Program-made: the position numbers and the translations under genes
Part shown: in pieces, positions 1 to 64,000 of the stretch
Position numbering within the stretch: the stretch's first letter is position 1
How the letters are laid out: each line of letters begins with the position of its first letter
Virus record (IMG/VR): IMGVR_UViG_2910942425_000008
Coordinates: 12,672-76,671 of that record
Direction: 5' to 3' (one strand)
Source of the DNA: a virus
Lineage: Duplodnaviria > Caudoviricetes
DNA: 64,000 nt
The notes under the pieces: model-generated
Database searches by the model: none
Seen by the model: the letters and a program-made list of their open reading frames with translations, nothing else
What the model was told of the DNA's origin: nothing

Positions 1-232
1 AATCGTTTAATAACTCTTTATATCTTTTTTCGCAGGCATCTAAACCACAATAGTTTTCTAAATATGTAGCAAAAGCGGCAACCGCTTTGCCTTTCATTAC
101 ATTTGCACCTGAAAGGAAGCCGAGTTCAACAGGTCGGGCTATATTTGTATTTGGGAAGCCGACAGCTTTATTTGATTTTTCAGCATATTCTTTCGCTCGT
201 TTTTCGATTGAGGATAATTCTTTATTTGCCAT
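1..232 (-). CDS. Hypothetical protein, 3'-truncated by window edge
   Basis: ATG at 232 (MANKELSSIEKRAKEYAEK...), open to position 1; absent from ORF track because it has no stop. Confidence 0.6.
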   Translation of the reverse strand, partial: MANKELSSIEKRAKEYAEKSNKAVGFPNTNIARPVELGFLSGANVMKGKAVAAFATYLENYCGLDACEKRYKELLND

Positions 233-236
233 TATG

Positions 237-470
237 TTATTGTCTTATTTGTTTTAGTAATTTATTTAATCCACGCCCAGATATAACACCTTTACCTGTA
301 TGCCAACCCGAATAAGGAAATAACTTAACGGTATTGCCGTTAAACTCAAATCGTATTTCTGTATCATTCTCGAAGCTTATCTCATAACCTAATTTTTGAA
401 TTTGCTCTTTTGCATAAGCCATTCTTTTAGGTTCTAATTCTTTTTGTCGTTCTATATCTAATCGTGCCAT
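237..470 (-). CDS. Hypothetical phage protein
   Basis: 77 aa ORF tightly packed in a minus-strand run. Confidence 0.7.
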   Translation of the reverse strand: MARLDIERQKELEPKRMAYAKEQIQKLGYEISFENDTEIRFEFNGNTVKLFPYSGWHTGKGVISGRGLNKLLKQIRQ

Positions 471-474
471 ATTT

Positions 475-723
475 TTACAAATAATTTTCTCTTTTGCCCT
501 TTTCGGGATTCAATGATAATTGACCTTTGTTTAACAGGTGATAACCTACATTGAGGCTAAAACCGCCTTGACCTCTATTGCCTTTCTCGGTATAATACAC
601 ATACTGAATTGTATTCGTGTACTTATTGTATTTAGGTCTGAAAGAACCTATCTTTTGACTACCCTTTACCATGATATAGCCGTAAAGGGTAGGTTTGGTT
701 TGAAGTAGGTTGAATAGCGTCAT
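475..723 (-). CDS. Hypothetical phage protein
   Basis: ORF track 475..753; ATG at 723 (MTLFNLL) preferred as start. Confidence 0.6.
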   Translation of the reverse strand: MTLFNLLQTKPTLYGYIMVKGSQKIGSFRPKYNKYTNTIQYVYYTEKGNRGQGGFSLNVGYHLLNKGQLSLNPEKGKRENYL

Positions 724-892
724 GATTCTGATAATTTTACATATTGCAAACATGCAACGAACTCATTACTATCTCTAAAGGTTATGACTGCGACATTGCC
801 CGATCTAATTATTTTGCAAAAGTCACCTTTGTACGAATTGAGTTCTTCTAAAAACTCATCATAATTTGTGAAATGATAAATCTGTTTCATTA

Positions 893-1216
893 CTATATAT
901 TTATAATATTATAATTTGCTTTCTTGAAACAGCGATATTCTTGTACTTCTGTATCGAAGTATGTTTGTACTGTGTCGTTTGATTTTCTTTCGCCCTTTGT
1001 TTCAGGCAAAACAGATTCTTGAAGTGTGCCATAGGCTTCACGAGTCGAACCATCTACCTTTTTGAAGTAGAACTTCACAATTTTACTTTTCATAGCAATT
1101 TTCAGTTTTATATTAACCCAAGCTACCTTTAACGCTTCACTCATAGAAAAACCATTTCTACGCACAAATTGCCATGCGAGCGACATTACTGATCTTAATA
1201 CTTCTTTTGTTTTCAT
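893..1216 (-). CDS. SH3/WYL-like beta-barrel protein (DUF2693-like)
   Basis: AWQFVRRNGFSMSEALKVAW N-terminus, FYFKKVDGSTREAYGTL and YFDTE...RCFKK motifs. Confidence 0.7.
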   Translation of the reverse strand: MKTKEVLRSVMSLAWQFVRRNGFSMSEALKVAWVNIKLKIAMKSKIVKFYFKKVDGSTREAYGTLQESVLPETKGERKSNDTVQTYFDTEVQEYRCFKKANYNIINI

Positions 1217-1234
1217 TGTCGTGTGATTATATTG

Positions 1235-1438
1235 TTAGATTACTTCTACTGCTTCTACTTTATATGAATTAGCTATGTAACAGCCAGCTTCTTTATCATC
1301 TTGTTCGTAGACAGGTATCAATTCTAAAGCTTCGCTTTCAAATCTTAGAACTTCTGATACTTCATTGCCTGTGATTGTATCTACTACTACGAATCTTGTT
1401 TTTGTTGAACTTGCTATTCTCATATCTGTTGTTATCAA
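1235..1438 (-). CDS. Hypothetical protein
   Basis: 67 aa ORF, TTG start, in operon with the DUF2693-like gene. Confidence 0.6.
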   Translation of the reverse strand: MITTDMRIASSTKTRFVVVDTITGNEVSEVLRFESEALELIPVYEQDDKEAGCYIANSYKVEAVEVI

Positions 1439-1576
1439 TAATTCAAACTATGTTTTTATTTTCTTTATACAAATATCAATATATAATTTGAAATGCACAA
1501 ATATTTTTCAATAAATTTTCAAATTATTTTTTGATTTATTTATCAATACATATAGTTATAGTTTGAAAACAAGTAC

Positions 1577-1584
1577 TATATTTG
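1577..1584 (+). promoter_or_regulatory. Bacteroidota -7 promoter element
   Basis: TATATTTG matches TAnnTTTG, 22 bp upstream of the HTH gene. Confidence 0.6.
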
Positions 1585-1586
1585 CA

Positions 1587-1602
1587 TCAAACTATAGTTT
1601 GA
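1587..1602. promoter_or_regulatory. 16-bp perfect palindrome, likely operator
   Basis: TCAAACTATAGTTTGA; TATAGTTTGAAAA repeated at 1557-1569 and 1593-1605; half-site TTCAAACTA at 1442-1450. Confidence 0.65.
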
Positions 1603-1606
1603 AAAT

Positions 1607-1882
1607 ATGTTATTAGAAAGAGTAAAATCAATCTGCGACGAAAAAGGCATAACGCTAAAGATTCTCGCAGAGAAAAGGATGAATATAACCTATCAGGCGT
1701 TATACGCTGCGTTATCAGGAAACCCCACCATAGGAAAGGTGAAAGATATTGCCAACGCTCTTGGAGTTGATTATATAGAGCTTCTTGAAGAAAGATCAGA
1801 AGTGAAAATATTAATCGAATATCAGGGAGAAACCAAACGTATAACCGAAACTGATTTAATTAAACTTTTTAATGAGAAATAA
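1607..1882 (+). CDS. Cro/C1-type HTH regulator
   Basis: RVKSICDEKGITLKILAEK...GNPTIGKVKDIANALGV. Confidence 0.85.
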   Translation: MLLERVKSICDEKGITLKILAEKRMNITYQALYAALSGNPTIGKVKDIANALGVDYIELLEERSEVKILIEYQGETKRITETDLIKLFNEK

Positions 1883-1884
1883 AT

Positions 1885-2100
1885 ATGAATACGAAAGAGT
1901 TTTTCAAAGAAGCAATTATTCAAAAACTAGAAAATGAATATAAAGGTGTTACTCGTTATGCTAACATATATAACATGTATAGTAAAGATTTTACGGTATC
2001 CCAAACTATATTCATTGAAGCTTTAAATGAATTGGAGACAGAAGGTAAAATAATAGTTTCCCAAAATCGAAATTTCATTGAACTCCCAAATAGAAGATAG
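1885..2100 (+). CDS. Hypothetical protein (possibly winged helix)
   Basis: 71 aa, EALNELETEGKI pattern. Confidence 0.65.
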   Translation: MNTKEFFKEAIIQKLENEYKGVTRYANIYNMYSKDFTVSQTIFIEALNELETEGKIIVSQNRNFIELPNRR

Positions 2101-2109
2101 CCAATAACC

Positions 2110-2499
2110 ATGACCGAATTAGAACAATATCAAAAAACGACTGAACTCCTGAATATGCAGGGAGAAAAGCCAACCGATGAACAGGTACAGGAGACAATCT
2201 CAATCATTAACGATAGATTGGCGTATAAACCTATCAACCGGCACGTAAATGCAGCCGTAAAAGAGGGCTATTTGAAAGCAGTCGAAATACTCGAAAGCAA
2301 AGAAGTCGATTTCAATAAAGTGGATGCTTCAGGCCTCAAAACTGTGCAAGGTCGTGCGATTGCTTCCCTCGCTTGTGATTATTTAGTGGGGTTATGCGCT
2401 AAAAATACGCTCCTTATGGTCCCGCTCAAAGATGAAACTTGGGGCAAGCATAAGAGAGAATTAGAAGATAAGTTAGGAATAAAGGAGGTTGAGTTATGA
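2110..2499 (+). CDS. Hypothetical protein
   Basis: 129 aa ORF in plus-strand operon. Confidence 0.7.
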   Translation: MTELEQYQKTTELLNMQGEKPTDEQVQETISIINDRLAYKPINRHVNAAVKEGYLKAVEILESKEVDFNKVDASGLKTVQGRAIASLACDYLVGLCAKNTLLMVPLKDETWGKHKRELEDKLGIKEVEL

Positions 2500-2645
2500 G
2501 CATCCAAGAAGAAATAATAGAATTACGGGCGACTATTGAGCAGTTCGCCAAAGCTAATAATTTGACTATTGATGAAGCTTGCAAATTGTTACTAATGAAA
2601 GGCAAAGACGTGCAAAATGAAGTGAAAGAGCAGACAGACCTATAA
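2496..2645 (+). CDS. Small hypothetical protein (49 aa)
   Basis: MSIQEEIIELRATIEQFAK...; ATGA overlap with the upstream stop. Confidence 0.55.
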   Translation: MSIQEEIIELRATIEQFAKANNLTIDEACKLLLMKGKDVQNEVKEQTDL

Positions 2646-3563
2646 TTCTATCACTGGCATCTCCGGTTGTTTAGGTACATAGCTCTCATCTTCCAATATC
2701 CTATCAAATTCTTCATCAGAGCATAATATAGGGATGGTAACACACATGCACATGACGTGAAATCCGCTAAACTTAAACGTCTTAGGAAATACAAGACCAT
2801 TCATAGCCGTACATATTGGACATATTGTGGCAACTCTATTTGAATTTTGAATGCGATAGCCTATAACAGCGGGGTTTTGCTGAAATCTTAGATACTCCGC
2901 CTCCCTGTAAGCCCTATTAATTTCATTTCTTGCGAGACGAAGGGCATTTTGATAGGAAGATCGGTAGACTCCACGCCCCGGATTAAATTTCAAATCCTTT
3001 GGAGAAACTCTTAAATCTCCGAATTTATCTCTAACACGTCTAATCCGTGAATTTGAATCTAACAGATATTTTTTAATGTCTTTCGCTAAAGACTTCGCAG
3101 ACTGGCCATTGCTAACAGCCGCATTCAAAGCAGATTCAAGTTCATTTCTCAAATTAGCGTTTGAGTTCCACACCCTATCAGATAGGGTCAAGCCTTTAAT
3201 TTTGCTTTCTCTGAAAGTTTTTAAAGCTTTTCCGTTGTGTGGTTTAAAAGCCCTTGGAGTTACTTTATTTCTTTTACCGAATACTTGATCTACCAAAGTA
3301 TCGTTCTTCTCATTTGACAAAGCCCAGACCTCCGTAGTGCGATTGTTTACATACAAGAATAACCGGACATTGACTTTATTAATCAAATCATCTGCTTTCT
3401 TTTTTATTGCAGGGTGATTTTTGAATAAGAAGTATTCTTTATCGGAAATACCGGCTAAAGATGCAGCAACGACAAGATCATCTACTAAATTGCCATAGAT
3501 ATTTTCGAGGTCTTTTAGTATTCGGAGTTGAGTTTCTTTATATTTTTTGTCGTATTTGTTCAT
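2640..3563 (-). CDS. Minor head / head morphogenesis protein (SPP1 gp7 / MuF family)
   Basis: RLARNEINRAY...CPIC...FHVMCMC motifs; downstream of portal. Confidence 0.8.
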   Translation of the reverse strand: MNKYDKKYKETQLRILKDLENIYGNLVDDLVVAASLAGISDKEYFLFKNHPAIKKKADDLINKVNVRLFLYVNNRTTEVWALSNEKNDTLVDQVFGKRNKVTPRAFKPHNGKALKTFRESKIKGLTLSDRVWNSNANLRNELESALNAAVSNGQSAKSLAKDIKKYLLDSNSRIRRVRDKFGDLRVSPKDLKFNPGRGVYRSSYQNALRLARNEINRAYREAEYLRFQQNPAVIGYRIQNSNRVATICPICTAMNGLVFPKTFKFSGFHVMCMCVTIPILCSDEEFDRILEDESYVPKQPEMPVIEL

Positions 3564-4030
3564 ATATTACAGAAGAAAATATCTTTATTATAGAAATCTC
3601 GAAAGCTGAATAATCCGTACACCTTTGGGTAATAAGACTTCAATTCAGTCCAGTCATAGAGATAAAAAGGTTCATCGAGTAAACTATCGCAAACCTCTAT
3701 CGTTTGCCCTGAACGCCCACCGTTATGCATCTTGATACCTATCATGTGGTTTTTTTCCCTTGTTGCTTGAATCGAAATAAGAGCAGGCCAGTAAAGAACG
3801 TTACTTTCAAATTTTATATCTATTTTCGGGAGTGAAACGAGTTTCCCTGTATATTTTAGTGTATCAATCCAAAAGGAGTGACCATCTTGAAATAACCAGT
3901 TCGTAATTTGACCAATATTGTTGCCAGCTTTGCTTAGCTCTAATCGTTCGTCCGTTACGAAGTTTTCTAAATTAATAACATTTGCAACTGAGTACAGTCC
4001 ACAACCATAACCTCTTTCTTGTGTTAGCAT
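3560..4030 (-). CDS. Hypothetical protein, possible papain/C39-like cysteine peptidase
   Basis: Q-x5-CG at N-terminus (QERGYGCGLYSVAN), then H (NHMIGI) and D (VCDS). Confidence 0.5.
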   Translation of the reverse strand: MLTQERGYGCGLYSVANVINLENFVTDERLELSKAGNNIGQITNWLFQDGHSFWIDTLKYTGKLVSLPKIDIKFESNVLYWPALISIQATREKNHMIGIKMHNGGRSGQTIEVCDSLLDEPFYLYDWTELKSYYPKVYGLFSFRDFYNKDIFFCNI

Positions 4031-4197
4031 TGTTTTTCGAATAAAGTTTTAAAGAATACTTTCACCCACATACATGACGCTTTAGTAAACACTTTTACCC
4101 ACAACCAAGCAATATACCATTTGCGAGGCTGAATATTTACAGATAATCTACTACCTATTGAGGGAGCTTGTGATATTTTGAATTTAAGTAGGTTCAT
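4024..4197 (-). CDS. Small hypothetical protein (57 aa)
   Basis: MNLLKFKISQAPSIGSRL...; stop overlaps the next start. Confidence 0.45.
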   Translation of the reverse strand: MNLLKFKISQAPSIGSRLSVNIQPRKWYIAWLWVKVFTKASCMWVKVFFKTLFEKQC

Positions 4198-4288
4198 AAT
4201 TAAATAGACTTCCGTTTACCGCTTTTGTATCTTCTCGTTGGTCTATTCTCTCTGTGATATAGAGAGCGGAGGAAATTTAGGATTGCTT

Positions 4289-4492
4289 TCATTTGTTATC
4301 TTTTTTTATTCTTTCATTAAATCTCATTACCAACTCACCGACCAATAAATCATAGTCGCTATCAGGTTTTGCAGGGATATGCCTTGTGGGTATTTCCCTC
4401 TTTTGGAACATTTCATCTGTCATTTTATCTACCTTTTCGAGTAGTTCTTCATCTGACAGCTTGCATAATCTAAATGATACAATTGAGTTCAT
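4289..4492 (-). CDS. Hypothetical phage protein
   Basis: 67 aa ORF. Confidence 0.65.
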   Translation of the reverse strand: MNSIVSFRLCKLSDEELLEKVDKMTDEMFQKREIPTRHIPAKPDSDYDLLVGELVMRFNERIKKDNK

Positions 4493-4667
4493 GTTGGTTC
4501 AATTTATGGTTCAAAATTCAATACAAAAGATTTAGGTATAAGCATAAATAGCTCCGTTTCACTCAACCCTCTATTCTGTTCTCTCTGTATGGATGTAGTT
4601 ATTACAATCCATAATGATATTATGCAAATTGCATAGAAAATATATTCATTTATTTTTTTACCTTTTT

Positions 4668-6158
4668 TCATTCTTCATTTCCTCCTATCGGATAATTACT
4701 ATACTCATTTTTCTTTGCTTCATCGGCTTCGATTGCATCAATTTCCGTTTCAATATCATCTTCTTCTACTAGTCCGGCAAGGATAATACCAGTCTTTCTT
4801 GATGCGATACCAGAACCCACCGCATCAGATGCATCTTTTATTTTTTCTGACACGGAATCAATCATATAAGGCACAATCTGTACATCTATATCTATTGTTT
4901 CGGCTGCATCAGCATACGCAGTATTAACCGAACCGATAGCAGACACAAGGAAGTTATACCTACGTTGCAAATGTTCGCCTAAAGTTTCAGCGTGCATCTC
5001 TACGGCCATGTGAGCCCCCATAAATGCATATTTGAAGCTCACCCCGGAGAAAGCATTACCTAAGCCTTGCAAGTTCTCGAAACTGATACGAGGCGTATTT
5101 GTAAGCGAATAGACTCTTTCTGTCAACGTATCTATCTCCAACTTTGCAGCTTCAGGTGTTTGCTGCCAGGACAGATATTTAAGATCGCCACCGTTCTCGA
5201 CTTTAACCATACCTCCCCGTGCTGCTTTTGGATTGTTGCCTGTCACTTCACCGATAGCGACCAATTTCGGGAAGAAATTATAATCAATACAATCACCATA
5301 GTTCGATAAAATAGTCTCAAGACGATTTCGGATAGGGCGTATTTTTGCACATAGCGATTCAGGTCGTGGACTGTATATTGTTGGATTTTTAGGAAAGTTA
5401 TGTCTGAAAGGATGTTTATCCGCATCTTTCCAATCTGCACCATTTTGCACCCACAAATAAACATGCATATCATCTACGAATTGAAAATAATTAACGACAG
5501 TGCCGTCAGTCTGTTTTACCTTGTATTCGCGCCCCAACCCCTTGTAATCATTCACATCATCAAAAAACGGATAAAGCACATCTCCGCGAAAAGGAGACCA
5601 AATAGCACACTTAAATTTGCGGGTAGCATTAGCCTTAACTCCAAAAGCTGATTTTACTTTATTCAGAATAAGTTTCCAGAAGCTTTTATCTTCAACTGTA
5701 TACCAATACTCTGCAACTTCTGTTTCTGCCAACCAAGATCGGACAATGCGTTTATTGTGATACTTAATTTTATTTTTGCGATCGATAGTCTTAACCACTT
5801 TGAAAAGCTCTTTCTCTTTATCATCGTCAGTTTCACAGGTCAAGTTAGGCTCTGTACCGACAGTAAAGGCAGTATGAATATTGACTATATCCTGTTCGAG
5901 TGGTAACGGAATACGATTAACCGGTTCTTCTTTGGTTACAGCAATCTTTATAATCTTATTCGTTAATGGATCTCTTTCTTCCGGCTTGATAACTTTTATT
6001 TCATCAGGGCGTTTTTCCTTATCCATAACATCATGAAGCATCGGATCCCAATCTTTACGGAGTTGATCTACATCAGGCAAAGGCGTTTTTCTAGCCTGCT
6101 TGATTAGCTTTATCTTTTCGGATATATTTTCTTGAGCTAATATTTCTTGTAATGTCAT
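4668..6158 (-). CDS. Portal protein, SPP1 gp6-like
   Basis: 496 aa directly after terminase; NRIPLPLEQDIVNIHTAFTVG, DLKYLSW, acidic C-terminus. Confidence 0.9.
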   Translation of the reverse strand: MTLQEILAQENISEKIKLIKQARKTPLPDVDQLRKDWDPMLHDVMDKEKRPDEIKVIKPEERDPLTNKIIKIAVTKEEPVNRIPLPLEQDIVNIHTAFTVGTEPNLTCETDDDKEKELFKVVKTIDRKNKIKYHNKRIVRSWLAETEVAEYWYTVEDKSFWKLILNKVKSAFGVKANATRKFKCAIWSPFRGDVLYPFFDDVNDYKGLGREYKVKQTDGTVVNYFQFVDDMHVYLWVQNGADWKDADKHPFRHNFPKNPTIYSPRPESLCAKIRPIRNRLETILSNYGDCIDYNFFPKLVAIGEVTGNNPKAARGGMVKVENGGDLKYLSWQQTPEAAKLEIDTLTERVYSLTNTPRISFENLQGLGNAFSGVSFKYAFMGAHMAVEMHAETLGEHLQRRYNFLVSAIGSVNTAYADAAETIDIDVQIVPYMIDSVSEKIKDASDAVGSGIASRKTGIILAGLVEEDDIETEIDAIEADEAKKNEYSNYPIGGNEE

Positions 6159-6169
6159 ACAACTTTATT

Positions 6170-7345
6170 TTAATGAAACACCCCCGATAAATCGAATGAC
6201 TTCCTATTTCTACCTAATATTTCCGAAAGAACAACATACCTACTCGCATCTATCCCATGATTATATGCATCAATAGGTTCATTCAACCATCTCTCGTCTT
6301 TATCTTGAAGGTATGTGTAGTTCTTAAACTCTTTAATCAGATTCACAGACCGTTTCGTTACCTTTATATTCAATTCGAGCATCTTGTTTATTCCTGCCAT
6401 AATAGAACCTTTGAATTTTTCGACAGGATAAATATTAATACCTGCATTTTTAACCTCCTGTATCAGGCGGGGATCTGCGCTTTCTGATATTACTTTTAGT
6501 CCACTATACGGCTTTAGTTCTTTAACAATATCGGCAGATAGCATTTGTGTCCGATAAAATAATTCATCCAAATACAAAGTGTTATCCAATAGGGAAACAT
6601 CAATTCCCGTTGACGGGTCATTGGTATAACCAAAATCCAATCCTATCCACCTCTTCTTTACCCATTGCGGCACTTCGTCTACAATCTCAATATCCTTAAA
6701 TATAAGCCCCTCAATTTGCGCTTGTAATCCTAATCCATATATCTGCCAGAGAGATTTATTTTTATGCTGTAAGCTCTCTATTTCGTCTATGATAGTTTTC
6801 TCCAAAAAAGGATTGTCTTTATATGTAGAAATGAAATGAAATGTTTTTTCTTCTTTATTTAGGTCACATAGCCAATGGTCATCGCTAAAGGAAGGATTAT
6901 AGTCAACAATGGCAAACTTTGTTGTACGCATCTTGAGTTGTTGCCATTCTATGAAAAGAAGCTCGTTAGCCTCATTCACATATAAAATATCTCTTTTACG
7001 CCCTCTCAATTTTTGCTCTGAATCGGTTGAGAAAAATTCAATCCAAGATCCATTAGGGAGAGTGTAAATCATCTCCGTTTTATTCAAACACCCGGAGTCA
7101 AAAATCCCCATATTATATAATATCTCTTTGAAGTCGACAAATACAGATCCCTTTATAGCAGGGAGGGTTGCACGTACAATAGACAGACGTGTAAATGGAT
7201 GTTTAAGGCAATAATTTATAAGCCAAATCAGTATATTATACGTCTTGGAGCTTCGACTACTACCTTGAGCTGAAACAACATTGAATCCATCCTTTATAGC
7301 TTCGTCAACCTTACTGTATATCGGTGTTGTCTGAATCTTTGGCAT
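6170..7345 (-). CDS. Terminase large subunit (PBSX family)
   Basis: Walker A QGSSRSSKT, Walker B LYVNEANE, GLDFGYTNDP, NHGIDASRY. Confidence 0.95.
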   Translation of the reverse strand: MPKIQTTPIYSKVDEAIKDGFNVVSAQGSSRSSKTYNILIWLINYCLKHPFTRLSIVRATLPAIKGSVFVDFKEILYNMGIFDSGCLNKTEMIYTLPNGSWIEFFSTDSEQKLRGRKRDILYVNEANELLFIEWQQLKMRTTKFAIVDYNPSFSDDHWLCDLNKEEKTFHFISTYKDNPFLEKTIIDEIESLQHKNKSLWQIYGLGLQAQIEGLIFKDIEIVDEVPQWVKKRWIGLDFGYTNDPSTGIDVSLLDNTLYLDELFYRTQMLSADIVKELKPYSGLKVISESADPRLIQEVKNAGINIYPVEKFKGSIMAGINKMLELNIKVTKRSVNLIKEFKNYTYLQDKDERWLNEPIDAYNHGIDASRYVVLSEILGRNRKSFDLSGVFH

Positions 7346-7838
7346 CTACTTTATCTCTACTGTCTATTACTTCAATGATTATAGGATCGGTCTTAAAATC
7401 TTTTCCATTTGTTGTTATATCTACCTTCTCTGTTTGTTTGTTCCATTGTTCAGGCTTCCTGTTTTTAAGCCAGAATATCATAGAAGTAGGGTCAGGGGGG
7501 AGTTCTTGGTCTAATTCTACAATTTCAACCCTCTCTGTCTCGAACCTCTTACCTTCTTCTGTATATGTTACCTCTTTAACCTTGAAAGCTTGCTGCGTTT
7601 TTATTTTCATGCCAATCGCCCGTCGATAAAGGGTACTTTCTACAATTACATCAAGCGGAGCACGTCCCTTTTTTAATGCTTCGGATAATTCGGTAATACG
7701 ACCCTTTAATTCAGAGAAATAAGTTTCATTATATCCGATATTGGCGGCAATCTGCTTGTCGTCTAACCCATCTCTCGCCCATCCTTCGATACGGAGAATG
7801 TTTTGTTTATCAGTAAAATCAAACTTAACTTTTGCCAT
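7311..7838 (-). CDS. Terminase small subunit
   Basis: N-terminal HTH (GWARDGLDDKQIAANIG), AIG...PPDPTSMIFWLKNRKPEQW. Confidence 0.85.
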   Translation of the reverse strand: MAKVKFDFTDKQNILRIEGWARDGLDDKQIAANIGYNETYFSELKGRITELSEALKKGRAPLDVIVESTLYRRAIGMKIKTQQAFKVKEVTYTEEGKRFETERVEIVELDQELPPDPTSMIFWLKNRKPEQWNKQTEKVDITTNGKDFKTDPIIIEVIDSRDKVDAKDSDNTDIQ

Positions 7839-7883
7839 TGCTCAACTCTCTATCATGTTTTCAAATAATTCACCTTTCACAAA

Positions 7884-8582
7884 CTACCCTATTCTTTCCA
7901 CCATATTAGCAAATTCTTCTCCTTGGATAAATTTGGAATCTTGAGTAAACCCAAATCTTTGAAGAAACGATTCTTTTGCTTTTGTGTTTTTAAACACTAA
8001 GGATACGTATGTCTCATGATTGTCTACCATTTCATTTGATTGCTTACGAACTTCCGCCTTTACATTCTTAACATGATCTTTCATCTCTTCATATGGCTTA
8101 GATAACTCTTGAAAATCTGCAACGATATCATTTTGCACATCGAACGATATATCAATACCGATGATACTTAAATCTTGTTCTGTTAATCCCGCATTTTTGT
8201 AGTCTATATCTGGAATAATAGACGCCAGTATATCGTAATCCCAACTACCCATTGCATTTGGGTTATTGAAAAATATATTCAACTCTTTCTCAGTTTTCTC
8301 ATCAACCTCTATGAGCTCTACTTTTATCTTGTAGTCGTTTTCGGGGAAGTTATTCAGTTCATCAAGAATACTTACTTTTTGGTGCCCGGAAACAAGTGTA
8401 TTGCTTGTTGTCTTATTTACGACAAGCCCCCCGACGACACCATATTTCTTTAAGCTACCTTTTAATTGCTTTCTTGCCTCATTTGATATTTTGCGTGGAT
8501 TATATCCTGCAAGTTGAATCTCGGAGCGATATAATTCAACTGTTTCAGACTTGAAGTATTTATTTAATTCGTCCTCTTTCAT
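7884..8582 (-). CDS. ParB/Sulfiredoxin-domain protein
   Basis: YNPRKIS...LKGSLKKYG...LVSGHQK. Confidence 0.85.
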   Translation of the reverse strand: MKEDELNKYFKSETVELYRSEIQLAGYNPRKISNEARKQLKGSLKKYGVVGGLVVNKTTSNTLVSGHQKVSILDELNNFPENDYKIKVELIEVDEKTEKELNIFFNNPNAMGSWDYDILASIIPDIDYKNAGLTEQDLSIIGIDISFDVQNDIVADFQELSKPYEEMKDHVKNVKAEVRKQSNEMVDNHETYVSLVFKNTKAKESFLQRFGFTQDSKFIQGEEFANMVERIG

Positions 8583-9273
8583 CGTTTTGGCTTCTTAGTG
8601 ATTGTTGGTAATCGTATAGTATTTTTTCGCTTAACGGGAAAGCGGAAAGTATTTTCTGTAAATCTTGAGGATAATTATCTTTCAAAAAAAGATACACCTT
8701 TAGGTCAAACCATAGTCCGTTGCCTGCCTCTTTAGAATATTGTATCGGTTCAGGCAAGTTTCTTGATTTCAAATAAGCTAACACCTCTTTCTTTTTCCAT
8801 AAAGACAATGGGTATACATTCTTTGTTTTATTATTTATAGCCTGTAGATCGTAATCATCCCCACGGAGCATAAGCCTTCTATTGAGACTATCTGCTTGCT
8901 TCATGCCATAGAAACACCATTCGATGCCAGTTTTGACACGAACACGTTCTACAATGTCTTTAAGCAACAATAATTTTATTTTAGGATCAGGCTTGCAGTA
9001 TAAGCCTATTTTTAATACCCTTGACATATTCCAATGTGGGACTTCAATGAAAGAAACATTTGGGTATTTTACTTTTGAGTAGTTTATAAAGCGGTCAATA
9101 TGGCTAAGCCCTTTTACGAAATACATATAAACGCACATCACCTCTTTGAAATGTGGTGCAATCAAATCCAACATCGCTATTGAATCTTTACCACAAGAGT
9201 AAAAAAGTAAAATGCGGTCGGTCTTTTGACTAACCGCTTTTACAACTTGTTCTGTATGCGTTAGAACATTCAT
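8560..9273 (-). CDS. PAPS-reductase-like PP-loop protein
   Basis: LLFYSCGKDS PP-loop, GMKQADSLNRR, YPLSLW. Confidence 0.85.
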   Translation of the reverse strand: MNVLTHTEQVVKAVSQKTDRILLFYSCGKDSIAMLDLIAPHFKEVMCVYMYFVKGLSHIDRFINYSKVKYPNVSFIEVPHWNMSRVLKIGLYCKPDPKIKLLLLKDIVERVRVKTGIEWCFYGMKQADSLNRRLMLRGDDYDLQAINNKTKNVYPLSLWKKKEVLAYLKSRNLPEPIQYSKEAGNGLWFDLKVYLFLKDNYPQDLQKILSAFPLSEKILYDYQQSLRSQNDERGRIK

Positions 9274-9365
9274 TTTGCGCCAAAGAGCTTATTGTAGTCT
9301 CTTTGTTGCTGCGTCCTACTTTGAATACGCCCGTCAGCACCTCGTCTTGATCCAATTCTTGCCAT
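9270..9365 (-). CDS. 31-aa Arg/Gly/Gln-rich peptide
   Basis: MARIGSRRGADGRIQSRTQQQRDYNKLFGAK; ATGA overlap with the PP-loop gene. Confidence 0.6.
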   Translation of the reverse strand: MARIGSRRGADGRIQSRTQQQRDYNKLFGAK

Positions 9366-9369
9366 ATGT

Positions 9370-9762
9370 TTAACAATTAGTTTTATTTAATATTTTACCT
9401 AAAGAATATTCTATTTCTGAATAAATATACTCTTTACCATCAAGTTCATATGTCAAATCTTTACCATCGTCATCAGTCAACATGTACACCATAGCGTCTT
9501 TCACTTCAATTAACATACTCCGCCTATCGGTTTCATAACCATGATAGAATTGAATAGCATCATATTTCACAGGCACGACCTCGTAATCTACGTCATCGGG
9601 CACCAGATTTTCGCTTTTGTAAGTTTTGCCGTTAACATCTACACATATTGCGTATTTGCTGAAACTCGCATTTGGGCGAATTTCTCTAACTTCACTTTTC
9701 TGTTCGCCTGACAATATACTATCAAACGTTTCTTTTCTTAAAACAAGTTGTAATACTTTCAT
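9370..9762 (-). CDS. ASCH/PUA-like protein
   Basis: MKVLQLVLRKETFDSILSGEQKSEVRE; start 9762 preferred over 9795. Confidence 0.75.
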   Translation of the reverse strand: MKVLQLVLRKETFDSILSGEQKSEVREIRPNASFSKYAICVDVNGKTYKSENLVPDDVDYEVVPVKYDAIQFYHGYETDRRSMLIEVKDAMVYMLTDDDGKDLTYELDGKEYIYSEIEYSLGKILNKTNC

Positions 9763-9861
9763 TTTTAATGCAATCTTATTTGTTAAAGTTACCACTAATA
9801 AACACTATCTCTTAAAAATACGAATTATTGAGGCAAACCGTTTGCAAAGTGTTCGTAAAAT

Positions 9862-9891
9862 AAAGACACCCATAAAAAAATGAGTGTCTTT
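9862..9891 (-). terminator. Probable terminator after the antirepressor
   Basis: AAAGACAC/GTGTCTTT 8-bp stem. Confidence 0.45.
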
Positions 9892-9905
9892 TGAGTGACA
9901 AAACG

Positions 9906-10622
9906 CTATACTTCTATAGCTAGAAACTTGTTAATAAAATATATTTGACCTTTGCCAGTTACTTTTGTCGTTTTGTTGATTGTTGTATGATCTGAATGGG
10001 TAACAACGGTTTCTTTGATTTCGAACAGACCTAAATCCATAGCTCTTTGAGTGGGCGCGTTATAGTCTGTGCCTTTGCGACTGATAAGGTAATTGTTTTG
10101 CCTTAACCATTCGAAAAGACGGTTTTGACCGATTTCGACACCATTCTGTTTTAATATTTTAGCAAGCTCACCTATAAGGATAGATGTTTTTGCAGCACTT
10201 ACAGCATTTGTAAATAATACTTTCGGGGCATTCTCTTTGGCTTCTATTTTCAGCCGTTCGTTTTCTTCTGCTTTATCGGCTAACTCTCGCAAAGCTTCTG
10301 AATAACTTTGTGGCAAAGCAATCTTTTGAGCTTTTAGTTCCAATTCTTCCCAACGGAGGATAAGTTTCGCTCTCGCTTCATCATTGAATTTTGTTGCGAC
10401 ATAGAGGCTTTCTGTTTTTGAAAGTTCGTACATAGGTAATTTTCTGCCTGTTGAATCTTTATAATCACTGACGTTAAATTTGACGCCAGTAATTCTAGCC
10501 CAGGCATCTTCCATGTTCCTGATCGCCTTTAACACATTATCATGTGTTTTACCTGTAATCTCTGCAATTTCTCTACTAGAGATTGTTTTCTGATTAAATT
10601 TTTCTAATTTTGTTGCTGTCAT
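9906..10622 (-). CDS. Rha-domain plus KilA-C (ANT) antirepressor
   Basis: ISSREIAEITGKTHDNVLKAIR; IGELAKIL...GQNRLFEWLR...TKVTGKGQIYF. Confidence 0.9.
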   Translation of the reverse strand: MTATKLEKFNQKTISSREIAEITGKTHDNVLKAIRNMEDAWARITGVKFNVSDYKDSTGRKLPMYELSKTESLYVATKFNDEARAKLILRWEELELKAQKIALPQSYSEALRELADKAEENERLKIEAKENAPKVLFTNAVSAAKTSILIGELAKILKQNGVEIGQNRLFEWLRQNNYLISRKGTDYNAPTQRAMDLGLFEIKETVVTHSDHTTINKTTKVTGKGQIYFINKFLAIEV

Positions 10623-10743
10623 AAGATTTGATTATTTAATGTTTATGATAACAAAGAGGTTATCGCACCGGCCAAAGTTTGATTGACCTCTTTGTTTTTA
10701 TTACTACTCTCTTTCATTTTCATATATCATTTTATTAAAAGAA

Positions 10744-10836
10744 AAGTCATCAATCAAAAAGTTGCATGTTGTGGCAGTCTGCAACTAATCAATTAATGAC
10801 TTCTTATATTTTTATCAACGACTGCCACGAAGTTGA
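10744..10836 (-). ncRNA. Candidate structured leader RNA of the antirepressor
   Basis: Two hairpins whose loops carry complementary 9-mers (10771-10779 and 10820-10828). Confidence 0.5.
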
Positions 10837-10968
10837 ATTATTTTGCAATATTAAGAATAAAATTTATCAAAAACAAACTTAATTGTCTGATTATTAATGT
10901 ATTGTATTGTTGTAACGCTACAATATATACGGTGTAACTGATTGATTTTTATGGGGTGGCTTTAAGCA

Positions 10969-11220
10969 TTATAAATAAGTCTCTGAAACATCCTCTCTGA
11001 CAAGTTCGCTTATTGCCGAACTAATATCACAGATAGTTGATGTGCAATCTGATTCAGCATCGGTTACCGAGTTTCTGTACCCTACTAATTCGCAACCCTC
11101 TTTATAATCTGGCACATTTGCTAATATGATTTCTTTCGCAGCATTCAAAAGTTTTAAGGCTTCTGTAAAAGCGTCTATTCTTTTTTGGTATCTTGAACCT
11201 TTGATTTCTATTGTTGCCAT
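10969..11220 (-). CDS. Hypothetical protein
   Basis: 83 aa ORF. Confidence 0.65.
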   Translation of the reverse strand: MATIEIKGSRYQKRIDAFTEALKLLNAAKEIILANVPDYKEGCELVGYRNSVTDAESDCTSTICDISSAISELVREDVSETYL

Positions 11221-11231
11221 GATGGTAGGTA

Positions 11232-11483
11232 TTAAAATATTTCTTCTATTCTATTTCTCACCTTTTTGTAATAACCTTTTTCGAGCATACTGACTTCCGT
11301 GTGGCAATTTATATCTGTTAGCCGGTATTCTATCAGAGCGCATTTGTAGGGGTCGATATCTCTTGCTTTTTCATGTTCGCTTACAAGCTTCATGATGCCA
11401 TCATAATCTATACCCCAACGGTTCTTTGCATTTAAGGCTCTCATTTTGTCCATATCGGACTCTTTTAATTTAATTGTACTCAT
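11232..11483 (-). CDS. Hypothetical protein
   Basis: 83 aa ORF. Confidence 0.65.
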   Translation of the reverse strand: MSTIKLKESDMDKMRALNAKNRWGIDYDGIMKLVSEHEKARDIDPYKCALIEYRLTDINCHTEVSMLEKGYYKKVRNRIEEIF

Positions 11484-11535
11484 AATCGTTGATATTTATA
11501 TTATTTATATTTATTCTCTGTTTTTGGGGGGTAAA

Positions 11536-11763
11536 TTAATCACCTGAATATGCACCATTAGCATAATAACTGTCTATCTGGTATTGGCTCATTACTGTAG
11601 GGCTTGATACTCTCTGAGGCTTTAATACTTCGATAACCATATAGAACTTATCCCTGCGAGCTTTAGACCACGCCAGTGTCAAAGCCTGTGACATTGTGAA
11701 GCCTTCATGTTTTCTCAGGTGGTGAGCAAGGCGCATGATTTTGGATTTGTTGTAACGTATCAT
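11536..11763 (-). CDS. Hypothetical protein with xMSxALxxAW helix
   Basis: MIRYNKSKIMRLAHH...FTMSQALTLAW; TACTTTTG promoter element at 11794-11801 supports start 11763. Confidence 0.7.
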   Translation of the reverse strand: MIRYNKSKIMRLAHHLRKHEGFTMSQALTLAWSKARRDKFYMVIEVLKPQRVSSPTVMSQYQIDSYYANGAYSGD

Positions 11764-11919
11764 AATTGTAGCGTTTAAATTACTTTCTTGATTCAAAAGT
11801 AATATATAAATTACACAGAACAATAGGTAATAGAAACTTTAACATTACTTTAATATTTACATAGTAGTTTATATATTACAATTGCTTATTTTTGCATGTA
11901 ACTTATAAATTACTATAAT

Positions 11920-12201
11920 ATGTCATTGAGAATAAAAGAGGTTTTAAAAGAGAAAGGATATACTATACAATCATTATCAGAAGTGATGGGAGTAAATAGA
12001 GTGTCTCTTACGAATAGTATTAATGGTAATCCAACTGTTGAAACTTTAGAGAAAATAGCATCAACAATAGGAGTAGATATTTCAGAACTATTTATTAGTG
12101 ATGGGATAATGGGTATAATAAGGGCGAAAGGAATTACTTACGAAATAAATTCCATTGAGGATTTGAAAAAAATTTTGGCTGAAATAGAAAGTGTTAAATA
12201 A
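11920..12201 (+). CDS. Cro/C1-type HTH regulator
   Basis: LRIKEVLKEKGYTIQSLSE...GNPTVETLEKIASTIGV; TATTTTTG promoter element at 11887-11894. Confidence 0.9.
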   Translation: MSLRIKEVLKEKGYTIQSLSEVMGVNRVSLTNSINGNPTVETLEKIASTIGVDISELFISDGIMGIIRAKGITYEINSIEDLKKILAEIESVK

Positions 12202-12237
12202 TTTTATAGCTTTGTATCATAATCTAAAATTTATGAT

Positions 12238-12822
12238 ATGAAGAAATTATTATTAGTTCTGCCTTTAATATCTTTTTTCATCAGTGGATGTTCTACTTCC
12301 AATAAGAATCAATCAGATGTACTAACACATAAAGCCGATTCACTTCATAATGTAATTCAGGAGATAACAAAAAACGAGGACAACTACATAGAAATCCCAT
12401 TTTCTAAACTTATCTCATTATTCAATTCTGATTCATTGCATTTTGATAAATCTATAAAAGATATTGGCTTTAATCGAAACGAAAATTCTATACTATATTT
12501 CAAAGATGGGTTTAGAGTTGACACTAAGGGTATAGGGATAGGTCATTTCATGTTTCATAATATACCTATGATTTTTAGAACGTACGATGTAGATTGGCTT
12601 ACATATACCTTCCCTATCAATCGTCTTTCATATTATAAAACTTCAATTTTAGAGAAAGGCGAATTCACAAAATTATATGAACAAGAAGTCGTTTTTATAG
12701 ATAAATACAATATTAATTTTGTTCGTGAAGTTTATGTTGACCGCATAAGCAAATTAGAGTATGAAGTTTCATATTATAAAGATTATGGTAAAATAAGGAT
12801 ATCAACAAGAAATTATTGGTAA
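12238..12822 (+). CDS. Lipoprotein (moron-like)
   Basis: MKK-hydrophobic-ISGC lipobox. Confidence 0.8.
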   Translation: MKKLLLVLPLISFFISGCSTSNKNQSDVLTHKADSLHNVIQEITKNEDNYIEIPFSKLISLFNSDSLHFDKSIKDIGFNRNENSILYFKDGFRVDTKGIGIGHFMFHNIPMIFRTYDVDWLTYTFPINRLSYYKTSILEKGEFTKLYEQEVVFIDKYNINFVREVYVDRISKLEYEVSYYKDYGKIRISTRNYW

Positions 12823-12836
12823 CTCTTAATCTTTAT

Positions 12837-12938
12837 GTTGTGATAATCTTTCAAATAAAGAGGATATACACCCAGCGCAGGGATTTTCCGGAGTAATCAA
12901 AAGTTGTGATAATCTTTCAAATAAAGAGGATATACACC
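12837..12938. CRISPR. CRISPR mini-array: two identical 36-bp repeats and one 30-bp spacer, no cas genes
   Basis: GTTGTGATAATCTTTCAAATAAAGAGGATATACACC at 12837-12872 and 12903-12938; spacer CAGCGCAGGGATTTTCCGGAGTAATCAAAA. Confidence 0.85.
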
Positions 12939-12949
12939 ATATCCTCTAT

Positions 12950-13369
12950 TTATTTCAACCCCTCCATTTCGACCTTAAATTGCATCTCGGCTAACACAAC
13001 ATCACAATTTCCCCTAAATTTAGTGTACTTTTCGTAATAGAAAGTAAGATTCTTCATTAGGTTACTGATATGCGAGGGCGAAAGTCCGAATAATATAGCT
13101 AACGATTGACGTAAACCCCTTATGAGAAAGTCATCCGCTAAAGCACGAGGACAATAAAGTATCAATATGCAATATAAAAACACTTGCCTATATTCGGTGT
13201 TGTCTTTCCCCGGAAAATCCTGTATTTCGTTCGCTATAACTTCGAACCAATTATACAGCAAAGGAATATGTTGCAGATCTGTTAATTGAGGCTTTAGTAT
13301 CTTTGATTCCAGAATCTCAATTCTTTGTCTTAATTCTGATAATTCTTGTAAGTTTTTTATTGTTTCCAT
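12950..13369 (-). CDS. Conserved Bacteroidales phage protein (possible late regulator)
   Basis: LYCILILYCPRAL...LRQSLAILFG...ISN pattern; sits at the end of the early operon. Confidence 0.7.
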   Translation of the reverse strand: METIKNLQELSELRQRIEILESKILKPQLTDLQHIPLLYNWFEVIANEIQDFPGKDNTEYRQVFLYCILILYCPRALADDFLIRGLRQSLAILFGLSPSHISNLMKNLTFYYEKYTKFRGNCDVVLAEMQFKVEMEGLK

Positions 13370-13475
13370 ACTCTGAAATATAAATTAATGTTTAACTTTG
13401 TATTACAGAGTTCTTTTTATAAAATTAGACGTTTAAAGGGGCAGCCTTAGTCGTGTGGGGTTGCCTTTTTTTATG

Positions 13476-13500
13476 AAAAAAGCCTCCGGGATTGGAGGCT
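13476..13500 (-). terminator. Intrinsic terminator of the early operon
   Basis: AGCCTCC/GGAGGCT stem, U-tract on minus strand. Confidence 0.65.
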
Positions 13501-13531
13501 AAAATGTTCGGCGTTTTTTTTAAATGGTAAA

Positions 13532-14179
13532 TTATCCCGTTTTTTTAGATAATAGAGCTATATGAATATCAGAGTCCAAAACTAAACCTCCATTAAGGAC
13601 ATGTTCTATTAATCCATCCGGCAATGCCCTTGTTTGCTCAAGCGTTGGTCTTTTCCATTTATATACACGAACATAGTCCGGTATATTCTTATACGATTTT
13701 GTATGTTGCATAAAAGCTCCGCAATCGCATTTTATCATAAAAGGAGTAACCCCTTTGTCTTCGTATAATGTAACTTTATGCCTGTTACATTTTTCACATT
13801 CGTATAAATCATATATTCCGCGCCCGTCATATATATTAGCATCTTCAATGGTTGATGCCATTTCAATATATCTTTCTGTTATTGTTTCTTTATTCATGGA
13901 ACTTTCTTTTTTAAATGGTAAATCACTCTTTTCTATATACTTTAACCGGAAATAATCAATGAGAGTCCTAATCTTAAAGCATATCCCTTTCACAAAGCAG
14001 TAAGGTTGTAACAGTAAGCCCCCTCTACGCCAAATCATATCAGGTTTGAATCCCAGGCTTTCAGCGCCGGAATAATGGTAATACTCGTGGCTCTGACATC
14101 TTTTGCATATCAAATACCCCGAATCGTTATAGTCTTTGCCGGTCTTATGACCAAATAGTGTACATAGTATATTTCTCAT
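13532..14179 (-). CDS. Hypothetical Cys-rich protein, probably two fused small genes
   Basis: LCTLFGHK N-terminal module ending LPF, then a second Met (MNKETIT) with CEKC/CDC motifs. Confidence 0.65.
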   Translation of the reverse strand: MRNILCTLFGHKTGKDYNDSGYLICKRCQSHEYYHYSGAESLGFKPDMIWRRGGLLLQPYCFVKGICFKIRTLIDYFRLKYIEKSDLPFKKESSMNKETITERYIEMASTIEDANIYDGRGIYDLYECEKCNRHKVTLYEDKGVTPFMIKCDCGAFMQHTKSYKNIPDYVRVYKWKRPTLEQTRALPDGLIEHVLNGGLVLDSDIHIALLSKKTG

Positions 14180-14194
14180 TATTATGATATTTTA

Positions 14195-14413
14195 TTACCA
14201 ATATTCTTTTACCTGACCTCTCATCCACGAATTGTAAGGATGATAAGATTTAGGAAATTTCCTATCCATTTTGTCCCAATTATCCTCGAAACTTAATTCG
14301 TTCACATAGATTATCCCTGAGTATTGAGTCCTGCCAATAGCTTTTATACAGGCTTTTTTTCTTTTTCTAGGTAGCTTGACCTTCTTTGTTTTTATAATGG
14401 TTCTTTCAATCAT
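14195..14413 (-). CDS. Hypothetical protein
   Basis: 72 aa basic ORF coupled to its neighbours. Confidence 0.6.
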   Translation of the reverse strand: MIERTIIKTKKVKLPRKRKKACIKAIGRTQYSGIIYVNELSFEDNWDKMDRKFPKSYHPYNSWMRGQVKEYW

Positions 14414-15086
14414 GTTTCTCTGGTTTATCAGTCAATTCATAATCATATACCCATACATAAGGGTTGCTCTCCCAAGTGCCTTTACCGTTTATTCTGTTAA
14501 TGAGAGCTGCGTAAGCATCTCGGGGCGAATCATACAATGTTCTTGTTTTCTCCCAAATTCCATCTAATTTACTCTTTCCCCATACATCATTGACATAATG
14601 GCGGTTATCATATTTACTAACTTCGATACCCTCTTTGATACAATCTTCATCCGATATATCTTGCAACCGCTCGGCTCTGAGGTCTGTAACCTTTATAAAG
14701 TGTCGGGCAGCAGAAGCAGGCATAAAGAGTTTGTTTTGCCATTTTACCAAATCTCCATATACAGAATCTAAAATACTTGTATCATTTCCATACTGATACA
14801 ATATTTTTCCTCCCTTGTATGTTAGAGTTTCATGTATGGGAAAAACGGTAAAGAACATATCGCTATCATCAATATATGGCTCTTTGAGATACAGCACCTC
14901 TCCAACATTATAACGAGGTCTTATTATCTTCTCTTTACCGTATACATCTACGCCTGCTACTGATATAGCCTTATCATATATTCTTATGTTGAATAACCCC
15001 TTTGTGCCAATTATCCGTCTTGTTTGGGTTTTTATTCCTTTCACCGTTTTTTCGTGCAACGGTGGTATAAAGCAAATTCCTTTCAT
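14406..15086 (-). CDS. ASCH-like conserved phage protein
   Basis: KTQTRRII...LFMPASAARHFIKVTDLRAERLQDIS...NPYVWVYDYEL. Confidence 0.75.
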   Translation of the reverse strand: MKGICFIPPLHEKTVKGIKTQTRRIIGTKGLFNIRIYDKAISVAGVDVYGKEKIIRPRYNVGEVLYLKEPYIDDSDMFFTVFPIHETLTYKGGKILYQYGNDTSILDSVYGDLVKWQNKLFMPASAARHFIKVTDLRAERLQDISDEDCIKEGIEVSKYDNRHYVNDVWGKSKLDGIWEKTRTLYDSPRDAYAALINRINGKGTWESNPYVWVYDYELTDKPEKHD

Positions 15087-15388
15087 GATTGATTCCTCCT
15101 TTTTCTGATTGTTTTTACATATACAACTTCCATTTCTGGATTATCCTCTGAATATTTATATAGTTCATTGTAGGCTTCTATTAGAGAGTCTATATCTTTA
15201 AATTCCCTATCATCGTTATCGATATAATATGTTGTACTTGGCTTGCCAAAGCTGAATCCATCTGATAGTCTTGGAGTAACTGTTTCGGCAGAAATTTTAT
15301 TGACATCATCTCTGTATTGTGATATATGACCATCGGATAGACCTATGCTATGTATAAATTTTAGATGTATATCCATTCTGGTTATCAT
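15083..15388 (-). CDS. Hypothetical protein
   Basis: 101 aa, ATGA coupling. Confidence 0.7.
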   Translation of the reverse strand: MITRMDIHLKFIHSIGLSDGHISQYRDDVNKISAETVTPRLSDGFSFGKPSTTYYIDNDDREFKDIDSLIEAYNELYKYSEDNPEMEVVYVKTIRKRRNQS

Positions 15389-15756
15389 ATCTTCTCTATT
15401 AAATAGGTTAATACTGCATCAAGTAAATCGGATTCGGCTTGATGGTAAGTGTTTCCATAAATATCCTCACAAACGAAATATGGATTGTCGGTAAAAAAAT
15501 GGCCATGATAATAGATTTCGTTATCTACATCGTATCCGCAACCAACACCGCAATAAATACCCTTGTTATCTCTTATCCATTGCAGAGCCTCGGAGGCAGA
15601 AGGTGCGGAAATACAATCTTCATCGTTTTGATTATTCCAGTCGAACCTTCCGTAGTTTTCTTCCATATCTCCATCCATCCAATATATATCGCTTGTCTCT
15701 CTGTCAAAACCCAATTTTTTCAGCTTCTTTGCTTGCTCAAATGTTACTATATTCAT
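15385..15756 (-). CDS. Conserved hypothetical phage protein
   Basis: VTFEQAKKLKKLGFD...SAPS..ALQWIR. Confidence 0.75.
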   Translation of the reverse strand: MNIVTFEQAKKLKKLGFDRETSDIYWMDGDMEENYGRFDWNNQNDEDCISAPSASEALQWIRDNKGIYCGVGCGYDVDNEIYYHGHFFTDNPYFVCEDIYGNTYHQAESDLLDAVLTYLIEKI

Positions 15757-15759
15757 ATT

Positions 15760-15909
15760 TTAAAGTTCTTTTCCGTCAATTGGTAAATTTTCCATGCAGT
15801 AATCATCCCAGCATTGGTAACACATTGCGTAAGGCGTGTTATCAGGCACTTCGGTTGCGTCAAATTCCTTTCCGCAATCTTCACAAATGTTTGTTTCTGT
15901 TTCGTTCAT
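15760..15909 (-). CDS. Small Zn-finger-like protein (49 aa)
   Basis: MNETETNICEDCGKEF...MCYQCWD; two CxxC motifs; fills the operon gap. Confidence 0.6.
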   Translation of the reverse strand: MNETETNICEDCGKEFDATEVPDNTPYAMCYQCWDDYCMENLPIDGKEL

Positions 15910-15920
15910 GATGTGTAGTA

Positions 15921-16166
15921 TCAGTTTCTGAATGCTTTAATAAAATCTTCTAATTCTTCATCGCATGAAAAGCAAATAGGTATAGGGCTTGCATCTGTAA
16001 AGGGTTCTACTTGAAAATCCCAAAAAGCATCCATGTGTAATATTGATTTATCATTTAGTTTTAGTTCGTTCCATCTTTCGTATGGGTGATTTCCCCCATT
16101 GTCTGTTTCAATAAAACCTAATCCCCATAGGTATTCATATTCTGGTCTATAATCTTGATATGCCAT
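15921..16166 (-). CDS. Hypothetical protein
   Basis: 81 aa ORF. Confidence 0.65.
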   Translation of the reverse strand: MAYQDYRPEYEYLWGLGFIETDNGGNHPYERWNELKLNDKSILHMDAFWDFQVEPFTDASPIPICFSCDEELEDFIKAFRN

Positions 16167-16173
16167 AGTTTTT

Positions 16174-16731
16174 TTACTTTAAAGTGTTGATATCAATTGC
16201 TAAATCTCGCTCTATTAGTCCGTTTACATCGAAATGCCATTCATAGAGCTTTTGGAACAATTCTGTTTGATTAAATACAGCTCCCGGCCTATCATCATAG
16301 GCTTGTATCTTCTTGCTATTTTGCGAAGAGAAAAAAAGCGACATTGCCATAAATCCTTTGTGGCTAATATCATACATGAATGAATATTGCTTAGCCTTTA
16401 TGTTATTGATGGCATAGCATCTCCCGTCTTCCAGAATGGCGTCATACTCAGCTTTCCTGTAGCATATTTTTGCCAGCTCCACTATAGGAATCTTCCCATC
16501 TTCTAAGCAAGACTCGTATAGGTCGGACATCGGACGAAGAATAGGACGTAGTTCTTGAATACCCAACAGAAAATATCCGACTTCTTTATTTGTTATGGAA
16601 ATTTCTTCATTTTTATACCCATTACCATCCCAATAATCTACTTTCCCTATAAAATCTATCCCATTCTTCCTGGCTTTCAGTTCATACGGCAAATAACCGG
16701 CTATATCTTCTAATTGTAGTTGTTTTTCCAT
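16174..16731 (-). CDS. Conserved hypothetical phage protein
   Basis: GYLPYELK...PILRPMSDL...WHFDVNGLIE. Confidence 0.75.
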   Translation of the reverse strand: MEKQLQLEDIAGYLPYELKARKNGIDFIGKVDYWDGNGYKNEEISITNKEVGYFLLGIQELRPILRPMSDLYESCLEDGKIPIVELAKICYRKAEYDAILEDGRCYAINNIKAKQYSFMYDISHKGFMAMSLFFSSQNSKKIQAYDDRPGAVFNQTELFQKLYEWHFDVNGLIERDLAIDINTLK

Positions 16732-16751
16732 TGATTTTAATTTTTACTGGC

Positions 16752-17180
16752 TCACAGTTTCAACCATTCTTTGTTTTTTAAATCGTATTTGTCTGTCGGA
16801 GTACAAACCCATTGAGGATTTACAAACACATACTTTTCTACAATAGGGAGCAAGGCTTGAACAGCCTCTTTGGCAAATGTCTCTTTGTCTTTTCTTGAGA
16901 CATAACATTCAGATTCAAAGTCGCAACCCGATGAGAAGTCGTGCAATTGTTCTCCGATATAATCTTCAATATTATCTACTATTATATTTACAGATTTTTG
17001 CACATCGAAATGTCTGACCGAGCCAATAGATATAATAGGCGAAGATTCATCTTTATCCTCAAACTCTTCATACCCTTCGTCATACTTATGTTGAGCATCT
17101 TTAATAGCTTCCTCGATGCTATCGAATAAATCGGTGCAATTCCCATTTTCAGGGAACCATGAATACTTGTTTTCTTCCAT
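16752..17180 (-). CDS. Hypothetical protein
   Basis: 142 aa acidic ORF (FDSIEEAIKDA). Confidence 0.7.
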   Translation of the reverse strand: MEENKYSWFPENGNCTDLFDSIEEAIKDAQHKYDEGYEEFEDKDESSPIISIGSVRHFDVQKSVNIIVDNIEDYIGEQLHDFSSGCDFESECYVSRKDKETFAKEAVQALLPIVEKYVFVNPQWVCTPTDKYDLKNKEWLKL

Positions 17181-17292
17181 TGCTTTCTTTTTTTATTGTT
17201 ATTAATATCATTGGCACAAGGCATACATAGATAATCCATTTATTTGAAACATATTACCTATCATTATTCCGTTTGGTTTTATCGTTCATAAT

Positions 17293-17490
17293 TTATTTAT
17301 GGTTTAAATATCGTTCATCCTTCAATATATCATTATCCGGGTCTAATATCGACACAAGTTCAAAGACAAGACCTTCGGTTATATTTGCTGCATATTGGTA
17401 ATTAATAGCATTGCCCAGCTTGATAATGATTTTTGCCCTTGTTTTAGATTCAATCTCATTCATTCGGAAAACATCTATAATACTTTTCAT
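17293..17490 (-). CDS. Hypothetical protein
   Basis: 65 aa ORF. Confidence 0.55.
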   Translation of the reverse strand: MKSIIDVFRMNEIESKTRAKIIIKLGNAINYQYAANITEGLVFELVSILDPDNDILKDERYLNHK

Positions 17491-17512
17491 AATACTTCTT
17501 TTAATATTATTT

Positions 17513-17842
17513 TTATACCTTCCCCAACGCTTTATCTATTGTTTCTCTAAATGTGGTTCTACTCGTAGCGTTCGCTAATGTATTGTACAGTCCTTCCAGA
17601 TCATCATTAACGAAACTTCTGTAAGCACTATCCAGTAGCTCTACGGCCTCTTGAAGTTCTGTTAACAATTCGGGGGCTGTAGCTATCAATTGTGCATTGG
17701 CTATTTGTTCCTCCATTCCGTGTTTTCCTTTCGATTCACATACAGAATAATAAGAATCGGCCGTTAATACTTGAAAGCCCATACCTGACCGATTCCATTT
17801 GAATGATCCGTCTTTACATTTTGTTCCTTTAAATTCTTTCAT
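17513..17842 (-). CDS. Hypothetical phage protein
   Basis: ANAQLIATAPELL motif common in phage early proteins. Confidence 0.75.
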   Translation of the reverse strand: MKEFKGTKCKDGSFKWNRSGMGFQVLTADSYYSVCESKGKHGMEEQIANAQLIATAPELLTELQEAVELLDSAYRSFVNDDLEGLYNTLANATSRTTFRETIDKALGKV

Positions 17843-17904
17843 TCTTATTTTGTATTTATGGCGAAATCGCCGTAATTAAAATATCGATGTTCTCTTTTTG
17901 TAAC

Positions 17905-18405
17905 TTAAATATTCATCCTATCCTCAATCAAATTATTTACTTCGTCCGCTATATCAGCCATCTCAATAGCAGCATCAATACCCGTTATTTTAGATACCTT
18001 TTCTGTAAACGAAAGAATGCTATCCCTTAGCTGCTGTAAGTCCTTTGTTACCTCTCCGAATAAGTCTAGCCCGTCCAGAACTTTCAAGCTGTTGATGCTA
18101 TCCTGAAAGCAGACAGACAGGATGTTTATAGCCTTCATGTCTCTTATCAGTTTTTCGCCCTGCTCTCTGGTTAGGTTTCTGAGTGGACTTGTGCTGTACA
18201 TCCAATTGTTGTATTCGGATTCCAGTACCTCGCACACCTCTTTTACCGATGCTCCGCTTTCCTCTATTTGCCTTCGGTAGATATTTGCCAAGGTTATCTT
18301 TCCGGTAGAATTATACCGGCTGGCAATCCGAGTCTTTATCATTCCGTTGGATTGGAATATGCGGATGGTATTTTCTATTTTATTGGGTTCAAATAATAGT
18401 TTCAT
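17905..18405 (-). CDS. Hypothetical protein
   Basis: 166 aa directly after dnaB. Confidence 0.7.
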   Translation of the reverse strand: MKLLFEPNKIENTIRIFQSNGMIKTRIASRYNSTGKITLANIYRRQIEESGASVKEVCEVLESEYNNWMYSTSPLRNLTREQGEKLIRDMKAINILSVCFQDSINSLKVLDGLDLFGEVTKDLQQLRDSILSFTEKVSKITGIDAAIEMADIADEVNNLIEDRMNI

Positions 18406-18420
18406 ATTGGTTGTTTTTTT

Positions 18421-19893
18421 TCAGAATGGCGTACCCTCTGATGCTGTGCCCCTGGTAGTTGCCGTGGGGAATTGCGTACTGTGATGGATGGGGTAATCAG
18501 ATATCCGTTTAAATCTATCATCGTGGTGAAATATGACCGAATGGTTTCTTATACCATCCCTGTCTTTAGCAATTAAGATTTTACCTCTATTCTGCCACGA
18601 TTCGCCCTTAGAGTCTGAGATATCCTCTTTGTAGTAGGCCGGGCGGTGGATAAAACATACCTTATCCGCATCCTGCTCTATGTTTCCCGATTCCCTTAGG
18701 TCTTCCAAATCAGGCTCCTTTACAGCTTTAGCTTCATCAGATAGTCCTTTGGGTGGACGGTTCAACTGGGCTAGCAAGATGGTGGGGATATCAAGCTCTT
18801 TGCATAAACTTTTTAGTGAGCGGGTGATAAATCCTATTTCTAAGTCGCGTCTTTCGAACCGGGCGCTTGTACCTATAAGCCCCAGATAGTCGATAACCAG
18901 AAGGTCTAGCTTTTGTTTTCGCTTCTGTTTTCGGGCTATCGACTTTATTTCGCTAACCGTAATCGAAGGCTTGTCTACAATTGTCAGATTCCGGTTGTAG
19001 AACATAGATGCTTGCCTATCCAGCGCTTCCCATTCATGCTGGCTCATTTGCCCGGTTTTCAGGTTGTAGTTGCTTATAGATTCATCCTCCAACAAGTATC
19101 GCGATATAAGCTGATTCGCTGACATCTCTATCGAGATAAACAATACATGCCTCCCTGCATTGAAAGCCGCTTTAGAGAACGACAAGGCCAGTTGCGTTTT
19201 ACCCATCGACGGTCTTGCTCCGACTACAATCAGGTCGGGCGAACGCCATCCGCCCAGAAAAGCATCATCCAAGCCTTTCAGCCCGGTGGTTATGGATATA
19301 TCCAAACCCTGCTGTTTCAGCTTCTGAACCTCAGACGCTTTATCCAGTGTGTTTTTGATCGCTTCATTGATAGTGATGGTGCTCTCTCCGGTTGAACTGA
19401 TAACGATTTCCGTACATTTCTTCTCAAATTCTTCGAGCGTCTCAGATACATCTATCGTGTCATCGAAAGCCATTTGCTGAATAGCTGATGTGGCTGAAAT
19501 TATCTGCCGGGCAATAGACATTTGCTTTATTATCCGTGCATGATGTTCGATGTTTGCGGCCGAGCCGATATTCCCGGTCAGGTCTGATACATATACTGGA
19601 CCGCCAACCGACTCCAGTTCGCCCATTTTTCTCAATTCTTGGCTCACAGTCAGCATATCAATTGGCTCCGACCTAAGTCCCAGATTGGATACAGCCTTGA
19701 ATATCGTTTGATGAACGGGATCGTAAAAGTCATCTTCGGAAAGAAAGCCATCTATAGACTGAAACGCTTCTTTTTCGAGCATAACCGCGCCCAGTACCGC
19801 TTTTTCCAGTTCTCTGGCTTGCGGTTGAATCCTGCCCATTTCAGTCATAGGTAATCTTTCCTGTTTCTTCTTGTTGTGATTTTGGTTTTCCAT
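18421..19893 (-). CDS. dnaB: Replicative DNA helicase DnaB
   Basis: GARPSMGKT Walker A, VIDYLGL, LAQLNR, DLRESGNIEQDAD. Confidence 0.95.
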   Translation of the reverse strand: MENQNHNKKKQERLPMTEMGRIQPQARELEKAVLGAVMLEKEAFQSIDGFLSEDDFYDPVHQTIFKAVSNLGLRSEPIDMLTVSQELRKMGELESVGGPVYVSDLTGNIGSAANIEHHARIIKQMSIARQIISATSAIQQMAFDDTIDVSETLEEFEKKCTEIVISSTGESTITINEAIKNTLDKASEVQKLKQQGLDISITTGLKGLDDAFLGGWRSPDLIVVGARPSMGKTQLALSFSKAAFNAGRHVLFISIEMSANQLISRYLLEDESISNYNLKTGQMSQHEWEALDRQASMFYNRNLTIVDKPSITVSEIKSIARKQKRKQKLDLLVIDYLGLIGTSARFERRDLEIGFITRSLKSLCKELDIPTILLAQLNRPPKGLSDEAKAVKEPDLEDLRESGNIEQDADKVCFIHRPAYYKEDISDSKGESWQNRGKILIAKDRDGIRNHSVIFHHDDRFKRISDYPIHHSTQFPTATTRGTASEGTPF

Positions 19894-20614
19894 ATTCTTT
19901 TTTAGCCCAGTTTAGTACGGTTCGATACAGATTTACATAACGTTTCCTCAAATCCTTGCGATTCTCTATCTGTTCCACAATATCCGCTATTTGGCGGCTC
20001 GAGTAACATTCTTTCAATTTAAGAAACTCTACCTCTGTGATTTGCGAAGGAAAGTTCTTAGGATTGGCGCAATATGGCGCTGCTTTTTTTATCCAATCAT
20101 CAAATTTCTCAAAATCCGAAAGGGCGGGTGAAGAAACGCCAGTTTCTTTCTTATCTCCGTTAGGAGATTCTTTCTTTGTATTATCTACTTTACTATACTC
20201 TGTTGGAATTTTGCTCAACGGTCGTTGAACGGTCGTTGAACGGCTGTTCTTTTTTGCTCGCTTTTCTGCCGATTTTTTACCAGCCAAGCTCCTTTGCTCA
20301 CGGATATTTTCAAGAGGTATCATTCTATCATTAAAACTTTCGGAATAAAAGAAGTCTCCATCATCGGTAGATTTAAACTTAAATAAGTCGAAGTTCTCTA
20401 CAATGCTTTTTACTAATTCAGAACTTACATGTAAATCGAAGGCTATTAAATTATAATCTTTGGTACACATGTAGTTTGAACTTTCAAGCAGTCTTTCGAG
20501 AATAGCAAAATATACCCCATATCCTTCCATCTTATGCCTCATCCGCACGGCGATAATCTTATCATCATTACGAGCATTGCCATCATGTGGAAAATAAAAA
20601 GATTTCTTTGCCAT
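19841..20614 (-). CDS. Phage replication initiator (DUF4373 / Lin1244-like)
   Basis: YFPHDGNARNDDKI...EGYGVYFAILE; immediately upstream of dnaB. Confidence 0.8.
   Translation of the reverse strand: MAKKSFYFPHDGNARNDDKIIAVRMRHKMEGYGVYFAILERLLESSNYMCTKDYNLIAFDLHVSSELVKSIVENFDLFKFKSTDDGDFFYSESFNDRMIPLENIREQRSLAGKKSAEKRAKKNSRSTTVQRPLSKIPTEYSKVDNTKKESPNGDKKETGVSSPALSDFEKFDDWIKKAAPYCANPKNFPSQITEVEFLKLKECYSSRQIADIVEQIENRKDLRKRYVNLYRTVLNWAKKEYGKPKSQQEETGKITYD
20215..20243. repeat. Iteron-like tandem repeat inside the initiator gene
   Basis: AACGGTCGTTG x2 plus AACGG; includes inverted TCAACG/CGTTGA. Confidence 0.5.
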
Positions 20615-20615
20615 A

Positions 20616-20807
20616 TTACTTAAATTCTAATTGATTCTGTCCCCTTCTTTCAAGTTCGTCTTTGTATTGCATCAGAGCCTCTTTCACTCTTGTTTCGGTA
20701 CGCATCAGCCCCAACGGCAGGACGCCATGTAGCCGGTCCTCACACCGGGCTACTCCGTGTTGTAATTGTTCATTTGAGTAATCTTTGATTGTTTTCATAA
20801 TCTTCAA
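20616..20807 (-). CDS. Hypothetical protein
   Basis: 63 aa, ends QLEFK. Confidence 0.6.
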   Translation of the reverse strand: MKIMKTIKDYSNEQLQHGVARCEDRLHGVLPLGLMRTETRVKEALMQYKDELERRGQNQLEFK

Positions 20808-21669
20808 CAGCTTTAAATATTTGATAAATAAGAAGTGGCGCTACTGCGTTGCCTCCGGCCTTGATAGATTCTGCTCTAACTTTTGTAACCGCTTTTGAAA
20901 TGATTTTGTCGATTTCTTTTTCAGATAGTAATCCCATACTATCGTCTCTAATGCGATGTCGCAGTAGTTCGGTGGAAAACCCATCATCTCCATTACAAAC
21001 CGGTGATTGAGTCGGGAAGTCTCGCCAGTCTGCTGGAATGCTCTTTTCTGTAAAGAATCCTGATTTCTTTTTCCAGTGTTCTTTGCTGGATTGTCGTTTG
21101 CTGTTGGGGTAGGTAACAGTTTTAAGTCCATAAACTCCGTTTTTCCATTCTGGTTGCAGACTTTTAATCCCTGTGTCTGTGCGGTGGGCAATAAAGAATG
21201 TTCTATCTCTTCTGTGTGGAGCATTGACGGCACAAGCTGGAAGTATATACGGTGTGACTTCGTACCCGACAGCCTCCAAGTCAGATTGCACCTCGTTGAA
21301 TACCATCCCTCCATTCCAACTAATAATGCCGCGAACGTTTTCGCCCACAACCCAACGCGGGGAAATCTCCCGAATTGCTCTAAGCATTTCCGGCCAGATG
21401 TGCCGGTCATCGTTCTTTCCGAGCCTTTTCCCCGCAACACTGTGGGGTTGGCAAGGGAATCCTCCCGCAAGGACATCCACTTTTCCTCTCCAAATAGAGA
21501 AGTTTGTTTGTTTAATGTTTCCATAGTGAGGTATATTGGGTTTATAGTGGTTTAGAATTATATTACAAAACTCATCTATCTCACAGGTGAAGACGGTTTC
21601 CCATCCGAGCCAATCACCAGCAAGCGAGAATCCGTCTATACCGCTGAATAATGTCGCAAGTTTCATCAC
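20770..21669 (-). CDS. C5-cytosine DNA methyltransferase, alpha chain (motifs I-VIII and X)
   Basis: LFSGIDG, GGFPCQ, ENVRG, PHRRDR, GNAVAP; no motif IX in this frame. Confidence 0.9.
   Translation of the reverse strand: MMKLATLFSGIDGFSLAGDWLGWETVFTCEIDEFCNIILNHYKPNIPHYGNIKQTNFSIWRGKVDVLAGGFPCQPHSVAGKRLGKNDDRHIWPEMLRAIREISPRWVVGENVRGIISWNGGMVFNEVQSDLEAVGYEVTPYILPACAVNAPHRRDRTFFIAHRTDTGIKSLQPEWKNGVYGLKTVTYPNSKRQSSKEHWKKKSGFFTEKSIPADWRDFPTQSPVCNGDDGFSTELLRHRIRDDSMGLLSEKEIDKIISKAVTKVRAESIKAGGNAVAPLLIYQIFKAVEDYENNQRLLK
20841..21524 (-). CDS. Nested alternate-frame methyltransferase beta chain (motif IX / TRD-like)
   Basis: 227 aa ORF wholly inside the MTase; LLPTPTA and RLNHRFVMEMMGFP. Confidence 0.75.
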   Translation of the reverse strand: METLNKQTSLFGEEKWMSLREDSLANPTVLRGKGSERTMTGTSGRKCLEQFGRFPRVGLWAKTFAALLVGMEGWYSTRCNLTWRLSGTKSHRIYFQLVPSMLHTEEIEHSLLPTAQTQGLKVCNQNGKTEFMDLKLLPTPTANDNPAKNTGKRNQDSLQKRAFQQTGETSRLNHRFVMEMMGFPPNYCDIALETIVWDYYLKKKSTKSFQKRLQKLEQNLSRPEATQ

Positions 21670-21863
21670 TTCATCAATTTATAACTATCCATATAATTGC
21701 CCACCCTGTACGGTTTCTTTCCCCGGGTGGCTGATATTGTTTCCAATACATGCAGCTCGTTTGCAATCCTGTAAAACTCAGGTATGCTCATCTCCGCCAT
21801 ATTGTGAGAAAGGAGATAGTTGTATATCTCCTCTATCCGGGATTGGGTCTATTGTTGGTTCAT
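21666..21863 (-). pseudogene. Small ORF with in-frame TAG at codon 5 (or a 44-aa ORF from 21800)
   Basis: MNQQ*TQSRIEEIYNYLLSHNMAEM...; overlaps both neighbouring genes. Confidence 0.4.
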
Positions 21864-22726
21864 ACAAACATTGTTAGTTGTTTTTTCGACTCCAAGGCGG
21901 CATTGCAGTTCCTTACAGCCGCATTAAAGTAACTCTCTTTCAGTTCAACGCCTATTGCTCTGCGGCCTCTCAGTATTGCCTGATAAGGTTCTGAGCCTAT
22001 CCCCAGAAAAGGAGTGTAAATTGTATCACCTTCGTTCGAATAAAGAGTCAATAACCTGTCTATAGTGTCTAATTGCAGGGGGCATATATGCTTCTCGTCC
22101 TTTTCGTCTCGGCTGCCTTTCAGGTTCAGCGTATTAGAGTAATTTATATCATACCATACAGGGGATGCGTATTTTTGCCATGTATCTACTGAAATATCAC
22201 ATTTTACAGGATTGTCCCTATCACCATCCCTCCGAAACACAAGCACATAATCGGGCAATCCTACCCTGCTCATTGTAGCGTCTTTCTTTACTTGTTTGTG
22301 AAGCAACCCTAATGCTTTTGTGCGTTGCATCTCGACTACCGGGTCTTTCCAGATGGTTATGCGTGAGTGATAAATAAACCCTTCTTTTTCGAAAGATTCT
22401 CTTATCATATTCGAAAAATCGCGCAATCCAATAAACCCTTCTTTTCCTTTCTGTATAGGCAAATCCATACAATGAACACATACATTACGTCCTTGCATCA
22501 TTACCCTGTGCAACTCCTTTACCAGAAAAGAGAAAGCAAACAGAAACTCATTGTAGTCTTTAGAGTTTCCCATATCTGCTATATCATCCGAATACGTGTA
22601 CAGCTCAGCAAACGGAGGGGAAAATATGGATAGCCCTATTGATTCATCCGGCAATAGTGGCGTTACTTCCACGCAATCGCCATGATACAAAGCATATTCA
22701 TCTGTAATTAATTGATTCCTTATCAT
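21860..22726 (-). CDS. N4/N6 DNA methyltransferase
   Basis: GDCVE, SPPF motif IV, HICPLQ, TPFLGIGS motif I. Confidence 0.9.
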   Translation of the reverse strand: MIRNQLITDEYALYHGDCVEVTPLLPDESIGLSIFSPPFAELYTYSDDIADMGNSKDYNEFLFAFSFLVKELHRVMMQGRNVCVHCMDLPIQKGKEGFIGLRDFSNMIRESFEKEGFIYHSRITIWKDPVVEMQRTKALGLLHKQVKKDATMSRVGLPDYVLVFRRDGDRDNPVKCDISVDTWQKYASPVWYDINYSNTLNLKGSRDEKDEKHICPLQLDTIDRLLTLYSNEGDTIYTPFLGIGSEPYQAILRGRRAIGVELKESYFNAAVRNCNAALESKKQLTMFV

Positions 22727-22728
22727 AG

Positions 22729-24105
22729 TTATGATACTTTTAAAAATGTTGGCAACTTAAATTCAATCTGATTCTGCTCTTTTTTTTCTCTGAAAGTGAA
22801 AATGTTTCGCATGGCATCTACCATGTGGCGTTGCATTGAGTGAAACTTCTTTTGTTTCTCCTTAATGTTAGCAATTACATTCTGCATCGTATCAGTGGTA
22901 ATAATGTAGATATTTACTGTATGCTTTTGTCCAAAACGCAGCGAACGCCTGATCGCTTGATAAAGCGATTCGAAAGAGAAATCCAGCGAGGCAAATATCT
23001 GGTTGTGGCAGTTTTGGTAATTAAGCCCGTATTGGGCTATTTTGGCTTTTGTTATCAATACGCGAAACTCGTTATTAGCAAAGCCCAGCAACCTGCTTTC
23101 TTTTACATCAGGCTTGTCACTTCCCTTAACCTCTACTGCGCCAGGTATGATTTTTCTCAGGTACTCGCCTTCCATATCTTGTTTGATCCAGATTATAAAA
23201 TTCTCGGATGAGTTATTTACAATATCGGCCACATTACTCAGTCTATCTACCAGCGTCAGTCTCAGTTCCTTGTTGAAGTTCGTTGCATTCACGGCAATGT
23301 CGTTAAACAACATTCCATTATCCCGTTTGTGTGTTTCTATGATATTCTCTATCATATTCAGTTCAGGAAGTATGTATCCGGTATCATCAAAGCCGATATC
23401 TGATGGTTTGCTAATCATTATAGCCCATGTAGATACCCACTGCCAGAAGTCTTTTTCGGCATGACCTTTTATCCTCCATTTGGATGTGTCTCCACCATCA
23501 TGAACGAAATACATAGACAGCATTTCGTTTCGCGACATTACTCCCAAAAATTCAGAATGATTGCCTAGCTCCATCGGGTCATTTGGCGATGGCGTGGCTG
23601 TCCAGCAACTTTTGTAAGGGGTATTCACAAACCTTTCCATCAAGCTGTTTCGCATCTTGCCTTCGAAGTTCTTCAGTATTGAACTCTCATCTAAGGCAAC
23701 CCCGCAAAACAGTGAGGCGTCTATATTATCCAGTTGCTCATAATTGGTAATATAAATTTTAGGAGATAAGAACGCATCATCCTTCAACCGCTCAATTGAA
23801 TAGCCAAATTTTTCAGCCTCTTTTATAGTTTGCCCCGACACGGCTAGCGGAGTGAGTATAATCACAGGCCTCTGCTCTCTGTCACAAACCTGTTTGCACC
23901 ACTCCAATTGTTGGAAGGTTTTACCGAGTCCGCAATCTTCAAATAGTGCAAATCGCCCTGTCTCAATGGCTCTCTTTACACAGTACTTTTGAAAAGCGAA
24001 CATTTGCGTATTTAGTGTCGATTCATCAACCGAAAAACCCCATTCTTTGGGTCGTTTCTTTTTTCGTTCAAGGTGTTCTGCATATTCCTTAATTCTTGTT
24101 TCCAT
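22729..24105 (-). CDS. Superfamily 2 (SNF2-like) helicase
   Basis: DCGLGKT, LDESS, TATPSPND, YGLNYQ, YQAIRRSLRFGQ. Confidence 0.9.
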   Translation of the reverse strand: METRIKEYAEHLERKKKRPKEWGFSVDESTLNTQMFAFQKYCVKRAIETGRFALFEDCGLGKTFQQLEWCKQVCDREQRPVIILTPLAVSGQTIKEAEKFGYSIERLKDDAFLSPKIYITNYEQLDNIDASLFCGVALDESSILKNFEGKMRNSLMERFVNTPYKSCWTATPSPNDPMELGNHSEFLGVMSRNEMLSMYFVHDGGDTSKWRIKGHAEKDFWQWVSTWAIMISKPSDIGFDDTGYILPELNMIENIIETHKRDNGMLFNDIAVNATNFNKELRLTLVDRLSNVADIVNNSSENFIIWIKQDMEGEYLRKIIPGAVEVKGSDKPDVKESRLLGFANNEFRVLITKAKIAQYGLNYQNCHNQIFASLDFSFESLYQAIRRSLRFGQKHTVNIYIITTDTMQNVIANIKEKQKKFHSMQRHMVDAMRNIFTFREKKEQNQIEFKLPTFLKVS

Positions 24106-24213
24106 TTTTAATACAAGTTCTTAACCGGGCCCGATTGTGGTTAATACTTATTTTCGTAACTGGTGGGAGACTCGACCTCCCACACAAATACCACCTCCAA
24201 ATGGGAGGATTAT

Positions 24214-24576
24214 TTACAGCCATTCGTCCAACTCTGCAAACTCAGAGATTAGTTTTTCGCGCCAATTTTCGATAATCCCATTTTCGTCAATGTCCATGAT
24301 GATATAGTCGCCATCCCATTCACCGCCCGGACACATAATTTCGGGCACATAGCCCTCTTTACGTATTATCTCAGATTTATCTTCATCCAGCAGGCAGTAT
24401 ATTCCGGCATCGCATACCTTGTAGTGTATAGAAGCTGTTTTGCCCTGCTCCCAATTTAGGATTTTGCCTTCATCAATATCTATTAGCGGCTTCCATCCGT
24501 CACCATCTTTACATGGTATGTTATCGCCATCTTCGGTATCCGGATTTCCATCATCTTTTCGTAACTTATCTTACAT
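24214..24576 (-). pseudogene. Conserved phage protein frame interrupted by TAA at codon 2
   Basis: ATG TAA then 118 open codons: ...DNIPCKDGDGWKPLIDIDEGKILNW...IHYKVCDAG...GDYIIMDIDENG. Confidence 0.55.
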
Positions 24577-25116
24577 TCAAACCAATTCATATTCTTTAAT
24601 TTTAATTTTATAATATTCTATCTGCTCTTTTATTTCTTCGGTCGTCATTTTCAGTGGTTTATTTCTTATCTCTAATAGTTGTTCATATCTCTCTATGCCA
24701 ATACGCATAGGAAGAGATAGCGAATATTCAGTAGTATTGCCGTGACGGTGTTGGTTGCAGGCGACACACTGACCGTGTACGTTGTCTTCGTTGAACCTTA
24801 GATTGGGATAAGCCCCGAGTGAGAAAAAATGCCCTGCATCGTATTTTCCTACTAAAGAACATCCACACGATATGCACGGCATACCTTTGTCTCTCAACCT
24901 GATATATTTATTGAATACCTTTTGCAGATCGTTTAGCCACTGCGAATGCGTTTTTAGCCGCTCTTTCGCCTTCGCTTTTTCCTTCGCCTTGTCTTTCTGC
25001 ACCTTGCTTTTCGCCTTGGTTGCTATACAAGAAAGGCATAGCCTCGATACGATTATGCCATTTCTGTATATGGGCTCAAAGTTGGTTTTGCACGATCGGC
25101 ATTTGATTACAACCAT
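24577..25116 (-). CDS. ninG: NinG/Rap-like recombination nuclease
   Basis: FNKYIRLRD...CISCG...DAGHF...LRFNEDNVHGQCVACN. Confidence 0.9.
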   Translation of the reverse strand: MVVIKCRSCKTNFEPIYRNGIIVSRLCLSCIATKAKSKVQKDKAKEKAKAKERLKTHSQWLNDLQKVFNKYIRLRDKGMPCISCGCSLVGKYDAGHFFSLGAYPNLRFNEDNVHGQCVACNQHRHGNTTEYSLSLPMRIGIERYEQLLEIRNKPLKMTTEEIKEQIEYYKIKIKEYELV

Positions 25117-25544
25117 TGTCTTTGTCTTTTCGTTTCTTCCTGAATATGTTCCAGAAACTTATCTTCGTTAGCTTCGGGCAGATAGATACCGGCTTCATTG
25201 GCGCTCCAATTCCTAAACCGGTCTATGGCATCTGTCATTTGTTTGGTATCTATTTCTGCTGAACTCCTTATTATTGTCACACTTCCCAGATAATCATCTT
25301 CACGCTCGTACAGGAATATATCAGGATTGCATAACTTCTTGAAGTATTCCTTTTTCACAAATTTGAGATTATTTCCTGTCTCTATGCAGAACCACGAAAT
25401 AATAAGGTGTAGATAGTTATTCTGCGATAATATCCGTTTCTCCCGCTTTTCTGTGAGGTCTACTTTCTTTTTTTTGTCAATCATGTATTGCACTCTGGTT
25501 AAGAAAGATTTTACCCCTGTTTCCGTTGTAAGATCGAAATACAT
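25107..25544 (-). CDS. NinB-like protein
   Basis: RILSQNNYLH...RSSAEIDTKQM. Confidence 0.7.
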   Translation of the reverse strand: MYFDLTTETGVKSFLTRVQYMIDKKKKVDLTEKREKRILSQNNYLHLIISWFCIETGNNLKFVKKEYFKKLCNPDIFLYEREDDYLGSVTIIRSSAEIDTKQMTDAIDRFRNWSANEAGIYLPEANEDKFLEHIQEETKRQRQWL

Positions 25545-25556
25545 AAGTCCAGATAA

Positions 25557-25925
25557 TTAGAAGGGCAAATCATCATCAGCCGGTGCGCTATTCCCCTGTG
25601 ACGTATTTTGCACCGATTGCGGCCTGCCGCCCAACAACTGCAAATTGTTTACAAACACACATTGGTCGGCGATGGCTTTGTTGTCTTTATTGATGTAGGC
25701 CGATGTGTAAGGCATGCCACTGATATACACCTGCTGGCCTTTCTTCAGGTAGTTGCCAAGCTTGTTGCTTTCGCCTACCAGCCTCAGGCATCGCACCCAG
25801 TAGGTCTTATTCTGTCCGTTACGCTTCTCGGTGTAAGCTATAGAGAACGAATAGTAATCTTTGCCGTTGATAGGCTTCGTTTCGGCATCTTGTCCGATAT
25901 TGCCTATGATTTCTAGTCTGTACAT
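25557..25925 (-). CDS. ssb: Single-stranded DNA-binding protein
   Basis: IIGNIGQDAE...LKKGQQVYISG...DDLPF tail; start 25925. Confidence 0.9.
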   Translation of the reverse strand: MYRLEIIGNIGQDAETKPINGKDYYSFSIAYTEKRNGQNKTYWVRCLRLVGESNKLGNYLKKGQQVYISGMPYTSAYINKDNKAIADQCVFVNNLQLLGGRPQSVQNTSQGNSAPADDDLPF

Positions 25926-25930
25926 GATTA

Positions 25931-26551
25931 TCAATATTTTACGTAATAGTTTTTTATTTGTTGTAATATAGTACATCTGCCCCTAATGCTGTTTATAAAT
26001 TCTTCGTTGCGAGGAATGCGAAACTCGATATATTCGTCAGGCGTTATATTTCTTTTGATATTTTCTTCGTCATCGTATGTCTGGACTTCGAGATAGCACA
26101 AGGTTGCAGCATCTAATTCTGAACAGAATAGCTGGTATTGAACTTGCTCATAATTATGCTTGTAGTGTTTCCGTATAAATTCAAGATATTCTTCTTCCGG
26201 AGATTCGCGATACATATTTATATCGAGATAGTCATTTGCAAAGACCGTTTTCAGCTCAATGAAATCAACAACTTTATTGTGTTCCACCTTCGCAAAATCT
26301 AGAGTCGCCCTGCAAACATCCATTTCTTTGCTCACCACTTTATATTGTGGCAGATATTCATCACTCAATGCCAAAAAGAAGCGGTCTTCGAGTATCGCTC
26401 CTGCCCGGAGCGCATTTATAGGGCTACGTTTTGCATTATAGTGTGGTATTTCATCCGAAACAAAGCGCCTCAATAGTTTTCTGTGTGACTCAGTAGTGAT
26501 GCCCGACATTAAAGCGACTACATCACCGCTACCTATATACATACTCCTCAT
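25931..26551 (-). CDS. YqaJ / lambda-exonuclease-like nuclease
   Basis: YIGSGDV, ATLDF, IELKT, QVQYQL; ATGA coupled to ERF stop at 26551. Confidence 0.7.
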   Translation of the reverse strand: MRSMYIGSGDVVALMSGITTESHRKLLRRFVSDEIPHYNAKRSPINALRAGAILEDRFFLALSDEYLPQYKVVSKEMDVCRATLDFAKVEHNKVVDFIELKTVFANDYLDINMYRESPEEEYLEFIRKHYKHNYEQVQYQLFCSELDAATLCYLEVQTYDDEENIKRNITPDEYIEFRIPRNEEFINSIRGRCTILQQIKNYYVKY

Positions 26552-27126
26552 ACCTTTTCCTTTATATGCCCACTTTTTACCCAAGCGTTATAAGTAGTTT
26601 CTATTTGCTTGTTCGTCAGGTCTTCCATAACACCAATATCATATCTTTTAAGAATGGTATTCAGGGCATTATTATTTGCAAGCATTACATCATATACAGC
26701 CTTTCGCTTGTCCGACAACACTTCTTCGGGTGTTCGATTTTCATGTTTTTCGCTGTCTATTTCCTTGGAGTCATCTATGCAGAATAATCCATTCAGGGCG
26801 TATTTGCGGGCGTACGAACTTGCCGAACCTGTTATCTGAGCTGCGTCCATCCCTTTCTTTGTTTCTTCCTCACGGGCATAGGCCTTGACTATCGCCGATT
26901 TACCTTTTTCATTAGTTAGAATTGCAGTAGCCTCTATGTATACCCTGCCGCCTACATCTTTGACTTCGTCCGATAAAACAAGTGTGCATTGCATTTCCTC
27001 TAAAAGGGGCTTAACTGCCTCCAAGATATCCTCACAACTGCGATAATTGTAATTGCCAAACTTGTTTAGCTGATTTTTGGGGGCTTTTAACCGAGATTGT
27101 ATTTTTATTAATTCTTCCATTGTCAT
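26548..27126 (-). CDS. erf: ERF-family single-strand annealing protein
   Basis: LKAPKNQLNKFGNYNYRSCEDILEAVKPLL...GSASSYARKYALNGLF. Confidence 0.9.
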   Translation of the reverse strand: MTMEELIKIQSRLKAPKNQLNKFGNYNYRSCEDILEAVKPLLEEMQCTLVLSDEVKDVGGRVYIEATAILTNEKGKSAIVKAYAREEETKKGMDAAQITGSASSYARKYALNGLFCIDDSKEIDSEKHENRTPEEVLSDKRKAVYDVMLANNNALNTILKRYDIGVMEDLTNKQIETTYNAWVKSGHIKEKV

Positions 27127-27133
27127 TATAATT

Positions 27134-27454
27134 TTAAGTGAACTGAAAACTTTTCTGGTTCCCGTTACCATATCTGATTTGTTTGATTGTTGCTTTGAAT
27201 GGAAAGTCATCTTTGTTTATCTGGTCTAAGTCATGTTTGATGTATTTGGAATCGGTAAAAAACTTACATTCCTTTCCATCAAATCTGACTTTAACAATGT
27301 ATCTGTTATCGCCATGCTGGGTCTTTATCCCGGCCTGAAAATCAATCACCTCTACCTCACAATTTAAGATGTCGCTAATAGACACTACCTGAACATCAAA
27401 TATGGCTTTACCGTCATCCAGTGGCTTTATGCCAAGTTCTGAGAACTTCTTCAT
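27134..27454 (-). CDS. RT-linked small beta-rich protein (candidate DGR accessory)
   Basis: 106 aa, overlaps the RT 3' end by 41 nt. Confidence 0.75.
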   Translation of the reverse strand: MKKFSELGIKPLDDGKAIFDVQVVSISDILNCEVEVIDFQAGIKTQHGDNRYIVKVRFDGKECKFFTDSKYIKHDLDQINKDDFPFKATIKQIRYGNGNQKSFQFT

Positions 27455-28427
27455 TTTTCACAACAGTTTTAATCAGGTTCAGCGAATTACAATATTTTGT
27501 CCAGCCTATCCACGCACAAATGGCTATCCGGTACTCTTTTGGTGTGATGTTTTTATACTTATTCAACTTCGCTATACGCCTGCAAAATTTCTTCTTGATG
27601 CGTTTGCGTAGCCGAGTGTGGGTATGGTAGAAAACATATCCGACAAAGTCGATACCGCGAGCTGTGACAGGAAATACTTGGAAATTATCTTTAAGTTCGA
27701 GTTTCAACCTGTCATTCAGATATTTCCCTATTTCTATCTGTAAGTCATGCAAATAGTTTTTATCATCGCTCAATATTACCATGTCGTCTGCGTACCTGTA
27801 ATAGTATTTTACTTGTTTCTCCTCTTTCAACCAGTGATCGAAATAAGACAGATACAGGTTAGCCAAAAATTGAGAAAGGTAATTCCCGATCGGCAAACCG
27901 GGTGCAGAGTTGATAATGTCATCCAAAAGGTTCAATAGCCGTGCATCCTTTATTTTCTTTCTGACTATTAATTTCATTACTTCGTGGTCAATAGATGGAT
28001 AGAACTTTCGTATGTCCATTTTCAGACAGTAACTTGTATTTTCACTGTCTTTTAAATCACGTTTGATGTGCTTTAATGCACCATGAATCCCCCTGCCTTT
28101 GATGCAGGAATAAGTATGCGAAATAAATACAGATGCCCATATCGGTTCTAATATATTCATTATGGTATGTTGCACAACCCTGTCGCGGAAAGGAAGCCGG
28201 TATATTATCCGTTCTTTCGGGTCGGTAATTGTAAATACATCATATTCCGATATCGTATAAGTTCCATTTATCAAATCGTCTTGAATCATTTGCATGTTTT
28301 CAATCAGATTGCTTTCGAATTGTTTTACACCATAAGATTTTCCTTTGCCTTTCCTCGCTTTGCTATAAGCCAGATAAAGGTTATCGGCGTCACAGATTTT
28401 ATCATATAAATTCCCAAATCGCTTCAT
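27414..28427 (-). CDS. DGR reverse transcriptase
   Basis: MKRFGNLY start, RDRVVQH, MDIRKFYPSI, GLPIGNYLSQ, YADD; no En domain. Confidence 0.95.
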   Translation of the reverse strand: MKRFGNLYDKICDADNLYLAYSKARKGKGKSYGVKQFESNLIENMQMIQDDLINGTYTISEYDVFTITDPKERIIYRLPFRDRVVQHTIMNILEPIWASVFISHTYSCIKGRGIHGALKHIKRDLKDSENTSYCLKMDIRKFYPSIDHEVMKLIVRKKIKDARLLNLLDDIINSAPGLPIGNYLSQFLANLYLSYFDHWLKEEKQVKYYYRYADDMVILSDDKNYLHDLQIEIGKYLNDRLKLELKDNFQVFPVTARGIDFVGYVFYHTHTRLRKRIKKKFCRRIAKLNKYKNITPKEYRIAICAWIGWTKYCNSLNLIKTVVKNEEVLRTWHKATG

Positions 28428-28533
28428 ATAGCCTTTGTTTCTAATCGGAGCCTTCGGTTTCCCTACCAGCACCTTTTGAATTGTTATTTTTCGCCAAGGG
28501 GCGAGGCCTTTGCCTTGATTTTTTATCTTTACA
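28428..28533 (-). ncRNA. DGR spacer (3' part of template RNA) between TR and RT
   Basis: Non-coding; hairpin TCGCC/GGCGA at 28491-28504. Confidence 0.55.
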
Positions 28534-28611
28534 TAGGTGGGAGCTGCTCCCTGCATTCGCATTCGTATTATCGTAGTTCGAGTTGTTGAACGTGAAGGCC
28601 GCAGGAGAGCC
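28534..28611 (-). repeat. DGR template repeat (TR)
   Basis: GGCTCTCCTGCGGCCTTCACGTTCAACAACTCGAACTACGATAATACGAATGCGAATGCAGGGAGCAGCTCCCACCTA; six AAY codons, 21 adenines. Confidence 0.95.
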
Positions 28612-28638
28612 GACTCTAAGGCAAACAGCCCTTTTTCA

Positions 28639-29034
28639 TTATTTCAATTGCACTGCTTCCCATATTTCAGGGAATGTTTTACCGATGTGGTCGGACGCTT
28701 CACGGCTCAAAACGCGAAGGCGGGAGCAGCTCCCCGCAACCGCAAACGTAAGATCGCAGCGCGAGAAGAAGAACGTGAAGGCCGCAGGAGACATCCAAAA
28801 CCACGGTGTATATTTCCATTGGTTATGATTATTCCAGTCTATTTCACCTAGTCCACATTCACGTTCAATCTTACGAGCTGCCTCTACTATTACTTTCGCA
28901 TTATAGCAGGCTTCTTCATGCTCTCTCATATCTTCCGGATAAAATGAAAAGTCAATATGAGGGCGGCCTGTTTCGGCATAAGCATTATCTAATGTTTTTA
29001 GCCTTTCTTCGAGTAGTTGTTTTAAGTTTTTCAT
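28639..29034 (-). CDS. DGR target protein 1 (131 aa)
   Basis: Contains VR1; KYTPWF...SPAAF...SRL. Confidence 0.9.
   Translation of the reverse strand: MKNLKQLLEERLKTLDNAYAETGRPHIDFSFYPEDMREHEEACYNAKVIVEAARKIERECGLGEIDWNNHNQWKYTPWFWMSPAAFTFFFSRCDLTFAVAGSCSRLRVLSREASDHIGKTFPEIWEAVQLK
28717..28791 (-). repeat. Variable repeat VR1
   Basis: 75 bp, 17 mismatches to TR, all at TR adenines. Confidence 0.95.
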
Positions 29035-29064
29035 TGTGATAACTATTTTTCTTGATGTTATAAA

Positions 29065-29523
29065 TTATGATTCCAGATATTCACGATAAAAATCAATATG
29101 CTTTGTGCCTACGATTTTAGAGAGTTTCTCGCTTTTTAGGGCGAGGCGGGAGCCGCTCCCCGCAAACGCAAGCGAATTAACGCAGTTCGAGCCGCGGAAC
29201 GCGAAGGCCGCAGGAGAGCCTTGTGTCAGGAATCGCGGAAAATACCTCCACTTTGAACTATTATAGATATCCATTTTCTCCCCTTCGTTGTATGCCTCGG
29301 TCATCACAACGCATCGGTAGTATTTACGGAAGTGGTCGCGTAACCGCTCAGGTAGCTCTGTAAATTCAGGCGTATCTGGTAGTCCTGTTTCGGCGAGCAT
29401 ATCTTCCCATGTGTTGATACGCTCTGTGATGTCTTTGCCGAAAGTTGATTCTAATGCAGACTTCATACTGTCAGACGATTTGTATAATCCTCTGAGTTTC
29501 TGTTCTAATGATTTTGTTTCCAT
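29065..29523 (-). CDS. DGR target protein 2 (152 aa)
   Basis: Contains VR2; RYFPRF...GSPAAF...GSRL. Confidence 0.9.
   Translation of the reverse strand: METKSLEQKLRGLYKSSDSMKSALESTFGKDITERINTWEDMLAETGLPDTPEFTELPERLRDHFRKYYRCVVMTEAYNEGEKMDIYNSSKWRYFPRFLTQGSPAAFAFRGSNCVNSLAFAGSGSRLALKSEKLSKIVGTKHIDFYREYLES
29143..29220 (-). repeat. Variable repeat VR2
   Basis: 78 bp, 16 mismatches to TR, all at TR adenines. Confidence 0.95.
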
Positions 29524-29876
29524 AAGTTATTATTGGTTTAAATTGGTAATGATTCTAAAATTGCCAGTCCCTTCTAGTCTAACAAGCGCGTATCTGTTTC
29601 GACCTGTATCCGGCGTTTATCGGGATTCTGTCCCCCTGAAACCGCCAAAGGTTATTACATCGAATTGTACGAACAGGGGTATATCGTATGTACATGGTTT
29701 GGTTTTTCACCGCGGCACCATAAGCATAGCTTTTAGCAGTACATATTTTATCTTTTTTCTTGTCGCTTTCTTTTAAGAACTCACATATCGATTTAGAGAG
29801 AGAAAGCTTTTCAATACGTCAAAGAACTTGTCTTTGTGGCTACCCCTAACCGAATAGGGACGGTCTTACCTGTAGC

Positions 29877-30044
29877 CTAATATCTTTTTATTGTTGGTAC
29901 ATCATAGGCTATCTGCTCACTCAGTTTGCTCTGAATTCTATTGCATTTGTGGCAGCTGTGAAAGCATAGCCAGATGGAGATGAATAGTATAAGCCCAAGC
30001 GCTATATCAAAAAATTCGATCCGGGGTAGTCTCTTTTTTTTCAT
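29877..30044 (-). CDS. Small single-pass membrane protein (55 aa)
   Basis: MKKKRLPRIEFFDIALGLILFISIWLCF... Confidence 0.5.
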   Translation of the reverse strand: MKKKRLPRIEFFDIALGLILFISIWLCFHSCHKCNRIQSKLSEQIAYDVPTIKRY

Positions 30045-30207
30045 AAGTATTGTTTTTGTAGTTCGTATACATCTATCCGGCCGATTGATTCTTCTACTAT
30101 CATGCCTACCGCCTTGTCAGACAAGTAGGGCTTGTAATCGTGGATATCTAATTTTTGTACTGTCATGGTTGTATTAGTTTTCTGAGTTTATTGATTTTGC
30201 TGCATTA

Positions 30208-30609
30208 TTAAATTAGAAATGGATCTGTTTCAAGTCCTTTAGGACGTTTTGAGCGTCTCATTCTTGATGTTTCCGCAATCTCTATTCTTCTGTAAAAAGA
30301 TGTTGTTTCTTGAACTATATCAAAGCAGATAAGTGAAATAAATACACAAACGATTGTCGTTTTTATAGCATCTTTATTTTTAGCTATGAAAACCCTAGCC
30401 TTCTTTATGGCTATGCGTTTTGCATACAAAATGCTTAATTCGCTTCTGTTTCGAACACCTAACACATCAAATGCTGTCATTATCTGGTTGTTGATTGTAC
30501 ATAAGGCCTTAAAATATTTATCGGCTATTTCTTGCTTTTCCATTCCGGAAGCATAATCCTGCGAAACAACATCTACACGCTCAGTCAGTTCAGTAAATAC
30601 TCTTTCCAT
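30208..30609 (-). CDS. LuxR/GerE-type HTH protein
   Basis: ELTER...YASGMEKQEIADK...TINNQIMTAFDVLGVRNRSEL. Confidence 0.75.
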   Translation of the reverse strand: MERVFTELTERVDVVSQDYASGMEKQEIADKYFKALCTINNQIMTAFDVLGVRNRSELSILYAKRIAIKKARVFIAKNKDAIKTTIVCVFISLICFDIVQETTSFYRRIEIAETSRMRRSKRPKGLETDPFLI

Positions 30610-30633
30610 AATGTCGTGTGTTAGAAAGATTAT

Positions 30634-30897
30634 TTATGCTTCTCCCTTTGAATGATCTCTATAGACAATCGAAGTGTAGCCTTCCTCTAGTGTTCGCAAT
30701 ACAGAGAACTTTACTTGCCAGAACTCAATTTCTTTCAATAATCTAGCTTTATCATTATGCCTTAAAGCTTCTTGTCTTATCGATTGGTAACGATCTCTTT
30801 TTTCATCCTTAACATGAAGTATATCCCCCGGGTACTTTAGTTTTTTAAATAACCCCACGATGGTATCGCCTGGTTTTAACTCAATTTTCTTTTTCAT
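30634..30897 (-). CDS. Hypothetical protein
   Basis: 87 aa ORF. Confidence 0.65.
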   Translation of the reverse strand: MKKKIELKPGDTIVGLFKKLKYPGDILHVKDEKRDRYQSIRQEALRHNDKARLLKEIEFWQVKFSVLRTLEEGYTSIVYRDHSKGEA

Positions 30898-30959
30898 ACT
30901 TTAGCGATTGATTTATGTAGTATCTTAATGTTCTATCATTTATATTTTGCGCGGCTATA

Positions 30960-31457
30960 TTACATTTGATATATTTCATTTTCTTTATTTATACGTTCTA
31001 CCATTGCGCGAACTGAACTCTTAAGTTCTTCAATAAGCCTAGGTAATTCGTCATATTCTATATTATAAGCGTCTACATAGCTTCTATTATGGTCAATATC
31101 CACAAGCTCAATGCATCTATACTCAAAACCTCTAACTACTATACCTACTTCAATAGTTACGTTCATAAATTCTACTTCGATAGTTTCTTCTGTGTTGTAA
31201 TCGAAATAGTTTATTTTTTCTTCTATTTTTCCGAGAAGTAAGCTAAGGTTTGACAGAATATTATCCTCTTGATATTCAATAACCCTATCTTTTTCAAAGT
31301 ATCTTTTGTTCAAATACTTTACTGAGCGAGAGAAGATATTGTTAGGATTAATTCTGTCTACATGCCTGCGAGTAATGCCTAATACATTAGCCACTTCATC
31401 AATACTGTAAGCTTTGGCTATATCTATTTGTGGTTTTTTATAATCTTTAGTTCTCAT
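30960..31457 (-). CDS. Excisionase-like HTH protein
   Basis: AYSIDEVANVLGITRRHVDR. Confidence 0.65.
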   Translation of the reverse strand: MRTKDYKKPQIDIAKAYSIDEVANVLGITRRHVDRINPNNIFSRSVKYLNKRYFEKDRVIEYQEDNILSNLSLLLGKIEEKINYFDYNTEETIEVEFMNVTIEVGIVVRGFEYRCIELVDIDHNRSYVDAYNIEYDELPRLIEELKSSVRAMVERINKENEIYQM

Positions 31458-31463
31458 GGCTAA

Positions 31464-31949
31464 ATGATATTTATGTATTATTGTATGTTGTTTTTTATTC
31501 GTTACTTTTGTATTGTTATAAACTTATAGTGCAAATATCAAATATATTATTGGTATATGCAAATAAATTATTGGTTATTTTTATGGATTTCAATAATATT
31601 TTTGATAGAATTTCTTATATAATTGAAAAAGAGGGTCTTAATATATCTTCTTTTGCTAAGAAAATTGGGGTTGGGGATCAGACGATTAGAAATATAATCA
31701 CCTATCAGCGCAGTAATCCAGGATATGAGGTATTATTAAAAATAATCCAAACATTTAATTGGGTAGATGCAAATTGGTTGATATCCGGTGAATCCAAAAA
31801 AATGAGTGATTTGGCGAATGATGGGTGTTCAGAAGAATTAATAAAAACCAATCTAAACTTATCAGAAACCATTAAGAATCTCTCAGAAACCATTAAATCA
31901 TTAACCAATAAATCAAAGAGCGATTGAATATGATATTTATGTATTATTG
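31464..31949 (+). repeat. 20-bp direct repeats flanking the HTH gene
   Basis: ATGATATTTATGTATTATTG at 31464-31483 and 31930-31949. Confidence 0.8.
31583..31927 (+). CDS. Cro/C1-type HTH repressor (no peptidase domain)
   Basis: IFDRISYIIEKEGLNISSFAKKIGV...VDANWLISGE; start 31583. Confidence 0.85.
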   Translation: MDFNNIFDRISYIIEKEGLNISSFAKKIGVGDQTIRNIITYQRSNPGYEVLLKIIQTFNWVDANWLISGESKKMSDLANDGCSEELIKTNLNLSETIKNLSETIKSLTNKSKSD

Positions 31950-32011
31950 ACTTTGTTTTCTTATTTATTTTATCTTTGTAATTGTAATCGTATTGTTATA
32001 AGATTACGATA

Positions 32012-32063
32012 CAAAGGTAGTGAACTAGTTCACAATTCATATATAATTTGTGAATTTATTCAC
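32012..32063 (-). promoter_or_regulatory. Leftward early promoter with two operators
   Basis: TACCTTTG (minus) at 32012-32019; GTGAA-N4-TTCAC at 32020-32033 and 32050-32063. Confidence 0.7.
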
Positions 32064-32113
32064 ACGGTTAACTTTATTTAATACTATTCATTTTTTAACT
32101 TAAAATTAAGGGT

Positions 32114-32536
32114 ATGGAAAATGATAGATATAGGCTTGTGTTGCTTGAACATATAAAGGATAGAACGAAGCATAACGACAAGGAATTTAATCGTTTACTA
32201 TTGAACTACCCTGATTATGTGATTGGCAGATTTGATATAGAAAGAGACTTGCTAAAGAGAGGATTTTTAAAGTCTGTTGATTTGCGACCCGATCTACCCA
32301 ATCAGGATGATGATGGCAATTACATAGACTATAATAAAAGGGGAATAAAAAAGTATGAGACTATTACCACCGAAAGCGGCATAGCCTCATTAAAGAGCAA
32401 TATATTTTCATCAGAAATACTTGCTAAGAAAAGAGAAGAAATGCTTAGGCTTCTTGATATTGCTGTCAAGTGGTTTGCCGTCATTGGTGGTGCGCTTGGC
32501 TTGTATAGCTTCTTGCGTACATTCTTTTGCCTTTAA
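32114..32536 (+). CDS. Hypothetical protein with C-terminal membrane anchor
   Basis: WFAVIGGALGLYSFL tail. Confidence 0.65.
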   Translation: MENDRYRLVLLEHIKDRTKHNDKEFNRLLLNYPDYVIGRFDIERDLLKRGFLKSVDLRPDLPNQDDDGNYIDYNKRGIKKYETITTESGIASLKSNIFSSEILAKKREEMLRLLDIAVKWFAVIGGALGLYSFLRTFFCL

Positions 32537-32776
32537 CCTAATATAGTCTTTAATCAGTTCGGAATATGTCATTTGATGAGATTCAGTATGCAGGTAATTG
32601 CCTTCGTTATCTCTCAATATTATGACTACTTTTAATTTATCTTCTTTAATGAAATTGTATATATCTTTTGCATCGGCAGTGATATAATCTAAATTAAAGA
32701 AGTTGCATTTATTGGAAGCAATCTTAATGCATTCAAGCATTAAATCATGGTCAATTTCTGGGTGATTGTCATTCAT
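32411..32776 (-). CDS. Hypothetical protein
   Basis: MNDNHPEID start; 3' end overlaps an antisense ORF. Confidence 0.5.
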   Translation of the reverse strand: MNDNHPEIDHDLMLECIKIASNKCNFFNLDYITADAKDIYNFIKEDKLKVVIILRDNEGNYLHTESHQMTYSELIKDYIRLKAKECTQEAIQAKRTTNDGKPLDSNIKKPKHFFSFLSKYF

Positions 32777-32801
32777 AACTATAAATATTAAATTAAACGA
32801 T

Positions 32802-33020
32802 ATGAACAGATTTTTAGAACTAAGCATTGATGGAAATATAGCATTAATACAAGAGGATAGCATATCTTACATAGCTGTATTCAATGAAAAGACTAATATA
32901 TTTTTTATCGGAGGAGATTCCATAATAGTTGATGAATCCTTAGATTCAATAAGAAATATATTAACTAAAAGGAAGCCATCAACAAGAGATAGTATAGATA
33001 CCGGTGGGGTATTCTACTAA
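32802..33020 (+). CDS. Hypothetical protein
   Basis: MNRFLEL...IVDESLDSI. Confidence 0.55.
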   Translation: MNRFLELSIDGNIALIQEDSISYIAVFNEKTNIFFIGGDSIIVDESLDSIRNILTKRKPSTRDSIDTGGVFY

Positions 33021-33202
33021 TCTTCGTTAGCAATAGATTTGAAATTTGCATTAGCCTTTTCGTGGGCATCTATGTATTCTTTGACAATGGATGACAATTC
33101 TTTAGCGAAAAAAGCAAGACCACTGATCCCTTGTCTTTCAAATAAATTTACAGCTTCTTGTCTGGCTGCAATTTCAAGTTTAGTTTTTGTTATTGGCTCC
33201 AT
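33017..33202 (-). CDS. Hypothetical protein (first gene of the leftward operon)
   Basis: MEPITKTK; downstream of the 33311 promoter. Confidence 0.5.
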   Translation of the reverse strand: MEPITKTKLEIAARQEAVNLFERQGISGLAFFAKELSSIVKEYIDAHEKANANFKSIANED

Positions 33203-33310
33203 AATTCTAAATATTAAAACAGAAAGCAGCATACAAATTGGGATTGCATACTACTTTCAAGGTTTAAACTAATTTCTTAATTATTGCAATCGCCCTAATT
33301 TATCGTAATG

Positions 33311-33351
33311 CAAATATAACTATTAATCATTAATGCAGTGAATTAATTCAC
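33311..33351 (-). promoter_or_regulatory. Leftward promoter and CI-type operator
   Basis: TATATTTG (minus) at 33311-33318; perfect palindrome GTGAATTAATTCAC at 33338-33351. Confidence 0.7.
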
Positions 33352-33368
33352 ATTTTAACTATTTAAAT

Positions 33369-34007
33369 ATGGAACTTAACATAAAAGAACTAAGAGATAA
33401 ATTTGGAAAATCACAACAAGCGGTATCAAATGATACTGGAATATCTAGGGATAAAATAGCTAAATGGGAAACTACATCTCACAGACCTAAAACAGAAGAT
33501 TATATTAAATTAAAAAATTATTTCGAATCGCTAGCTAAAGAAGATGGAAATACAGATATTCCTTTAAAATTCTTACAAGCTGAAAATCAAGGTCAACCAA
33601 TACTTGATATACGTGTATGTGCTGGATATGGCATTGGATTAGAGGGTGATGAAAATAAAGTGATTGAGTGGGTAAATATTCCAAAGTTTAACGGCTGCTA
33701 TGGCGTTACCGTTTATGGAGATAGTATGTATGATAAATATAAATCTGGAGATATAATATTCGTTAGACCGATAGAGGGACGTAACGACTTTGACTTTGGG
33801 CAATGTTATGTAATAATCACAAGCGAAGATCGATATATAAAAAATATATATGAAAGTGGAAGGGGTGACGAATATATTACTATGACATCATATAACACAG
33901 ATATAAATCCTGATGGAAGGCGAAAGTTTCCAGATAGAGATATGCTTGTGGACGACATAAAATTTTTATATAAAGTAGCAGGGAAATTAACAAGAGATCA
34001 ACTATAA
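33369..34007 (+). CDS. CI-like repressor (HTH plus S24 peptidase)
   Basis: N-terminal HTH, CAGYG cleavage-site region, VYGDSM Ser, YIKN Lys. Confidence 0.9.
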   Translation: MELNIKELRDKFGKSQQAVSNDTGISRDKIAKWETTSHRPKTEDYIKLKNYFESLAKEDGNTDIPLKFLQAENQGQPILDIRVCAGYGIGLEGDENKVIEWVNIPKFNGCYGVTVYGDSMYDKYKSGDIIFVRPIEGRNDFDFGQCYVIITSEDRYIKNIYESGRGDEYITMTSYNTDINPDGRRKFPDRDMLVDDIKFLYKVAGKLTRDQL

Positions 34008-34018
34008 AAATTAACATT

Positions 34019-34414
34019 ATGAAAAAACTATTATTGTTACTTATACTTCCATTATTTTTTTCGTGTGGAGGAGATGATGAACAGGATCAAAACATAACGC
34101 CTAACCGAAAATATAAATATGTTATTTATAATGATCCTGACTACATTAATAAGTGTGATGTTTATGATATAGTAATAATAAATAATGATGCTTTCGGAAA
34201 ACTTGTTGATACAGATAAAATTGAGGAAATAAAGTTTGGTGAAAAATCGGATACAATATACACGAATGGATGTAATATTTTCTTTACTCATAAATACAAG
34301 GATAAAGACGGAAAAGAGCAATATGGACGGATTAAAAATGATATATTCATTGAGGAAGATTATCCTAATATTATAAGTCTATCCGGATTTCACGATGATA
34401 GAAAAAGAAATTAA
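34019..34414 (+). CDS. Lipoprotein
   Basis: MKKLLLLLILPLFFSC. Confidence 0.8.
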   Translation: MKKLLLLLILPLFFSCGGDDEQDQNITPNRKYKYVIYNDPDYINKCDVYDIVIINNDAFGKLVDTDKIEEIKFGEKSDTIYTNGCNIFFTHKYKDKDGKEQYGRIKNDIFIEEDYPNIISLSGFHDDRKRN

Positions 34415-34859
34415 CCTCATTTATAAATATTTCATCATGCTAACACTTTCATTCGGCAAATCTACATCGCCTCGTTATCGCGACGCCGTAAAGCTTGCAG
34501 AGAAATTCACCGGGTATAAAAATACAGGAGGTAAAATATCTGTGTTGCTATCAGTGAAAGAAGTATTTGAGAAGTGGGAGTATTTCAATCAATTGTTTTG
34601 GACTGCTGTAGATTGGAAAGAAACAACATTATCTTATGAAGATATGACTTATCATTCGCATACGGATAAAACACGTATTTTTTATGCTCTGCAAAATTCA
34701 CATTGGAAATGGATAAATTATGTAGAACAAAAGTTATCTTTGCAATTCAATATTTCGGAAGATAATCTTGATTTATCAAAATTGGATACTACGAATATTG
34801 ATGATAAAACAGCAGATTTGTTGATAGACTTCTATAGCATAAAAAAGCAGGGTTTTTAA
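34395..34859 (+). CDS. Hypothetical protein
   Basis: 154 aa (start possibly MLTLSFG). Confidence 0.65.
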   Translation: MIEKEINLIYKYFIMLTLSFGKSTSPRYRDAVKLAEKFTGYKNTGGKISVLLSVKEVFEKWEYFNQLFWTAVDWKETTLSYEDMTYHSHTDKTRIFYALQNSHWKWINYVEQKLSLQFNISEDNLDLSKLDTTNIDDKTADLLIDFYSIKKQGF

Positions 34860-34863
34860 ACTG

Positions 34864-35088
34864 TTTGTCGCTATTTTGTTACTTTGAAATATAACTTGTT
34901 GATTATGTATATAATACATAGTTCCGGTCGTGCTACTGGGAAACCCGCCTGGAAAGGCGGGTTTCTTTGTTTATAAAGGGTTTGAGGGTGTTTCTGTTTT
35001 CTGAAACTATCTATATTTTGTTACTTTTAGGACATTTTTTGTTACTAATTTGTTACCTTTGTTTTATTGGTAACAAAAATCAGTAACA
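34864..35088. other. attP-like region
   Basis: TTTGTTAC arm-like repeats at 34874, 35016, 35037, 35049 and inverted at 35069, on both sides of a TATGTAT/ATACATA inverted repeat and a core followed by a terminator. Confidence 0.6.
34940..34970 (+). terminator. Intrinsic terminator
   Basis: GAAACCCGCC/GGCGGGTTTC 10-bp stem followed by TTTGT. Confidence 0.8.
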
Positions 35089-35094
35089 CACGGT

Positions 35095-36222
35095 ATGGTT
35101 GGATTATCTATAAATTTTATTTTTGATGTAAAAGGTGTATCTAGTCTTGAAAAGCAGGGCTTGTTACAGATAGTTATAAGGCAAAATAAAACATCTCGGA
35201 GGAAATACATATCTACTGGTATCAGATTGTACAAAAATCAATTCTCAGATAAAAAAGGATTTACCTGTATTAACCATGAAAATGCAAAAGACGTTACGTC
35301 TACAGCATGGGAAATGTATAATAAAATAGAGAAGTTCTGTCTATCTGACAGATGCATAAAATGGGAAGATATAGAAAAATGGGATAAAGATAAAAACGAT
35401 CTTGACTCCGTTATTAAATTTATTGAATCGGAGATGAAGTTGCGAAATATGGAATATAACACTTTGAAGGCGCATGTTACTTTGGTGAATAAGTTAAATG
35501 ACTTCAAGAAGATAAAGATTTTCTCTGATCTAACCTATTCCAATATAACAGAGTTTGATAAATACATGCGAGACAAAGGTATTGGAAATGTTTCTATAAA
35601 TAAAAATCATTCTCTTTTCAATTTGTATATCAAAATAGCAATAAACAAGGATTTGATAGAGAAAAATCCATATAATAAATTCACTCCGCCCAAAGGGAAA
35701 AATAACGATCCTGTTTTTCTCACACAAGATGAAGTGGAAAATATTAAAAAAATATCAGGGCTTAACGATAAACTTGAAAAGGTCAAAGATTTGTTTATTT
35801 TCCAATGCTACACCGGTATGGCATATATTGATATGCAGGGTTTCTCAAAAAATAGTATTCAAGTTGTAGACGAACAAGAAGTCATTAGGAGTAGTCGAAC
35901 CAAGACGGATGAATCTTTTATTTTATTATTTCTGCCTGATGCAAAAAAAATAGCTGAAAAGTATAATTACAATTTACCTAAAATAAGTAATCAAAAATAC
36001 AATGACTATTTAAAATTATTGATTGCTCATCCCAATATTAATATAAATAAAAAGGTGACCTCTCACACCGCCAGACACACATTTGCCACATATCTACTAA
36101 ATAAAGGAATACCAATAGAAACAGTATCCAAAACCTTGGGGCATGCAAGCATAAAGCAGACACAGTTATATGCCAGATTGTTAGGCAAGAAGGTTATAGA
36201 TGACATGAAGAAATTATTATAG
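35095..36222 (+). CDS. Tyrosine integrase
   Basis: Arm-binding N-terminus, RTKT, HTARHTFAT, LGHASIKQTQLYA. Confidence 0.95.
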   Translation: MVGLSINFIFDVKGVSSLEKQGLLQIVIRQNKTSRRKYISTGIRLYKNQFSDKKGFTCINHENAKDVTSTAWEMYNKIEKFCLSDRCIKWEDIEKWDKDKNDLDSVIKFIESEMKLRNMEYNTLKAHVTLVNKLNDFKKIKIFSDLTYSNITEFDKYMRDKGIGNVSINKNHSLFNLYIKIAINKDLIEKNPYNKFTPPKGKNNDPVFLTQDEVENIKKISGLNDKLEKVKDLFIFQCYTGMAYIDMQGFSKNSIQVVDEQEVIRSSRTKTDESFILLFLPDAKKIAEKYNYNLPKISNQKYNDYLKLLIAHPNININKKVTSHTARHTFATYLLNKGIPIETVSKTLGHASIKQTQLYARLLGKKVIDDMKKLL

Positions 36223-36279
36223 AATGCGATAAACCGCCCTACTTTCACAAGCAAGACGGCTGCCAATAGAGAATTAATA

Positions 36280-36720
36280 CTAAAACATCTTTTTTAAATA
36301 CCTGATACCTATATAACCTAAAACGATCAAAATTAAAACCCTCCCGCACCATACTTGAAAGCCCTGAAAAGGTGTAAGCCTGTTCACTTCCTTCTCAATC
36401 TCTACAGGATATGGAACTTGTATGCTATCTTTAATAAATATCGAATCCCTCATTAGTTTATCCCTATACAAGTATCTGTACTTATTCAGAAAAACAGTAT
36501 CATTTTTTGAATAAATAAAAACAGAATCCATTACATGAATTGAATCTCGATGCCATCTATCAATATATTCTTTTTCCGTTTTTGTCGTTTCTATCGGTAA
36601 AGGAACATATTTTGTTTTGCACCCGGATAATCCAACAATTAGAAGCAATAATGATAATATTATTATTGCTATAGTATTTACCTTTGATTGATCTGCGTTA
36701 TTCTTCATATCTATAGTCAT
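36280..36720 (-). CDS. Spanin-like lipoprotein (lipobox plus C-terminal TM)
   Basis: LSGCKT, RDSI repeats, C-terminal TM; last gene of the lysis cassette. Confidence 0.7.
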   Translation of the reverse strand: MTIDMKNNADQSKVNTIAIIILSLLLLIVGLSGCKTKYVPLPIETTKTEKEYIDRWHRDSIHVMDSVFIYSKNDTVFLNKYRYLYRDKLMRDSIFIKDSIQVPYPVEIEKEVNRLTPFQGFQVWCGRVLILIVLGYIGIRYLKKMF

Positions 36721-37219
36721 TTAAACGGTTCAACCATCCTTTTAAAAATACCTTTTGTGATGGATTGTGCTGTGCAATACTTTCAAAATGCTGTTTTCTT
36801 CTATCCCAAAGCTTTTGAAACAATTCCTTTTGATCCGGGTATTCATTCACAGCTGCAAGTGTCTTTTTCCCTACTATGCCATCAGCAACCACGCCAAGTA
36901 CCTGTTGAGGGTATTTTATACCATAGCTACCAGAACCCCACACCCAATCTACAAGAAGATTGGCTATTGACTGGTTGTTTATCAGATCGGCTTTCCACTT
37001 ATCCCAATAAAGGGTTTTTAGCACATCCATCCATTCTTCATTGGATATATTTTTCAAGTCATTTACCGATGGTTGGGGTAAGCCTTTTAATTTTCGGTAG
37101 TAAGTACATGTGCCGATGGTAATCCCCTTATTTGTTGCACCACCCTTATCATTTGGATGATTCACAAAACCACCTTCCCATTTTAGAATTTTAGGCACTA
37201 AAAATTCAATCTTTGCCAT
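36698..37219 (-). CDS. Endolysin, glycoside hydrolase family 108
   Basis: EGGFVNHPNDKGGATNKGIT; C-terminal FLKGWLNRL. Confidence 0.9.
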   Translation of the reverse strand: MAKIEFLVPKILKWEGGFVNHPNDKGGATNKGITIGTCTYYRKLKGLPQPSVNDLKNISNEEWMDVLKTLYWDKWKADLINNQSIANLLVDWVWGSGSYGIKYPQQVLGVVADGIVGKKTLAAVNEYPDQKELFQKLWDRRKQHFESIAQHNPSQKVFLKGWLNRLNDYRYEE

Positions 37220-37718
37220 GATCTTCTTCTGTTTTTTTGTGAGAGTGATTTTTATTCTTCTTGATTACTTCCGATAAAGCAGTTAATAAATCATCCTTAT
37301 TTTCAATCAAGGTTACAATATCATCTAGGTTTTTGGATAACCTAATTTTTTCTTTGTCTTCTGCCTTTTCCAACACTGACCGTCCTTCAACATATATCAA
37401 GTATATGCTTGCTAAAATTGTTACAAAAGGTATTGGTGGAATAGGTGCATCAAATGATGTTATAACAAAAGTTATTATAACATCAAGCATAAAAGCAAAA
37501 AATAGGGCTGTGTAATACAAATTTACCTTTGAAATGGTTCTTTTCAAACCATAGGATGTTCTTGCTTCACCTCTTATTTTTGCTTTCATATAACCGCTTC
37601 TTAGGTCAATTGCAATGGCAGCAAAAACAAACAACCACATGATTGCAACAATGATAAGTTTAATTTTTAGTGATGAATAATCACCTTCTAAAATTGATTT
37701 TATAAACAATAATTTCAT
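37206..37718 (-). CDS. Holin
   Basis: Three TM segments, AIDLRSG...TSYGLKRT, EGRSVLEK. Confidence 0.8.
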   Translation of the reverse strand: MKLLFIKSILEGDYSSLKIKLIIVAIMWLFVFAAIAIDLRSGYMKAKIRGEARTSYGLKRTISKVNLYYTALFFAFMLDVIITFVITSFDAPIPPIPFVTILASIYLIYVEGRSVLEKAEDKEKIRLSKNLDDIVTLIENKDDLLTALSEVIKKNKNHSHKKTEEDHGKD

Positions 37719-37757
37719 TACTTTTGGAATTTAACAATAACGCAATATTTAACAATT

Positions 37758-38111
37758 ATGAAAAAGATATTCTTCCTTTTACTGATATTGCCTTTAATGG
37801 CATGTTCATCTGATGATGAAAATGAAAGCGATAGTAGAATAAAACCTACCACCGAAAACATTATTGGATATTGGGTTGACAAGACTAGAACGGAACATAA
37901 TTTTTTCCAATTCATAGATAGTAAAAATGGAAAACTTGGCTTTTATACGGAAAAAAATTCTTTTTTGAAAACGGATTTTTCATATACTATTTCAGAATAT
38001 TCAATTAAATATGTTACATCGTATGGAAAATCATATTCCTTTGATTTCTATTTCAAGGATGATTTTCTTTATATAGGAAATAGTAAGTACGAAAAATTAA
38101 TCTCAAATTAA
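37758..38111 (+). CDS. Lipoprotein moron
   Basis: MKKIFFLLLILPLMACSSDD; opposite strand to the late operon. Confidence 0.8.
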   Translation: MKKIFFLLLILPLMACSSDDENESDSRIKPTTENIIGYWVDKTRTEHNFFQFIDSKNGKLGFYTEKNSFLKTDFSYTISEYSIKYVTSYGKSYSFDFYFKDDFLYIGNSKYEKLISN

Positions 38112-38126
38112 TCTCAAATTAATAAT

Positions 38127-40433
38127 TTATGATATATTTAACGCTTTTCCATTCCTAAATAATCTACCACTTTGATTAGGATCAGAAGAAGGCAATCCAT
38201 TCATACTAACTTCTAAATTATAACTTCCTTCACCATTATCATTTGGTATATAATATCTACTTGCTGAGAATGACGGTTGTGATTGATCCTCCCTATTAAA
38301 GAATCCCACATTTTCAGGGTTCAAATAGGACATATATCCGGTTGAATTATCTAAAAATCTAATTTCATACCCTGTTATATCTAATACATAAGCAGGTTCG
38401 TCCCCGGTTTTCCATCCAAAATGATTTAAAAGAATTCTTGGTAAAAAGAATTTTTCGCCATCATCACCCTCATCTTCCTCGAAATACATATGAATCAAAG
38501 TTTGCCCTATACTATTTATAAACTTTAAACTCCTATCTTCAGGATCAATCTCTATCCTATTCCCATTCTTATTACTCTCAAATTTCCCCGATAATAAAAG
38601 ATTCCCTAATGCATCCCAGATAATATTCTGGTTTGCCAACCACCCCGAACCATCTACTTTAAACCCAATTGGAGTTTTTCCTTCCGCAGCATCATCAAGT
38701 GGTCCACCGAAATAAGCGACTACATCATCCGGCTCTATTGCTGCTCCGTTTATGCCTGCTACCTCTTTCCATTCATCACCAACGACAGCGCCCAGACGTA
38801 TAAGGGTCGTCAATAATAGACCTTTGTCAATCATGGTTTCGTTTTCCAGGGCAATACGAAGATAGTTTAACGCCTTTATGTTTTTTAAGTTCCCGTTAAC
38901 AGCTTTCATTGCTTCCAGATATTGAACATCAGCTTCTTTTTTATTTCCCTCAATGCTGTTTTCAATTCGGGCAAGACGCTTGTAGTCCATTACATTTCCT
39001 ACAACATATTCATCCTTCGCAGTTATCGGATATTTCCGGTACCCATATACCCGCGATAATTTTTCGCCCGATTCGAAGATCATGCTAACCATCCTTACCC
39101 GTTGGCCAATCTGTAAGTCAAGGTCATTTTCAAGCCGGAAGACAGGATTTACAATACAGGTATAAGTTGCTGTATCGGTAGCGATAGTTTTCAAATATTC
39201 CCTTGCAGCATCTTCCAGTTCCTTCTCTGCTTCCGGAATGTATTGATCGCCCACAAGAGAAATATCGAAACCATATAACACATATTCATCCCCTATCTTC
39301 GGCTTCAATATTTCATTTGGAATATAATTGTCGCCTTCAGTAATAACGATAATCTCAAATTCATCTGTTTTATCACTATATGAAAGTTCAAAATCACGAC
39401 CAGCCAACCAGCTGTTATTACCGAATTGGAGCATCAATGTTTCGTTTGCCAGTATATATTCAGACTTAAACTGTAACCCCGCATCTTTAATATAATAGAT
39501 TATAAATGGATCGCCGTTTTCATCTGTTTTCTCGACCTGTCGCAAGCTGGTAACATTACCGATACGTTTGGGGTAAATATCTTCGAATATTTTTACCCTT
39601 TCGATTATATCAAGCCTGTTCATACCGGGGAAGGCATCAACATAATCGCCCACTTCTGCCGGAAGCCGCAACTTCTTTTGAACAATAGCGTCTATTACTT
39701 CATCATCGCTTATCTGCCGGTAATTTTTAGGGATATTACGTGTGGAGCCAAAAGCAAACAGTCGTGTACAATAATCTTCCTCACTTTCATTTGCTTTTTG
39801 AATATCGATTAATGATACTTCACGGCGTAAAGTAACTATATCCGAACTTTCACGCTGATATACCAGGTTTATAGTTTTAAGCTCGTAATCCACATACCAT
39901 TCCGCTTTGAATGCTTCGGCAATATCAGTCAGACCATCAAATACATTCTGGCTGTTGAAAGTAATGTTTTGCAGATCCGTTGGTTCAATAATACCAACAG
40001 TCCATTCTTCATTCAGATAGTTACTTATATTATCAGCTGCTATCTCAAGAAATTGCTGGGCTTTGCCATACAATACCCATTCCACTTCCTTATAGCCCTG
40101 CATGGTGTAGAACATAACACAATCAAGAAAGAACATCTCCGAAGCCTCGAATTTCAACTCATATTTATATAATTGTGTATTTACCTCTTTCGGCTTGCAA
40201 TCTTCCCTTAATCTATACTTTATACCATTATAGTTGATATAGTCTGCACGTTTAAAAAATTCTCTGGTTGGGTAATCAAATGAGAATTGGATGTAATGTT
40301 CACCCATTACCTCATTGCTTACAACCATATCGTCCGGCATGGCAATAGATGCTTTTGGCTTTATTGCTTTACTATCATACACCCAAAGGACATATTCTTT
40401 AGGTGTATGCTTTATGTTACCTACTTCAATCAT
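38127..40433 (-). CDS. Siphophage tail hub / spike (Tal-like)
   Basis: IAEAFKAEW...CTRLFAFGSTRNIP...IFEDIYPKR pattern of Bacteroidales siphophage tail proteins. Confidence 0.75.
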   Translation of the reverse strand: MIEVGNIKHTPKEYVLWVYDSKAIKPKASIAMPDDMVVSNEVMGEHYIQFSFDYPTREFFKRADYINYNGIKYRLREDCKPKEVNTQLYKYELKFEASEMFFLDCVMFYTMQGYKEVEWVLYGKAQQFLEIAADNISNYLNEEWTVGIIEPTDLQNITFNSQNVFDGLTDIAEAFKAEWYVDYELKTINLVYQRESSDIVTLRREVSLIDIQKANESEEDYCTRLFAFGSTRNIPKNYRQISDDEVIDAIVQKKLRLPAEVGDYVDAFPGMNRLDIIERVKIFEDIYPKRIGNVTSLRQVEKTDENGDPFIIYYIKDAGLQFKSEYILANETLMLQFGNNSWLAGRDFELSYSDKTDEFEIIVITEGDNYIPNEILKPKIGDEYVLYGFDISLVGDQYIPEAEKELEDAAREYLKTIATDTATYTCIVNPVFRLENDLDLQIGQRVRMVSMIFESGEKLSRVYGYRKYPITAKDEYVVGNVMDYKRLARIENSIEGNKKEADVQYLEAMKAVNGNLKNIKALNYLRIALENETMIDKGLLLTTLIRLGAVVGDEWKEVAGINGAAIEPDDVVAYFGGPLDDAAEGKTPIGFKVDGSGWLANQNIIWDALGNLLLSGKFESNKNGNRIEIDPEDRSLKFINSIGQTLIHMYFEEDEGDDGEKFFLPRILLNHFGWKTGDEPAYVLDITGYEIRFLDNSTGYMSYLNPENVGFFNREDQSQPSFSASRYYIPNDNGEGSYNLEVSMNGLPSSDPNQSGRLFRNGKALNIS

Positions 40434-40687
40434 TACAAAATATATTTATCTATCAACAATAATATTGCGATGGGAATCGCGCCCATCCATGTCGCAATTG
40501 TATCCATCCATGTGAATCCGGTTTTCCTTACATACTTATCAATAAATTCTTTTCCTAAACCGGCAATCAATGGGAACAAAAGAAACCACACCCATAAATA
40601 AGCCAATTGAGCCAAAAGAAGCCCGACAATAAAGTGTAAAACCTTATCAATATTATTCCTGCACCAGTTCTCTATTTTCGTCTGCAT
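40433..40687 (-). CDS. Small membrane protein
   Basis: DKVLHF...GKEFID...D..AT; TAATG coupling to the tail hub. Confidence 0.75.
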   Translation of the reverse strand: MQTKIENWCRNNIDKVLHFIVGLLLAQLAYLWVWFLLFPLIAGLGKEFIDKYVRKTGFTWMDTIATWMGAIPIAILLLIDKYIL

Positions 40688-40853
40688 TGTCCTGATAGAT
40701 TAATTGATTGTCTTTAATATACTGCTTAGCTTCGTCAATAGAAGTAAATTCCATATACACCACATCATCGGCGGGGTATATCGTTGCCCCTCTCGGCATT
40801 TCCTGTAACGGCATTATCAATTTGCCGTCTTTATGTAAAACGATGTACTTCAT
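40653..40853 (-). CDS. Hypothetical protein
   Basis: 66 aa, coupled on both sides. Confidence 0.65.
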   Translation of the reverse strand: MKYIVLHKDGKLIMPLQEMPRGATIYPADDVVYMEFTSIDEAKQYIKDNQLIYQDNADENRELVQE

Positions 40854-42088
40854 GCTCCTAAATTTATTATTGTTACTCCTTTAGCCTGTAATGTTTCGAC
40901 CGCTGCATCTGATGCAATTGTGCGTGTGCCGTAATACGACATGATTTTCAGCCACGAACTTTCGGGCAAGGTAGGTGCAAAATCACAAGTTGCCATATCG
41001 TTAAGAAACCTGTCTACATCACCTGATGTAGCAAATCTGACAGCTTCCAACGCCATAATATATGTCCGTGAAGCCAGTTTGCCCGACCATGTAAATACCG
41101 ATTTTCCGTTTTGATTCGAGAAAAATGTAAGGTTGTTGCTTGTAAACTGGCTTATATCCCCATATACGCCATCAACACCTTTCAAACCCATTGTATAACC
41201 TACTGTTGCTGCACATTTATGAAATACGGATATATCGCCTGTAATACCTTTACAGTTCTCAAAATTGACATTGCTTAGGTTCAAGCCCGCAGGAATATGT
41301 CCTGTCAATACGGACAAGTCACCTGCAATCTTCGTGTTTGGAACGGAGAACAAATAAAGGTTGTGATGTATGCCAGTAGTAAGACTTCCCGCCACATCAT
41401 CAAAATTAGCCCGGCACGCTATCTGAAGATTGCCCAGATATAGTTTGTTCAATATCCGTGTAGCATCGCCCGTTAGCGGTGTCATATCCTTATATATGGC
41501 TGACGATGCACCAGAACGGGTTATCATAAAGTCCGTCAGGTTAGAATAAGTAGAGAAGCCGGACAAGTCGCCGCCTATTGCCGTCTGTAAGGCTACAAAA
41601 TGTTCGTTCCTTATATTGGCAAATATGGATATATCGCCTTTCAGCCCGATTGCAGAACGCACGGAACGCAAATCATTGTATTTCAAAGCATCTATATCAA
41701 AGTCAATATAAGCGGGCATGGAGCTTATAGAGTTATTGGCGTTGGTAAAAAAATAAGTAGTCAGCGTTCCTAGCCCTATTATTCTGAACTTATTGTTCAA
41801 TGAAATATATTCCGCTTCGGTAGCTTTGAAATATATGCTCACTTCCGCGCCCCAGTTTGCCGTACCCGATACCGTTTTGCCGATAACAGTCGTAAGGTCA
41901 CTCTTATAAAAATTGCCGTCACCTTTCAATGTGAACGTATAAGCACCATTCAGCCTGAAAGTCATTTTCACAAAATCGTTTTGTGTATTGTGGCTTCCTG
42001 TAGGGACAACCATAAAACGGGCTTCGTTCAATTTTAACAAATCAGTTGTCACCGATTCAGTTAATTTTATTTGTAAACATTCTGCCAT
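40850..42088 (-). CDS. Tail-associated LRR-like solenoid protein
   Basis: About seven xxGD(I/L)S repeats (LKGDISIF, IGGDLSGF, IAGDLSVL, ITGDISVF, VYGDISQF). Confidence 0.65.
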   Translation of the reverse strand: MAECLQIKLTESVTTDLLKLNEARFMVVPTGSHNTQNDFVKMTFRLNGAYTFTLKGDGNFYKSDLTTVIGKTVSGTANWGAEVSIYFKATEAEYISLNNKFRIIGLGTLTTYFFTNANNSISSMPAYIDFDIDALKYNDLRSVRSAIGLKGDISIFANIRNEHFVALQTAIGGDLSGFSTYSNLTDFMITRSGASSAIYKDMTPLTGDATRILNKLYLGNLQIACRANFDDVAGSLTTGIHHNLYLFSVPNTKIAGDLSVLTGHIPAGLNLSNVNFENCKGITGDISVFHKCAATVGYTMGLKGVDGVYGDISQFTSNNLTFFSNQNGKSVFTWSGKLASRTYIMALEAVRFATSGDVDRFLNDMATCDFAPTLPESSWLKIMSYYGTRTIASDAAVETLQAKGVTIINLGA

Positions 42089-42107
42089 ATTATTGTATTT
42101 TTTAATT

Positions 42108-44447
42108 TTAATTGTAATTGAAATATAAGTCCAGGTTCACGAGTTTAGCCGTTACCCATTTTTCGATGCGTTCAATCGAATTGTAAAAGCCGAGCGCATT
42201 GGGTACGTTATCGTATAGCTTTGTTAAAGGCGCATTGCCCGTTGATGGATCTATACATTCAAAAAGGAAAGTTTGGTATTTGCATTTATCGCCTACATTG
42301 TAAGCAGTTGCGTTGTTATACTCTGTGCCGTTATCCCACTCATCGCCGACAAGCTTCCAATATGCTTCATTAATATAGGATTTGCGATATGAAGGTGTTT
42401 CGCCCCATTTCTCAAACTCCTTTTTATACATGTCCGAACCTATCATTTCAACCCACTCATTAAAGAGATTGACAACGTTTTCAGCCGTAAATATCCCTTT
42501 ATCCCTTAACTCCTTATAGCGGGCTTGAATTTCGGGTTTATATAATTGGTTAAGCCAATAAGACGGCAAACGGTTTTCGAGCCCAAGAATAGCGCTCAAA
42601 CTGTTACGTTTTACCATATTGCCCCGCCAGTGCATACCGAACACACTATCATGGTCGTAAAAAGTAGGACACCATTTAAGCCCATCCCATGTACACCATA
42701 TCCAATTTTTGGCGAAACCGTCAAAATTGTAGACAAATTGAGCGTGTACGAAATAATCAATAAAGAAAGGCACATCGAAGTATTGTTCAAATTCGGCTTT
42801 GGTAGTAGACCCCGAAAAAGTAGGCAAGGCATTACTGAGCCTCACAATATTATCTTTCACCTCTTTTGAAAAAACGTCCGTATTTGACAGTTCTTTCGGA
42901 TAGTCGCCGTTATACTCATTTCCGTTTATGTCTATCAAGTCTTTCGGGTTGCGTACTTCAAATTCAGACCATACGATATTGTTTTGCCAAAATGTACTTA
43001 AAGATAAATTGCCGTCCAGAATGATATGTTTTGAATCACCTTTATTGGCTGCATAATTATCGCGATGCTTCTTAAGGTTGAGAGCATACAGGCCGTAAAA
43101 TTCTTCATTGACGTATATAACAACGGGAAAGCCATCAGGATGGCATAAAGCCTCGTTTACTATATCAGCTTTCAATATGCCTGTGCCATCGTATGCAGTT
43201 GCAGACGGGTAAACGCTTTGATAAGGCTTTCTTTCCCCAACCGGGCGTGTTTGGTACATTTGTTCGCATAGCTTGTAACTTACGTTACATTGCCCCCTGA
43301 AAGCGTCTATATAATATTTCTTTATATGGAAGCTGTCTTGTGCTACCCAGTTCCCAAACTTGATTTTACAGTCGGTAAAGTCTACAGATAGGTTTTTTAC
43401 CATGTATGCCATTGACGATGTGCCCTGTGCATTCAGAATAATGGGCTTCCTGAAATAGTTACCGTCCTTATCCCAATATTCCAATATTGCGTGTATATCG
43501 TCAAATTTACCCGATGGCATCCTTGAAACAATAAGGTTTATCCGCGCCGCAACTCTCGGTATAGGTATGGCAATATCGGATTGTTCCGACCAGTCGCCTG
43601 TACCTTTGCCCGGAGAAAAACCGCTGTCTATTAAATCCTGTTTAAGTTGGGTTATGGCTTTGACAGATAGTTTTATCCTGTCATTTATGGTTGCTGTTTC
43701 AGTCTCAAAGGTACATTCCCACTTTGTACCGTCCTTACGGCGATACGATAAAATCCTGTTTTCAGCGTCCAGCGTCACTTCTATTCGCCCCTCGTTATCG
43801 GTTACAACGGATAGTATTCTCGATATTGCGCCGATAGCGGCGTTCACGGCTGTGTCGGATATAGGTTTGCCCGTGTTGCCTAATACGTTTACAACATCTG
43901 TATAGTTAAGTTTTAGCTTAAGGGCTGCTTTGGTATCTTCGGGCATGCCTTTGGCGACATAGATTTCTCCGTTACGGCGGAAACCGCAAAGGATAGCCGT
44001 TGATGTGTCTGTGATGGCGAAAAGATACTCACTATTCGATATAATGGATAATTGAGCATACACGGCGGGTATATCTTCGGATATTGCTACACCTGTATCA
44101 GACCACGAATCGTTTTTATACTCCCATATAGTGCCAGTATCTAAAATACCCGCTTTGTCGCCCGCTTGTGGTTGTCGCACCGTACCGCTAGCAATATCCG
44201 CCTCCAACTTTTCAAGCGTGGAAAAATAGCCGAGATTGTGTTTGTTTTCTTCTTTTACGGCTTCCAAATCCGCATGAGAGGCTTTATTTTGTTCTAAATC
44301 ATTGAGGGCATCGGTTAGACCGAGTATTTGCGTTTGCGGTAATCTTTCCGATTTATGCCAAAAAGACTTCCATGAATCCGCAAATTGCTTTTCTGTAGGC
44401 TCTTTTCCTTTTTTATAATATGATAATATTGTAAGTAAATCTATCAT
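42108..44447 (-). CDS. Tail fibre-like protein with CotH-type kinase domain
   Basis: N-terminal PT..QF..W.SFWHK fibre anchor; DGFPVVIY...YGLY, FDGFAKN...FYDHDSVFG. Confidence 0.75.
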   Translation of the reverse strand: MIDLLTILSYYKKGKEPTEKQFADSWKSFWHKSERLPQTQILGLTDALNDLEQNKASHADLEAVKEENKHNLGYFSTLEKLEADIASGTVRQPQAGDKAGILDTGTIWEYKNDSWSDTGVAISEDIPAVYAQLSIISNSEYLFAITDTSTAILCGFRRNGEIYVAKGMPEDTKAALKLKLNYTDVVNVLGNTGKPISDTAVNAAIGAISRILSVVTDNEGRIEVTLDAENRILSYRRKDGTKWECTFETETATINDRIKLSVKAITQLKQDLIDSGFSPGKGTGDWSEQSDIAIPIPRVAARINLIVSRMPSGKFDDIHAILEYWDKDGNYFRKPIILNAQGTSSMAYMVKNLSVDFTDCKIKFGNWVAQDSFHIKKYYIDAFRGQCNVSYKLCEQMYQTRPVGERKPYQSVYPSATAYDGTGILKADIVNEALCHPDGFPVVIYVNEEFYGLYALNLKKHRDNYAANKGDSKHIILDGNLSLSTFWQNNIVWSEFEVRNPKDLIDINGNEYNGDYPKELSNTDVFSKEVKDNIVRLSNALPTFSGSTTKAEFEQYFDVPFFIDYFVHAQFVYNFDGFAKNWIWCTWDGLKWCPTFYDHDSVFGMHWRGNMVKRNSLSAILGLENRLPSYWLNQLYKPEIQARYKELRDKGIFTAENVVNLFNEWVEMIGSDMYKKEFEKWGETPSYRKSYINEAYWKLVGDEWDNGTEYNNATAYNVGDKCKYQTFLFECIDPSTGNAPLTKLYDNVPNALGFYNSIERIEKWVTAKLVNLDLYFNYN

Positions 44448-44453
44448 TGCTAT

Positions 44454-45296
44454 TCAATATTTAACTTTAATAATATAGGCCAATACATAATATTCGGGCC
44501 GAATGTCTATTTCTTCACCGCCTCCTACAGCTTCAGTTTGCGCTGTATATCCCGCTGAACCTGTTGCGTCCGGGAAAGGACGACTGTTTGCATTGTCACC
44601 CCACTTGTTTTCGGTAAATTTGATGCCGTGTGCGTGGTTTGGCATTTGTTCTATGCTTAGTGTAATCTTTGAATTTCCTCCACTTTTGCCAATAGAATCA
44701 TAATCCGTTTTAGTAGAATCATAGCCTGTAATAAACATGTGACGTAAATCGGGCAACGTAAAGCTTTCTTCATTCTCCTTGCCATAAAACCAGGCTAAAT
44801 CGGGATATTCAGAAGTTTTCATTATACGACCATCAGCCAGCATGTAATTATCAGGGATGCGATCCAGCCTGCCAGTCCAGTCAATTTTCATGCCTGGCGG
44901 TTCACCTCTTACCTGTGATATCTTTGTTTCCAGTTCCTGATTGGTTAATACCTGTTTAAAGTCAGCCCAATTGTACTGGCCTTCATTAGCAAATACGGCA
45001 ACCCGATCAATATATGCTTCCGGATATGTTTCATCAAAGGCCTCAAGTGTTGTTTTGGTTTCCTGGATAGTGATCTTGCTTTTCTTCGCACCTCCCTGAA
45101 ACGGTAAGATCTCACCATTGATTACGATCATACCCGGCGCAACATTTGAACCATCATCCGCACACCCTGATAATATATAGTTTGCACCACCTAACAATGC
45201 CAAAGCTGCAACCATATATGTTGCATTCTGTAGCCTGTCAAGATCATCAGAGGCTGCAGGAAAATCATCTTTTGCTAAAAAATTAGTCTTATCCAT
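44454..45296 (-). CDS. Tail collar domain protein
   Basis: PDNYMLADG...FTLPDLRHMFITG...GG...LSIEQMPNHAH...YYVLAYIIK. Confidence 0.85.
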   Translation of the reverse strand: MDKTNFLAKDDFPAASDDLDRLQNATYMVAALALLGGANYILSGCADDGSNVAPGMIVINGEILPFQGGAKKSKITIQETKTTLEAFDETYPEAYIDRVAVFANEGQYNWADFKQVLTNQELETKISQVRGEPPGMKIDWTGRLDRIPDNYMLADGRIMKTSEYPDLAWFYGKENEESFTLPDLRHMFITGYDSTKTDYDSIGKSGGNSKITLSIEQMPNHAHGIKFTENKWGDNANSRPFPDATGSAGYTAQTEAVGGGEEIDIRPEYYVLAYIIKVKY

Positions 45297-45786
45297 TTGT
45301 TATAATATATGTTTTAGAAGCCAGTTTATTCTGATTTATCAATGCGCGCATATAGGTTTCTTCATTTTCAGAAAGCGTAAAACCAACAGGCAATACAATT
45401 TCAAAATCTGGGTTCTCAGTGCCTATAAACCCTTTCCTACTCATTAGCCTGGGTACAAATCCGGGTGAAGACCTTTTATACAATCGTACAGGTTTATTGG
45501 TGTTTCTTTTCCAAAACAAAAAGGCATCTTCATCCAGTGCTGCCTGCCTGATCCTGATTCGTCTTTCCAGTGGATCGAAATTGTCATTAATAAGGCCCTG
45601 CAGGTAACATACCTGGGAATAAGTCCCAATATCAAGTGATTCCCTGTATTCATTAAACTCATCATTCATATTATCCAAAGGTTGCATTATAGCCCTTATA
45701 AAAGCTGAAGCAATTGGCTGCCTTAAAAATGTAGGAAGCAGCAACACACCTATACGTGAATAATTGATGTTGTAATAGTTACTCAT
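45289..45786 (-). CDS. Baseplate wedge protein (P2 gpI-like position)
   Basis: LLLPTFLRQP...QVCYLQGLIND; next to baseplate J. Confidence 0.7.
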   Translation of the reverse strand: MSNYYNINYSRIGVLLLPTFLRQPIASAFIRAIMQPLDNMNDEFNEYRESLDIGTYSQVCYLQGLINDNFDPLERRIRIRQAALDEDAFLFWKRNTNKPVRLYKRSSPGFVPRLMSRKGFIGTENPDFEIVLPVGFTLSENEETYMRALINQNKLASKTYIITNG

Positions 45787-46639
45787 AAGGAATATACTTT
45801 AGGATCAGGTTTGCATCCGAAATAGTATAATAGCCTGCATGTGCTATTTCAATAGCGTCTATTTCTTTAAAATCGGTATAAACACCATACCTGGATGATG
45901 CTTTTTTCAGTTCTGGCAGTTCCACACCATCAACAGCCTGTACAGCATCTACCAGCTTCACATTGGCATACCTGCTGTTAAAAATCAGGTTGTGCACATA
46001 GTTGCGGATAGCATCAGGCACAGGTGTATCATTCGTGCCGTCCAGGCGTTTACCATTCTTATCCAGTACCAACGGATTGTAATACACATCCATTTCAACA
46101 CGCATTTCATCTGCAGGATCATTAATGAACTTAATCTTAACACCTGCATCCTGGATTTTAAGAATATAAGCTTTGAAAGCAGCAAACACTTCATCGGGCA
46201 ACGGTTGCTTCACGCCATTTACCTCAGTTGCGGTCTTTATGTATAAGATACTTTTATTCATTGGGCTTACTGCAGCAGCGAACTTAACCACCCGTGAAGC
46301 TTCAATTTGTTCTTCAGTAAGCCCTGAATTATCATAAGCATCTGTGTCGCCTGCCAGCTCGTAACCATACTGGAACAATAAAGCCATCATAGTGTACCAT
46401 CCAGTACTGTGTACCTTTTCGTCTTTCAGCTTCCTGTCAATATCCGTTGTATGCTGGGTGTATGTCTGGTAATTTACATACATGGCAACAGCAGCATTAA
46501 AAAACATAATCCTCTCGATAGAAGCTGCAGAAAATTGCTCATCAAAGGTTTTGCCTTCTGTCAGTCCATATCTGGCAATCACTTCAGGATCGCTTATATA
46601 GGCATCAGTCATTATTTTATATATGTCATTTACTGTCAT
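45779..46639 (-). CDS. Baseplate J-like protein
   Basis: HSTGWY...FQYG...KIQDAGV...VDAVQAVDGV. Confidence 0.75.
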   Translation of the reverse strand: MTVNDIYKIMTDAYISDPEVIARYGLTEGKTFDEQFSAASIERIMFFNAAVAMYVNYQTYTQHTTDIDRKLKDEKVHSTGWYTMMALLFQYGYELAGDTDAYDNSGLTEEQIEASRVVKFAAAVSPMNKSILYIKTATEVNGVKQPLPDEVFAAFKAYILKIQDAGVKIKFINDPADEMRVEMDVYYNPLVLDKNGKRLDGTNDTPVPDAIRNYVHNLIFNSRYANVKLVDAVQAVDGVELPELKKASSRYGVYTDFKEIDAIEIAHAGYYTISDANLILKYIPYE

Positions 46640-46922
46640 CAGATACTATAAAGTCTTTTTCAATTGCCATATTCCCGATACCTCTCAATCTTATTTCACC
46701 GGGGTTTGATGAATAAGTTGTGGGTTTCAGATTCTTTAATTTGTAATATTCTGTAAATCGCCTGTTTAAGATGGAAGTATTTTCAAGTGAAGTATTAGCC
46801 GATACTTCACCCGAAATACTTATATCATTTGCTACAGATAAAGCAAAGGCAGCTTCAGCAGAACCTGATTGCTGAATTGCAATATCAAACAAACTTTGTC
46901 CATCTAAAACAATCGTTTCCAT
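46626..46922 (-). CDS. LysM / tail X-like baseplate protein
   Basis: VLDGQSLFDIAIQQSGS...AND...GIGNMAIEKDFIV. Confidence 0.75.
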   Translation of the reverse strand: METIVLDGQSLFDIAIQQSGSAEAAFALSVANDISISGEVSANTSLENTSILNRRFTEYYKLKNLKPTTYSSNPGEIRLRGIGNMAIEKDFIVSDDSK

Positions 46923-47392
46923 TTCAAAACCAATACTATTAAACCAATACCTATAACAGCCATAAATATTTTACCGAACCACCCGCAAACGATCTGCCAA
47001 TCGGTTTGCTTATATACAATCACTTCTTTCACCACTTCCACCGGAACATCCTGATATATGTACCTGTCTTTGCCCGGTATATAAATTGTATCGGGCGGCT
47101 GGTACATTTTATATTGCAGGAAACCATTGTTGAAAAAGAAGCTGCTTTGCCAGCCTTTTGCTTTCAGTTCTTTCAGTTCCTTCAGTTGCACCTGGTTCAG
47201 GCTGTCACATTCAAACAGGGCTTCGATTGCGGCACTATCAGGCGGTAAAGCGTATGGCACAAGTTTCTCGACTTCTTTTTCAATGGTTTTTATCTCTACC
47301 TGTGTTTGTGGCTGTTGTGTTTTGCAGCTAACAGCCAAAGCCAGTACTGAACCTATGAAGGCTATTTTTAAAGTTGTTTTAAAGTTTTTCAT
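46904..47392 (-). CDS. Spanin-like lipoprotein
   Basis: MKNFK...LAVSCKT lipobox and C-terminal TM. Confidence 0.7.
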   Translation of the reverse strand: MKNFKTTLKIAFIGSVLALAVSCKTQQPQTQVEIKTIEKEVEKLVPYALPPDSAAIEALFECDSLNQVQLKELKELKAKGWQSSFFFNNGFLQYKMYQPPDTIYIPGKDRYIYQDVPVEVVKEVIVYKQTDWQIVCGWFGKIFMAVIGIGLIVLVLKWKRLF

Positions 47393-47792
47393 CGTTGTAT
47401 TCTTTTTGTACGTCAAAACATGGGCAGGCCTTATTTGCAAATTCATAATGTCCGTGAATCGTAGCATCCGGCAAAAAAGCTTTCAAGCCGGATATAAGCG
47501 CAGCCATTGCTGCTATTTGTTCCGGTGTGCGTGTATCTTTCGGGTTGCCGTTAGCATCTAAGCCCCCGATGTAGCAGATGCCGATGCTGCCAGCGTTATG
47601 CCCTGCAACGTGTGCGCCTATTTCGGATATATCGCGGCCTTTGTGTACAGTGCCATCCAGATAGATGACAAAGTGATAACCGATTGTCCTGAAACCTCGC
47701 GCCTTGTGCCACCGGGTGATATCTTCTACGGTGAAGCTTTGCCCTTCTTGTGTCGCCGAACAATGCAGGATTATGTTATTTATCTTTCTCAT
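47379..47792 (-). CDS. N-acetylmuramoyl-L-alanine amidase endolysin (T7-lysozyme-like)
   Basis: ILHCSAT, IGYHFVI, SIGICYIGG, HGH...KACPCF. Confidence 0.95.
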   Translation of the reverse strand: MRKINNIILHCSATQEGQSFTVEDITRWHKARGFRTIGYHFVIYLDGTVHKGRDISEIGAHVAGHNAGSIGICYIGGLDANGNPKDTRTPEQIAAMAALISGLKAFLPDATIHGHYEFANKACPCFDVQKEYNDEKL

Positions 47793-48225
47793 TGTTATCT
47801 GCCTTTTTCAAATATTCATCAATGGCTTTGATAAAATCTTCCCTGCTGGATAATATTGCAGTTACATCTTTTGCCCCGCCGGCAATCCGTTTCCGTTCCT
47901 TTTCATCAGCACGTTCAAAAACCGACTTGCCTTCAATCACCAAGACAAACAGGCAAAACAGAATAGAAAATATTGGTATCGATACCATTTCCGAACCATA
48001 AATTGTGATATCTATCATACCTCCGAAAGCCATCAGGGCAAGATATAGCAGCAATTTTGGCACACTGCGTTTCAATCCGTCTGAAGTGATCAGGTAACGC
48101 AGGCTTTTGGCCTTATACAGCCCTGCCATCAGGTCAATGAAAACTGCGATGATTACAAATAGCCAAAGAAGCATTACAAGCTTCGATTTTGGCAGATACT
48201 GATCTATGTGTATTAAAAAGTCCAT
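47776..48225 (-). CDS. Holin
   Basis: FIDLMAG...TSDGLKRSV...IEGKSVFE; same family as 37206..37718. Confidence 0.8.
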   Translation of the reverse strand: MDFLIHIDQYLPKSKLVMLLWLFVIIAVFIDLMAGLYKAKSLRYLITSDGLKRSVPKLLLYLALMAFGGMIDITIYGSEMVSIPIFSILFCLFVLVIEGKSVFERADEKERKRIAGGAKDVTAILSSREDFIKAIDEYLKKADNNEKDK

Positions 48226-48228
48226 ATA

Positions 48229-48549
48229 TTAAATGTCGATTGTGAATTTTGAAATATCATTGCCTGTGATCCTGATTTGAGCTTTGATGCCATCGGATGA
48301 CAATTCAGATTTCAATTCTGTTATAAATTTTTGCTTTTCGTGTGCTGATATGGTTTTCTTCAGGTAGTTATCAATACCTAAACCAAGCGTTGGCACTTGT
48401 TTAAATTCACCTTTTTGCGCAATGATGATAAACTTGCAACGCTGGTAATCGATATTACCAAGCACAAGGCCTTGTGTGATCAGCCCGTTGCTGTCTCTTT
48501 TCACAGCTACCTGCAGATCGTAATTTTCGTCAACTAATATGCCTGTCAT
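48229..48549 (-). CDS. Baseplate protein (gp25-like position)
   Basis: GILVDENYDL...GEFKQVPTLGLGI. Confidence 0.7.
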   Translation of the reverse strand: MTGILVDENYDLQVAVKRDSNGLITQGLVLGNIDYQRCKFIIIAQKGEFKQVPTLGLGIDNYLKKTISAHEKQKFITELKSELSSDGIKAQIRITGNDISKFTIDI

Positions 48550-49091
48550 TGTTTTATCTTTTCGTTTTCAAACATCTTTACTGAAGGTGAAGGTGTTATT
48601 GGATTAAAGATTAAACCAAGCGGTGAACCGTTACCCGCTACCAGGTGTGTAGATAAGAGGTCCTTCAATGTTTGTAAGTCAGTGTATAGCTTTACCATCC
48701 AATCAACCATATTAACAATCTTCACTAAACCTTGATTCTTACCATCATTGAAAACAAAACCTTCTTTATCCATTATAAGAGTTTGTTCACCGATCTTGAT
48801 TTTAACCTTTTCAACCTCTGAACATTTGACAATCACTGCTTCAGTTTTCAGATTCTCTACAATAGCTACCAGCACGTTGCTACCCACTTCCGGATATACT
48901 GTTACATAGCTTTGCAGATCATCATCAATAGCATTCAGCAATACATCATACAGGGTGGGCGCTTCATCACGTTCTACCGTGCATGTTGTTTCGGTCACCT
49001 CTGTAACCACACCCCAACACACTGTTTTTATCTGCATCTTACCAGCCTGTGATTTTATTGCCTGCTCGATTGTTTGTTCCAGTTGTCCCAT
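48546..49091 (-). CDS. Baseplate spike-like protein
   Basis: N-terminal OB-fold pattern (PEVGSNVLVA), FNDGKNQGLVK. Confidence 0.7.
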   Translation of the reverse strand: MGQLEQTIEQAIKSQAGKMQIKTVCWGVVTEVTETTCTVERDEAPTLYDVLLNAIDDDLQSYVTVYPEVGSNVLVAIVENLKTEAVIVKCSEVEKVKIKIGEQTLIMDKEGFVFNDGKNQGLVKIVNMVDWMVKLYTDLQTLKDLLSTHLVAGNGSPLGLIFNPITPSPSVKMFENEKIKQ

Positions 49092-49184
49092 TTATATACT
49101 TTAATACCGCTTTAAAATCGTTTAATTTCAATTTTACACCTGTAAGCCGTATGTTTTATCAATCACACAGTTTTAAGCCTTAAA

Positions 49185-50363
49185 TCAATTTGAAAATGTG
49201 CCAATATGAGAATGTGCCAATTGACGCAAAGCGACAATATTGTTAGCTAATTAGCACATTAGATTTTATAGCTTAATGTATTCTTCCTGGAAAAGCCGGA
49301 TGAATCGCTATAATTAATATTTACTTTTTCTATCAGGTATTTGCCGGCGCGATCAGGTTCCAGGCTATCGCGTATTTCAAGTGCATCACCAGCGTGTGTG
49401 CGTGGCAAACCAAAGCCTGTAATATCCCCGGTATAGCCATCATAGACCGTTTTTGCCATCACTGCGTTGGCACGTTCACGAAGTTCTGCTTCAGTCATTG
49501 GCCCGGCAAAGTTCAGCGTGCGTTCTGATGCATCTTTTTCCTTATTACCCACTATAACGGTTGTTTTTTTACCATTCGGATTGTTGGATATCGCTTTATA
49601 CCTTACTTTAAAATCTTCTTTTCGCTTGAATTTCAGATCGTTCTTTTTTACATTAGCCAGGTACATATTATCAGCTGGAGCATTGATGGTGTAAATATGC
49701 GTGTCTGTTTTTTCACCAAACTCATAAGCCAGGCCAACCTTCAAGATACCTTCCTGCAGCCTGCTGTATAATCCGTAATGCTTCATCAAGTCCTGAAGCA
49801 CGGCAAAGGCACTGGCATTATCTATCTGGTATTTGCCGATCCTTACATCAGGACAATCAAATTTTATTGATGATGGTATAATATCAGTCAGTACCTGTTT
49901 TAGTGTTGCATCCTTATAGCTTTTCACATAATTGGTTTGTCGCAAAGGATAGGTTTCATCATCACAGTGAATAATCAGCGGTATATCGCTTTCTATCTCG
50001 CGGATGTAGCCGGTAAATTCACGCGCAAGCACACCATCATAACCGGCATCAATTGTGACTTTATCACCAGCCTTGATTTGTTCCAGGATTGATTTGCCTT
50101 CCAGTTTTACATAGTTGCGTGGTATGGTGATTTGAGCCGTATTACTCATTTCAAGTATGTTCTCGTCAATGTCAAAAGCATTGACGTTTTTTAGAGAAAC
50201 ATTACCAAGCTGTACTTGTGCTGTCATATTCATAAATAGTAACATAGCACTGATTATTAAAATTAAATTCTTCATTTTTTAATTTGTAAATTAGCTAATT
50301 AGCATATTCGTAAATAACTTGTTGTTTTGCGCCAATTGGCACATTGGCATATTTTCAAATTGA
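49185..50363. repeat. Imperfect ~75-bp inverted repeats flanking the hub gene
   Basis: 49185-49260 vs 50291-50363 share TCAATTTGAAAAT, AATGTGCCAATTG and GCTAATTAGC blocks. Confidence 0.6.
49259..50275 (-). CDS. Baseplate hub (late control D / Mu gp44-like)
   Basis: NTAQITIP...GDKVTIDAGY...EFTGYI; GFSRKNTL C-terminus. Confidence 0.8.
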   Translation of the reverse strand: MKNLILIISAMLLFMNMTAQVQLGNVSLKNVNAFDIDENILEMSNTAQITIPRNYVKLEGKSILEQIKAGDKVTIDAGYDGVLAREFTGYIREIESDIPLIIHCDDETYPLRQTNYVKSYKDATLKQVLTDIIPSSIKFDCPDVRIGKYQIDNASAFAVLQDLMKHYGLYSRLQEGILKVGLAYEFGEKTDTHIYTINAPADNMYLANVKKNDLKFKRKEDFKVRYKAISNNPNGKKTTVIVGNKEKDASERTLNFAGPMTEAELRERANAVMAKTVYDGYTGDITGFGLPRTHAGDALEIRDSLEPDRAGKYLIEKVNINYSDSSGFSRKNTLSYKI

Positions 50364-50972
50364 CTAATTCTCATTGATTAATTGATATTCTATTGATTTG
50401 GTTGCCCTTGCTGTAATATTGTATGCAATGGTATCTTCGTATCCTTCTACAAATTCGATATCCAAATCCTGAATCACGATGGAATCGACACGCACAGCCG
50501 ATAGTATTTCACTATCTACCTTCCAGATGCTGTTTACTTCGAATATGTCATTAAGCGTTTCCAGCTTATCAAGTGGAAAGCAGTGTTCTTCCATATCTAT
50601 CAGCAATCCTCGCATCGTTATCTGGTAAGGCTCTGTACTGAACCGCTCGATAACCTCAATATCGCTGTTGTCAACAGGCGTAATGATTAGTCTTTTACTC
50701 CTTTTCAGGCTGATAACCGGAGGCGTGGCAAATACTTCACTGTATTCTTCAGCCAGTTCGCGGTAAGCAAACAGATATTCTTTGGAATTGTTTCTTAACG
50801 TCACGGCATCAAAGTGGGTGTTATTGTCAAACGCATACACCGATGCCTGAAAATTAGTATCATGCCTTTGCTTGATTGCCCTGTCGAAACCAGCTTCGAT
50901 AAGTGCATTGCTGATGTGTCCTGGTGTGAAACCAAACGCAGCCTGATACCTGCCTGAAAAATCGAAATTCAT
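50364..50972 (-). CDS. Tail tube initiator-like protein (DUF6046-like)
   Basis: PVISLKRSKRLIIT...VIERFS..PYQITMRG. Confidence 0.65.
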   Translation of the reverse strand: MNFDFSGRYQAAFGFTPGHISNALIEAGFDRAIKQRHDTNFQASVYAFDNNTHFDAVTLRNNSKEYLFAYRELAEEYSEVFATPPVISLKRSKRLIITPVDNSDIEVIERFSTEPYQITMRGLLIDMEEHCFPLDKLETLNDIFEVNSIWKVDSEILSAVRVDSIVIQDLDIEFVEGYEDTIAYNITARATKSIEYQLINEN

Positions 50973-51190
50973 AACCTTATACCTCTTAAAAAGCCTTCGT
51001 TACCTAACCATTGTAATTCTTTCCACCGTTTTACATATTCAAAATCATCCAGCATATCGGGATTCTCTTTGAAATAAAAGCGTATCATTGCATCCAACAT
51101 AGCAAAGAACTGATCGTCTTTACCTTCCTGTAAGCAACTTTCTAAATCCTCAATTTTGGGAATGTCAGAAAGTTGCGTTAGCAGTTTTTT
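50969..51190 (-). CDS. -1 frameshift extension of the tail chaperone (gpGT-like)
   Basis: A_AAA_AAC at 51190-51184, open -1 frame KLLTQLSDIP...FLRGIRL, ATGA coupled to the next gene. Confidence 0.75.
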   Translation of the reverse strand, partial: KKLLTQLSDIPKIEDLESCLQEGKDDQFFAMLDAMIRFYFKENPDMLDDFEYVKRWKELQWLGNEGFLRGIRL

Positions 51191-51528
51191 ACTACTGCAC
51201 GTCTTACAGGGATGAGTTCGGCGATACCAGATAAAGCACCGTTAAATAAACCGTCATCAGCAACGACAATATCTTTATGCGAAAGCAGGCACGCCTTTAC
51301 CAGAAGCTCATCAGCCCTTTTAGGGTCAACCCGGTCCATCTTTGTATATTGGCCCAAAACGGTTCTGGTGGGTACGATGGCAAGAACGGTCATAAATTCA
51401 GTACCTTCTTCATTTTTAGCGATGTCGATCATCTTTACTTTGTCCGCGCCATGTTTTTCTTTAGCTGCGGCAATCATTTCAGCGGTAATGCCAGCAGGCA
51501 GTTCTTGATTTTTTGTTTCTTCTTTCAT
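51178..51528 (-). CDS. Tail assembly chaperone (short form)
   Basis: Follows the tube gene; ends at a slippery site. Confidence 0.75.
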   Translation of the reverse strand: MKEETKNQELPAGITAEMIAAAKEKHGADKVKMIDIAKNEEGTEFMTVLAIVPTRTVLGQYTKMDRVDPKRADELLVKACLLSHKDIVVADDGLFNGALSGIAELIPVRRAVVKNC

Positions 51529-51547
51529 TGTTTATTTTGAATTAATT

Positions 51548-51961
51548 TTAATCTATATTTAGAGTCATATCCAGGACGAACATTTCGTATTCGTTCTGTA
51601 GCTCGCCATCGCCTGTCACTTCACGCTTGTTGCCTGTGAATTTCATCCAGACGATGTCATGTATCATTTCATTTTCGAAGTTGGCAAAGGTTACGTTCAC
51701 TGGGAACGGCCTGATTAATGCCAAATCGCCAAACTTCTTTTCAAGATCGGCAGCAACATCCAGCGCCAGTGTCATGCTTGCTTCGTATTCTATCGGTCCC
51801 ATCCGCCAACCTCGCGGCTTCCGTCTTAGGCCTCTCTGATACTCATGCGCATAAGTATAGCCATAGGTTATTGCAAGCGGATCGAAATCGTATATGCCGG
51901 CAACGGTAACTGTTACATCACCTGCAGAATATACTTCACCCATTCTTTTTACTCGTGCCAT
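51548..51961 (-). CDS. Tail tube protein
   Basis: 137 aa after sheath; YSAGDVTV...GPIEYEASMTL. Confidence 0.75.
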   Translation of the reverse strand: MARVKRMGEVYSAGDVTVTVAGIYDFDPLAITYGYTYAHEYQRGLRRKPRGWRMGPIEYEASMTLALDVAADLEKKFGDLALIRPFPVNVTFANFENEMIHDIVWMKFTGNKREVTGDGELQNEYEMFVLDMTLNID

Positions 51962-53202
51962 TACGCTTGATTTTTAAGATTGATAGTTCCCAGTATCTCA
52001 TTGATACAGCCTGTTGGCACAACACCGAAATCAATATTCAGAACTTTGGCAATCAACAGATCGCTGTTGGCATCCGTATATGTTTTGCCTTCTGATATCA
52101 GTTCATTACCTGCCAGGCGTTCAAATTCCCGATCTCCTATTGCATTATAATAGCCAACCATGCCTGTTGGTAGTTTACCAGATTCAAGTTGTACTGGTTT
52201 CTTTACTTCAGGCAGGTACACACGGCGCAAATTGCGCTTCGCTTCATCCATCGTGTGGCTGTAGTAAATCATGTGCTGGTTCATATTGCCTTGTGCATCT
52301 ATTATTATAGGCGCGCATACATGGCCATCGTTCCACCAGTAGCCTGTAAGGCCCTGATATTTGATAGGGAATACATATCCTTTGTCATTCAATGATTCCA
52401 GGCTTTCAAATACCTCACTGTATTTTTTGTGGTTACTCAAGCCTCCGATAGTCCAAACACCAAGTGTTGCATCAGTCAGGTTTTGCGTTTCCACTTCACC
52501 GGGATTACGGTTCCAGGCTTGCGATGCTATCACACCCAGAAAAGTACCTACATCTGCATACTTTTTACCCAGATCATCAAGTGTATCTGCATACACCCAG
52601 TCCTGGCCAAATACAATCGTTACTTTGGCTGCCTCAAGGGTTGCATCTCCAACTTTCAGCGCACGCAGGTCTATTGCACCTGAAGCATCATCGGCAAGCG
52701 CACGGCCTTCCAGAATAGTGTGCAAAGGCATATCGTTTTCATCAGTCCACACCGCAAATTGTTGAAGCGGCCCAATCGCAGCCCGCACATCGGAATTGAA
52801 GCCATCAGCCATTGTTTCCAGGTAACCGGCAGGCGGGTTATAACCAAAAGCTAAATCTGATATCATGCCGTCGGCTTCTACTACCAGTATTTTGGCAGAT
52901 TCAACCATATCAGCAGGCTTGAACGATTGTGCAATCAATCGCAGATGCAATGCACGGCCTTCACCGGCACGGCGGTAAAATTCGGATATGTGCCTGTACA
53001 CCCTTACCTTATTTGTTGTGTCGTATTCTTCTGTTATGCCTATTGCTTCAGCATCAGAAGGCCTTAACAACTTGTAAGTGGTGTTCAATTGGGCTTTGTC
53101 CTGAACTGCTATACCGCTACAGATGATGCCAAATTCACGGCTGTCACCTGCAACGTTTGCACCAATCCTGCCTTCTTGTAATGTTACACCTCTTAAACTC
53201 AT
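51961..53202 (-). CDS. Tail sheath protein (DUF2586-like)
   Basis: 413 aa; HISEFYRRAG...LNDKGYVFPIKY.GL.GYWWND. Confidence 0.75.
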   Translation of the reverse strand: MSLRGVTLQEGRIGANVAGDSREFGIICSGIAVQDKAQLNTTYKLLRPSDAEAIGITEEYDTTNKVRVYRHISEFYRRAGEGRALHLRLIAQSFKPADMVESAKILVVEADGMISDLAFGYNPPAGYLETMADGFNSDVRAAIGPLQQFAVWTDENDMPLHTILEGRALADDASGAIDLRALKVGDATLEAAKVTIVFGQDWVYADTLDDLGKKYADVGTFLGVIASQAWNRNPGEVETQNLTDATLGVWTIGGLSNHKKYSEVFESLESLNDKGYVFPIKYQGLTGYWWNDGHVCAPIIIDAQGNMNQHMIYYSHTMDEAKRNLRRVYLPEVKKPVQLESGKLPTGMVGYYNAIGDREFERLAGNELISEGKTYTDANSDLLIAKVLNIDFGVVPTGCINEILGTINLKNQA

Positions 53203-53208
53203 ATAAGC

Positions 53209-53565
53209 TTAGTTTTTAAGTTCAGCAATGCGATCTTCACACGCTTTGATAATTGTTTCACGGCCTGCACCTTCAAGTTCCAGGTCAAGGATTGCCTGAA
53301 CTTCATCGACTGATTGCAGTGCCTTTATTTCAGCCAGTTCTTCAGCTTCATCATTTTCATTAGAAAAAGATGTTGAGTAATCCAGTTTCTGGTACTTCTT
53401 TTTGTCACCGTTTACCGACAATTGCGCCCGGTTCTCACTGGTGAAGTATTCACCCTTGTCATTGATGAAAAGGGTATCCGTTTTCAGTTGTTTGGCAATG
53501 CTTTTGCCTTTTTCAATTTGTTTTTGATTTGCTTTCATTTGTCTCACTGAATTATAGTTATACAA
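53209..53565 (-). CDS. Hypothetical head-associated protein
   Basis: FINDKGEYFTSENRA; C-terminal E..G.GR.TII..C..RIAEL. Confidence 0.65.
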   Translation of the reverse strand: MYNYNSVRQMKANQKQIEKGKSIAKQLKTDTLFINDKGEYFTSENRAQLSVNGDKKKYQKLDYSTSFSNENDEAEELAEIKALQSVDEVQAILDLELEGAGRETIIKACEDRIAELKN

Positions 53566-54463
53566 TGTCAGATACTATTGCAGCAAAGCCTGTTTCAATC
53601 AAAGGCATTGCAATAAAATAGTTACGGAAGTTCACCAGATTACGCTGGTTTTGCGGATCGTTCTTTGCGTCAGACCAGTACATTTTGGTTGCACCGGTTG
53701 CTTTACCTACTTTTTTAAGTGGAAATACAACAGATGCCTGCATATCAGTACTATCATCCACTACTGCACCGAATGACAATTTTGTTTTCGCAGCGACATT
53801 GTAGAATGGATTGTTGGCAAACTCCCTGAACTCAAGACCCAGTTGATTCGTGATAACACCGCCTGTAAAGTTTGCATACGATTTTGCAAGCATAGAAGTT
53901 TCTTCTACAAGCAAGTCATTGACATGATCAGGACAAAGGACAAAACGCAAAAATTCGATAGGAACACCCATCTTGGCATAAGCCGAACGGATATTGATTA
54001 CATCTGTCCAACGTAAACGCCTGCGATTGCCAACCACTTCTCCGGTTGTAACCAAGACAGGATGATTAACAGCATTTGATGCAGGGCCAAAAGCATGAAT
54101 AGCTTTCTTTAGTCTGTTTTCAACCAAAGCTTCAGAATGTGCTTCTTTTACGTTCTTTATTTTGTCATAAGCCAAAGCATACAACTCATCATCCGTAATC
54201 GGTGTTGCTGTTGTTTGGTACTTATCCAGGGCAATGGGTATATCGCTACCATCCAGTGCCTGAATTGCGATAGGGTAAGTTGTGTTATTAATCAACACAT
54301 CAGGATGAACACCAAAGTAAGTGGAATGGATAACTTGCGCTTCATCATCGCCTGTTACATACTGGCTGTAATCTTTTATTCCATCCAGAAATGTATCTTT
54401 CAGGCCTGCATTGAACCCCTTTATCACTTCTCTGGTCCACACCTCTCTATAAACTTGTGCCAT
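53558..54463 (-). CDS. Major capsid protein
   Basis: 301 aa after the protease; VYREVWT..., LDKYQT..., VNFRNYFIAMP. Confidence 0.75.
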   Translation of the reverse strand: MAQVYREVWTREVIKGFNAGLKDTFLDGIKDYSQYVTGDDEAQVIHSTYFGVHPDVLINNTTYPIAIQALDGSDIPIALDKYQTTATPITDDELYALAYDKIKNVKEAHSEALVENRLKKAIHAFGPASNAVNHPVLVTTGEVVGNRRRLRWTDVINIRSAYAKMGVPIEFLRFVLCPDHVNDLLVEETSMLAKSYANFTGGVITNQLGLEFREFANNPFYNVAAKTKLSFGAVVDDSTDMQASVVFPLKKVGKATGATKMYWSDAKNDPQNQRNLVNFRNYFIAMPLIETGFAAIVSDIV

Positions 54464-54536
54464 AAAATATAATTTAAATATTAGTTAATTAGTTTCCTGA
54501 ATTTCTACTGCTAACTGTTGACTGTTAACTGATTCA

Positions 54537-55658
54537 TCACGCAGGTTCAACACCATATTCAGCTTTGTATAAAGCTTTGAATTGATCAGGATTTTCAAGC
54601 TGCATTTTTTCCAAAGCTTTAGGATCGTTTGTCTGATACCAGTTCCAGTCTTTCGAAGTATTTGCACCAGGCGTTTCCTTGCCTTCATGTTTGATCAGGC
54701 TGGTGATGTCAGTTGTTACAACTGCACCTGGTGTTTGTGGTTTCAGGATTGCAGCCAGTGTATCGACACCGCTGGTTTCACCAATCTTTTCATAAGTAGT
54801 ACGCAGATCACCTGCAGGAACTTTTGCATTATCAAGCATGGCTTTGATTGTGGCTGCTGCTTTAGCTTTAGCTTCACCTTCCAGTGTTGTAATGCGAGTG
54901 TTCAGACCTTCAAATTTCTTTGTCACTGCAGCAACTACATCAGCTTCTGAACTTTCTGCTGTAATTCCTTCCAATTGGAGTGCTGCAACCAATAATGTTA
55001 CTAATGGATTCATTTGTACATTGTTTTTATTGTTTTTGTTATCTAAAAAGGCAGCAAAGCGGTTGTACATCGCTTCTGCTGTCAAACCTTGTGAAATTTC
55101 GTCATCCAGGATTTTAATGTTTTTGGCTGTTGCCGGCAGTTTCTTTTTCGCAAAGCCATACTGTACCATTTCATCTGCATTCAGCCAGTGATCCTTTCCA
55201 TCAAACCATTTGGCTTTTATTTCTTCAGCTGTCATGTTGGTACGTTCCGAAACTCGTTTAATAAAGCTACCTTCCATATCACGCAGTAGTTTGGCAGTAG
55301 CAAGGTGTGCATCTGCATCCCCATCATCATAGCCTGATGGGCGGTGTACCATACCGAAACCATTTTCTGCAATAAATACATTTTCTATTGCAGGAAGCAT
55401 GAAGAAACCCATTGATGCAGCCACACCATCTATGATGATATTTACTTTCAGGTTGGTACGCTGCAAGGCATTGTACATAACATTGCCTTCAAATACTGAA
55501 CCACCATAACAGTGCATCCTGATGGTTACCTCTGTATAGCCTTTTGTTTCAAAACCGTCCAGCAATGAACTGAAACTGTTACCATCAGCAAAAAAGCTAC
55601 CTATATTGCCGTATAGTTTAGCTTCTACATGCTTCTTATTAATTTCTTTAATCTGCAT
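54537..55658 (-). CDS. ClpP-like head maturation protease / scaffold
   Basis: MHCYGGSVFEG, DGVAASMG, MVHRPSG, WLNADE; C-terminal scaffold. Confidence 0.85.
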   Translation of the reverse strand: MQIKEINKKHVEAKLYGNIGSFFADGNSFSSLLDGFETKGYTEVTIRMHCYGGSVFEGNVMYNALQRTNLKVNIIIDGVAASMGFFMLPAIENVFIAENGFGMVHRPSGYDDGDADAHLATAKLLRDMEGSFIKRVSERTNMTAEEIKAKWFDGKDHWLNADEMVQYGFAKKKLPATAKNIKILDDEISQGLTAEAMYNRFAAFLDNKNNKNNVQMNPLVTLLVAALQLEGITAESSEADVVAAVTKKFEGLNTRITTLEGEAKAKAAATIKAMLDNAKVPAGDLRTTYEKIGETSGVDTLAAILKPQTPGAVVTTDITSLIKHEGKETPGANTSKDWNWYQTNDPKALEKMQLENPDQFKALYKAEYGVEPA

Positions 55659-55744
55659 AATATTTTACATAAACCTGTTTTAATGGGTTTTTAAACCATT
55701 TGAGAAGGCTAAATTAGATTGCTTTCGATAATAAACCGCTATGC

Positions 55745-55807
55745 GTAGTAAAGCCATTTTACTAAATAGTAAAGTGGCTTTACTGTTTAGTAAAATGGCT
55801 TTACTAC
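55745..55807. promoter_or_regulatory. 63-bp palindrome of three AGTAAA-N5-TTTACT units in the divergent late promoter region
   Basis: 22-bp perfect arms 55745-55766 / 55786-55807; units start at 55747, 55768, 55789. Confidence 0.75.
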
Positions 55808-55843
55808 TTATTTGCAAAATGATCGATTATCCGGGTAATTTGT

Positions 55844-56353
55844 ATGAAAAAAATTGTACTGATGGCTAAGAAAATAGCAGAAAAGACAAAAAAGAAAGAG
55901 GCAAGCCCAAGTGAAAAGAAGCATGCTGAGTGGCTTTATGTAGAAAAAGGTTTATCACCGCAAGCAATTGCTGATGAACTGGAACGCAATATTAAAACCA
56001 TTTATGATTGGCGGGATAAGTATGGCTGGGATGAAACCAAACTATTGTTTGACACAGGACCGACACAGTTGAAAAAAGAACTGTTGCAAGCTGCTATGCG
56101 CATCATGAAAGGTGAAGTAAGAAAGGACGCTGCAGGTAACGAAATAAAGGAAATTGATGCTGATTCATTAAGCAAAATAATGAAAGGCTATGATTACATA
56201 AGTAAGAAAGCCAGCCCTGCAGTTTGCCGTGATATCCTGGTTGAATTGGACAACTTTGTCAGTGAACGTGAACCAAGGCTTGCTGCTGAAATGACACAGT
56301 ATCACAGAATGTTTTTAGTGTACAAAATAGGGCAGGAAAATGGCAGCAACTAA
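55844..56353 (+). CDS. Terminase small subunit (Mu-like)
   Basis: HTH AEWLYVEKGLSPQAIADEL...TIYDWRDKYGW. Confidence 0.75.
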   Translation: MKKIVLMAKKIAEKTKKKEASPSEKKHAEWLYVEKGLSPQAIADELERNIKTIYDWRDKYGWDETKLLFDTGPTQLKKELLQAAMRIMKGEVRKDAAGNEIKEIDADSLSKIMKGYDYISKKASPAVCRDILVELDNFVSEREPRLAAEMTQYHRMFLVYKIGQENGSN

Positions 56354-57893
56354 TTTCGATAAGATATTAAGATCGTATGATGAAAGCTGTAAGAGGATTC
56401 AGAAAGCAGCTTACTTTGATATACACGAAACGCTTGAACAAAAATATAAGCGTATCAAGCATCTTGAAGCTGATTTTGACCGATGGTGGAAACATCATTT
56501 CAAACACTATGCAACTTGTGAAAGCGCACCTTTTCATCTGAAAATAGATGATATAGTAATCAAGAATAAGATTCTGAAGCTACTGAATGATGCTTTTCGT
56601 GGATCAGCTAAATCTGTCAGAACTGTTGTAGGATTGTCCTTATACCTGGCATTGGTTAAAAAAGAAATGTGGTTCATGCTTCTTATCGGTCAAACAGAAG
56701 ATAAAGCCATAGAATTATTAGCCGATATCCAGGCTGAACTGAAGCATAACCAACGGCTTATTAATGATTACGGTGAACAATTTCAACATGGTGATTGGGC
56801 TGAAGGTAATTTTACAACAAAAGATGGTGTAAAATTCATGGCTTTGGGTTTCGGACAGGATCCGCGTGGTTTGCGAAATGGTGAACACAGGCCTGACTTA
56901 ATTGTAGTGGATGATATTGATACACTGAAAAGGTGTAACAATGATCGCCTGATACGTGAAGCTGTAGACTACATTACTGGCACGCTTTGGGGTTGTTTCG
57001 ACAAAGGCAATGAAAGGTTTATTTTTAACAATAACCTGATACACAAAAATTCAATCATGGCAAAGCTGGTTGAATTATCCGTTATTGCCAACAAACAGGC
57101 CAAAGAACAAAACCTGCCTAAAACATTCTTTCATGTCAAAACAAAGGCTATCCTGGATGAAGATTTCACACCGTCCTGGCCTGGCAAATATACGGCTCAA
57201 TACTGGAAGGAAAAGAGAGCATCAACACCTTTCAGGTCGTGGATGCGTGAATATATGTGTACACCGTTGGTTGATGGTACTATATTCAATCCTGAATGGA
57301 TACAATATAAAAGAATACTGCCATTACACAGGTATGACAGCCTGGTATTGTATGGTGACTTATCCTATAAAGACAAAGGAGACTACAAAGCACTTGTGTT
57401 GGTTGGAAAGATCGGGCGTGAATTTCACATCATAGATGCTTTTGTAAGGCAAACTTCACGTGCTGCATGTGCTGTGTGGTTGTATGATTTGTATGAAAGG
57501 CTGAAACTGAACAAATACAATATCTCATACCTGATTGAAGGCCTTTTTGCTCAGGATGAATTTATAAATGATTTCGACCAGGAAGGTGATCAGCGTGGTT
57601 ACTATGTGCCAGTAGTTGCAGACAAACAAAGCAAAGGCAATAAATATGATCGTATTGAAAGCATGGCAGGTTTCTTTGAACGCCTGAATGTATTCTTTAA
57701 TGAAGCTTTGAAAAACAGTACCGATATCATCAACCTGATTGATCAGTTACTGGCATTTGAAAAAGGGAGTGGTGCAAACGATGACGGGCCTGATGCTTTA
57801 CAATCTGCCATTGCTGAACTGAACAAAGCGACTTTTATAGAAAAATTTGAAATAATAACAACACCCAGAACACAGGGTAAAAACCGCTTTTAA
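56340..57893 (+). CDS. Terminase large subunit (Mu-like)
   Basis: FRGSAKS, RPDLIVVDDID, YGDLSY, DDGPDAL. Confidence 0.9.
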   Translation: MAATNFDKILRSYDESCKRIQKAAYFDIHETLEQKYKRIKHLEADFDRWWKHHFKHYATCESAPFHLKIDDIVIKNKILKLLNDAFRGSAKSVRTVVGLSLYLALVKKEMWFMLLIGQTEDKAIELLADIQAELKHNQRLINDYGEQFQHGDWAEGNFTTKDGVKFMALGFGQDPRGLRNGEHRPDLIVVDDIDTLKRCNNDRLIREAVDYITGTLWGCFDKGNERFIFNNNLIHKNSIMAKLVELSVIANKQAKEQNLPKTFFHVKTKAILDEDFTPSWPGKYTAQYWKEKRASTPFRSWMREYMCTPLVDGTIFNPEWIQYKRILPLHRYDSLVLYGDLSYKDKGDYKALVLVGKIGREFHIIDAFVRQTSRAACAVWLYDLYERLKLNKYNISYLIEGLFAQDEFINDFDQEGDQRGYYVPVVADKQSKGNKYDRIESMAGFFERLNVFFNEALKNSTDIINLIDQLLAFEKGSGANDDGPDALQSAIAELNKATFIEKFEIITTPRTQGKNRF

Positions 57894-57895
57894 TT

Positions 57896-58339
57896 ATGCC
57901 AAGATTTATACTTGAATCCGATTACGATATGCAGATTAAGCAGGAAATAATACGCCTACTTACTGCACAAGAATTTTATCAAAGTGCTAAACTGGTTAGA
58001 GCCGAAAATACAGCCATCAGGCAGATACGCAACCGGATTGCCAAAAGATATGACTGTGACAAAATATTCACAGCAGTAATACCGGGTGACCCCGATACGC
58101 GTGATCAATGGATTGTAACCATAACCATTGATATAGCACTGTATCACCTGTACAGCCAGACAGGCATGAAAGATATTCCACAACACAGGCAGGATCGTTA
58201 CCAGGATGCACTTGACTGGCTTAAAGATGTCGGTAATGGTGACACCATCCCGGAACTGCCGGCTTTGGTCGATGAAGATGGCAATGAATACAGCGAGGTA
58301 ATAATTAACAGCAGGCCTCAAGAAAACCAACGATGGTGA
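57896..58339 (+). CDS. Mu gp36-like head-tail protein (DUF1320)
   Basis: DIALYHL...RYQDALDWLK.V..G. Confidence 0.8.
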   Translation: MPRFILESDYDMQIKQEIIRLLTAQEFYQSAKLVRAENTAIRQIRNRIAKRYDCDKIFTAVIPGDPDTRDQWIVTITIDIALYHLYSQTGMKDIPQHRQDRYQDALDWLKDVGNGDTIPELPALVDEDGNEYSEVIINSRPQENQRW

Positions 58340-58429
58340 GTGTAGTGGATTCAATCTATAATTAAAAACACTTTAAAACAGCTTTACTGCTTTGCAAAAT
58401 TTTTAATTTTTAATTCTTAATTTTTTCAA

Positions 58430-59635
58430 ATGGGTTTATTTAACTTTTTAAGAAAATCACCAGTTGCTGCTACTGCAGATAAACAAAAACTGGTTAATGA
58501 TATAGTTTTACAGATCGCACAGGAATTTCAGGATCGAAGCAGAAAGAATATTACCAAATGGCGTGATTCAAACACAGCTGCTGAAAGCCCTGATGATCCA
58601 CGCTGGTACTTGCTTCAGGACTTGATTGATGATCTGATACTGGATGCACACCTTGCATCTGTTATTGATGTGCGTAAATCTGCAACGCTCAATCATAGAT
58701 TTTATGTCCGGGATAAGAAAACACAAGAAACGCTGGATGAACAAACCGACTTTCTGAACAAGCAATGGTTTTATGAGTTTCTTGATAGCGCGCTTGATTC
58801 TGTATTTCGGAAATATACCATTGCACAATTTTTCAGGGTAAACGACAAACCGATATTTAAGCTTATTCCACGCAGAAATATTTGTCCTCAATTGGGGCGT
58901 ATGTACATTGAAGTATCTGGAAGTGCTTTTGTCAATTACAATGAAGTACCCAATATAATCGAAATCATGCACACCAGTAAGTTTGGTTTGGTCAATGATG
59001 TTATTCCCAATGTTATCTGGAAACGTGATGCGCTGCAGGCCTATGCTGAATTTTCTGAACGGTTTGGCAAACCGTTGATTACAGCCACAACCAATAATAA
59101 AGCTGAAGCTCCACGCATATCCAAATCACTGGTAGAACTGGGTGATTCTGGTACTGGTGTACTTCCAACAGGCACTACAATCACAGTGCATGATCTGGCA
59201 AACGCTGGTAATCCTGAAAAAACCTACATTGAGAATGCAAAGCTTCAGGATAACCAGGTAAGCAAACGCTTCGTTGGTTCAACTACAATTTTAGATGAAG
59301 GTGCAAACCGTTCACAAACACAGGTACATATTGAAACGCTTGATGATAAGATTGCACAATCAGACAGGCGTAATATGATTTTCTGTGTCAATGATCAGCT
59401 TTTTCCGATTCTCAACAGTTTAGGCTTTCCGTTTAATCCGGATACGATGGAATTTGTATTTGACGAAACAGAAGATTTGACACTCAACCAGCAATGGGAA
59501 ATAACCAAAGGTGCAATTGAAGCAGGTTATGAATTGGATATTGACGAACTGGTTAAAACATTCAATTTACCTATCACTGGCAAAAAACAGGTACAAAACC
59601 CATTAAATACAGGCTTTTCTGCAAATTTTCAGTAA
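58430..59635 (+). CDS. Portal protein (Mu gp29 / DUF935)
   Basis: LDAHLASVI..RK, WKR...Y.EFSERFGKP, NRSQTQVH. Confidence 0.85.
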   Translation: MGLFNFLRKSPVAATADKQKLVNDIVLQIAQEFQDRSRKNITKWRDSNTAAESPDDPRWYLLQDLIDDLILDAHLASVIDVRKSATLNHRFYVRDKKTQETLDEQTDFLNKQWFYEFLDSALDSVFRKYTIAQFFRVNDKPIFKLIPRRNICPQLGRMYIEVSGSAFVNYNEVPNIIEIMHTSKFGLVNDVIPNVIWKRDALQAYAEFSERFGKPLITATTNNKAEAPRISKSLVELGDSGTGVLPTGTTITVHDLANAGNPEKTYIENAKLQDNQVSKRFVGSTTILDEGANRSQTQVHIETLDDKIAQSDRRNMIFCVNDQLFPILNSLGFPFNPDTMEFVFDETEDLTLNQQWEITKGAIEAGYELDIDELVKTFNLPITGKKQVQNPLNTGFSANFQ

Positions 59636-59784
59636 GGGAACAAGTAAGGGCTGGCTATGTTCCCAGATTATACGTTGATGATTGCCCTCACTGCAAAGGA
59701 ACGCACCCAACAGCAGAAGCAGATTTACCATCAGGTTACATCGATGAACTGGACAAACTAAGATCATCCATCATTGAAAGGGCT

Positions 59785-60942
59785 ATGAAGGGTGAAGATC
59801 TGGACAGCTTGCTTGACCTTACTGTAAAAACGCTGTCAGATCGTGTGATTGATTCCTACCAGGTTGCTGCAGATTATACGACGCCTGATGCTGAAATGTT
59901 GACGCGCCTGGTGCGTGATGTATGGCATTTCAGTGGTGCGAAAAGCTATCAGGAAATGCGGGATTTAACGCTGTTACTGAAAGACGACAACGGCAAGTTG
60001 CGTGAGTTTGAAGATTTCAAACAAGCGGCTGAAGGTATCATTGACAAATACAATGAAACCTGGTTAAGAACCGAGTACAATTTTGCGGTTTCTTCATCGC
60101 AAAATGCTGCACGATGGGTTGAATTTGAAAAAGAAGCTGGCATTATACCAAACCTGAAATATCAGACTGTTGGTGACGATCATGTACGTGCATCACACCA
60201 GGTACTGGATGGTATTATACGGCCTGTTAATGATAGCTTCTGGATTACCCATTACCCGCCAAACGGTTGGGGCTGCAGATGCGAAGTAGTGCAATCACTC
60301 GAAGGTTACGGAAAAGTAACACCTGATAAAGATATTCCTGTTGTGGATATACCCAAAATGTTTAAAACAAACCTGGCTAAAACAGGCCTGATTTATCCTA
60401 AAAACCATCCCTATTACAATGGTGTACCAAAAGCCGAAATAAGCAAAGCACTGGCATATCTACCACCGGAAAATACATTTATTGATATAAAGGTAAATGG
60501 ATGCCATTTCGAAATACACCCGTTGCATGGAGAAAAAGAGTTAGGCAAAAACATTAATGCAGTTACAACATTACTGAAAAAAGAACCGGATGCAAAAGTA
60601 AAACTGATGCCTATTATTTCTGAAAATAATATGGATGCAAGAAAGAAATATTACCCAAAAGAGTATTTGGATAAGTTTCCAACAAAAAATGCTGATATTC
60701 TTTACAACAAGAAAGTTGCAGAAATAGAAATCCCGTCTGGCAGTAAACGTTCAATTCAGCATGCTGTCGAACATGGTATAGCCCAGGCAGACACAGTATT
60801 TATTTGCATACCAGATAGTATGGATATAAATGATGCCTATCGCATTGTAAATGGACATCTAAAGCACTACCCTAACAACAATAGTGATATATGGTTGATA
60901 AATAATAACGAAAAAGTACAGTATAAAAGGCAAAAGCGATGA
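59785..60942 (+). CDS. MuF (Mu gp30) head protein with C-terminal CdiA-C-like nuclease-fold domain; frame open from 59557
   Basis: WLRTEYN, LKYQTVGDDHVRASH, YPPNGWGCRC; C-terminal KNADIL..VAEIE..SIQHAV..G..QAD. Confidence 0.85.
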   Translation: MKGEDLDSLLDLTVKTLSDRVIDSYQVAADYTTPDAEMLTRLVRDVWHFSGAKSYQEMRDLTLLLKDDNGKLREFEDFKQAAEGIIDKYNETWLRTEYNFAVSSSQNAARWVEFEKEAGIIPNLKYQTVGDDHVRASHQVLDGIIRPVNDSFWITHYPPNGWGCRCEVVQSLEGYGKVTPDKDIPVVDIPKMFKTNLAKTGLIYPKNHPYYNGVPKAEISKALAYLPPENTFIDIKVNGCHFEIHPLHGEKELGKNINAVTTLLKKEPDAKVKLMPIISENNMDARKKYYPKEYLDKFPTKNADILYNKKVAEIEIPSGSKRSIQHAVEHGIAQADTVFICIPDSMDINDAYRIVNGHLKHYPNNNSDIWLINNNEKVQYKRQKR

Positions 60943-60967
60943 TGTACATAAATACACCATCGCTTTT
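60932..60967. terminator. 10-bp stem-loop at the MuF 3' end
   Basis: AAAAGCGATG/CATCGCTTTT. Confidence 0.5.
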
Positions 60968-61032
60968 GGGAGCCCTGGGACGTATCCCTGAACACCACAA
61001 ATATACAAACATTATTTAAATAAACAAAGATT

Positions 61033-62904
61033 ATGGCTGGATTAGCTAAATTACAATTACTTATAGAAATTAAAGATAAACTGAATGTCGGTTTAAATAA
61101 GGCTAAAAAAAAGATTGAACGTGCAACTGGAAATATGCAGAATAAATTAAAAGCATTCAGCATAGAAAACACCAAATTATTTGGAGCAATTAAAGACGAA
61201 GTTCCTGGTGTTGCCAGAGCTGTTACACTTTTATCCAATCCCTATGTTTTGGCTACTGCTGCAGTTGTAGCATTAGCTGGAGCTGTCACCATGTGTACAT
61301 TAAAGGCCAATGAGTGGCATGAAAAGATGGCTGAAATAAACGTCACAGCCGAACTTTCAAAAGACAAGCTTGGTAAATTGTCTGATAAGCTACTTGATAT
61401 AGGAGGCCGCAATGTTGCACCACTGGAAGAAGTACCCAAAGCTTTTAACCGTATCATATCTGCAGGTCTAAGTGTAAATGATTCATTGGCCACACTTGAA
61501 CCGACTTTACGTGCTGCAAAAGCGGGTTTTACTGACATTGAAATAGCCGCTAGTGCAGCAACTTCTGTAATGATGGCTACTGGTTACGACGCAAAACGCG
61601 TATATGATATCTTGTTTGAAACTGTAAAAGAAGGGAATGCTGAATTTAAGGACATTGCACAATATCTGCCAAAAGTCATACCGCTAGCAAAAAATGTCGG
61701 TTACGAACTCGAACAAGTTGCTGGCGCTTATGCAATGCTTACAGGCCGTTTAAGTACAGAACAATCCACAACAGCATTGCAGGGTATTATGAGAGCCTTA
61801 TCATCACAGCGTGTTGCCATAGGTCAAATTGATAAAGCTACTGGTAAATATGTATCCGGGTTTAAATCAATCGGTATTGATGTTTTCGATCCAACAACAA
61901 AGAAAATAAAACCTATCCTTCAGATTGTTACAGAACTAAATCAGAAAATGGCAGGCCTGTCTGATAAACAACGTATGATTCAGTTTGATAAGTTAGGCCT
62001 TGATCAGATGGGTTCATTAGGTTTTTCTTCTTTAATGCAGGATATACCAGCTTTACAGAAAGCTATTGATGCAACAACAAATTCTGCTGGTTCACTTGAA
62101 AAAGCCTATGCTGATTCATTAACACCAATGGAAAGCTGGAAGATCATACAAAACCAGATTAAAGTTGAAATGATTAAGATAGGCGAATTGTTCTTACCTA
62201 TTGTTTCAGCCATTGGTAATAAAATTCTGGGAATCATACAATATTGGAAAGACTTATATAATAATTCTCAAATGTTCAGGGATTTATTGAGCGGCATAGG
62301 CGCTGTGTTTGAATGGTTGTGGAATGTTTCAACAATAGGTTTCAACCTTGTTATTAATTTAGTCAAAAACACAATATCAAATGTGTCTATACTTCTATCC
62401 AAGTTTGAGAACTGGATAACAAAAGTAACTGGTGTTCAGTTCAGCTTTAAGAAATTGTATAATACAATACGCCCTTATCTTGTCTGGTTAAAAGAATTTC
62501 TTACTGAAATAGGTTCATTGATGTATGATGTATTTACATTTAATGTAAATGGAGTTAAAGACAAAATCAGCAACTTTAAGTTGCCTGATATTGGCGAAAT
62601 CAAACAAAGGGTTGTGGTTGAATCAGCTGACGACGATGGTGACTTTTCCGGTGTGCCTACTGGTTCAGGGCCAACCAGTCCAGATGCAATAATGCCTGAT
62701 AATACGAATTCATCCATTGCCGATGGAGCAAGAGGTATTAAAGGCAACAGCCAGACAAAGAATATAACTATCAATATAGATAGTTTTATCAAAAGTTTTT
62801 CACCAACACACCAATCTTTCAATAATATGAGTACAGACGAATTTGAACGCAAAATGACCGAAGTATTTATGCGTGTGGTAAGAAGTGCTGAAACCTCAAT
62901 GTAA
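61033..62904 (+). CDS. Tape measure protein (TP901-like core)
   Basis: 623 aa Ala-rich helical; MAEINVT, AGFTD, amphipathic W-rich C-terminus. Confidence 0.85.
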   Translation: MAGLAKLQLLIEIKDKLNVGLNKAKKKIERATGNMQNKLKAFSIENTKLFGAIKDEVPGVARAVTLLSNPYVLATAAVVALAGAVTMCTLKANEWHEKMAEINVTAELSKDKLGKLSDKLLDIGGRNVAPLEEVPKAFNRIISAGLSVNDSLATLEPTLRAAKAGFTDIEIAASAATSVMMATGYDAKRVYDILFETVKEGNAEFKDIAQYLPKVIPLAKNVGYELEQVAGAYAMLTGRLSTEQSTTALQGIMRALSSQRVAIGQIDKATGKYVSGFKSIGIDVFDPTTKKIKPILQIVTELNQKMAGLSDKQRMIQFDKLGLDQMGSLGFSSLMQDIPALQKAIDATTNSAGSLEKAYADSLTPMESWKIIQNQIKVEMIKIGELFLPIVSAIGNKILGIIQYWKDLYNNSQMFRDLLSGIGAVFEWLWNVSTIGFNLVINLVKNTISNVSILLSKFENWITKVTGVQFSFKKLYNTIRPYLVWLKEFLTEIGSLMYDVFTFNVNGVKDKISNFKLPDIGEIKQRVVVESADDDGDFSGVPTGSGPTSPDAIMPDNTNSSIADGARGIKGNSQTKNITINIDSFIKSFSPTHQSFNNMSTDEFERKMTEVFMRVVRSAETSM

Positions 62905-62911
62905 ATTGCTT

Positions 62912-63475
62912 ATGAGTAACAAGGTAGATATATCGGATTTTACACGCAGGATTGATTCTATTTTGGAAACTTACAGAAGGTTACCGCCCGAAATAGCAAC
63001 TATTGCCGAGAACTTCAGTAAAGAGCGCTTCAGGGATCAGGCTTGGCTGGATGAAACCAAACATAAATGGAAACCACGAAAAAATAAGCGTCCCGGAAGA
63101 AGAAGCCAGACATTACTGGTTGATACCGGCAGATTGAAAAAGAGTATCAGGAAGATAAAGGCTACAACAGAACAAGTGATTATTGGCACTGATGTACCAT
63201 ATGCTGAAATACACAACGAAGGCGGTGAAATCAATAAAACGGTGAATGTGAAATCTCATACGATAAAGTCGCATAGGAGAAAAGCATACACCAGGAATCG
63301 GAACGGACGTGCAGAACGTATAAAGGCTCAAACAATCAAAGATTATACGGTCAAGGCTCATACCCGAAAAATGAATTTAAAGATACCTTCCAGGCGTTTC
63401 ATAGGTAACAGCTATACGCTTGCACGAAGAATAGAATTACACGTAACAGCACGCTTTGTCCGTGCTTTAAAATAA
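62912..63475 (+). CDS. Virion morphogenesis protein (Mu gpG-like)
   Basis: FRDQAW...LLVDTGRLKKSI...GTDVPYAEIHNEGG...IPSRRFIG. Confidence 0.85.
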   Translation: MSNKVDISDFTRRIDSILETYRRLPPEIATIAENFSKERFRDQAWLDETKHKWKPRKNKRPGRRSQTLLVDTGRLKKSIRKIKATTEQVIIGTDVPYAEIHNEGGEINKTVNVKSHTIKSHRRKAYTRNRNGRAERIKAQTIKDYTVKAHTRKMNLKIPSRRFIGNSYTLARRIELHVTARFVRALK

Positions 63476-63481
63476 AACATT

Positions 63482-64000
63482 ATGATACTTACACTACTGA
63501 ATTTATATAAACGATTCGAAGAAAGCAAAGCATTGTTTGATAAATATGAATTAAGTTCAGACTGGTTCATCGATATATACCGTTCACAACCGTTAGATCC
63601 AGGATTATACGAATACTTTTCTTTACCGGCTATGTTTGTTGACTACCAGCTGACAGGTCAAGGTGCAAAAAATCCACGCCTGGTAACATTGACATTACAC
63701 ACTATTACTGATGAAATGCCTGATGCTTCGAATATATCGATGCAACGTGATTCAGGTTTAAAACGGTTTCTTTATCATTTTGTAATTCAAAAGATGCTTG
63801 AAAGAAAACCGTTAGGTCGTACCACTCCTTTAAAGTTTGTGTCAGAAGGCATTATTGATGCCCCGGTTATCAATTACCACACACAGGTATATGAGTTCGA
63901 AGCCTATCCCGAAGATTTAGCCGGCACACCTGAAGAAATAGAATATGGTATGATCGAACTGATAAAACTACAGGGCAATCTGTATAATAAGCTTATTTAG
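63482..64000 (+). CDS. Hypothetical tail-completion protein
   Basis: 172 aa ORF, IDIYRSQP...LPAMFVDY; stop at window end. Confidence 0.65.
   Translation: MILTLLNLYKRFEESKALFDKYELSSDWFIDIYRSQPLDPGLYEYFSLPAMFVDYQLTGQGAKNPRLVTLTLHTITDEMPDASNISMQRDSGLKRFLYHFVIQKMLERKPLGRTTPLKFVSEGIIDAPVINYHTQVYEFEAYPEDLAGTPEEIEYGMIELIKLQGNLYNKLI

Follow-up and report, generated by a model that had tools for sequence, protein, structure and literature searches.

Phages that carry CRISPR repeats and spacers and nothing more of the system depend on the CRISPR proteins of their host, which makes host immunity either a weapon or a target. The Bacteroidota, a dominant phylum of the gut, are the bearers of most Cas13b systems. 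Viral mini-arrays and solitary repeats are established and have been documented for DNA-targeting types (PMC6858448, PMC11656645, PMC10651486). The mini-CRISPR arrays of Sulfolobales viruses are presumed to enlist the effector of the host against rival viruses (PMC6858448; review PMC11656645), and they share with the phage unit described here the presence of one or two spacers and of host-type repeats in a viral genome without cas genes. Their repeats are identical to those of the host, however, and most of their spacers match related viruses, whereas neither was found for the phage unit, which is of the 36/30 class of the Bacteroidota.

Type VI-B arrays, including that of P. gingivalis VI-B2 (PMC13187072), resemble the phage unit in the 36-nt repeat, the 30-nt spacer, the CAAC end of the guide strand, the inner stem with a U-rich loop and an inverted copy that abuts the first transcribed repeat. 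In P. gingivalis VI-B2 the leader-repeat hairpin blocks an extraneous guide and transcription reaches the array from genes upstream of it (PMC13187072), a mode of transcription that we propose for the phage unit as well. The phage unit differs from these arrays in having no cas13b or csx27/28 nearby in the window, in starting with GGUG and not GUUG, in carrying T at position 11 and C at position 35 and in its weaker fold. Csm (III-A) arrays (L115, L056, L037 and the metagenomic L128) have the 5' motif, the 66-nt period and the ACACC/ACACG end in common with the phage repeat, but the identity is only 25-26/36 and this repeat class is rare.

Prophage CRISPR repeats without cas genes are also known from the anti-CRISPR elements Racr (PMC10651486) and Cracr (bioRxiv 10.1101/2024.10.29.618823), from which the phage unit is distinguished by two full repeats, a full-length spacer and a masked first repeat. 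Finally, off-target integration loci (Nivala 2018, as far as its citation in PMC7054753 describes them) consist, like the phage unit, of a repeat-length duplication that flanks one spacer-length insert outside the canonical locus. According to the same citation they arose in E. coli type I-E under overproduction of Cas1-Cas2, whereas the phage site already resembles a full CRISPR repeat.

The repeat-spacer unit and its phage

The window, that is, the whole 64-kb stretch of DNA that was analysed, contains a 36/30/36 unit between the convergent genes ORF194 and ORF139 (Table 1). Two direct repeats of 36 nt, 100% identical to each other, enclose a spacer of 30 nt (coordinates on the + strand), exactly as an earlier note on this DNA had described. 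As a control for the repeat pair, the window was shuffled 100 times with its dinucleotides preserved; no shuffle gave any match with three or fewer mismatches, and among direct repeats of at least 24 nt lying within 150 nt of each other the unit is the sole case in the whole 64 kb. The spacer does not resemble the 30 nt on either side of the unit, so the layout is A-B-A and not that of a tandem duplication. The unit thus combines near-identical direct repeats within the 23-55 nt of CRISPR arrays in general with a unique spacer, and like other mini-arrays it sits in a viral genome, holds one or two spacers (here one) and lacks cas genes. The last point, also made in the earlier note, was borne out by tblastn of the 64-kb window with proteins from real arrays (Cas13b, Cas9, Cas10/Csm1, Csm5, TnpB-like and ECF-sigma queries), which revealed no cas-type gene (best E 0.04). 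The unit is a genuine phage-borne mini-array without cas genes. Read on the minus strand it shows the 5-bp inner stem and the CACAAC end reported before, and repeat 1 would on that strand be the direct repeat kept in a mature guide composed of spacer and repeat.

Table 1. Positions in the window of the repeat-spacer unit, its flanking features and the main genes of the phage.
Feature	Position	Strand	Description
Portal	4668-6158		
TerL	6170-7345
Promoter-like site	11884-11919	+	before HTH-lipoprotein cassette
XRE-type HTH regulator	11920-12201	+	PF01381 (E 2.8e-10); phrog_8; first gene of accessory cassette
ORF194 lipoprotein	12238-12822	+	signal peptide, lipobox Cys at residue 18; stop 14 nt before repeat 1
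Repeat 1	12837-12872	-	36 nt; exact duplicate of 12903-12938; 5-bp inner stem
Spacer	12873-12902	-	30 nt, 47% G+C
Repeat 2	12903-12938	-	36 nt; read first on the minus strand; half nearest 12938 is a hairpin arm
Inverted degenerate half-copy of repeat	12939-12958	-	directly abuts repeat 2; overlaps ORF139 stop codon
ORF139	12950-13369	-	phrog_38368, no assigned function; homologs 61-71% identical
Terminator-like site	13481-13500	-	upstream of ORF139
CI-like repressor	33369-34007
Integrase	35095-36222		rightmost gene listed for the array-bearing phage

By gene content (PHROG/Pfam), the DNA that surrounds the array is an integrated temperate phage, whose order from right to left is integrase, CI-like repressor, a minus-strand early region (DGR reverse transcriptase, helicases, replication initiator and DnaB), Ant, ParB, PAPS-reductase, TerL, portal and head genes. 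Since the proteins of the window come from a contig of 188,640 bp, we take the phage to be a prophage on a bacterial contig. The weak nucleotide matches of the window are to Bacteroides phages and homologs of the lipoprotein lie beside SusR-type genes, which points to a Bacteroidota-like host. Relatives of the portal protein were found in only two of 251 Bacteroidales genomes (51% and 37% identity), a megablast of 25 kb of the window against phages gave no match, and IMG/VR yielded no relatives of the flanking genes.

Repeat family

To find related arrays, we scanned for two copies of the motif GTTGT-N6-CYTYCAAA at CRISPR spacing and obtained at least 119 loci, nearly all from Bacteroidota and typically with a period of 66 nt. 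The phage repeat agrees with the motif at 14 of 14 positions and therefore belongs to this 36-nt superfamily of the Bacteroidota. The motif is common to arrays that adjoin cas genes: among the matches listed, the neighbours were Cas13b in 38 cases (NF038190, E 1e-245), Cas9 in 12, Csm in 3 and TnpB-like plus ECF sigma genes in 8-9. A covariance model of VI-B repeats was set aside because most of these repeats had been retrieved with the motif of the phage repeat itself. This circularity was avoided by picking Cas13b and Csm1 loci by protein family, not by motif, in 251 sampled Bacteroidales genomes, of which 13 carried Cas13b and 24 Csm1. In this sample 7/7 Cas13b loci carry arrays of the phage repeat's family, and the two Csm1 loci accompanied by arrays have a different, unrelated repeat of 37 nt.

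We also observed that the arrays beside TnpB-like and ECF sigma-70 genes (L003, L006, L034, L054, L068, L082, L107 and L111; Sphingobacterium, Parapedobacter and others) have the same 5' repeat motif and that some of them end in ACACC. These loci look like the dCas12f-sigmaE systems of RNA-guided transcription (PMC13472631).

The search for a cognate repeat, which the earlier note had proposed in host and CRISPR databases, returned no exact copy. The 36-mer is absent from 185,579 species genomes (one per species), from JGI metagenomes and from IMG/VR, and none of 401 Bacteroidales genomes has the repeat within three mismatches; the best identity to any array, among the matches listed, is 28/36. 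Against phage and plasmid collections, blastn of repeat and spacer gave only chance-level matches of 16-21 nt. When the two-copy motif scan was restricted to T at position 11, the metagenomes gave only L128, with the Csm-type repeat of L115 (26/36), and IMG/VR gave nothing. The array did not turn up in any other phage, so that the unit is a single occurrence in these collections.

A duplication of non-CRISPR origin, tied to a bidirectional terminator between the convergent genes, has some observations in its favour: part of the repeat forms a terminator stem, the half of the repeat that is best kept in the related contig L137 (see below) is this same part, and no Rfam CRISPR-DR family matches the repeat, even at E up to 10. 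A simple tandem duplication, however, cannot give an A-B-A arrangement of 36 + 30 + 36 nt, the period of 66 nt equals that of real arrays, and by our own arithmetic the chance of matching the 12 fixed and two two-fold positions of the motif is about 1.5e-8. This reading is disfavoured and, in our judgement, highly improbable. We are confident that the array structure is real and derived from CRISPR.

Repeat class

To compare the phage repeat with the distinct classes, we scored it against class profiles, using the 23 positions that the motif leaves free, and evaluated the scores against shuffles. The repeat reached +5.2 bits for III-A (p=0.0005), +1.2 bits for VI-B (p=0.002), -2.1 bits for TnpB/sigma (p=0.0065) and -21.8 bits for II-C (p=0.28). 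In a leave-one-out analysis true members of the classes average 12-22 bits, the VI-B mean being 21.8 against +1.2 for the phage repeat, and the profiles classified 12/12 true II-C repeats correctly. Identity of the phage repeat to VI-B repeats has a median of 24/36 and a maximum of 28/36, values that fall within the 5-95% range of 19-33 found among VI-B repeats themselves (median 27), for which the typical nearest neighbour stands at 33/36.

Among the matches listed (n=38), position 11 is C in 97% and position 35 is A in 95% of the Cas13b repeats, and the phage repeat has T and C there, the same states as in the Csm-associated repeat of L115/L128. The change at position 35 breaks the GUUG/CAAC closing stem, as the guide strand reads GGUG ... 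CAAC, and the complementary ends of VI-B repeats (GUUG ... CAAC) are therefore missing. The inner stem of 5 bp has been kept through a two-sided change, from C11-G26 to T11-A25. The fold of the whole repeat (-4.1 kcal/mol) is weaker than that of 38/38 VI-B repeats (-4.2 to -13.1). Of the other features of VI-B arrays, the repeat length of 36 nt, the spacer of about 30 nt (PMC13187072) and the inner hairpin with a U-rich loop are all present.

The earlier note had described the repeat as Cas13b-like. Its family resemblance holds, in the complete motif and in the VI-B score, which shuffles rarely equal; a typical place within the class does not, given that the best identity is 28/36, that two near-invariant bases are changed and that the fold is the weakest of all. 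The alternative assignment to type II-C, also raised there, is disfavoured by a profile score no better than that of shuffles. Repeats of this type have the 5' motif in common with the phage repeat and differ from it within the first 20 nt mainly at positions 9-11, and their 3' half is unlike that of the phage repeat. Judged from sequence, the repeat appears to be an outlying member of a VI-B-like family and is probably related to RNA-targeting systems. Cas13b would most likely be its partner, Csm is a possible one and Cas9 an unlikely one. Because the Csm-associated and the TnpB-like/ECF-sigma repeat classes carry the same motif, Cas13b is not the sole candidate, and its assignment is plausible but unproven.

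Flanking hairpin and strand

Compared with the reverse complement of repeat positions 6-23, the half-copy beside repeat 2 agrees at 17 of 18 positions and contains an insertion of 2 nt. With repeat 2 it is predicted to form a hairpin of -14.1 to -14.8 kcal/mol that has 21 flank-repeat pairs (ddG -10.7), and it may be either a leader-like or a terminator arm. The hairpin was scored as terminator-like on both strands (12925-12947), preceding the array on the minus strand and following it on the plus strand.

The earlier note had assumed that the guide is read from the minus strand, and this strand does correspond to the guide strand of real Cas13b arrays: in 33/33 of those having both ends, cas13b is co-directional with the equivalent of the phage minus strand. 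In many of these 33 arrays the leader is an inverted degenerate copy of the repeat that abuts the first transcribed repeat, the same layout as in the phage unit. At least 12 flank-repeat pairs occur in 43% of VI-B arrays at the leader end versus 14% at the other end, while other classes show about 30% at both ends; the leader-type hairpin would therefore favour the VI-B reading in a supportive, not a specific, manner. The summed pairing probability of leader and repeat was not significant against shuffled leaders (60/200), and this statistic was dropped because A/U-rich shuffles also pair with the repeat.

Transcription on the plus strand is at least as likely, since a promoter-like site precedes the cassette and a terminator follows the array. 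The promoter-like site includes a sigma-70-like match of 10/12 at 11891-11919 (+) and, at about 11884-11891, a readable box of the TAnnTTTG type, the Bacteroides -7 consensus. A plus-strand RNA is antisense for VI-B or III-A use. It could serve a host II-C Cas9 if, in lysogens, a single transcript covered the lipoprotein gene and the array and stopped at the hairpin, so that a guide of spacer plus the 5' part of repeat 2 would pair with the host tracrRNA and cut incoming DNA. Several features would suit such a guide: the promoter-like site, the terminator-like hairpin that directly follows the array, the 5' motif that Bacteroidota Cas9 arrays have in common with the repeat, and the fact that, judging from the coordinates, the hairpin stem leaves out the first 22 nt of repeat 2. 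Against it stand the II-C profile score obtained with profiles that recognised every true II-C repeat, the dissimilar 3' half of the repeat, and the window itself, in which no tracrRNA-like anti-repeat was found for the 5' part of the repeat (positions 1-24). We consider a Cas9 guide on the plus strand quite improbable.

Spacer

A search of the spacer against phages, as suggested in the earlier note, recovered no protospacer in INPHARED, IMG/VR or PLSDB. In IMG/VR both an exact search and one with every third base left free, in all three frames, were without a match, as were the searches of INPHARED, PLSDB and the fetched loci, and the window contains no self-target within three mismatches. 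The G+C content of the spacer (47%, against 31% locally) lends weak support to a foreign origin. We also detected a partial match of spacer positions 9-24 (12881-12896) to the coding strand of ORF139 at 13205-13220 (14/16, 11 contiguous). It is probably due to chance, as about 0.6 such 11-mers are expected per window.

Flanking genes and the related contig L137

ORF194 belongs to no Pfam or PHROG family, and its own family, of the Bacteroidota, is small (6 word-index matches and 11 HMMER representatives). The predicted model (pLDDT 78.6) gave only weak matches to PsbP/DcrB/Mog1-like folds, at E of about 8e-3. The protein may be a factor of lysogenic conversion or exclusion. On the other side of the array, homologs of ORF139 sit in syntenic early regions of related elements. 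In the relatives of ORF139 (L129-L136) the corresponding slot has no array and holds an HTH-Fic-ORF136 cassette on the opposite strand in place of the HTH-lipoprotein pair, which indicates that the slot after ORF139 swaps accessory cassettes. Because ORF139 is the last minus-strand gene before the array, its transcript would run into the array.

The closest homolog of ORF194 (78% identical) is encoded on the 3.5-kb contig L137 (Logan ERR11172848), within the same HTH-lipoprotein pair. Immediately after the stop codon of its lipoprotein gene (0 nt), at L137:1130-1165, there is a single repeat-like stretch of 36 nt that matches the phage repeat at 26/36 positions without gaps, as compared with a chance maximum of 22/36 over 127,610 window positions, and that is followed by a terminator hairpin. 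By hand count the copy fits 10/14 motif positions, versus 14/14 in the phage repeat. No second copy and no spacer were found on this contig, and more distant lipoprotein homologs, including the chromosomal ones adjacent to SusR, have no repeat-like 3' flank. A remnant of the repeat at the same site indicates that the repeat travels with the accessory cassette. Most simply, the two perfect copies and the spacer of the phage are a recent insertion by Cas1-Cas2 at a solitary repeat that was already there; alternatively, L137 is an array that has collapsed and is decaying.

These data also bear on the question of whether the unit has any function. A Cas1-Cas2 integrase of the host could have inserted a spacer ectopically at a repeat-like site of the prophage, duplicating 36 nt and leaving a "neo-CRISPR" by-product that no effector uses. 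The complete identity of the repeats fits a recent duplication, L137 retains one decayed copy at the corresponding site, the repeat stands apart from all classes, and in the collections searched the unit occurs once, with one spacer and with no cognate and no target. Moreover, off-target integration by E. coli Cas1-Cas2 creates repeat-spacer units, as reported by Nivala 2018 in the form cited by PMC7054753. A chance integration site, on the other hand, needs neither the agreement with all 14 consensus positions (10/14 by hand count in L137), nor a compensated stem, nor an abutting inverted half-repeat arranged as in the leaders of real VI-B arrays, and we regard a functionless by-product as doubtful.

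A further reading of the phage unit is that of an RNA anti-CRISPR, in which repeats act as a decoy for Cas proteins (Racr-like) or a spacer steers the effector to the host cas promoter (Cracr-like), and the solitary repeat of L137 would suit it. Solitary repeats and small arrays of phages are established in this role for types I, V-A and others (PMC10651486; bioRxiv 10.1101/2024.10.29.618823), and the neighbouring HTH gene is of a kind often found beside anti-CRISPR genes. The phage unit departs from the Racr arrangement, an accessible single repeat that usually follows a promoter closely and has no spacer, as it has two repeats and a 30-nt spacer, its first repeat is paired, and it lies 3' of genes on both strands. 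The hairpin hides the repeat that is transcribed first, whereas a decoy would need it exposed, and this speaks against a plain decoy; in addition, none of the host repeats found comes close to the phage repeat, and in a survey of 2023 type VI was the one type without viral solitary repeats (PMC10651486). We consider an anti-CRISPR role of either kind improbable.

Proposed origin and working

The best explanation overall, which we hold tentatively and as possible rather than probable, is that of a CRISPR-type unit at the 3' end of the cassette that arose from a solitary repeat and would work as a minus-strand guide for a host effector. That the cassette carried a solitary repeat beforehand is suggested by the decayed copy that its closest relative, L137, keeps after the stop codon. 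Cas1-Cas2 of the host would have inserted one spacer of 30 nt and, in doing so, duplicated the 36-nt repeat; the ability of VI-B arrays to acquire spacers in trans, by way of II-C Cas1-Cas2, is known from work cited in PMC10367356. Minus-strand transcription of ORF139 would continue into the unit and add it to the 3' end of the transcript, and the 20 nt before the first transcribed repeat would fold back onto it, as do the leaders of Cas13b arrays. With the first repeat masked by the hairpin, only the spacer and the second repeat would be free for effector binding and excision. An RNA-guided effector of the host, with Cas13b as first candidate and a Csm complex as second, would then cut out the guide. 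The product would be a single phage-encoded guide against RNA, presumably that of a competing mobile element, to the putative benefit of the phage. The earlier note had likewise inferred hijacking of the host effector or else a decoy role.

A more specific proposal is that this unit is the first described virus-borne mini-array of type VI: one Cas13b guide that brings along a leader-repeat hairpin to restrict production to the one intended guide, and that acts through host Cas13b against the RNA of a competitor. The repeat at the end of an accessory gene would also be a landing pad open to refilling in trans by host Cas1-Cas2. Taken as a whole this is speculative and rather unlikely. A prophage unit of the Cas13b family would be a new subtype of a known phenomenon, as the 2023 survey contained no type VI (PMC10651486), and it would extend mini-arrays to RNA-targeting, dormancy-inducing systems. 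Both the decayed copy in L137 and the location at a gene end give an opening for studying the origin of such units. The biological weight is still modest, because no cognate system, target or second occurrence was found in the collections searched.

Other features of the window

The early region of the phage encodes a DGR-type reverse transcriptase at 27414-28562 (-) (phrog_1423, E 1e-129), and an Rfam RT-17 RNA match at 28426-28508 (-), with 44 bits and above the gathering score, lies inside the 5' region of this gene. ParB-like and PAPS-reductase-like genes at 7884-9273 (-) are located directly upstream of the large terminase gene. Further phage-like DNA was detected past the integrase, at 36300-64000. 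It comprises a minus-strand block at 36.3-55.7 kb with tail, baseplate, sheath and head-protease genes, and a plus-strand block with portal, tape-measure and TerL genes, the TerL sharing 48% identity with its counterpart in Flavobacterium phage fF4. The arrangement points to adjacent or nested prophages. The tail region also encodes, at 42108-44447 (-), a protein of 779 aa with a CotH kinase domain (PF08757, E 3e-17).

What the first reader, a model, noticed from the sequence alone, without database searches (positions are those of the whole stretch)
28534..29523. DGR that hypermutates two tandem small cytoplasmic early proteins instead of a tail fibre
Seen: one TR and two VRs, with 17/21 and 16/21 adenines substituted and zero non-A mismatches. 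The targets are 131 and 152 aa, lack signal or TM segments, keep about 25 invariant residues after the VR, and sit between the early regulators and the ERF/exonuclease/SSB genes. No VR copy was seen in tail genes. Known: classic phage DGRs (BPP-1) diversify receptor-binding fibres. Inference: intracellular variable binding proteins, possibly an evolving anti-defence or host-takeover repertoire.
Basis: partly seen in the sequence, partly recalled or inferred. Interest (0 to 1): 0.82.

Follow-up and report, generated by a model that had tools for sequence, protein, structure and literature searches.

The report
Phage mutator rewriting two small early proteins
A prophage of a Dysgonomonas-like bacterium carries a complete diversity-generating retroelement that rewrites a short loop in two small soluble proteins encoded among its early genes rather than in its tail; this cassette type is common and already catalogued (function unknown), so it is a good new example, not a new kind of system.

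Summary
On the minus strand one template repeat (TR, 28535-28611) matches two variable repeats (VR1 28718-28791, VR2 29144-29220). Every mismatch in the shared core falls on a TR adenine (17 and 16 of 21), and the window holds no other copy. The cassette reads: 152-aa target, 131-aa target, TR, a structured spacer RNA (Rfam RT-17), a DGR-type reverse transcriptase, and a conserved 106-aa OB-fold-like gene. There is no Avd. It lies between the phage regulators and the ERF/exonuclease/SSB genes.

About 62 of 75 related viral contigs carry the same cassette. Near-identical relatives differ almost only inside the VRs, and 600 of 628 of those differences sit at TR-adenine positions, so this lineage diversifies in nature. 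Four complete relatives have no remote VR.

The targets have no signal peptide, no membrane segment, no Pfam family and no solved-structure match. The "non-structural" reading is supported by context only. The anti-defence role is untested.

This is not new. Roux et al. 2021 list the family as target cluster PC_00007 ("Phage_other/Unknown", 611 members). Wu et al. 2018 hold the same small tandem targets. This scan has flagged small early-operon DGR targets about 31 times on other DNA.

The parts
29065..29523 (-). Target 2, long form (152 aa): a helical N-terminal part, a short beta-hairpin, the VR loop, then two C-terminal helices
   Evidence: ORF. phrog_11581, unknown function. 50 homologues at 41-75% identity in Dysgonomonas, Prevotella and metagenomes. 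AF2 model at pLDDT 75, with the VR stretch 101-123 below 50.
29144..29220 (-). VR2
   Evidence: 16 of 21 TR adenines are substituted and there are no non-A mismatches.
28639..29034 (-). Target 1, short form (131 aa): a paralogue lacking the first ~30 residues of the long form
   Evidence: On a tree the short forms of 14 loci cluster together, which points to an old duplication.
28718..28791 (-). VR1
   Evidence: 17 of 21 TR adenines are substituted and there are no non-A mismatches in the 74-nt core.
28535..28611 (-). Template repeat (TR). It is AAC/AAT-rich and reads ...SPAAFTFNNSNYDNTNANAGSSSHL
   Evidence: It starts 27 nt after the target 1 stop, so there is no room for avd.
28426..28508 (-). 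[quoted passage not shown]
   Evidence: cmscan gives 44 bits against a gathering score of 40.4, E 3e-6, full-length model. The same motif is found in 6 of 13 related loci, always between TR and RT. Two helices show compensatory changes.
27414..28427 (-). DGR reverse transcriptase (about 337 aa from M46; the ORF is open back to 28562)
   Evidence: RVT_1 1.5e-18 and phrog_1423 1e-129. Motifs IGNYLSQ and YADD are read. 60-71% identical to the RTs of the related cassettes.
27134..27454 (-). 106-aa conserved gene overlapping the RT 3' end by 41 nt; OB-fold-like, a candidate accessory factor
   Evidence: phrog_19665. It follows the RT in about 60 loci. Mean column identity is 70%. AF2 pLDDT is 84. 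The best structural matches are SSB/OB-fold proteins at Z 5-6.
24577..27210 (-). Downstream recombination genes: ERF, RecE/lambda-exo-like, SSB, NinB, NinG
30208..30609 (-). Upstream early regulator-like gene on the same strand
   Evidence: Weak match to phrog_10300, transcriptional regulator, E 2e-4. The same family lies upstream of the cassette in related loci.
33369..36222 (+). CI-like repressor (33369-34007) and integrase (35095-36222), which mark the lysogeny module

Best explanation
This is a complete and probably active diversity-generating retroelement. It belongs to the Bacteroidota-phage lineage that Roux et al. 2021 file as DGR clade 1 with target cluster PC_00007.

How it works, inferred from the BPP-1 paradigm: the TR and its RT-17 spacer are transcribed. 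The RT, which has the GxxxSQ motif, copies the TR into cDNA and misincorporates opposite adenines. The cDNA then replaces the VR in each of two adjacent genes. About 10 codons change, in a loop roughly three quarters of the way along each small protein.

There is no Avd. A conserved OB-fold-like 106-aa protein, translationally coupled to the RT, is the likely nucleic-acid-binding accessory (inferred).

The two targets are an old long/short paralogue pair. They are soluble, have no export signal, and are encoded in the leftward early operon between regulators and recombination genes. They are therefore most likely non-virion, intracellular variable binding proteins that act on a variable host or competitor factor (inferred; roughly 0.6 for intracellular, roughly 0.3 for anti-defence specifically).
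For: - TR/VR anatomy: mismatches fall only on TR adenines, and the window holds only 3 copies.
- RT: family and motifs fit a DGR RT.
- Spacer: it reaches the Rfam RT-17 gathering score and shows covariation.
- Conservation: the same cassette of 2-3 small targets, TR, RT and the 105/106-aa gene occurs in about 62 of 75 viral loci, always with A-specific TR/VR mismatches.
- Activity in relatives: cassettes that are 99-100% identical outside the VRs differ at 8-16% of VR positions, and 600 of 628 of those differences are at TR adenines.
- No remote targets: four CheckV-complete relatives have exactly TR plus 2 VRs.
- Context: regulators, RecT/Erf, exonucleases, methyltransferases, Ant, SSB, helicase and primase in 16 diverse loci and in Dysgonomonas prophages.
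- Solubility: no transmembrane or signal features.
- Literature: PhANNs called 97.55% of PC_00007 'Other' and only 1.64% tail (Roux supplement). The gene from the same IMG genome as L003 is listed there as PC_00007.
- Paralogue pair: the long/short split is old.
- Accessory: p106 is conserved and has an OB-like fold.
Against: - No read-level or population data exist for this exact element. Its nearest relative is about 75% identical, so current activity is inferred from intactness and from relatives.
- No expression or localisation data exist. Early-operon position does not exclude a virion or released role. DeepCapTail called 21% of PC_00007 'tail'.
- The AF2 model is weakest exactly in the VR (pLDDT below 50), so nothing can be said about the binding surface.
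- The RT clade also serves tail-fibre targets without p106, for example crAss cr53_1. So p106 may serve the targets rather than retrohoming.
- Some relatives keep the targets but have lost the RT.
- In a few loci a large terminase subunit gene lies within 1-2 kb upstream.
Confidence: 0.8

Rival explanations
1. The small targets are virion-associated or released receptor-binding accessories, for example adaptors that dock on a fibre. The DGR would then serve host range as in BPP-1, despite the gene position.
For: - All experimentally studied phage DGR targets bind surface receptors (BPP-1; general knowledge).
- The RT cluster t122 also serves PC_00002 tail targets.
- The VR end ...AGSGSRL resembles the ...VGTRITF / ...VGSRLCF end of lectin-fold tail targets.
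- DeepCapTail flags 21% of PC_00007.
Against: - The genes are never found next to tail genes in 16 diverse loci or in the Dysgonomonas prophages.
- PhANNs gives 97.55% 'Other'.
- The proteins have no fibre-like or collar domains, and no longer fused forms were found.
- The cassette is co-oriented and tightly packed with regulators and recombination genes.
Confidence: 0.12
2. The targets work for the lysogen rather than for the lytic phage. They would be hypervariable intracellular sensors or blockers that recognise proteins of superinfecting phages, giving prophage-encoded exclusion or defence.
For: - DGR-diversified putative antigen sensors exist in bacterial conflict systems (PMC10907252, listed).
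- The cassette lies close to the immunity region.
- Some relatives keep the targets after losing the RT, as expected if a fixed specificity can still be useful.
Against: - The genes lie on the lytic early strand, divergent from CI.
- There is no effector domain and no PADLOC match.
- There is no evidence of a promoter active in lysogens (searches were uninformative).
Confidence: 0.12
3. This copy is a relic. The VR/TR differences record past activity, and the cassette no longer diversifies.
For: - No population data could be obtained for this element.
- Decayed cassettes exist among relatives.
Against: - The RT ORF is full length with intact YADD and GxxxSQ motifs.
- The TR, the RT-17 spacer and p106 are all intact.
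- The VRs carry no non-A mismatches. A relic would have accumulated some, as reported for old TR/VR pairs in PMC12386605.
Confidence: 0.1

Closest known systems
Target cluster PC_00007 / DGR clade 1 of Roux et al. 2021 (PMC8144416), and reference DGRs t120 (NZ_AMSG01000002.1) and t121 (AKZJ01000008.1) of Wu et al. 2018 (PMC5758913)
   Same: - Same protein family. L003's target, 62% identical to target 2, comes from IMG genome 2651869758, whose 332-aa RT and target are listed as PC_00007, 'viral', clade 1.
- VR at relative position 0.72-0.77.
- Primary and secondary targets adjacent to the RT.
- t120 has a 157-aa and a 123-aa tandem pair upstream of its RT.
   Different: Nothing essential differs: this is another member. 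The literature gives only 'Phage_other/Unknown' (Roux) or the VR class label 'CLec3' (Wu). As far as I could find, it does not describe the early-operon position, the conserved 106-aa gene or the RT-17 spacer.
Bordetella phage BPP-1 DGR (mtd-avd-TR-brt)
   Same: - Adenine-specific TR-to-VR transfer.
- VR near the 3' end of the target.
- TR, then a structured spacer, then the RT. In BPP-1 the spacer is Rfam RT-10 (PMC5737381).
   Different: - BPP-1's target is a 381-aa C-type-lectin tail-fibre tip; here there are two soluble proteins of 131 and 152 aa with no detectable lectin fold.
- There is no Avd; an OB-fold-like gene follows the RT.
- The spacer is RT-17, not RT-10.
- 25 residues follow the VR.
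Second, non-structural DGR target of Quimbyvirus (Benler et al. 2021, PMC8008677)
   Same: A Bacteroidota phage DGR rewrites a protein encoded away from the structural module, near methyltransferases and nucleases, and a role in phage-host conflict was proposed.
   Different: - Quimbyvirus also has a tail-side target, and its remote target was reported as C-type lectin.
- Here both targets are non-structural and adjacent to the RT, and no lectin fold is detected.
- tblastn of target 2 against GenBank phages found nothing.
Burkholderia phage Magia DGR (PMC7883833)
   Same: An isolated temperate myophage whose DGR has VRs in 'relatively short reading frames'.
   Different: It infects a Proteobacterial host and has Avd. 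Homology to these targets was not tested here.

Membership tests
Diversity-generating retroelement | TR/VR repeat pair whose mismatches are confined to TR adenines | tested here: met
   17/21 and 16/21 adenines are changed, with 0 non-A mismatches in the core. There are 3 copies against 0 expected by chance.
Diversity-generating retroelement | Adjacent reverse transcriptase with the DGR-type [LIV]GxxxSQ motif and a YxDD catalytic motif | tested here: met
   RVT_1 1.5e-18 and phrog_1423 1e-129. IGNYLSQ and YADD are read directly in the translation.
Diversity-generating retroelement | VR inside the 3' part of a protein-coding target | tested here: met
   Both VRs end 25 codons before the stop.
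Diversity-generating retroelement | Accessory protein Avd (present in about 74% of DGRs; Wu 2018) | tested here: not met
   Only 27 nt separate the target 1 stop from the TR. None of the cassette's ORFs matched an Avd family in the Pfam scan. Avd is not universal: Wu's Lineage 3 lacks it.
Diversity-generating retroelement | Ongoing adenine-directed VR variation in populations | tested here: inconclusive
   No sequencing run could be listed for this element. In near-identical relatives, 600 of 628 VR differences are at TR adenines, against 0-1% divergence outside the VRs.
PC_00007 small phage DGR targets (Roux 2021) | Sequence homology to listed members, VR at about 0.75 of the length, tandem position next to the RT | tested here: met
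   L003 (62% identity) comes from the IMG genome whose target is listed as PC_00007, with VR position 0.76.
C-type-lectin-fold DGR variable proteins (Mtd, TvpA, TaqVP) | Lectin fold carrying the VR | tested here: inconclusive
   - No Pfam family.
- No PDB sequence match.
- AF2 model: Foldseek finds nothing at E<=0.001 and the best VIA Z is 3.2, with no lectin among the top rows.
- hhalign to a crAss Mtd-like target aligns 14 columns only.
- Wu 2018 labelled the VR class CLec3 by VR similarity.
- The model is unreliable in the VR itself.
Rfam RT-17 RNA (RF03020) | Covariance-model score at or above the gathering threshold, next to an RT gene | tested here: met
   44 bits against 40.4, full-length, immediately 5' of the RT start.
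OB-fold single-strand nucleic-acid-binding proteins (for the 106-aa gene) | Five-stranded closed beta-barrel with similarity to SSB/RPA-type domains | tested here: inconclusive
   AF2 pLDDT is 84. The top matches are nearly all OB/SSB proteins, but only at Z 5-6 and Foldseek E>0.1. No sequence family was found apart from phrog_19665.

The most novel reading that the evidence does not exclude
The long and short targets form a two-chain intracellular binder whose two DGR-rewritten loops make one combinatorial site. The phage would use it early in infection to neutralise or recruit a variable host factor, such as a defence protein. The cassette would run on an Avd-independent mechanism using the OB-fold-like protein and the RT-17 RNA. 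That would make it a phage-encoded, antibody-like, adaptive counter-defence module.
Probability: 0.2. Interest if true: 0.85.

Novelty: new member of a known kind. Interest (0 to 1): 0.5.

Why it matters
Almost everything known about phage DGRs concerns receptor binding by tail fibres. This family is large: 611 non-redundant members in Roux 2021, and 3,390 cluster representatives at 50% identity. It is the clearest case of phage hypermutation aimed at something other than the virion, and nobody has said what it binds.

The window adds a clean, intact example with both targets next to the RT. Comparison shows that cultured carriers exist (Dysgonomonas sp. BGC7, D. macrotermitis DSM 27370, D. 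gadei, Paludibacter sp. 221), so the question can be tested at the bench.

The comparison also ties two orphan elements to this DGR lineage: the Rfam RT-17 RNA and the phrog_19665 protein. Both bear on how Avd-less DGRs work.

Tried and rejected
- Sequencing runs: none was listed for 27400-29600, so read-level VR variation could not be examined and read laying was not used.
- Whole genome: none is held for the window, so remote VRs outside the 64 kb could not be searched. Complete relatives were searched instead.
- Fold searches with the target model: PDB Foldseek gave no match at E<=0.001; VIA-wide gave a best Z of 3.2 on helical fragments; BFVD returned only uncharacterised phage proteins.
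- The ESM Atlas returned only unnamed viral clusters.
- PDB sequence profile search: nothing below E 0.18.
- The targets and p106 have no PADLOC, NCBIfam or Pfam match.
- tblastn of target 2 against 50,697 GenBank phages: no match.
- Search for longer fused relatives: none, which is weak evidence. Members with N-terminal extensions have no Pfam domain.
- Promoter and terminator scans and a Bacteroidetes -33/-7 pattern search were uninformative.
- The GGGAGCNGCTCCC palindrome at the 3' end of the window's TR and VRs is not conserved in relatives, so I dropped it as a recognition element.
- Wu 2018's 'CH1' accessory (160-169 aa, acidic) was considered as a possible mislabelled long-form target. 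It could not be checked because no supplement is held.

Full report
**1. Observation**

All relevant genes lie on the minus strand. Three copies of a ~77-nt repeat were aligned and compared base by base.
- TR: 28535-28611.
- VR1: 28718-28791, inside the 131-aa ORF 28639-29034.
- VR2: 29144-29220, inside the 152-aa ORF 29065-29523.

With the flanking base 28534 included, the TR has 21 adenines. VR1 differs at 17 of them and VR2 at 16. No other base differs within the shared core. A pattern made from the TR with every A replaced by N finds only these three sites in the 64-kb window, even with 3 mismatches allowed, against 0 expected in shuffles. Each target keeps 25 residues after the VR. Neither has a hydrophobic segment or a signal-like N-terminus.

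**2. Anatomy of the cassette**

In the direction of transcription the order is as follows.
- Long-form target (152 aa).
- Short-form target (131 aa).
- A 27-nt gap.
- The TR.
- A ~107-nt spacer.
- The reverse transcriptase.
- A 106-aa gene that overlaps the RT end by 41 nt.

*RT.* It matches RVT_1 and phrog_1423. It carries IGNYLSQ, the DGR-type GxxxSQ motif, and YADD. The ORF is open back to an ATG inside the TR, but the alignment with relatives puts the start at M46 (28427).

*Spacer.* It reaches the gathering score of Rfam RT-17 (RF03020): 44 bits against 40.4, window 28426-28508. The same motif is found between TR and RT in 6 of 13 related loci. An independent RNAalifold run shows two helices with compensatory changes. 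Weinberg et al. 2017 described RT-1 to RT-19 as motifs next to RT genes. They tied only RT-10 to a DGR (BPP-1) and speculated that others serve other DGRs (PMC5737381). Here RT-17 occupies the corresponding place.

*No avd.* There is no room for it, and none of the cassette's ORFs matched an Avd family in the Pfam scan.

*The 106-aa gene (phrog_19665).* It follows the RT in about 60 related loci. It is more conserved than the RT or the targets, at 70% mean column identity. It is predicted with pLDDT 84 as a small beta-barrel. Its best matches are nearly all OB-fold single-strand-binding proteins, at modest scores: Z 5-6 and Foldseek E>0.1.

**3. Context**

On the same strand, downstream: ERF, a RecE/lambda-exo-like nuclease, SSB, NinB, NinG, an SNF2-type helicase, methyltransferases and DnaB.

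Upstream: small ORFs and a regulator-like gene. Beyond those, on the other strand, lie a CI-like repressor and an integrase. The lysis and myovirus tail genes follow.

The cassette thus occupies the place that accessory host-interference genes hold in the leftward early operon of lambdoid phages. This last point rests on general knowledge of lambda and P22 and is an inference.

**4. Relatives**

*Family size.* Target 2 has 50 homologues at 41-75% identity in Dysgonomonas, Prevotella and metagenomes. A profile search of 1.84 billion cluster representatives finds 3,390 at E<=0.001. Nearly all are 115-190 aa, with some ~300-aa tandem fusions.

*Same cassette.* In IMG/VR, 75 loci encode a relative. 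About 62 of them have the same cassette of two or three tandem small targets, TR, RT and the 105/106-aa gene. In every one the TR/VR mismatches are adenine-specific.

*Shared TR design.* The TR design is shared across loci: F-x-F, a run of AAC/AAT/GAT/TAC codons, then ...A-G-S-x-S-x-L. The last three or four TR adenines are always G (and the final one T) in the VRs, which gives the conserved AGSGSRL. This may reflect selection on the scaffold or an IMH/IMH*-like asymmetry.

*Activity.* Where cassettes are 99-100% identical outside the VRs, they differ at 8-16% of VR positions. For example, L007 against L009 shows 0 of 2,267 differences outside and 20 of 153 inside. Over all such pairs, 600 of 628 VR differences lie at TR adenines. 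This is population-level evidence that the lineage is active.

*No remote targets.* Four relatives that CheckV rates complete have exactly three copies of the repeat, so no tail gene is targeted there either.

*Flanks.*
- In 16 diverse loci the flanking genes are regulators, RecT/Erf/recombinases, SbcC, exonucleases, hydrolases, DNA methyltransferases, Ant anti-repressors, helicase, a processivity factor, SSB and PAPS reductase.
- A large terminase subunit lies upstream in a few loci.
- No tail families appear among the listed matches.
- In Dysgonomonas sp. BGC7 and in an ENA assembly, the order is integrase or host DNA, small HTH genes, long target, short target, RT, the 105-aa gene, then primase, methylases or FtsK-gamma.

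*Old duplication.* On a maximum-likelihood tree the short forms of 14 loci cluster together. The long/short label needs only 2 changes, against about 12 for shuffled labels. The pair is therefore an old duplication kept throughout the lineage.

*Decay.* Some relatives have lost the RT but keep the targets and the TR.

*Carriers.* They span Bacteroidota: Dysgonomonas, Paludibacter, Proteiniphilum, Phocaeicola, Dyadobacter, Parapedobacter and Chitinophagaceae.

**5. What the targets are**

- Pfam, NCBIfam and PADLOC give nothing. PHROGs gives phrog_11581, of unknown function.
- An AF2 model built on 23 sequences has pLDDT 75. It shows four or five helices (confident, about 90, for residues 31-80), a short hairpin, the VR stretch 101-123 below 50, and two C-terminal helices.
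- Foldseek against the PDB and a full VIA-align scan of 48,161 chains give no meaningful match; the best Z is 3.2. BFVD and the ESM Atlas return only uncharacterised phage proteins.
- A profile-profile comparison with the lectin-type tail target of crAss phage cr53_1, whose RT is 69% identical at DNA level, aligns only 14 columns around AGSGSRL/VGTRITF.
- I could not show a C-type-lectin fold, and with a model this poor in the VR I cannot exclude one.
- Column entropy across 157 family members peaks at the codons that hold TR adenines, between near-invariant scaffold residues F107, F109, A119, A121-G122 and R126-L127.

**6. What is already known**

*Roux et al. 2021 (PMC8144416).* The supplementary tables list IMG genome 2651869758, which is the source of L003. 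The entry has a 53,858-bp contig, a 332-aa RT, and a target in PC_00007 with VR position 0.76, called viral, DGR clade 1. PC_00007 has 611 sequences. PhANNs.55% 'Other' and 1.64% tail. DeepCapTail% tail. The annotation is 'Unknown', class 'Phage_other'. Of the nine viral clusters in that tail-prediction table, it is one of only two annotated 'Unknown' (the other is PC_00009-viral) and has by far the lowest tail prediction.

*Wu et al. 2018.* The target file held with that paper carries these reference DGRs. t120 has a 157-aa and a 123-aa tandem pair. t121 has a 131-aa target. Both clearly share the architecture seen here and are labelled VR class CLec3. Wu et al. also noted that their Lineage 3 lacks avd.

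*Others.* Benler et al. 2021 described a non-structural second target in Quimbyvirus and proposed a role in phage-host conflict. Phage Magia has VRs in short reading frames.

*This scan.* It has flagged small early-operon DGR targets about 31 times on other genomes.

I found no paper that assigns a function to this family. I also found none that links it to RT-17 or to the 106-aa gene.

**7. Verdict**

- The sequence observation is fully confirmed.
- The element is a genuine and probably active DGR of a known, catalogued type.
- The non-structural reading is well supported by conserved gene context and by the absence of any tail-gene VR. It remains an inference without expression or virion data.
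- The anti-defence idea is plausible but has no direct support.
- Novelty: a new member of a known kind.
- The modest new points are two. RT-17 is assigned as the spacer RNA of this lineage. An OB-fold-like gene is recognised as strictly linked to the small-target cassette; it is absent from the related crAss DGR.
- Interest is moderate. The function of this large family is an open and now testable question, but the finding itself would not surprise a DGR specialist.

Noticed in passing
window 28426-28508 (-): The TR-to-RT spacer is a full-length match to Rfam RT-17 (RF03020). The same motif sits in the same place in 6 of 13 related loci, and two helices covary. The paper that described the RT motifs tied only RT-10 to a DGR, so RT-17 can be assigned to this DGR lineage.
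   Followed up: yes
window 27134-27454 (-): A 106-aa gene (phrog_19665) is translationally coupled to the RT. It is conserved in about 60 related cassettes at 70% column identity and is predicted to be OB-fold-like. It is missing from the crAss cr53_1 DGR, which has a related RT, so it may serve the small targets rather than the RT.
   Followed up: partly
P0027 (homologue; alignment A2): One homologue is a chimera: a long-form N-terminal part and VR, followed by the C-terminal tail typical of the short form (...RLRVLSEIAADHIGKTFPEIWEAVQLK). This suggests recombination between the two VR-bearing paralogues.
   Followed up: no
L027, L042, L054: These relatives keep both targets. L042 and L054 also keep a TR (none was detected in L027). 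All three have lost the RT and the 106-aa gene; L042 retains a 32-aa RT remnant. These are decayed cassettes with frozen VRs.
   Followed up: partly
L001:4942-5703 (-), crAss phage cr53_1 tail target: The annotated Mtd-like DGR target contains an in-frame stop about 100 codons before its end under table 11. The cause may be stop-codon recoding or a split gene.
   Followed up: no
window 29524-29876: A ~350-nt stretch without a convincing ORF lies directly upstream of the long-form target. It could hold a promoter or regulatory region for the cassette. No Rfam match was found there.
   Followed up: partly
P0058, P0059, P0061, P0070, P0080 and others: Proteins of about 250-350 aa carry two copies of the family domain, so the long and short targets occur fused into one polypeptide in some phages. 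This fits the idea that the two act together.
   Followed up: no
window 28535-28560, 28718-28743 and 29144-29169 (-): The 3' end of the window's TR and VRs holds the palindrome GGGAGCNGCTCCC. Relatives lack it, so it is probably not a general recognition element.
   Followed up: partly

Follow-up and report, generated by a model that had tools for sequence, protein, structure and literature searches.

Among tailed phages, the main known cases of programmed frameshifting are the tail chaperone pair and a small number of capsid genes, such as the capsid-protein frameshift of T7 gene 10A/10B. A comparable signal in Escherichia coli dnaX, an A_AAA_AAG heptamer followed by a stem-loop, sets the production of tau and gamma, and there it is the short product that results from the shift. 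In lambda and most long-tailed phages, the tail chaperones G and GT are produced through a -1 frameshift (Levin et al. 1993; Xu, Hendrix and Duda 2004; according to passages in PMC3483164 and PMC7911831), and a frameshift also operates in the major head protein gene of Lactobacillus phage A2 (Garcia et al. 2004, according to a passage in PMC10885494). Portal and MuF proteins, on which we focus here, are encoded as in-frame fusion genes in Microbacterium phage clusters EA3/EA5/EA8 and EB (PMC7302621) and in Porphyromonas gingivalis phage006a_EM3 (BK068089); such fusions are single ORFs and therefore every subunit is fused unless it is shifted or cleaved. In SPP1, the MuF protein gp7 attaches to the portal, and each head contains only a few copies of it (PMC6316719, PMC5576092). 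MuF proteins also occur as polymorphic toxins with a possible C-terminal toxin domain (Jamet et al. 2017, PMC5576092), and Bxa is a MuF-linked toxin of gut Bacteroidales (PMC11699363).

We analyzed a 64,000-nucleotide stretch of a Caudoviricetes genome (IMG/VR record IMGVR_UViG_2910942425_000008, positions 12,672 to 76,671), hereafter the window, in which all of the portal and MuF features described below lie on the plus strand. The portal gene, located in a prophage, occupies 58430-59635, encodes 401 aa in the zero frame, and ends in the stop codon TAA at 59633-59635. Its product covers the Portal_Mu profile at full length (Pfam PF06074; 184.7 bits, residues 63-380 against profile positions 1-336 of 336), which places it among the Mu-type portals, and it is also assigned to phrog_113 (portal). 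The portal of Mu, gp29, exceeds it in length by about 110 aa, and the last 124 residues of gp29 are cut off by the head protease (PMC11915804). The gene that directly follows matches Phage_Mu_F (PF04233) at 54.3 bits against a cut-off of 29.6 and belongs to the MuF/SPP1 gp7 family. The ORF caller started this gene at ATG 59785, giving a 385-aa protein (P0002; 59785-60942) with the MuF domain at about 60028-60288. The C-terminal 153 aa of this MuF had zero Pfam matches at E<0.05, and CdiA_C (PF18451) is carried by full-length MuF homologues.

The portal ORF ends with ...GCA AAT TTT CAG TAA, which contains the slippery heptamer A_AAT_TTT (59623-59629) in the X_XXY_YYZ phase of the portal frame. 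A 6-nt spacer made of the last portal codon CAG and the stop TAA (59630-59635) leads to a candidate stimulatory stem-loop, GGGAACA.../...TGTTCCC (59636-59664). The MuF frame is exactly -1 relative to the portal and is open from 59608, just past an upstream stop TAA at 59605-59607. An earlier sequence-only reading had singled out the heptamer, the 6-nt spacer, the stem after it, and an open -1 MuF frame with 51 protein-like codons but no start before 59785, and we found each of these as it was described. The site thus combines the elements of a -1 frameshift cassette, namely a phased heptamer, an open and conserved -1 frame, and a structure within the 5-9 nt range. We consider it very probable, from sequence comparison, that -1 programmed ribosomal frameshifting at this site produces a portal-MuF fusion of 837 aa (400 + 437). 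The predicted junction is ...SANF|SVREQVR..., with QVQNPLNTGFSANFSVR as the tryptic junction peptide, and the zero-frame C-terminal peptide of the portal is QVQNPLNTGFSANFQ. The case that this arrangement is more than chance comes from the comparison with about 100 other junctions and not from the window alone.

For this comparison, we used 100 distinct portal-MuF junction clusters of Bacteroidota phages and prophages, drawn from metagenomes, viral contigs, and 80 Bacteroidota genomes, with 608 ORF ends as the control. MuF was in the -1 frame at 95/100 junction clusters. An in-phase X_XXY_YYZ heptamer fell within the open overlap at 93/100 junctions compared to 65/608 control ends, and it was placed exactly one codon 5' of the stop at 76/100 compared to 7/608. 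The heptamers at this place differ across junctions (A_AAT_TTY, T_TTT_TTC, and A_AAA_AAR), with A_AAT_TTY one codon before the stop in 35 clusters (class 1, to which the window belongs). In class 1, the codon 5' of the heptamer encodes six amino acids, while its third base is A in 35/35; in class 2, the same codon encodes eight amino acids, with T as the third base in 40/40. Likewise, the Asn codon of class 1 is AAT in 35/35 against a background of 48%, and class 2 uses TTT in 40/40 against a background of about 50%. The heptamer is thus kept beyond what the protein sequence requires, including at synonymous positions. Counting against a frameshift is that a slip on A_AAU_UUU leaves the P-site tRNA-Asn with a third-position mismatch. 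An invariant-column profile of four close relatives had no sharp conservation peak at the junction and was left out of the case.

The same comparison bears on whether the frame break has an origin other than the ribosome. Homopolymer runs at the junction in other lineages (A7-A10, T6-T7) would suit RNA polymerase slippage, but the A3T4 of the window is too short as a homopolymer run for transcriptional slippage. Sequencing or assembly error and a pseudogene are opposed by the recurrence of this frame arrangement in about 95 independent assemblies. Relatives' contigs from three public runs also span the site, with no insertion or deletion listed. We regard all of these origins as extremely improbable. 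A close copy of the window sequence was not found in the public runs (shares of 0.14 or less). Four public runs gave contigs from relatives only, at about 90% identity, and the sole RNA-library contig ends at 59538, before the site.

The N-terminal segment of MuF that the ORF caller omitted (SVREQVRAGYVPRLYVDDCPHCKGTHP...) spans 59629-59784. No ATG, GTG, or TTG occurs in the MuF frame across the 51 codons at 59632-59784, which contain CPHC and are homologous to the MuF N-termini of other phages (consensus LYxxxCPHCxGxHPxAExxLPxDY). Between the window and the related locus L001, 10 differences lie at codon position 3 of the MuF frame, 2 at position 2, and 3 at position 1, a concentration at third positions. 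On this comparative evidence, the 51 codons without a start do encode protein. Moreover, conservation of the peptide in the -1 frame begins at the slip site (KFSV.., FFRLSP..), that is, already 5' of the portal stop.

These observations weigh on two ways in which MuF might be translated without a shift. MuF could be translated independently, starting either at ATG 59785 or at some non-canonical codon within 59632-59784, with the heptamer and hairpin serving mRNA stability, translational pausing, or coupling. ATG 59785 does exist, is used by gene callers, and could give a truncated 385-aa MuF; some relatives have an ATG, GTG, or TTG near the junction, and the starts in Mu and Hankyphage are ordinary. 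However, the 51 codons upstream of ATG 59785 are conserved protein sequence, and this ATG is lost in L050 (66% identity) and missing in the wider family. In 21/35 class 1 lineages, there is no ATG, GTG, or TTG before the conserved LY..C motif; any class 1 ATG sits inside the 3' stem arm, at a place where sister loci read AAG or GTG. Neither stability nor pausing would account for the synonymous in-phase heptamer or for the -1 MuF frame (95/100), and we judge an independent start in place of the shift to be very unlikely. In 14/35 class 1 lineages, a start codon of some kind is present close to the junction, so independent initiation and the shift may operate side by side. Alternatively, ribosomes that terminate at TAA 59633 could re-enter the MuF frame close by, at a codon other than a canonical start, which would fit a portal stop that abuts the start of MuF coding and the ATG found 20 nt past the portal stop in some relatives. 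Such reinitiation is very unlikely in the window, where ATG, GTG, and TTG are absent for 51 codons; reinitiation has no need of a slippery heptamer, and conservation of the -1-frame peptide sets in at the heptamer itself, upstream of the stop at which reinitiation would begin.

Frameshifting at the heptamer, in turn, would be helped by the downstream hairpin. GGGAAC (59636-59641) and GTTCCC (59659-59664) form a stem that grows to 7 contiguous pairs, or 10 with a bulge, and the hairpin has a folding energy of -12.5 kcal/mol (z -2.9; 0/200 shuffles as good). When folded in its 66-nt context, the window was no better than shuffles (z 0.19). The hairpin begins 5-6 nt 3' of the heptamer in nearly all relatives, among which we found 27 distinct 5' arms, each with a matching 3' arm. 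Cognate arms paired at -14.9 kcal/mol compared to -8.6 kcal/mol for non-cognate arms, and 0/5000 permutations were as good. Across aligned junctions, the observed pairing and the double-change count were each reached by 0/500 shuffles. Changes on both sides of the stem were seen in 28 cells compared to 12.4 expected (0/500 shuffles as high), although per-pair counts of this kind are noisy because the stem occupies two registers. In plain alignments, 3' partners slid by -1 score about equally, and the register problem persisted in a covariance-model alignment; RNAalifold, applied to the MAFFT alignment, found just 4 base pairs because the stems occupy two registers with bulges. The stem evidence was drawn from per-sequence folds and from the test of cognate versus non-cognate arms. 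A covariance model (R1) gave 40 matches in 596 kb, all of them portal-MuF junctions. Together, these findings indicate that the hairpin arms covary, with compensatory changes that preserve the stem.

The earlier reading had also proposed that the loop AGGGC (59647-59651) pairs with GCCCT (59684-59688) in an H-type pseudoknot. Both strands are present, but covariation between them is absent in 29 aligned relatives: 73.1% of cells pair compared to 74.0% when shuffled, 420/500 shuffles are as high, and there are zero compensatory changes. GCCC is part of the conserved Cys-Pro codons, and both pseudoknot strands are fixed by coding. With pairing at the shuffle expectation and no informative double changes, we dropped the pseudoknot as a supported feature, although it may still form. 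Thus, of the two signals expected to be conserved at portal-MuF junctions, the heptamer held (93/100 in phase), but the pseudoknot did not rise above the shuffle level.

Related phages show how the same two genes are joined elsewhere. In-frame portal-MuF fusions occur in P0122-P0134, Algivirga pacifica, and Porphyromonas gingivalis phage006a_EM3, and several of these fusions retain the heptamer, with a -1 frame that closes after 1-30 codons. Some relatives manage without the signal: an ATGgTGA overlap is found in Hankyphage p00, Flavobacterium phages place an ATG 7 nt past the portal stop, and gene F of Mu is served by an RBS of its own. The proposed -1 shift, with its portal-MuF product of about 837 aa, is supported by the phased heptamer, the fixed spacer, the covarying arms, and the conserved -1 peptide, as well as by sister lineages that mostly have no start codon and by the natural in-frame fusions.

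A ribosome at A_AAT_TTT would have its P site occupied by tRNA-Asn and its A site by tRNA-Phe, and the hairpin 6 nt downstream, perhaps together with the stop one codon ahead, would hold it at the heptamer. A fraction of ribosomes would then slip one base back (AAU to AAA, UUU to UUU) and read on in the MuF frame, giving two products, a plain 401-aa portal of about 45 kDa and an 837-aa portal-MuF chain of about 95 kDa. The portal C-terminus faces the head interior, so the fusion would put MuF and its variable C-terminal domain in the procapsid, at the portal vertex. Frameshift efficiency would set the MuF copy number, and MuF would then require neither its own start codon nor a separate binding step. 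The earlier reading further suggested that the fusion is the minority product and that MuF is an injected effector, either of which may be so. An effector tethered to the portal would first have to be cut loose for injection; the head protease, of the ClpP type and encoded at 54537-55658, may cut it at a site matching the portal-tail trimming of Mu, after which MuF would exit with the DNA. We infer actual shifting and its efficiency, co-assembly in one dodecamer, cleavage of MuF by the head protease, and injection. More tentatively, the heptamer and hairpin could be a ratio device of both polarities in a large share of the Bacteroidota Mu-like phages, one that tethers few MuF to the portal until the head protease frees them. 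The shift would create the fusion in some lineages and terminate it in others, and MuF would be loaded into the head with any toxin domain it carries.

According to the sequence-only reading, such a frameshift fusion is not known to have been described, which agrees with our literature search (mostly without subscription journals): it found in-frame portal-MuF and MuF-toxin fusions and no portal-gene frameshift. Among the GenBank records inspected, none annotates a portal-MuF frameshift. If true, this would be the first case of recoding in a portal gene and would give tailed phages a second, equally conserved recoding site, as well as a translational answer to the counting of a minor internal head protein. 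It would explain the low-copy arrival of MuF and fused toxins in the head interior. Annotations would have to be corrected in hundreds of phage and prophage genomes of Bacteroidota, because their MuF genes are at present given wrong, truncated starts or no start at all. Translation initiation in Bacteroidota differs from that in E. coli, and these junctions would supply a natural series of varied slippery sites and stimulators for studies of frameshifting in Bacteroidota. The device would also be relevant to the packaging of MuF-linked gut Bacteroidales toxins such as Bxa (PMC11699363).

Compared to known systems, the junction resembles G/GT in its proposed -1 shift, which is conserved, lies close to the 3' end of a phage structural gene, and extends that gene into the next ORF, in two products predicted in a fixed ratio, and in a slippery sequence that varies by lineage while its position is kept. 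Unlike G/GT, it would join a portal and an internal head protein rather than tail chaperones, its downstream partner MuF is a free-standing, independently initiated gene elsewhere, and in the window a stop one codon past the heptamer is followed by a covarying hairpin. As in dnaX, a canonical bacterial heptamer, a short spacer, and a stem-loop would set the ratio of long to short product. The shift in the window would give the long product, whereas the dnaX polarity is found in related in-frame portal-MuF genes (L181-L183, L122, L125, L128, and L142). As with the T7 and A2 capsid shifts, a head gene would undergo a -1 shift at its end and yield a minor, C-terminally extended subunit that co-assembles with the major form; those tails are short, whereas the portal would gain a whole second protein of 437 aa. 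The in-frame portal-MuF genes place the same two proteins in the same order in one chain, but the fusion in the window would need recoding, with plain portal as the default product. Finally, as with SPP1 gp6/gp7 and the MuF toxins, a MuF-family gene comes right after the portal gene and few copies would enter the head via the portal; unlike the non-covalent binding of gp7 to the SPP1 portal, the link here would be covalent and made by translation.

A head module of the Mu-like kind occupies the right end of the window. It comprises a TerS-like gene (55844-56353), the large terminase (56340-57893), a Mu gp36-type adaptor (57896-58339), the portal (58430-59635; Portal_Mu, 184.7 bits), the head protein MuF, which ORF callers start at the ATG at 59785 and end at 60942 (Phage_Mu_F, 54.3 bits), a 623-aa tape-measure-like gene (61033-62904; PhageMin_Tail and tape-measure profile matches) and a Mu G-like gene (62885-63475), all on the + strand; the protease and tail genes lie on the opposite strand. 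For a tape-measure-like gene, a position inside the head module, flanked by MuF and the Mu G-like gene, is unusual. Among the tail/baseplate genes of the same prophage, a 779-aa protein (42108-44447, - strand) carries a CotH kinase domain (PF08757, E 3e-17). The adaptor and portal genes share a frame across a 90-nt AT-rich gap (58340-58429; tttttaatttttaattcttaatttttt), which may be a promoter or leader of the portal-MuF message. GC content at 18001-30000 is 0.39-0.445, with flanks at about 0.31-0.36, a step that suggests a further inserted element or operon of other origin, unconnected with the frameshift.

A sequence-only reading had proposed that a -1 frameshift fuses the portal to MuF. On re-reading the sequence, we confirmed that the portal ends GCA AAT TTT CAG TAA, with the heptamer A_AAT_TTT at 59623-59629 in X_XXY_YYZ phase and a stem pairing GGGAAC (59636-41) with GTTCCC (59659-64). 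The MuF frame is indeed -1, is open from 59608 and lacks ATG, GTG and TTG throughout the 51 codons that precede 59785, and the predicted product of a shift at the heptamer was correctly calculated (400 + 437 = 837 residues, ...SANF joined to SVREQVR...). When the extended MuF was used as a query, we retrieved 280 relatives, mostly Bacteroidales phages and prophages, and those with long called N-termini align to the window's 51 start-less codons, with the consensus M..(0-10 residues)..LYxxxCPHCxGxHPxAExxLPxDY among MuF relatives. Over the 156 nt past the portal stop, the window and a 76% identical relative (L001) differ 10, 2 and 3 times at MuF-frame codon positions 3, 2 and 1. Judged by these sequence comparisons, the 51-codon stretch is coding. 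Some 25 of the closest MuF clusters (65-81% identity) are instead called at 381-400 aa; there, as for the window, gene callers resort to a Met further downstream. The Met at position 59785 shows no conservation among relatives, and one locus at 66% identity (L050) lacks a start codon over 88 codons past the portal stop.

We then scored junction DNA from viral contigs, metagenomes, GTDB (one genome per species) and GenBank phages by script. Collapsing junctions at least 90% identical over 120 nt and requiring an upstream ORF of at least 300 codons gave 100 clusters, with portal identity to the window down to ~21%. The heptamer count covered the final 12 codons of the portal (at junctions, the part inside the open -1 overlap), with ORF ends from the same loci as controls. 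MuF lies in the -1 frame in 95 of the 100 clusters, and an in-phase X_XXY_YYZ is present in 93/100 compared to 65/608 control ORF ends; it sits precisely one codon ahead of the stop in 76/100 junction clusters and 7/608 controls. Recurrence in ~95 independent assemblies rules out assembly error as the cause of the frame break. With one-codon spacing, 35 clusters carry A_AAT_TTT/C, the window's own class (class 1; Dysgonomonas, Proteiniphilum, Limibacterium, Flavobacterium shii and others), and 40 carry T_TTT_TTC, two of them as T_TTT_TTT (class 2; Prevotellaceae, Muribaculaceae, Bacteroidaceae, Chitinophagaceae and others). A_AAA_AAR occurs in a few clusters and in Winogradskyella phage Peternella. 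A Bacteroidota-type cassette also occurs on two contigs (L115 and L169) assigned to Rickettsiales and Holosporaceae MAGs, an assignment that probably reflects binning errors.

Although the codon ahead of the class 1 heptamer specifies any of six residues (Ala, Gly, Arg, Ser, Glu or Lys), its third base is A in 35/35 clusters, and the heptamer Asn is AAT in 35/35, while AAT:AAC is 900:955 elsewhere in these portal genes. The corresponding class 2 codon encodes eight different amino acids with a final T in 40/40, followed by TTT in 40/40. In neither class can conservation of a C-terminal peptide account for this synonymous-position constraint. In 21/35 class 1 clusters, the MuF frame lacks ATG, GTG or TTG from the upstream stop to the LY..C motif; where starts are present, they are usually an ATG 20 nt past the stop, inside the stem 3' arm ('MVVS' N-termini), a position occupied by AAG or GTG in sister loci. 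In class 2, a conserved -1-frame peptide, FFRLSPxDYxGLH, starts at the slip site itself. MuF could instead be initiated independently in this phage, from the ATG at 59785 or from a non-canonical codon, but this would leave the phase-locked heptamer and the conserved peptide ahead of any start unexplained, and we consider it improbable. Termination-reinitiation, which accounts for neither feature, is more improbable still, and transcriptional slippage is unlikely at a site of only A3T4. The comparative evidence supports the frameshift interpretation as far as the fusion itself goes, and we consider it very probable that the junction carries a -1 frameshift site under selection that produces a portal-MuF fusion. 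The further proposals, that fused subunits are a minority and that MuF is an injected effector, are conjectural.

Downstream of the heptamer, the hairpin of the window spans 59634-59666 and has a folding energy of -12.5 kcal/mol (z -2.9; 0/200 shuffles as good). Taken in 66 nt of context, the fold does not outperform shuffled sequences (z 0.19), so the window sequence alone is little proof. In nearly all relatives a hairpin begins 5-6 nt past the heptamer, and the mean MFE of the following 60 nt is -16.7 in class 1 and -22.3 in class 2, compared to -9.8 for random 60-mers from the same loci. The arm pairs vary widely (GGGAACA/TGTTCCC, GGAAACAACC/GGTTGTTTCC, GGGAATAGCC/GGCTATTCCC, GCCCCTC/GAGGGGC and GCCCCAC/GTGGGGC), and 5' arms pair far better with their own 3' arm than with those of other lineages (-14.9 vs -8.6 kcal/mol in class 1; -15.9 vs -11.1 in class 2; 0/5000 permutations as good for both classes). 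The compensatory stem change in class 2 alters the encoded peptide from Ser...Glu to Thr...Val and looks driven by the RNA. In plain and model-based alignments, 70-72% of stem cells pair and 25-32 cells carry double-sided changes, against ~11-16 expected (0/500 shuffles reach either value); stems occupy two registers, so a -1 slide gives a similar score. Run over 596 kb, a class 1 covariance model matched 40 times, each time at a portal-MuF junction. The strands of the proposed pseudoknot, AGGGC (59647-51) and GCCCT (59684-88), are present, but across relatives the helix pairs at shuffle level (73% vs 74%) with no informative double changes, and the strands coincide with a conserved loop motif and Cys-Pro codons.

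Covalent portal-MuF chains exist as single ORFs of 802-935 aa with Portal_Mu and Phage_Mu_F (plus CdiA_C or PBECR2), one from an Algivirga pacifica genome. The 852-aa 'portal' of Porphyromonas gingivalis phage006a_EM3 (BK068089) is such a fusion, the two genes are fused in Microbacterium phages too (PMC7302621), and phrog_35074 matches both the portal and MuF of the window. Several in-frame fusions (L122, L125, L128, L142 and L181-L183) retain an in-phase heptamer where the two domains meet, and three retain a hairpin as well (L181:2736-2800, L182:2724-2790 and L183:2359-2420, the last being phage006a_EM3). There the -1 frame runs for 1-30 codons before closing, and a shift would thus yield the plain portal, the opposite polarity to the window. 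From these sequences, one cassette seems to set the portal : portal-MuF ratio in either polarity. In the diverged fusions L181 (2742-2830) and L182 (2730-2810), the short -1 frame after the heptamer still encodes a MuF-N-terminus-like LYE..CGC before it closes, and the MuF body is read in the continuing zero frame. This may mean that both overlapping frames are maintained, or that a second frame change lies downstream.

SPP1 gp7, a MuF homologue, is a portal-binding protein with a few copies in each head (PMC6316719, PMC5576092), and the last 124 residues of the Mu portal are cut off by the head protease (PMC11915804). The window's portal is ~110 residues shorter than Mu's, which would place the attached MuF roughly at the onset of Mu's cleavable tail. 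From this length comparison, it is conceivable that the ClpP-type protease (54537-55658) releases MuF from the fusion. Ordinary MuF starts occur in Hankyphage p00 (ATGgTGA overlap) and in Flavobacterium phages FPSV-S1 and pippi8-1 (ATG 7 nt past the stop, in another frame), and Mu gene F has its own RBS, indicating that the frameshift is a lineage feature and is not universal among Mu-type heads.

No joined CDS is annotated at this junction in the GenBank records compared, no account of portal-gene recoding turned up in the literature searched, and the PRFect paper does not mention portals. What is new, as far as can be told, is the gene pair involved, how widely the site is conserved, and its use in both polarities. 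The mechanism, -1 frameshifting, is of a known kind, and portal-MuF junctions follow the pattern of the tail chaperone frameshift, where the position is likewise constant and the slippery sequence variable.
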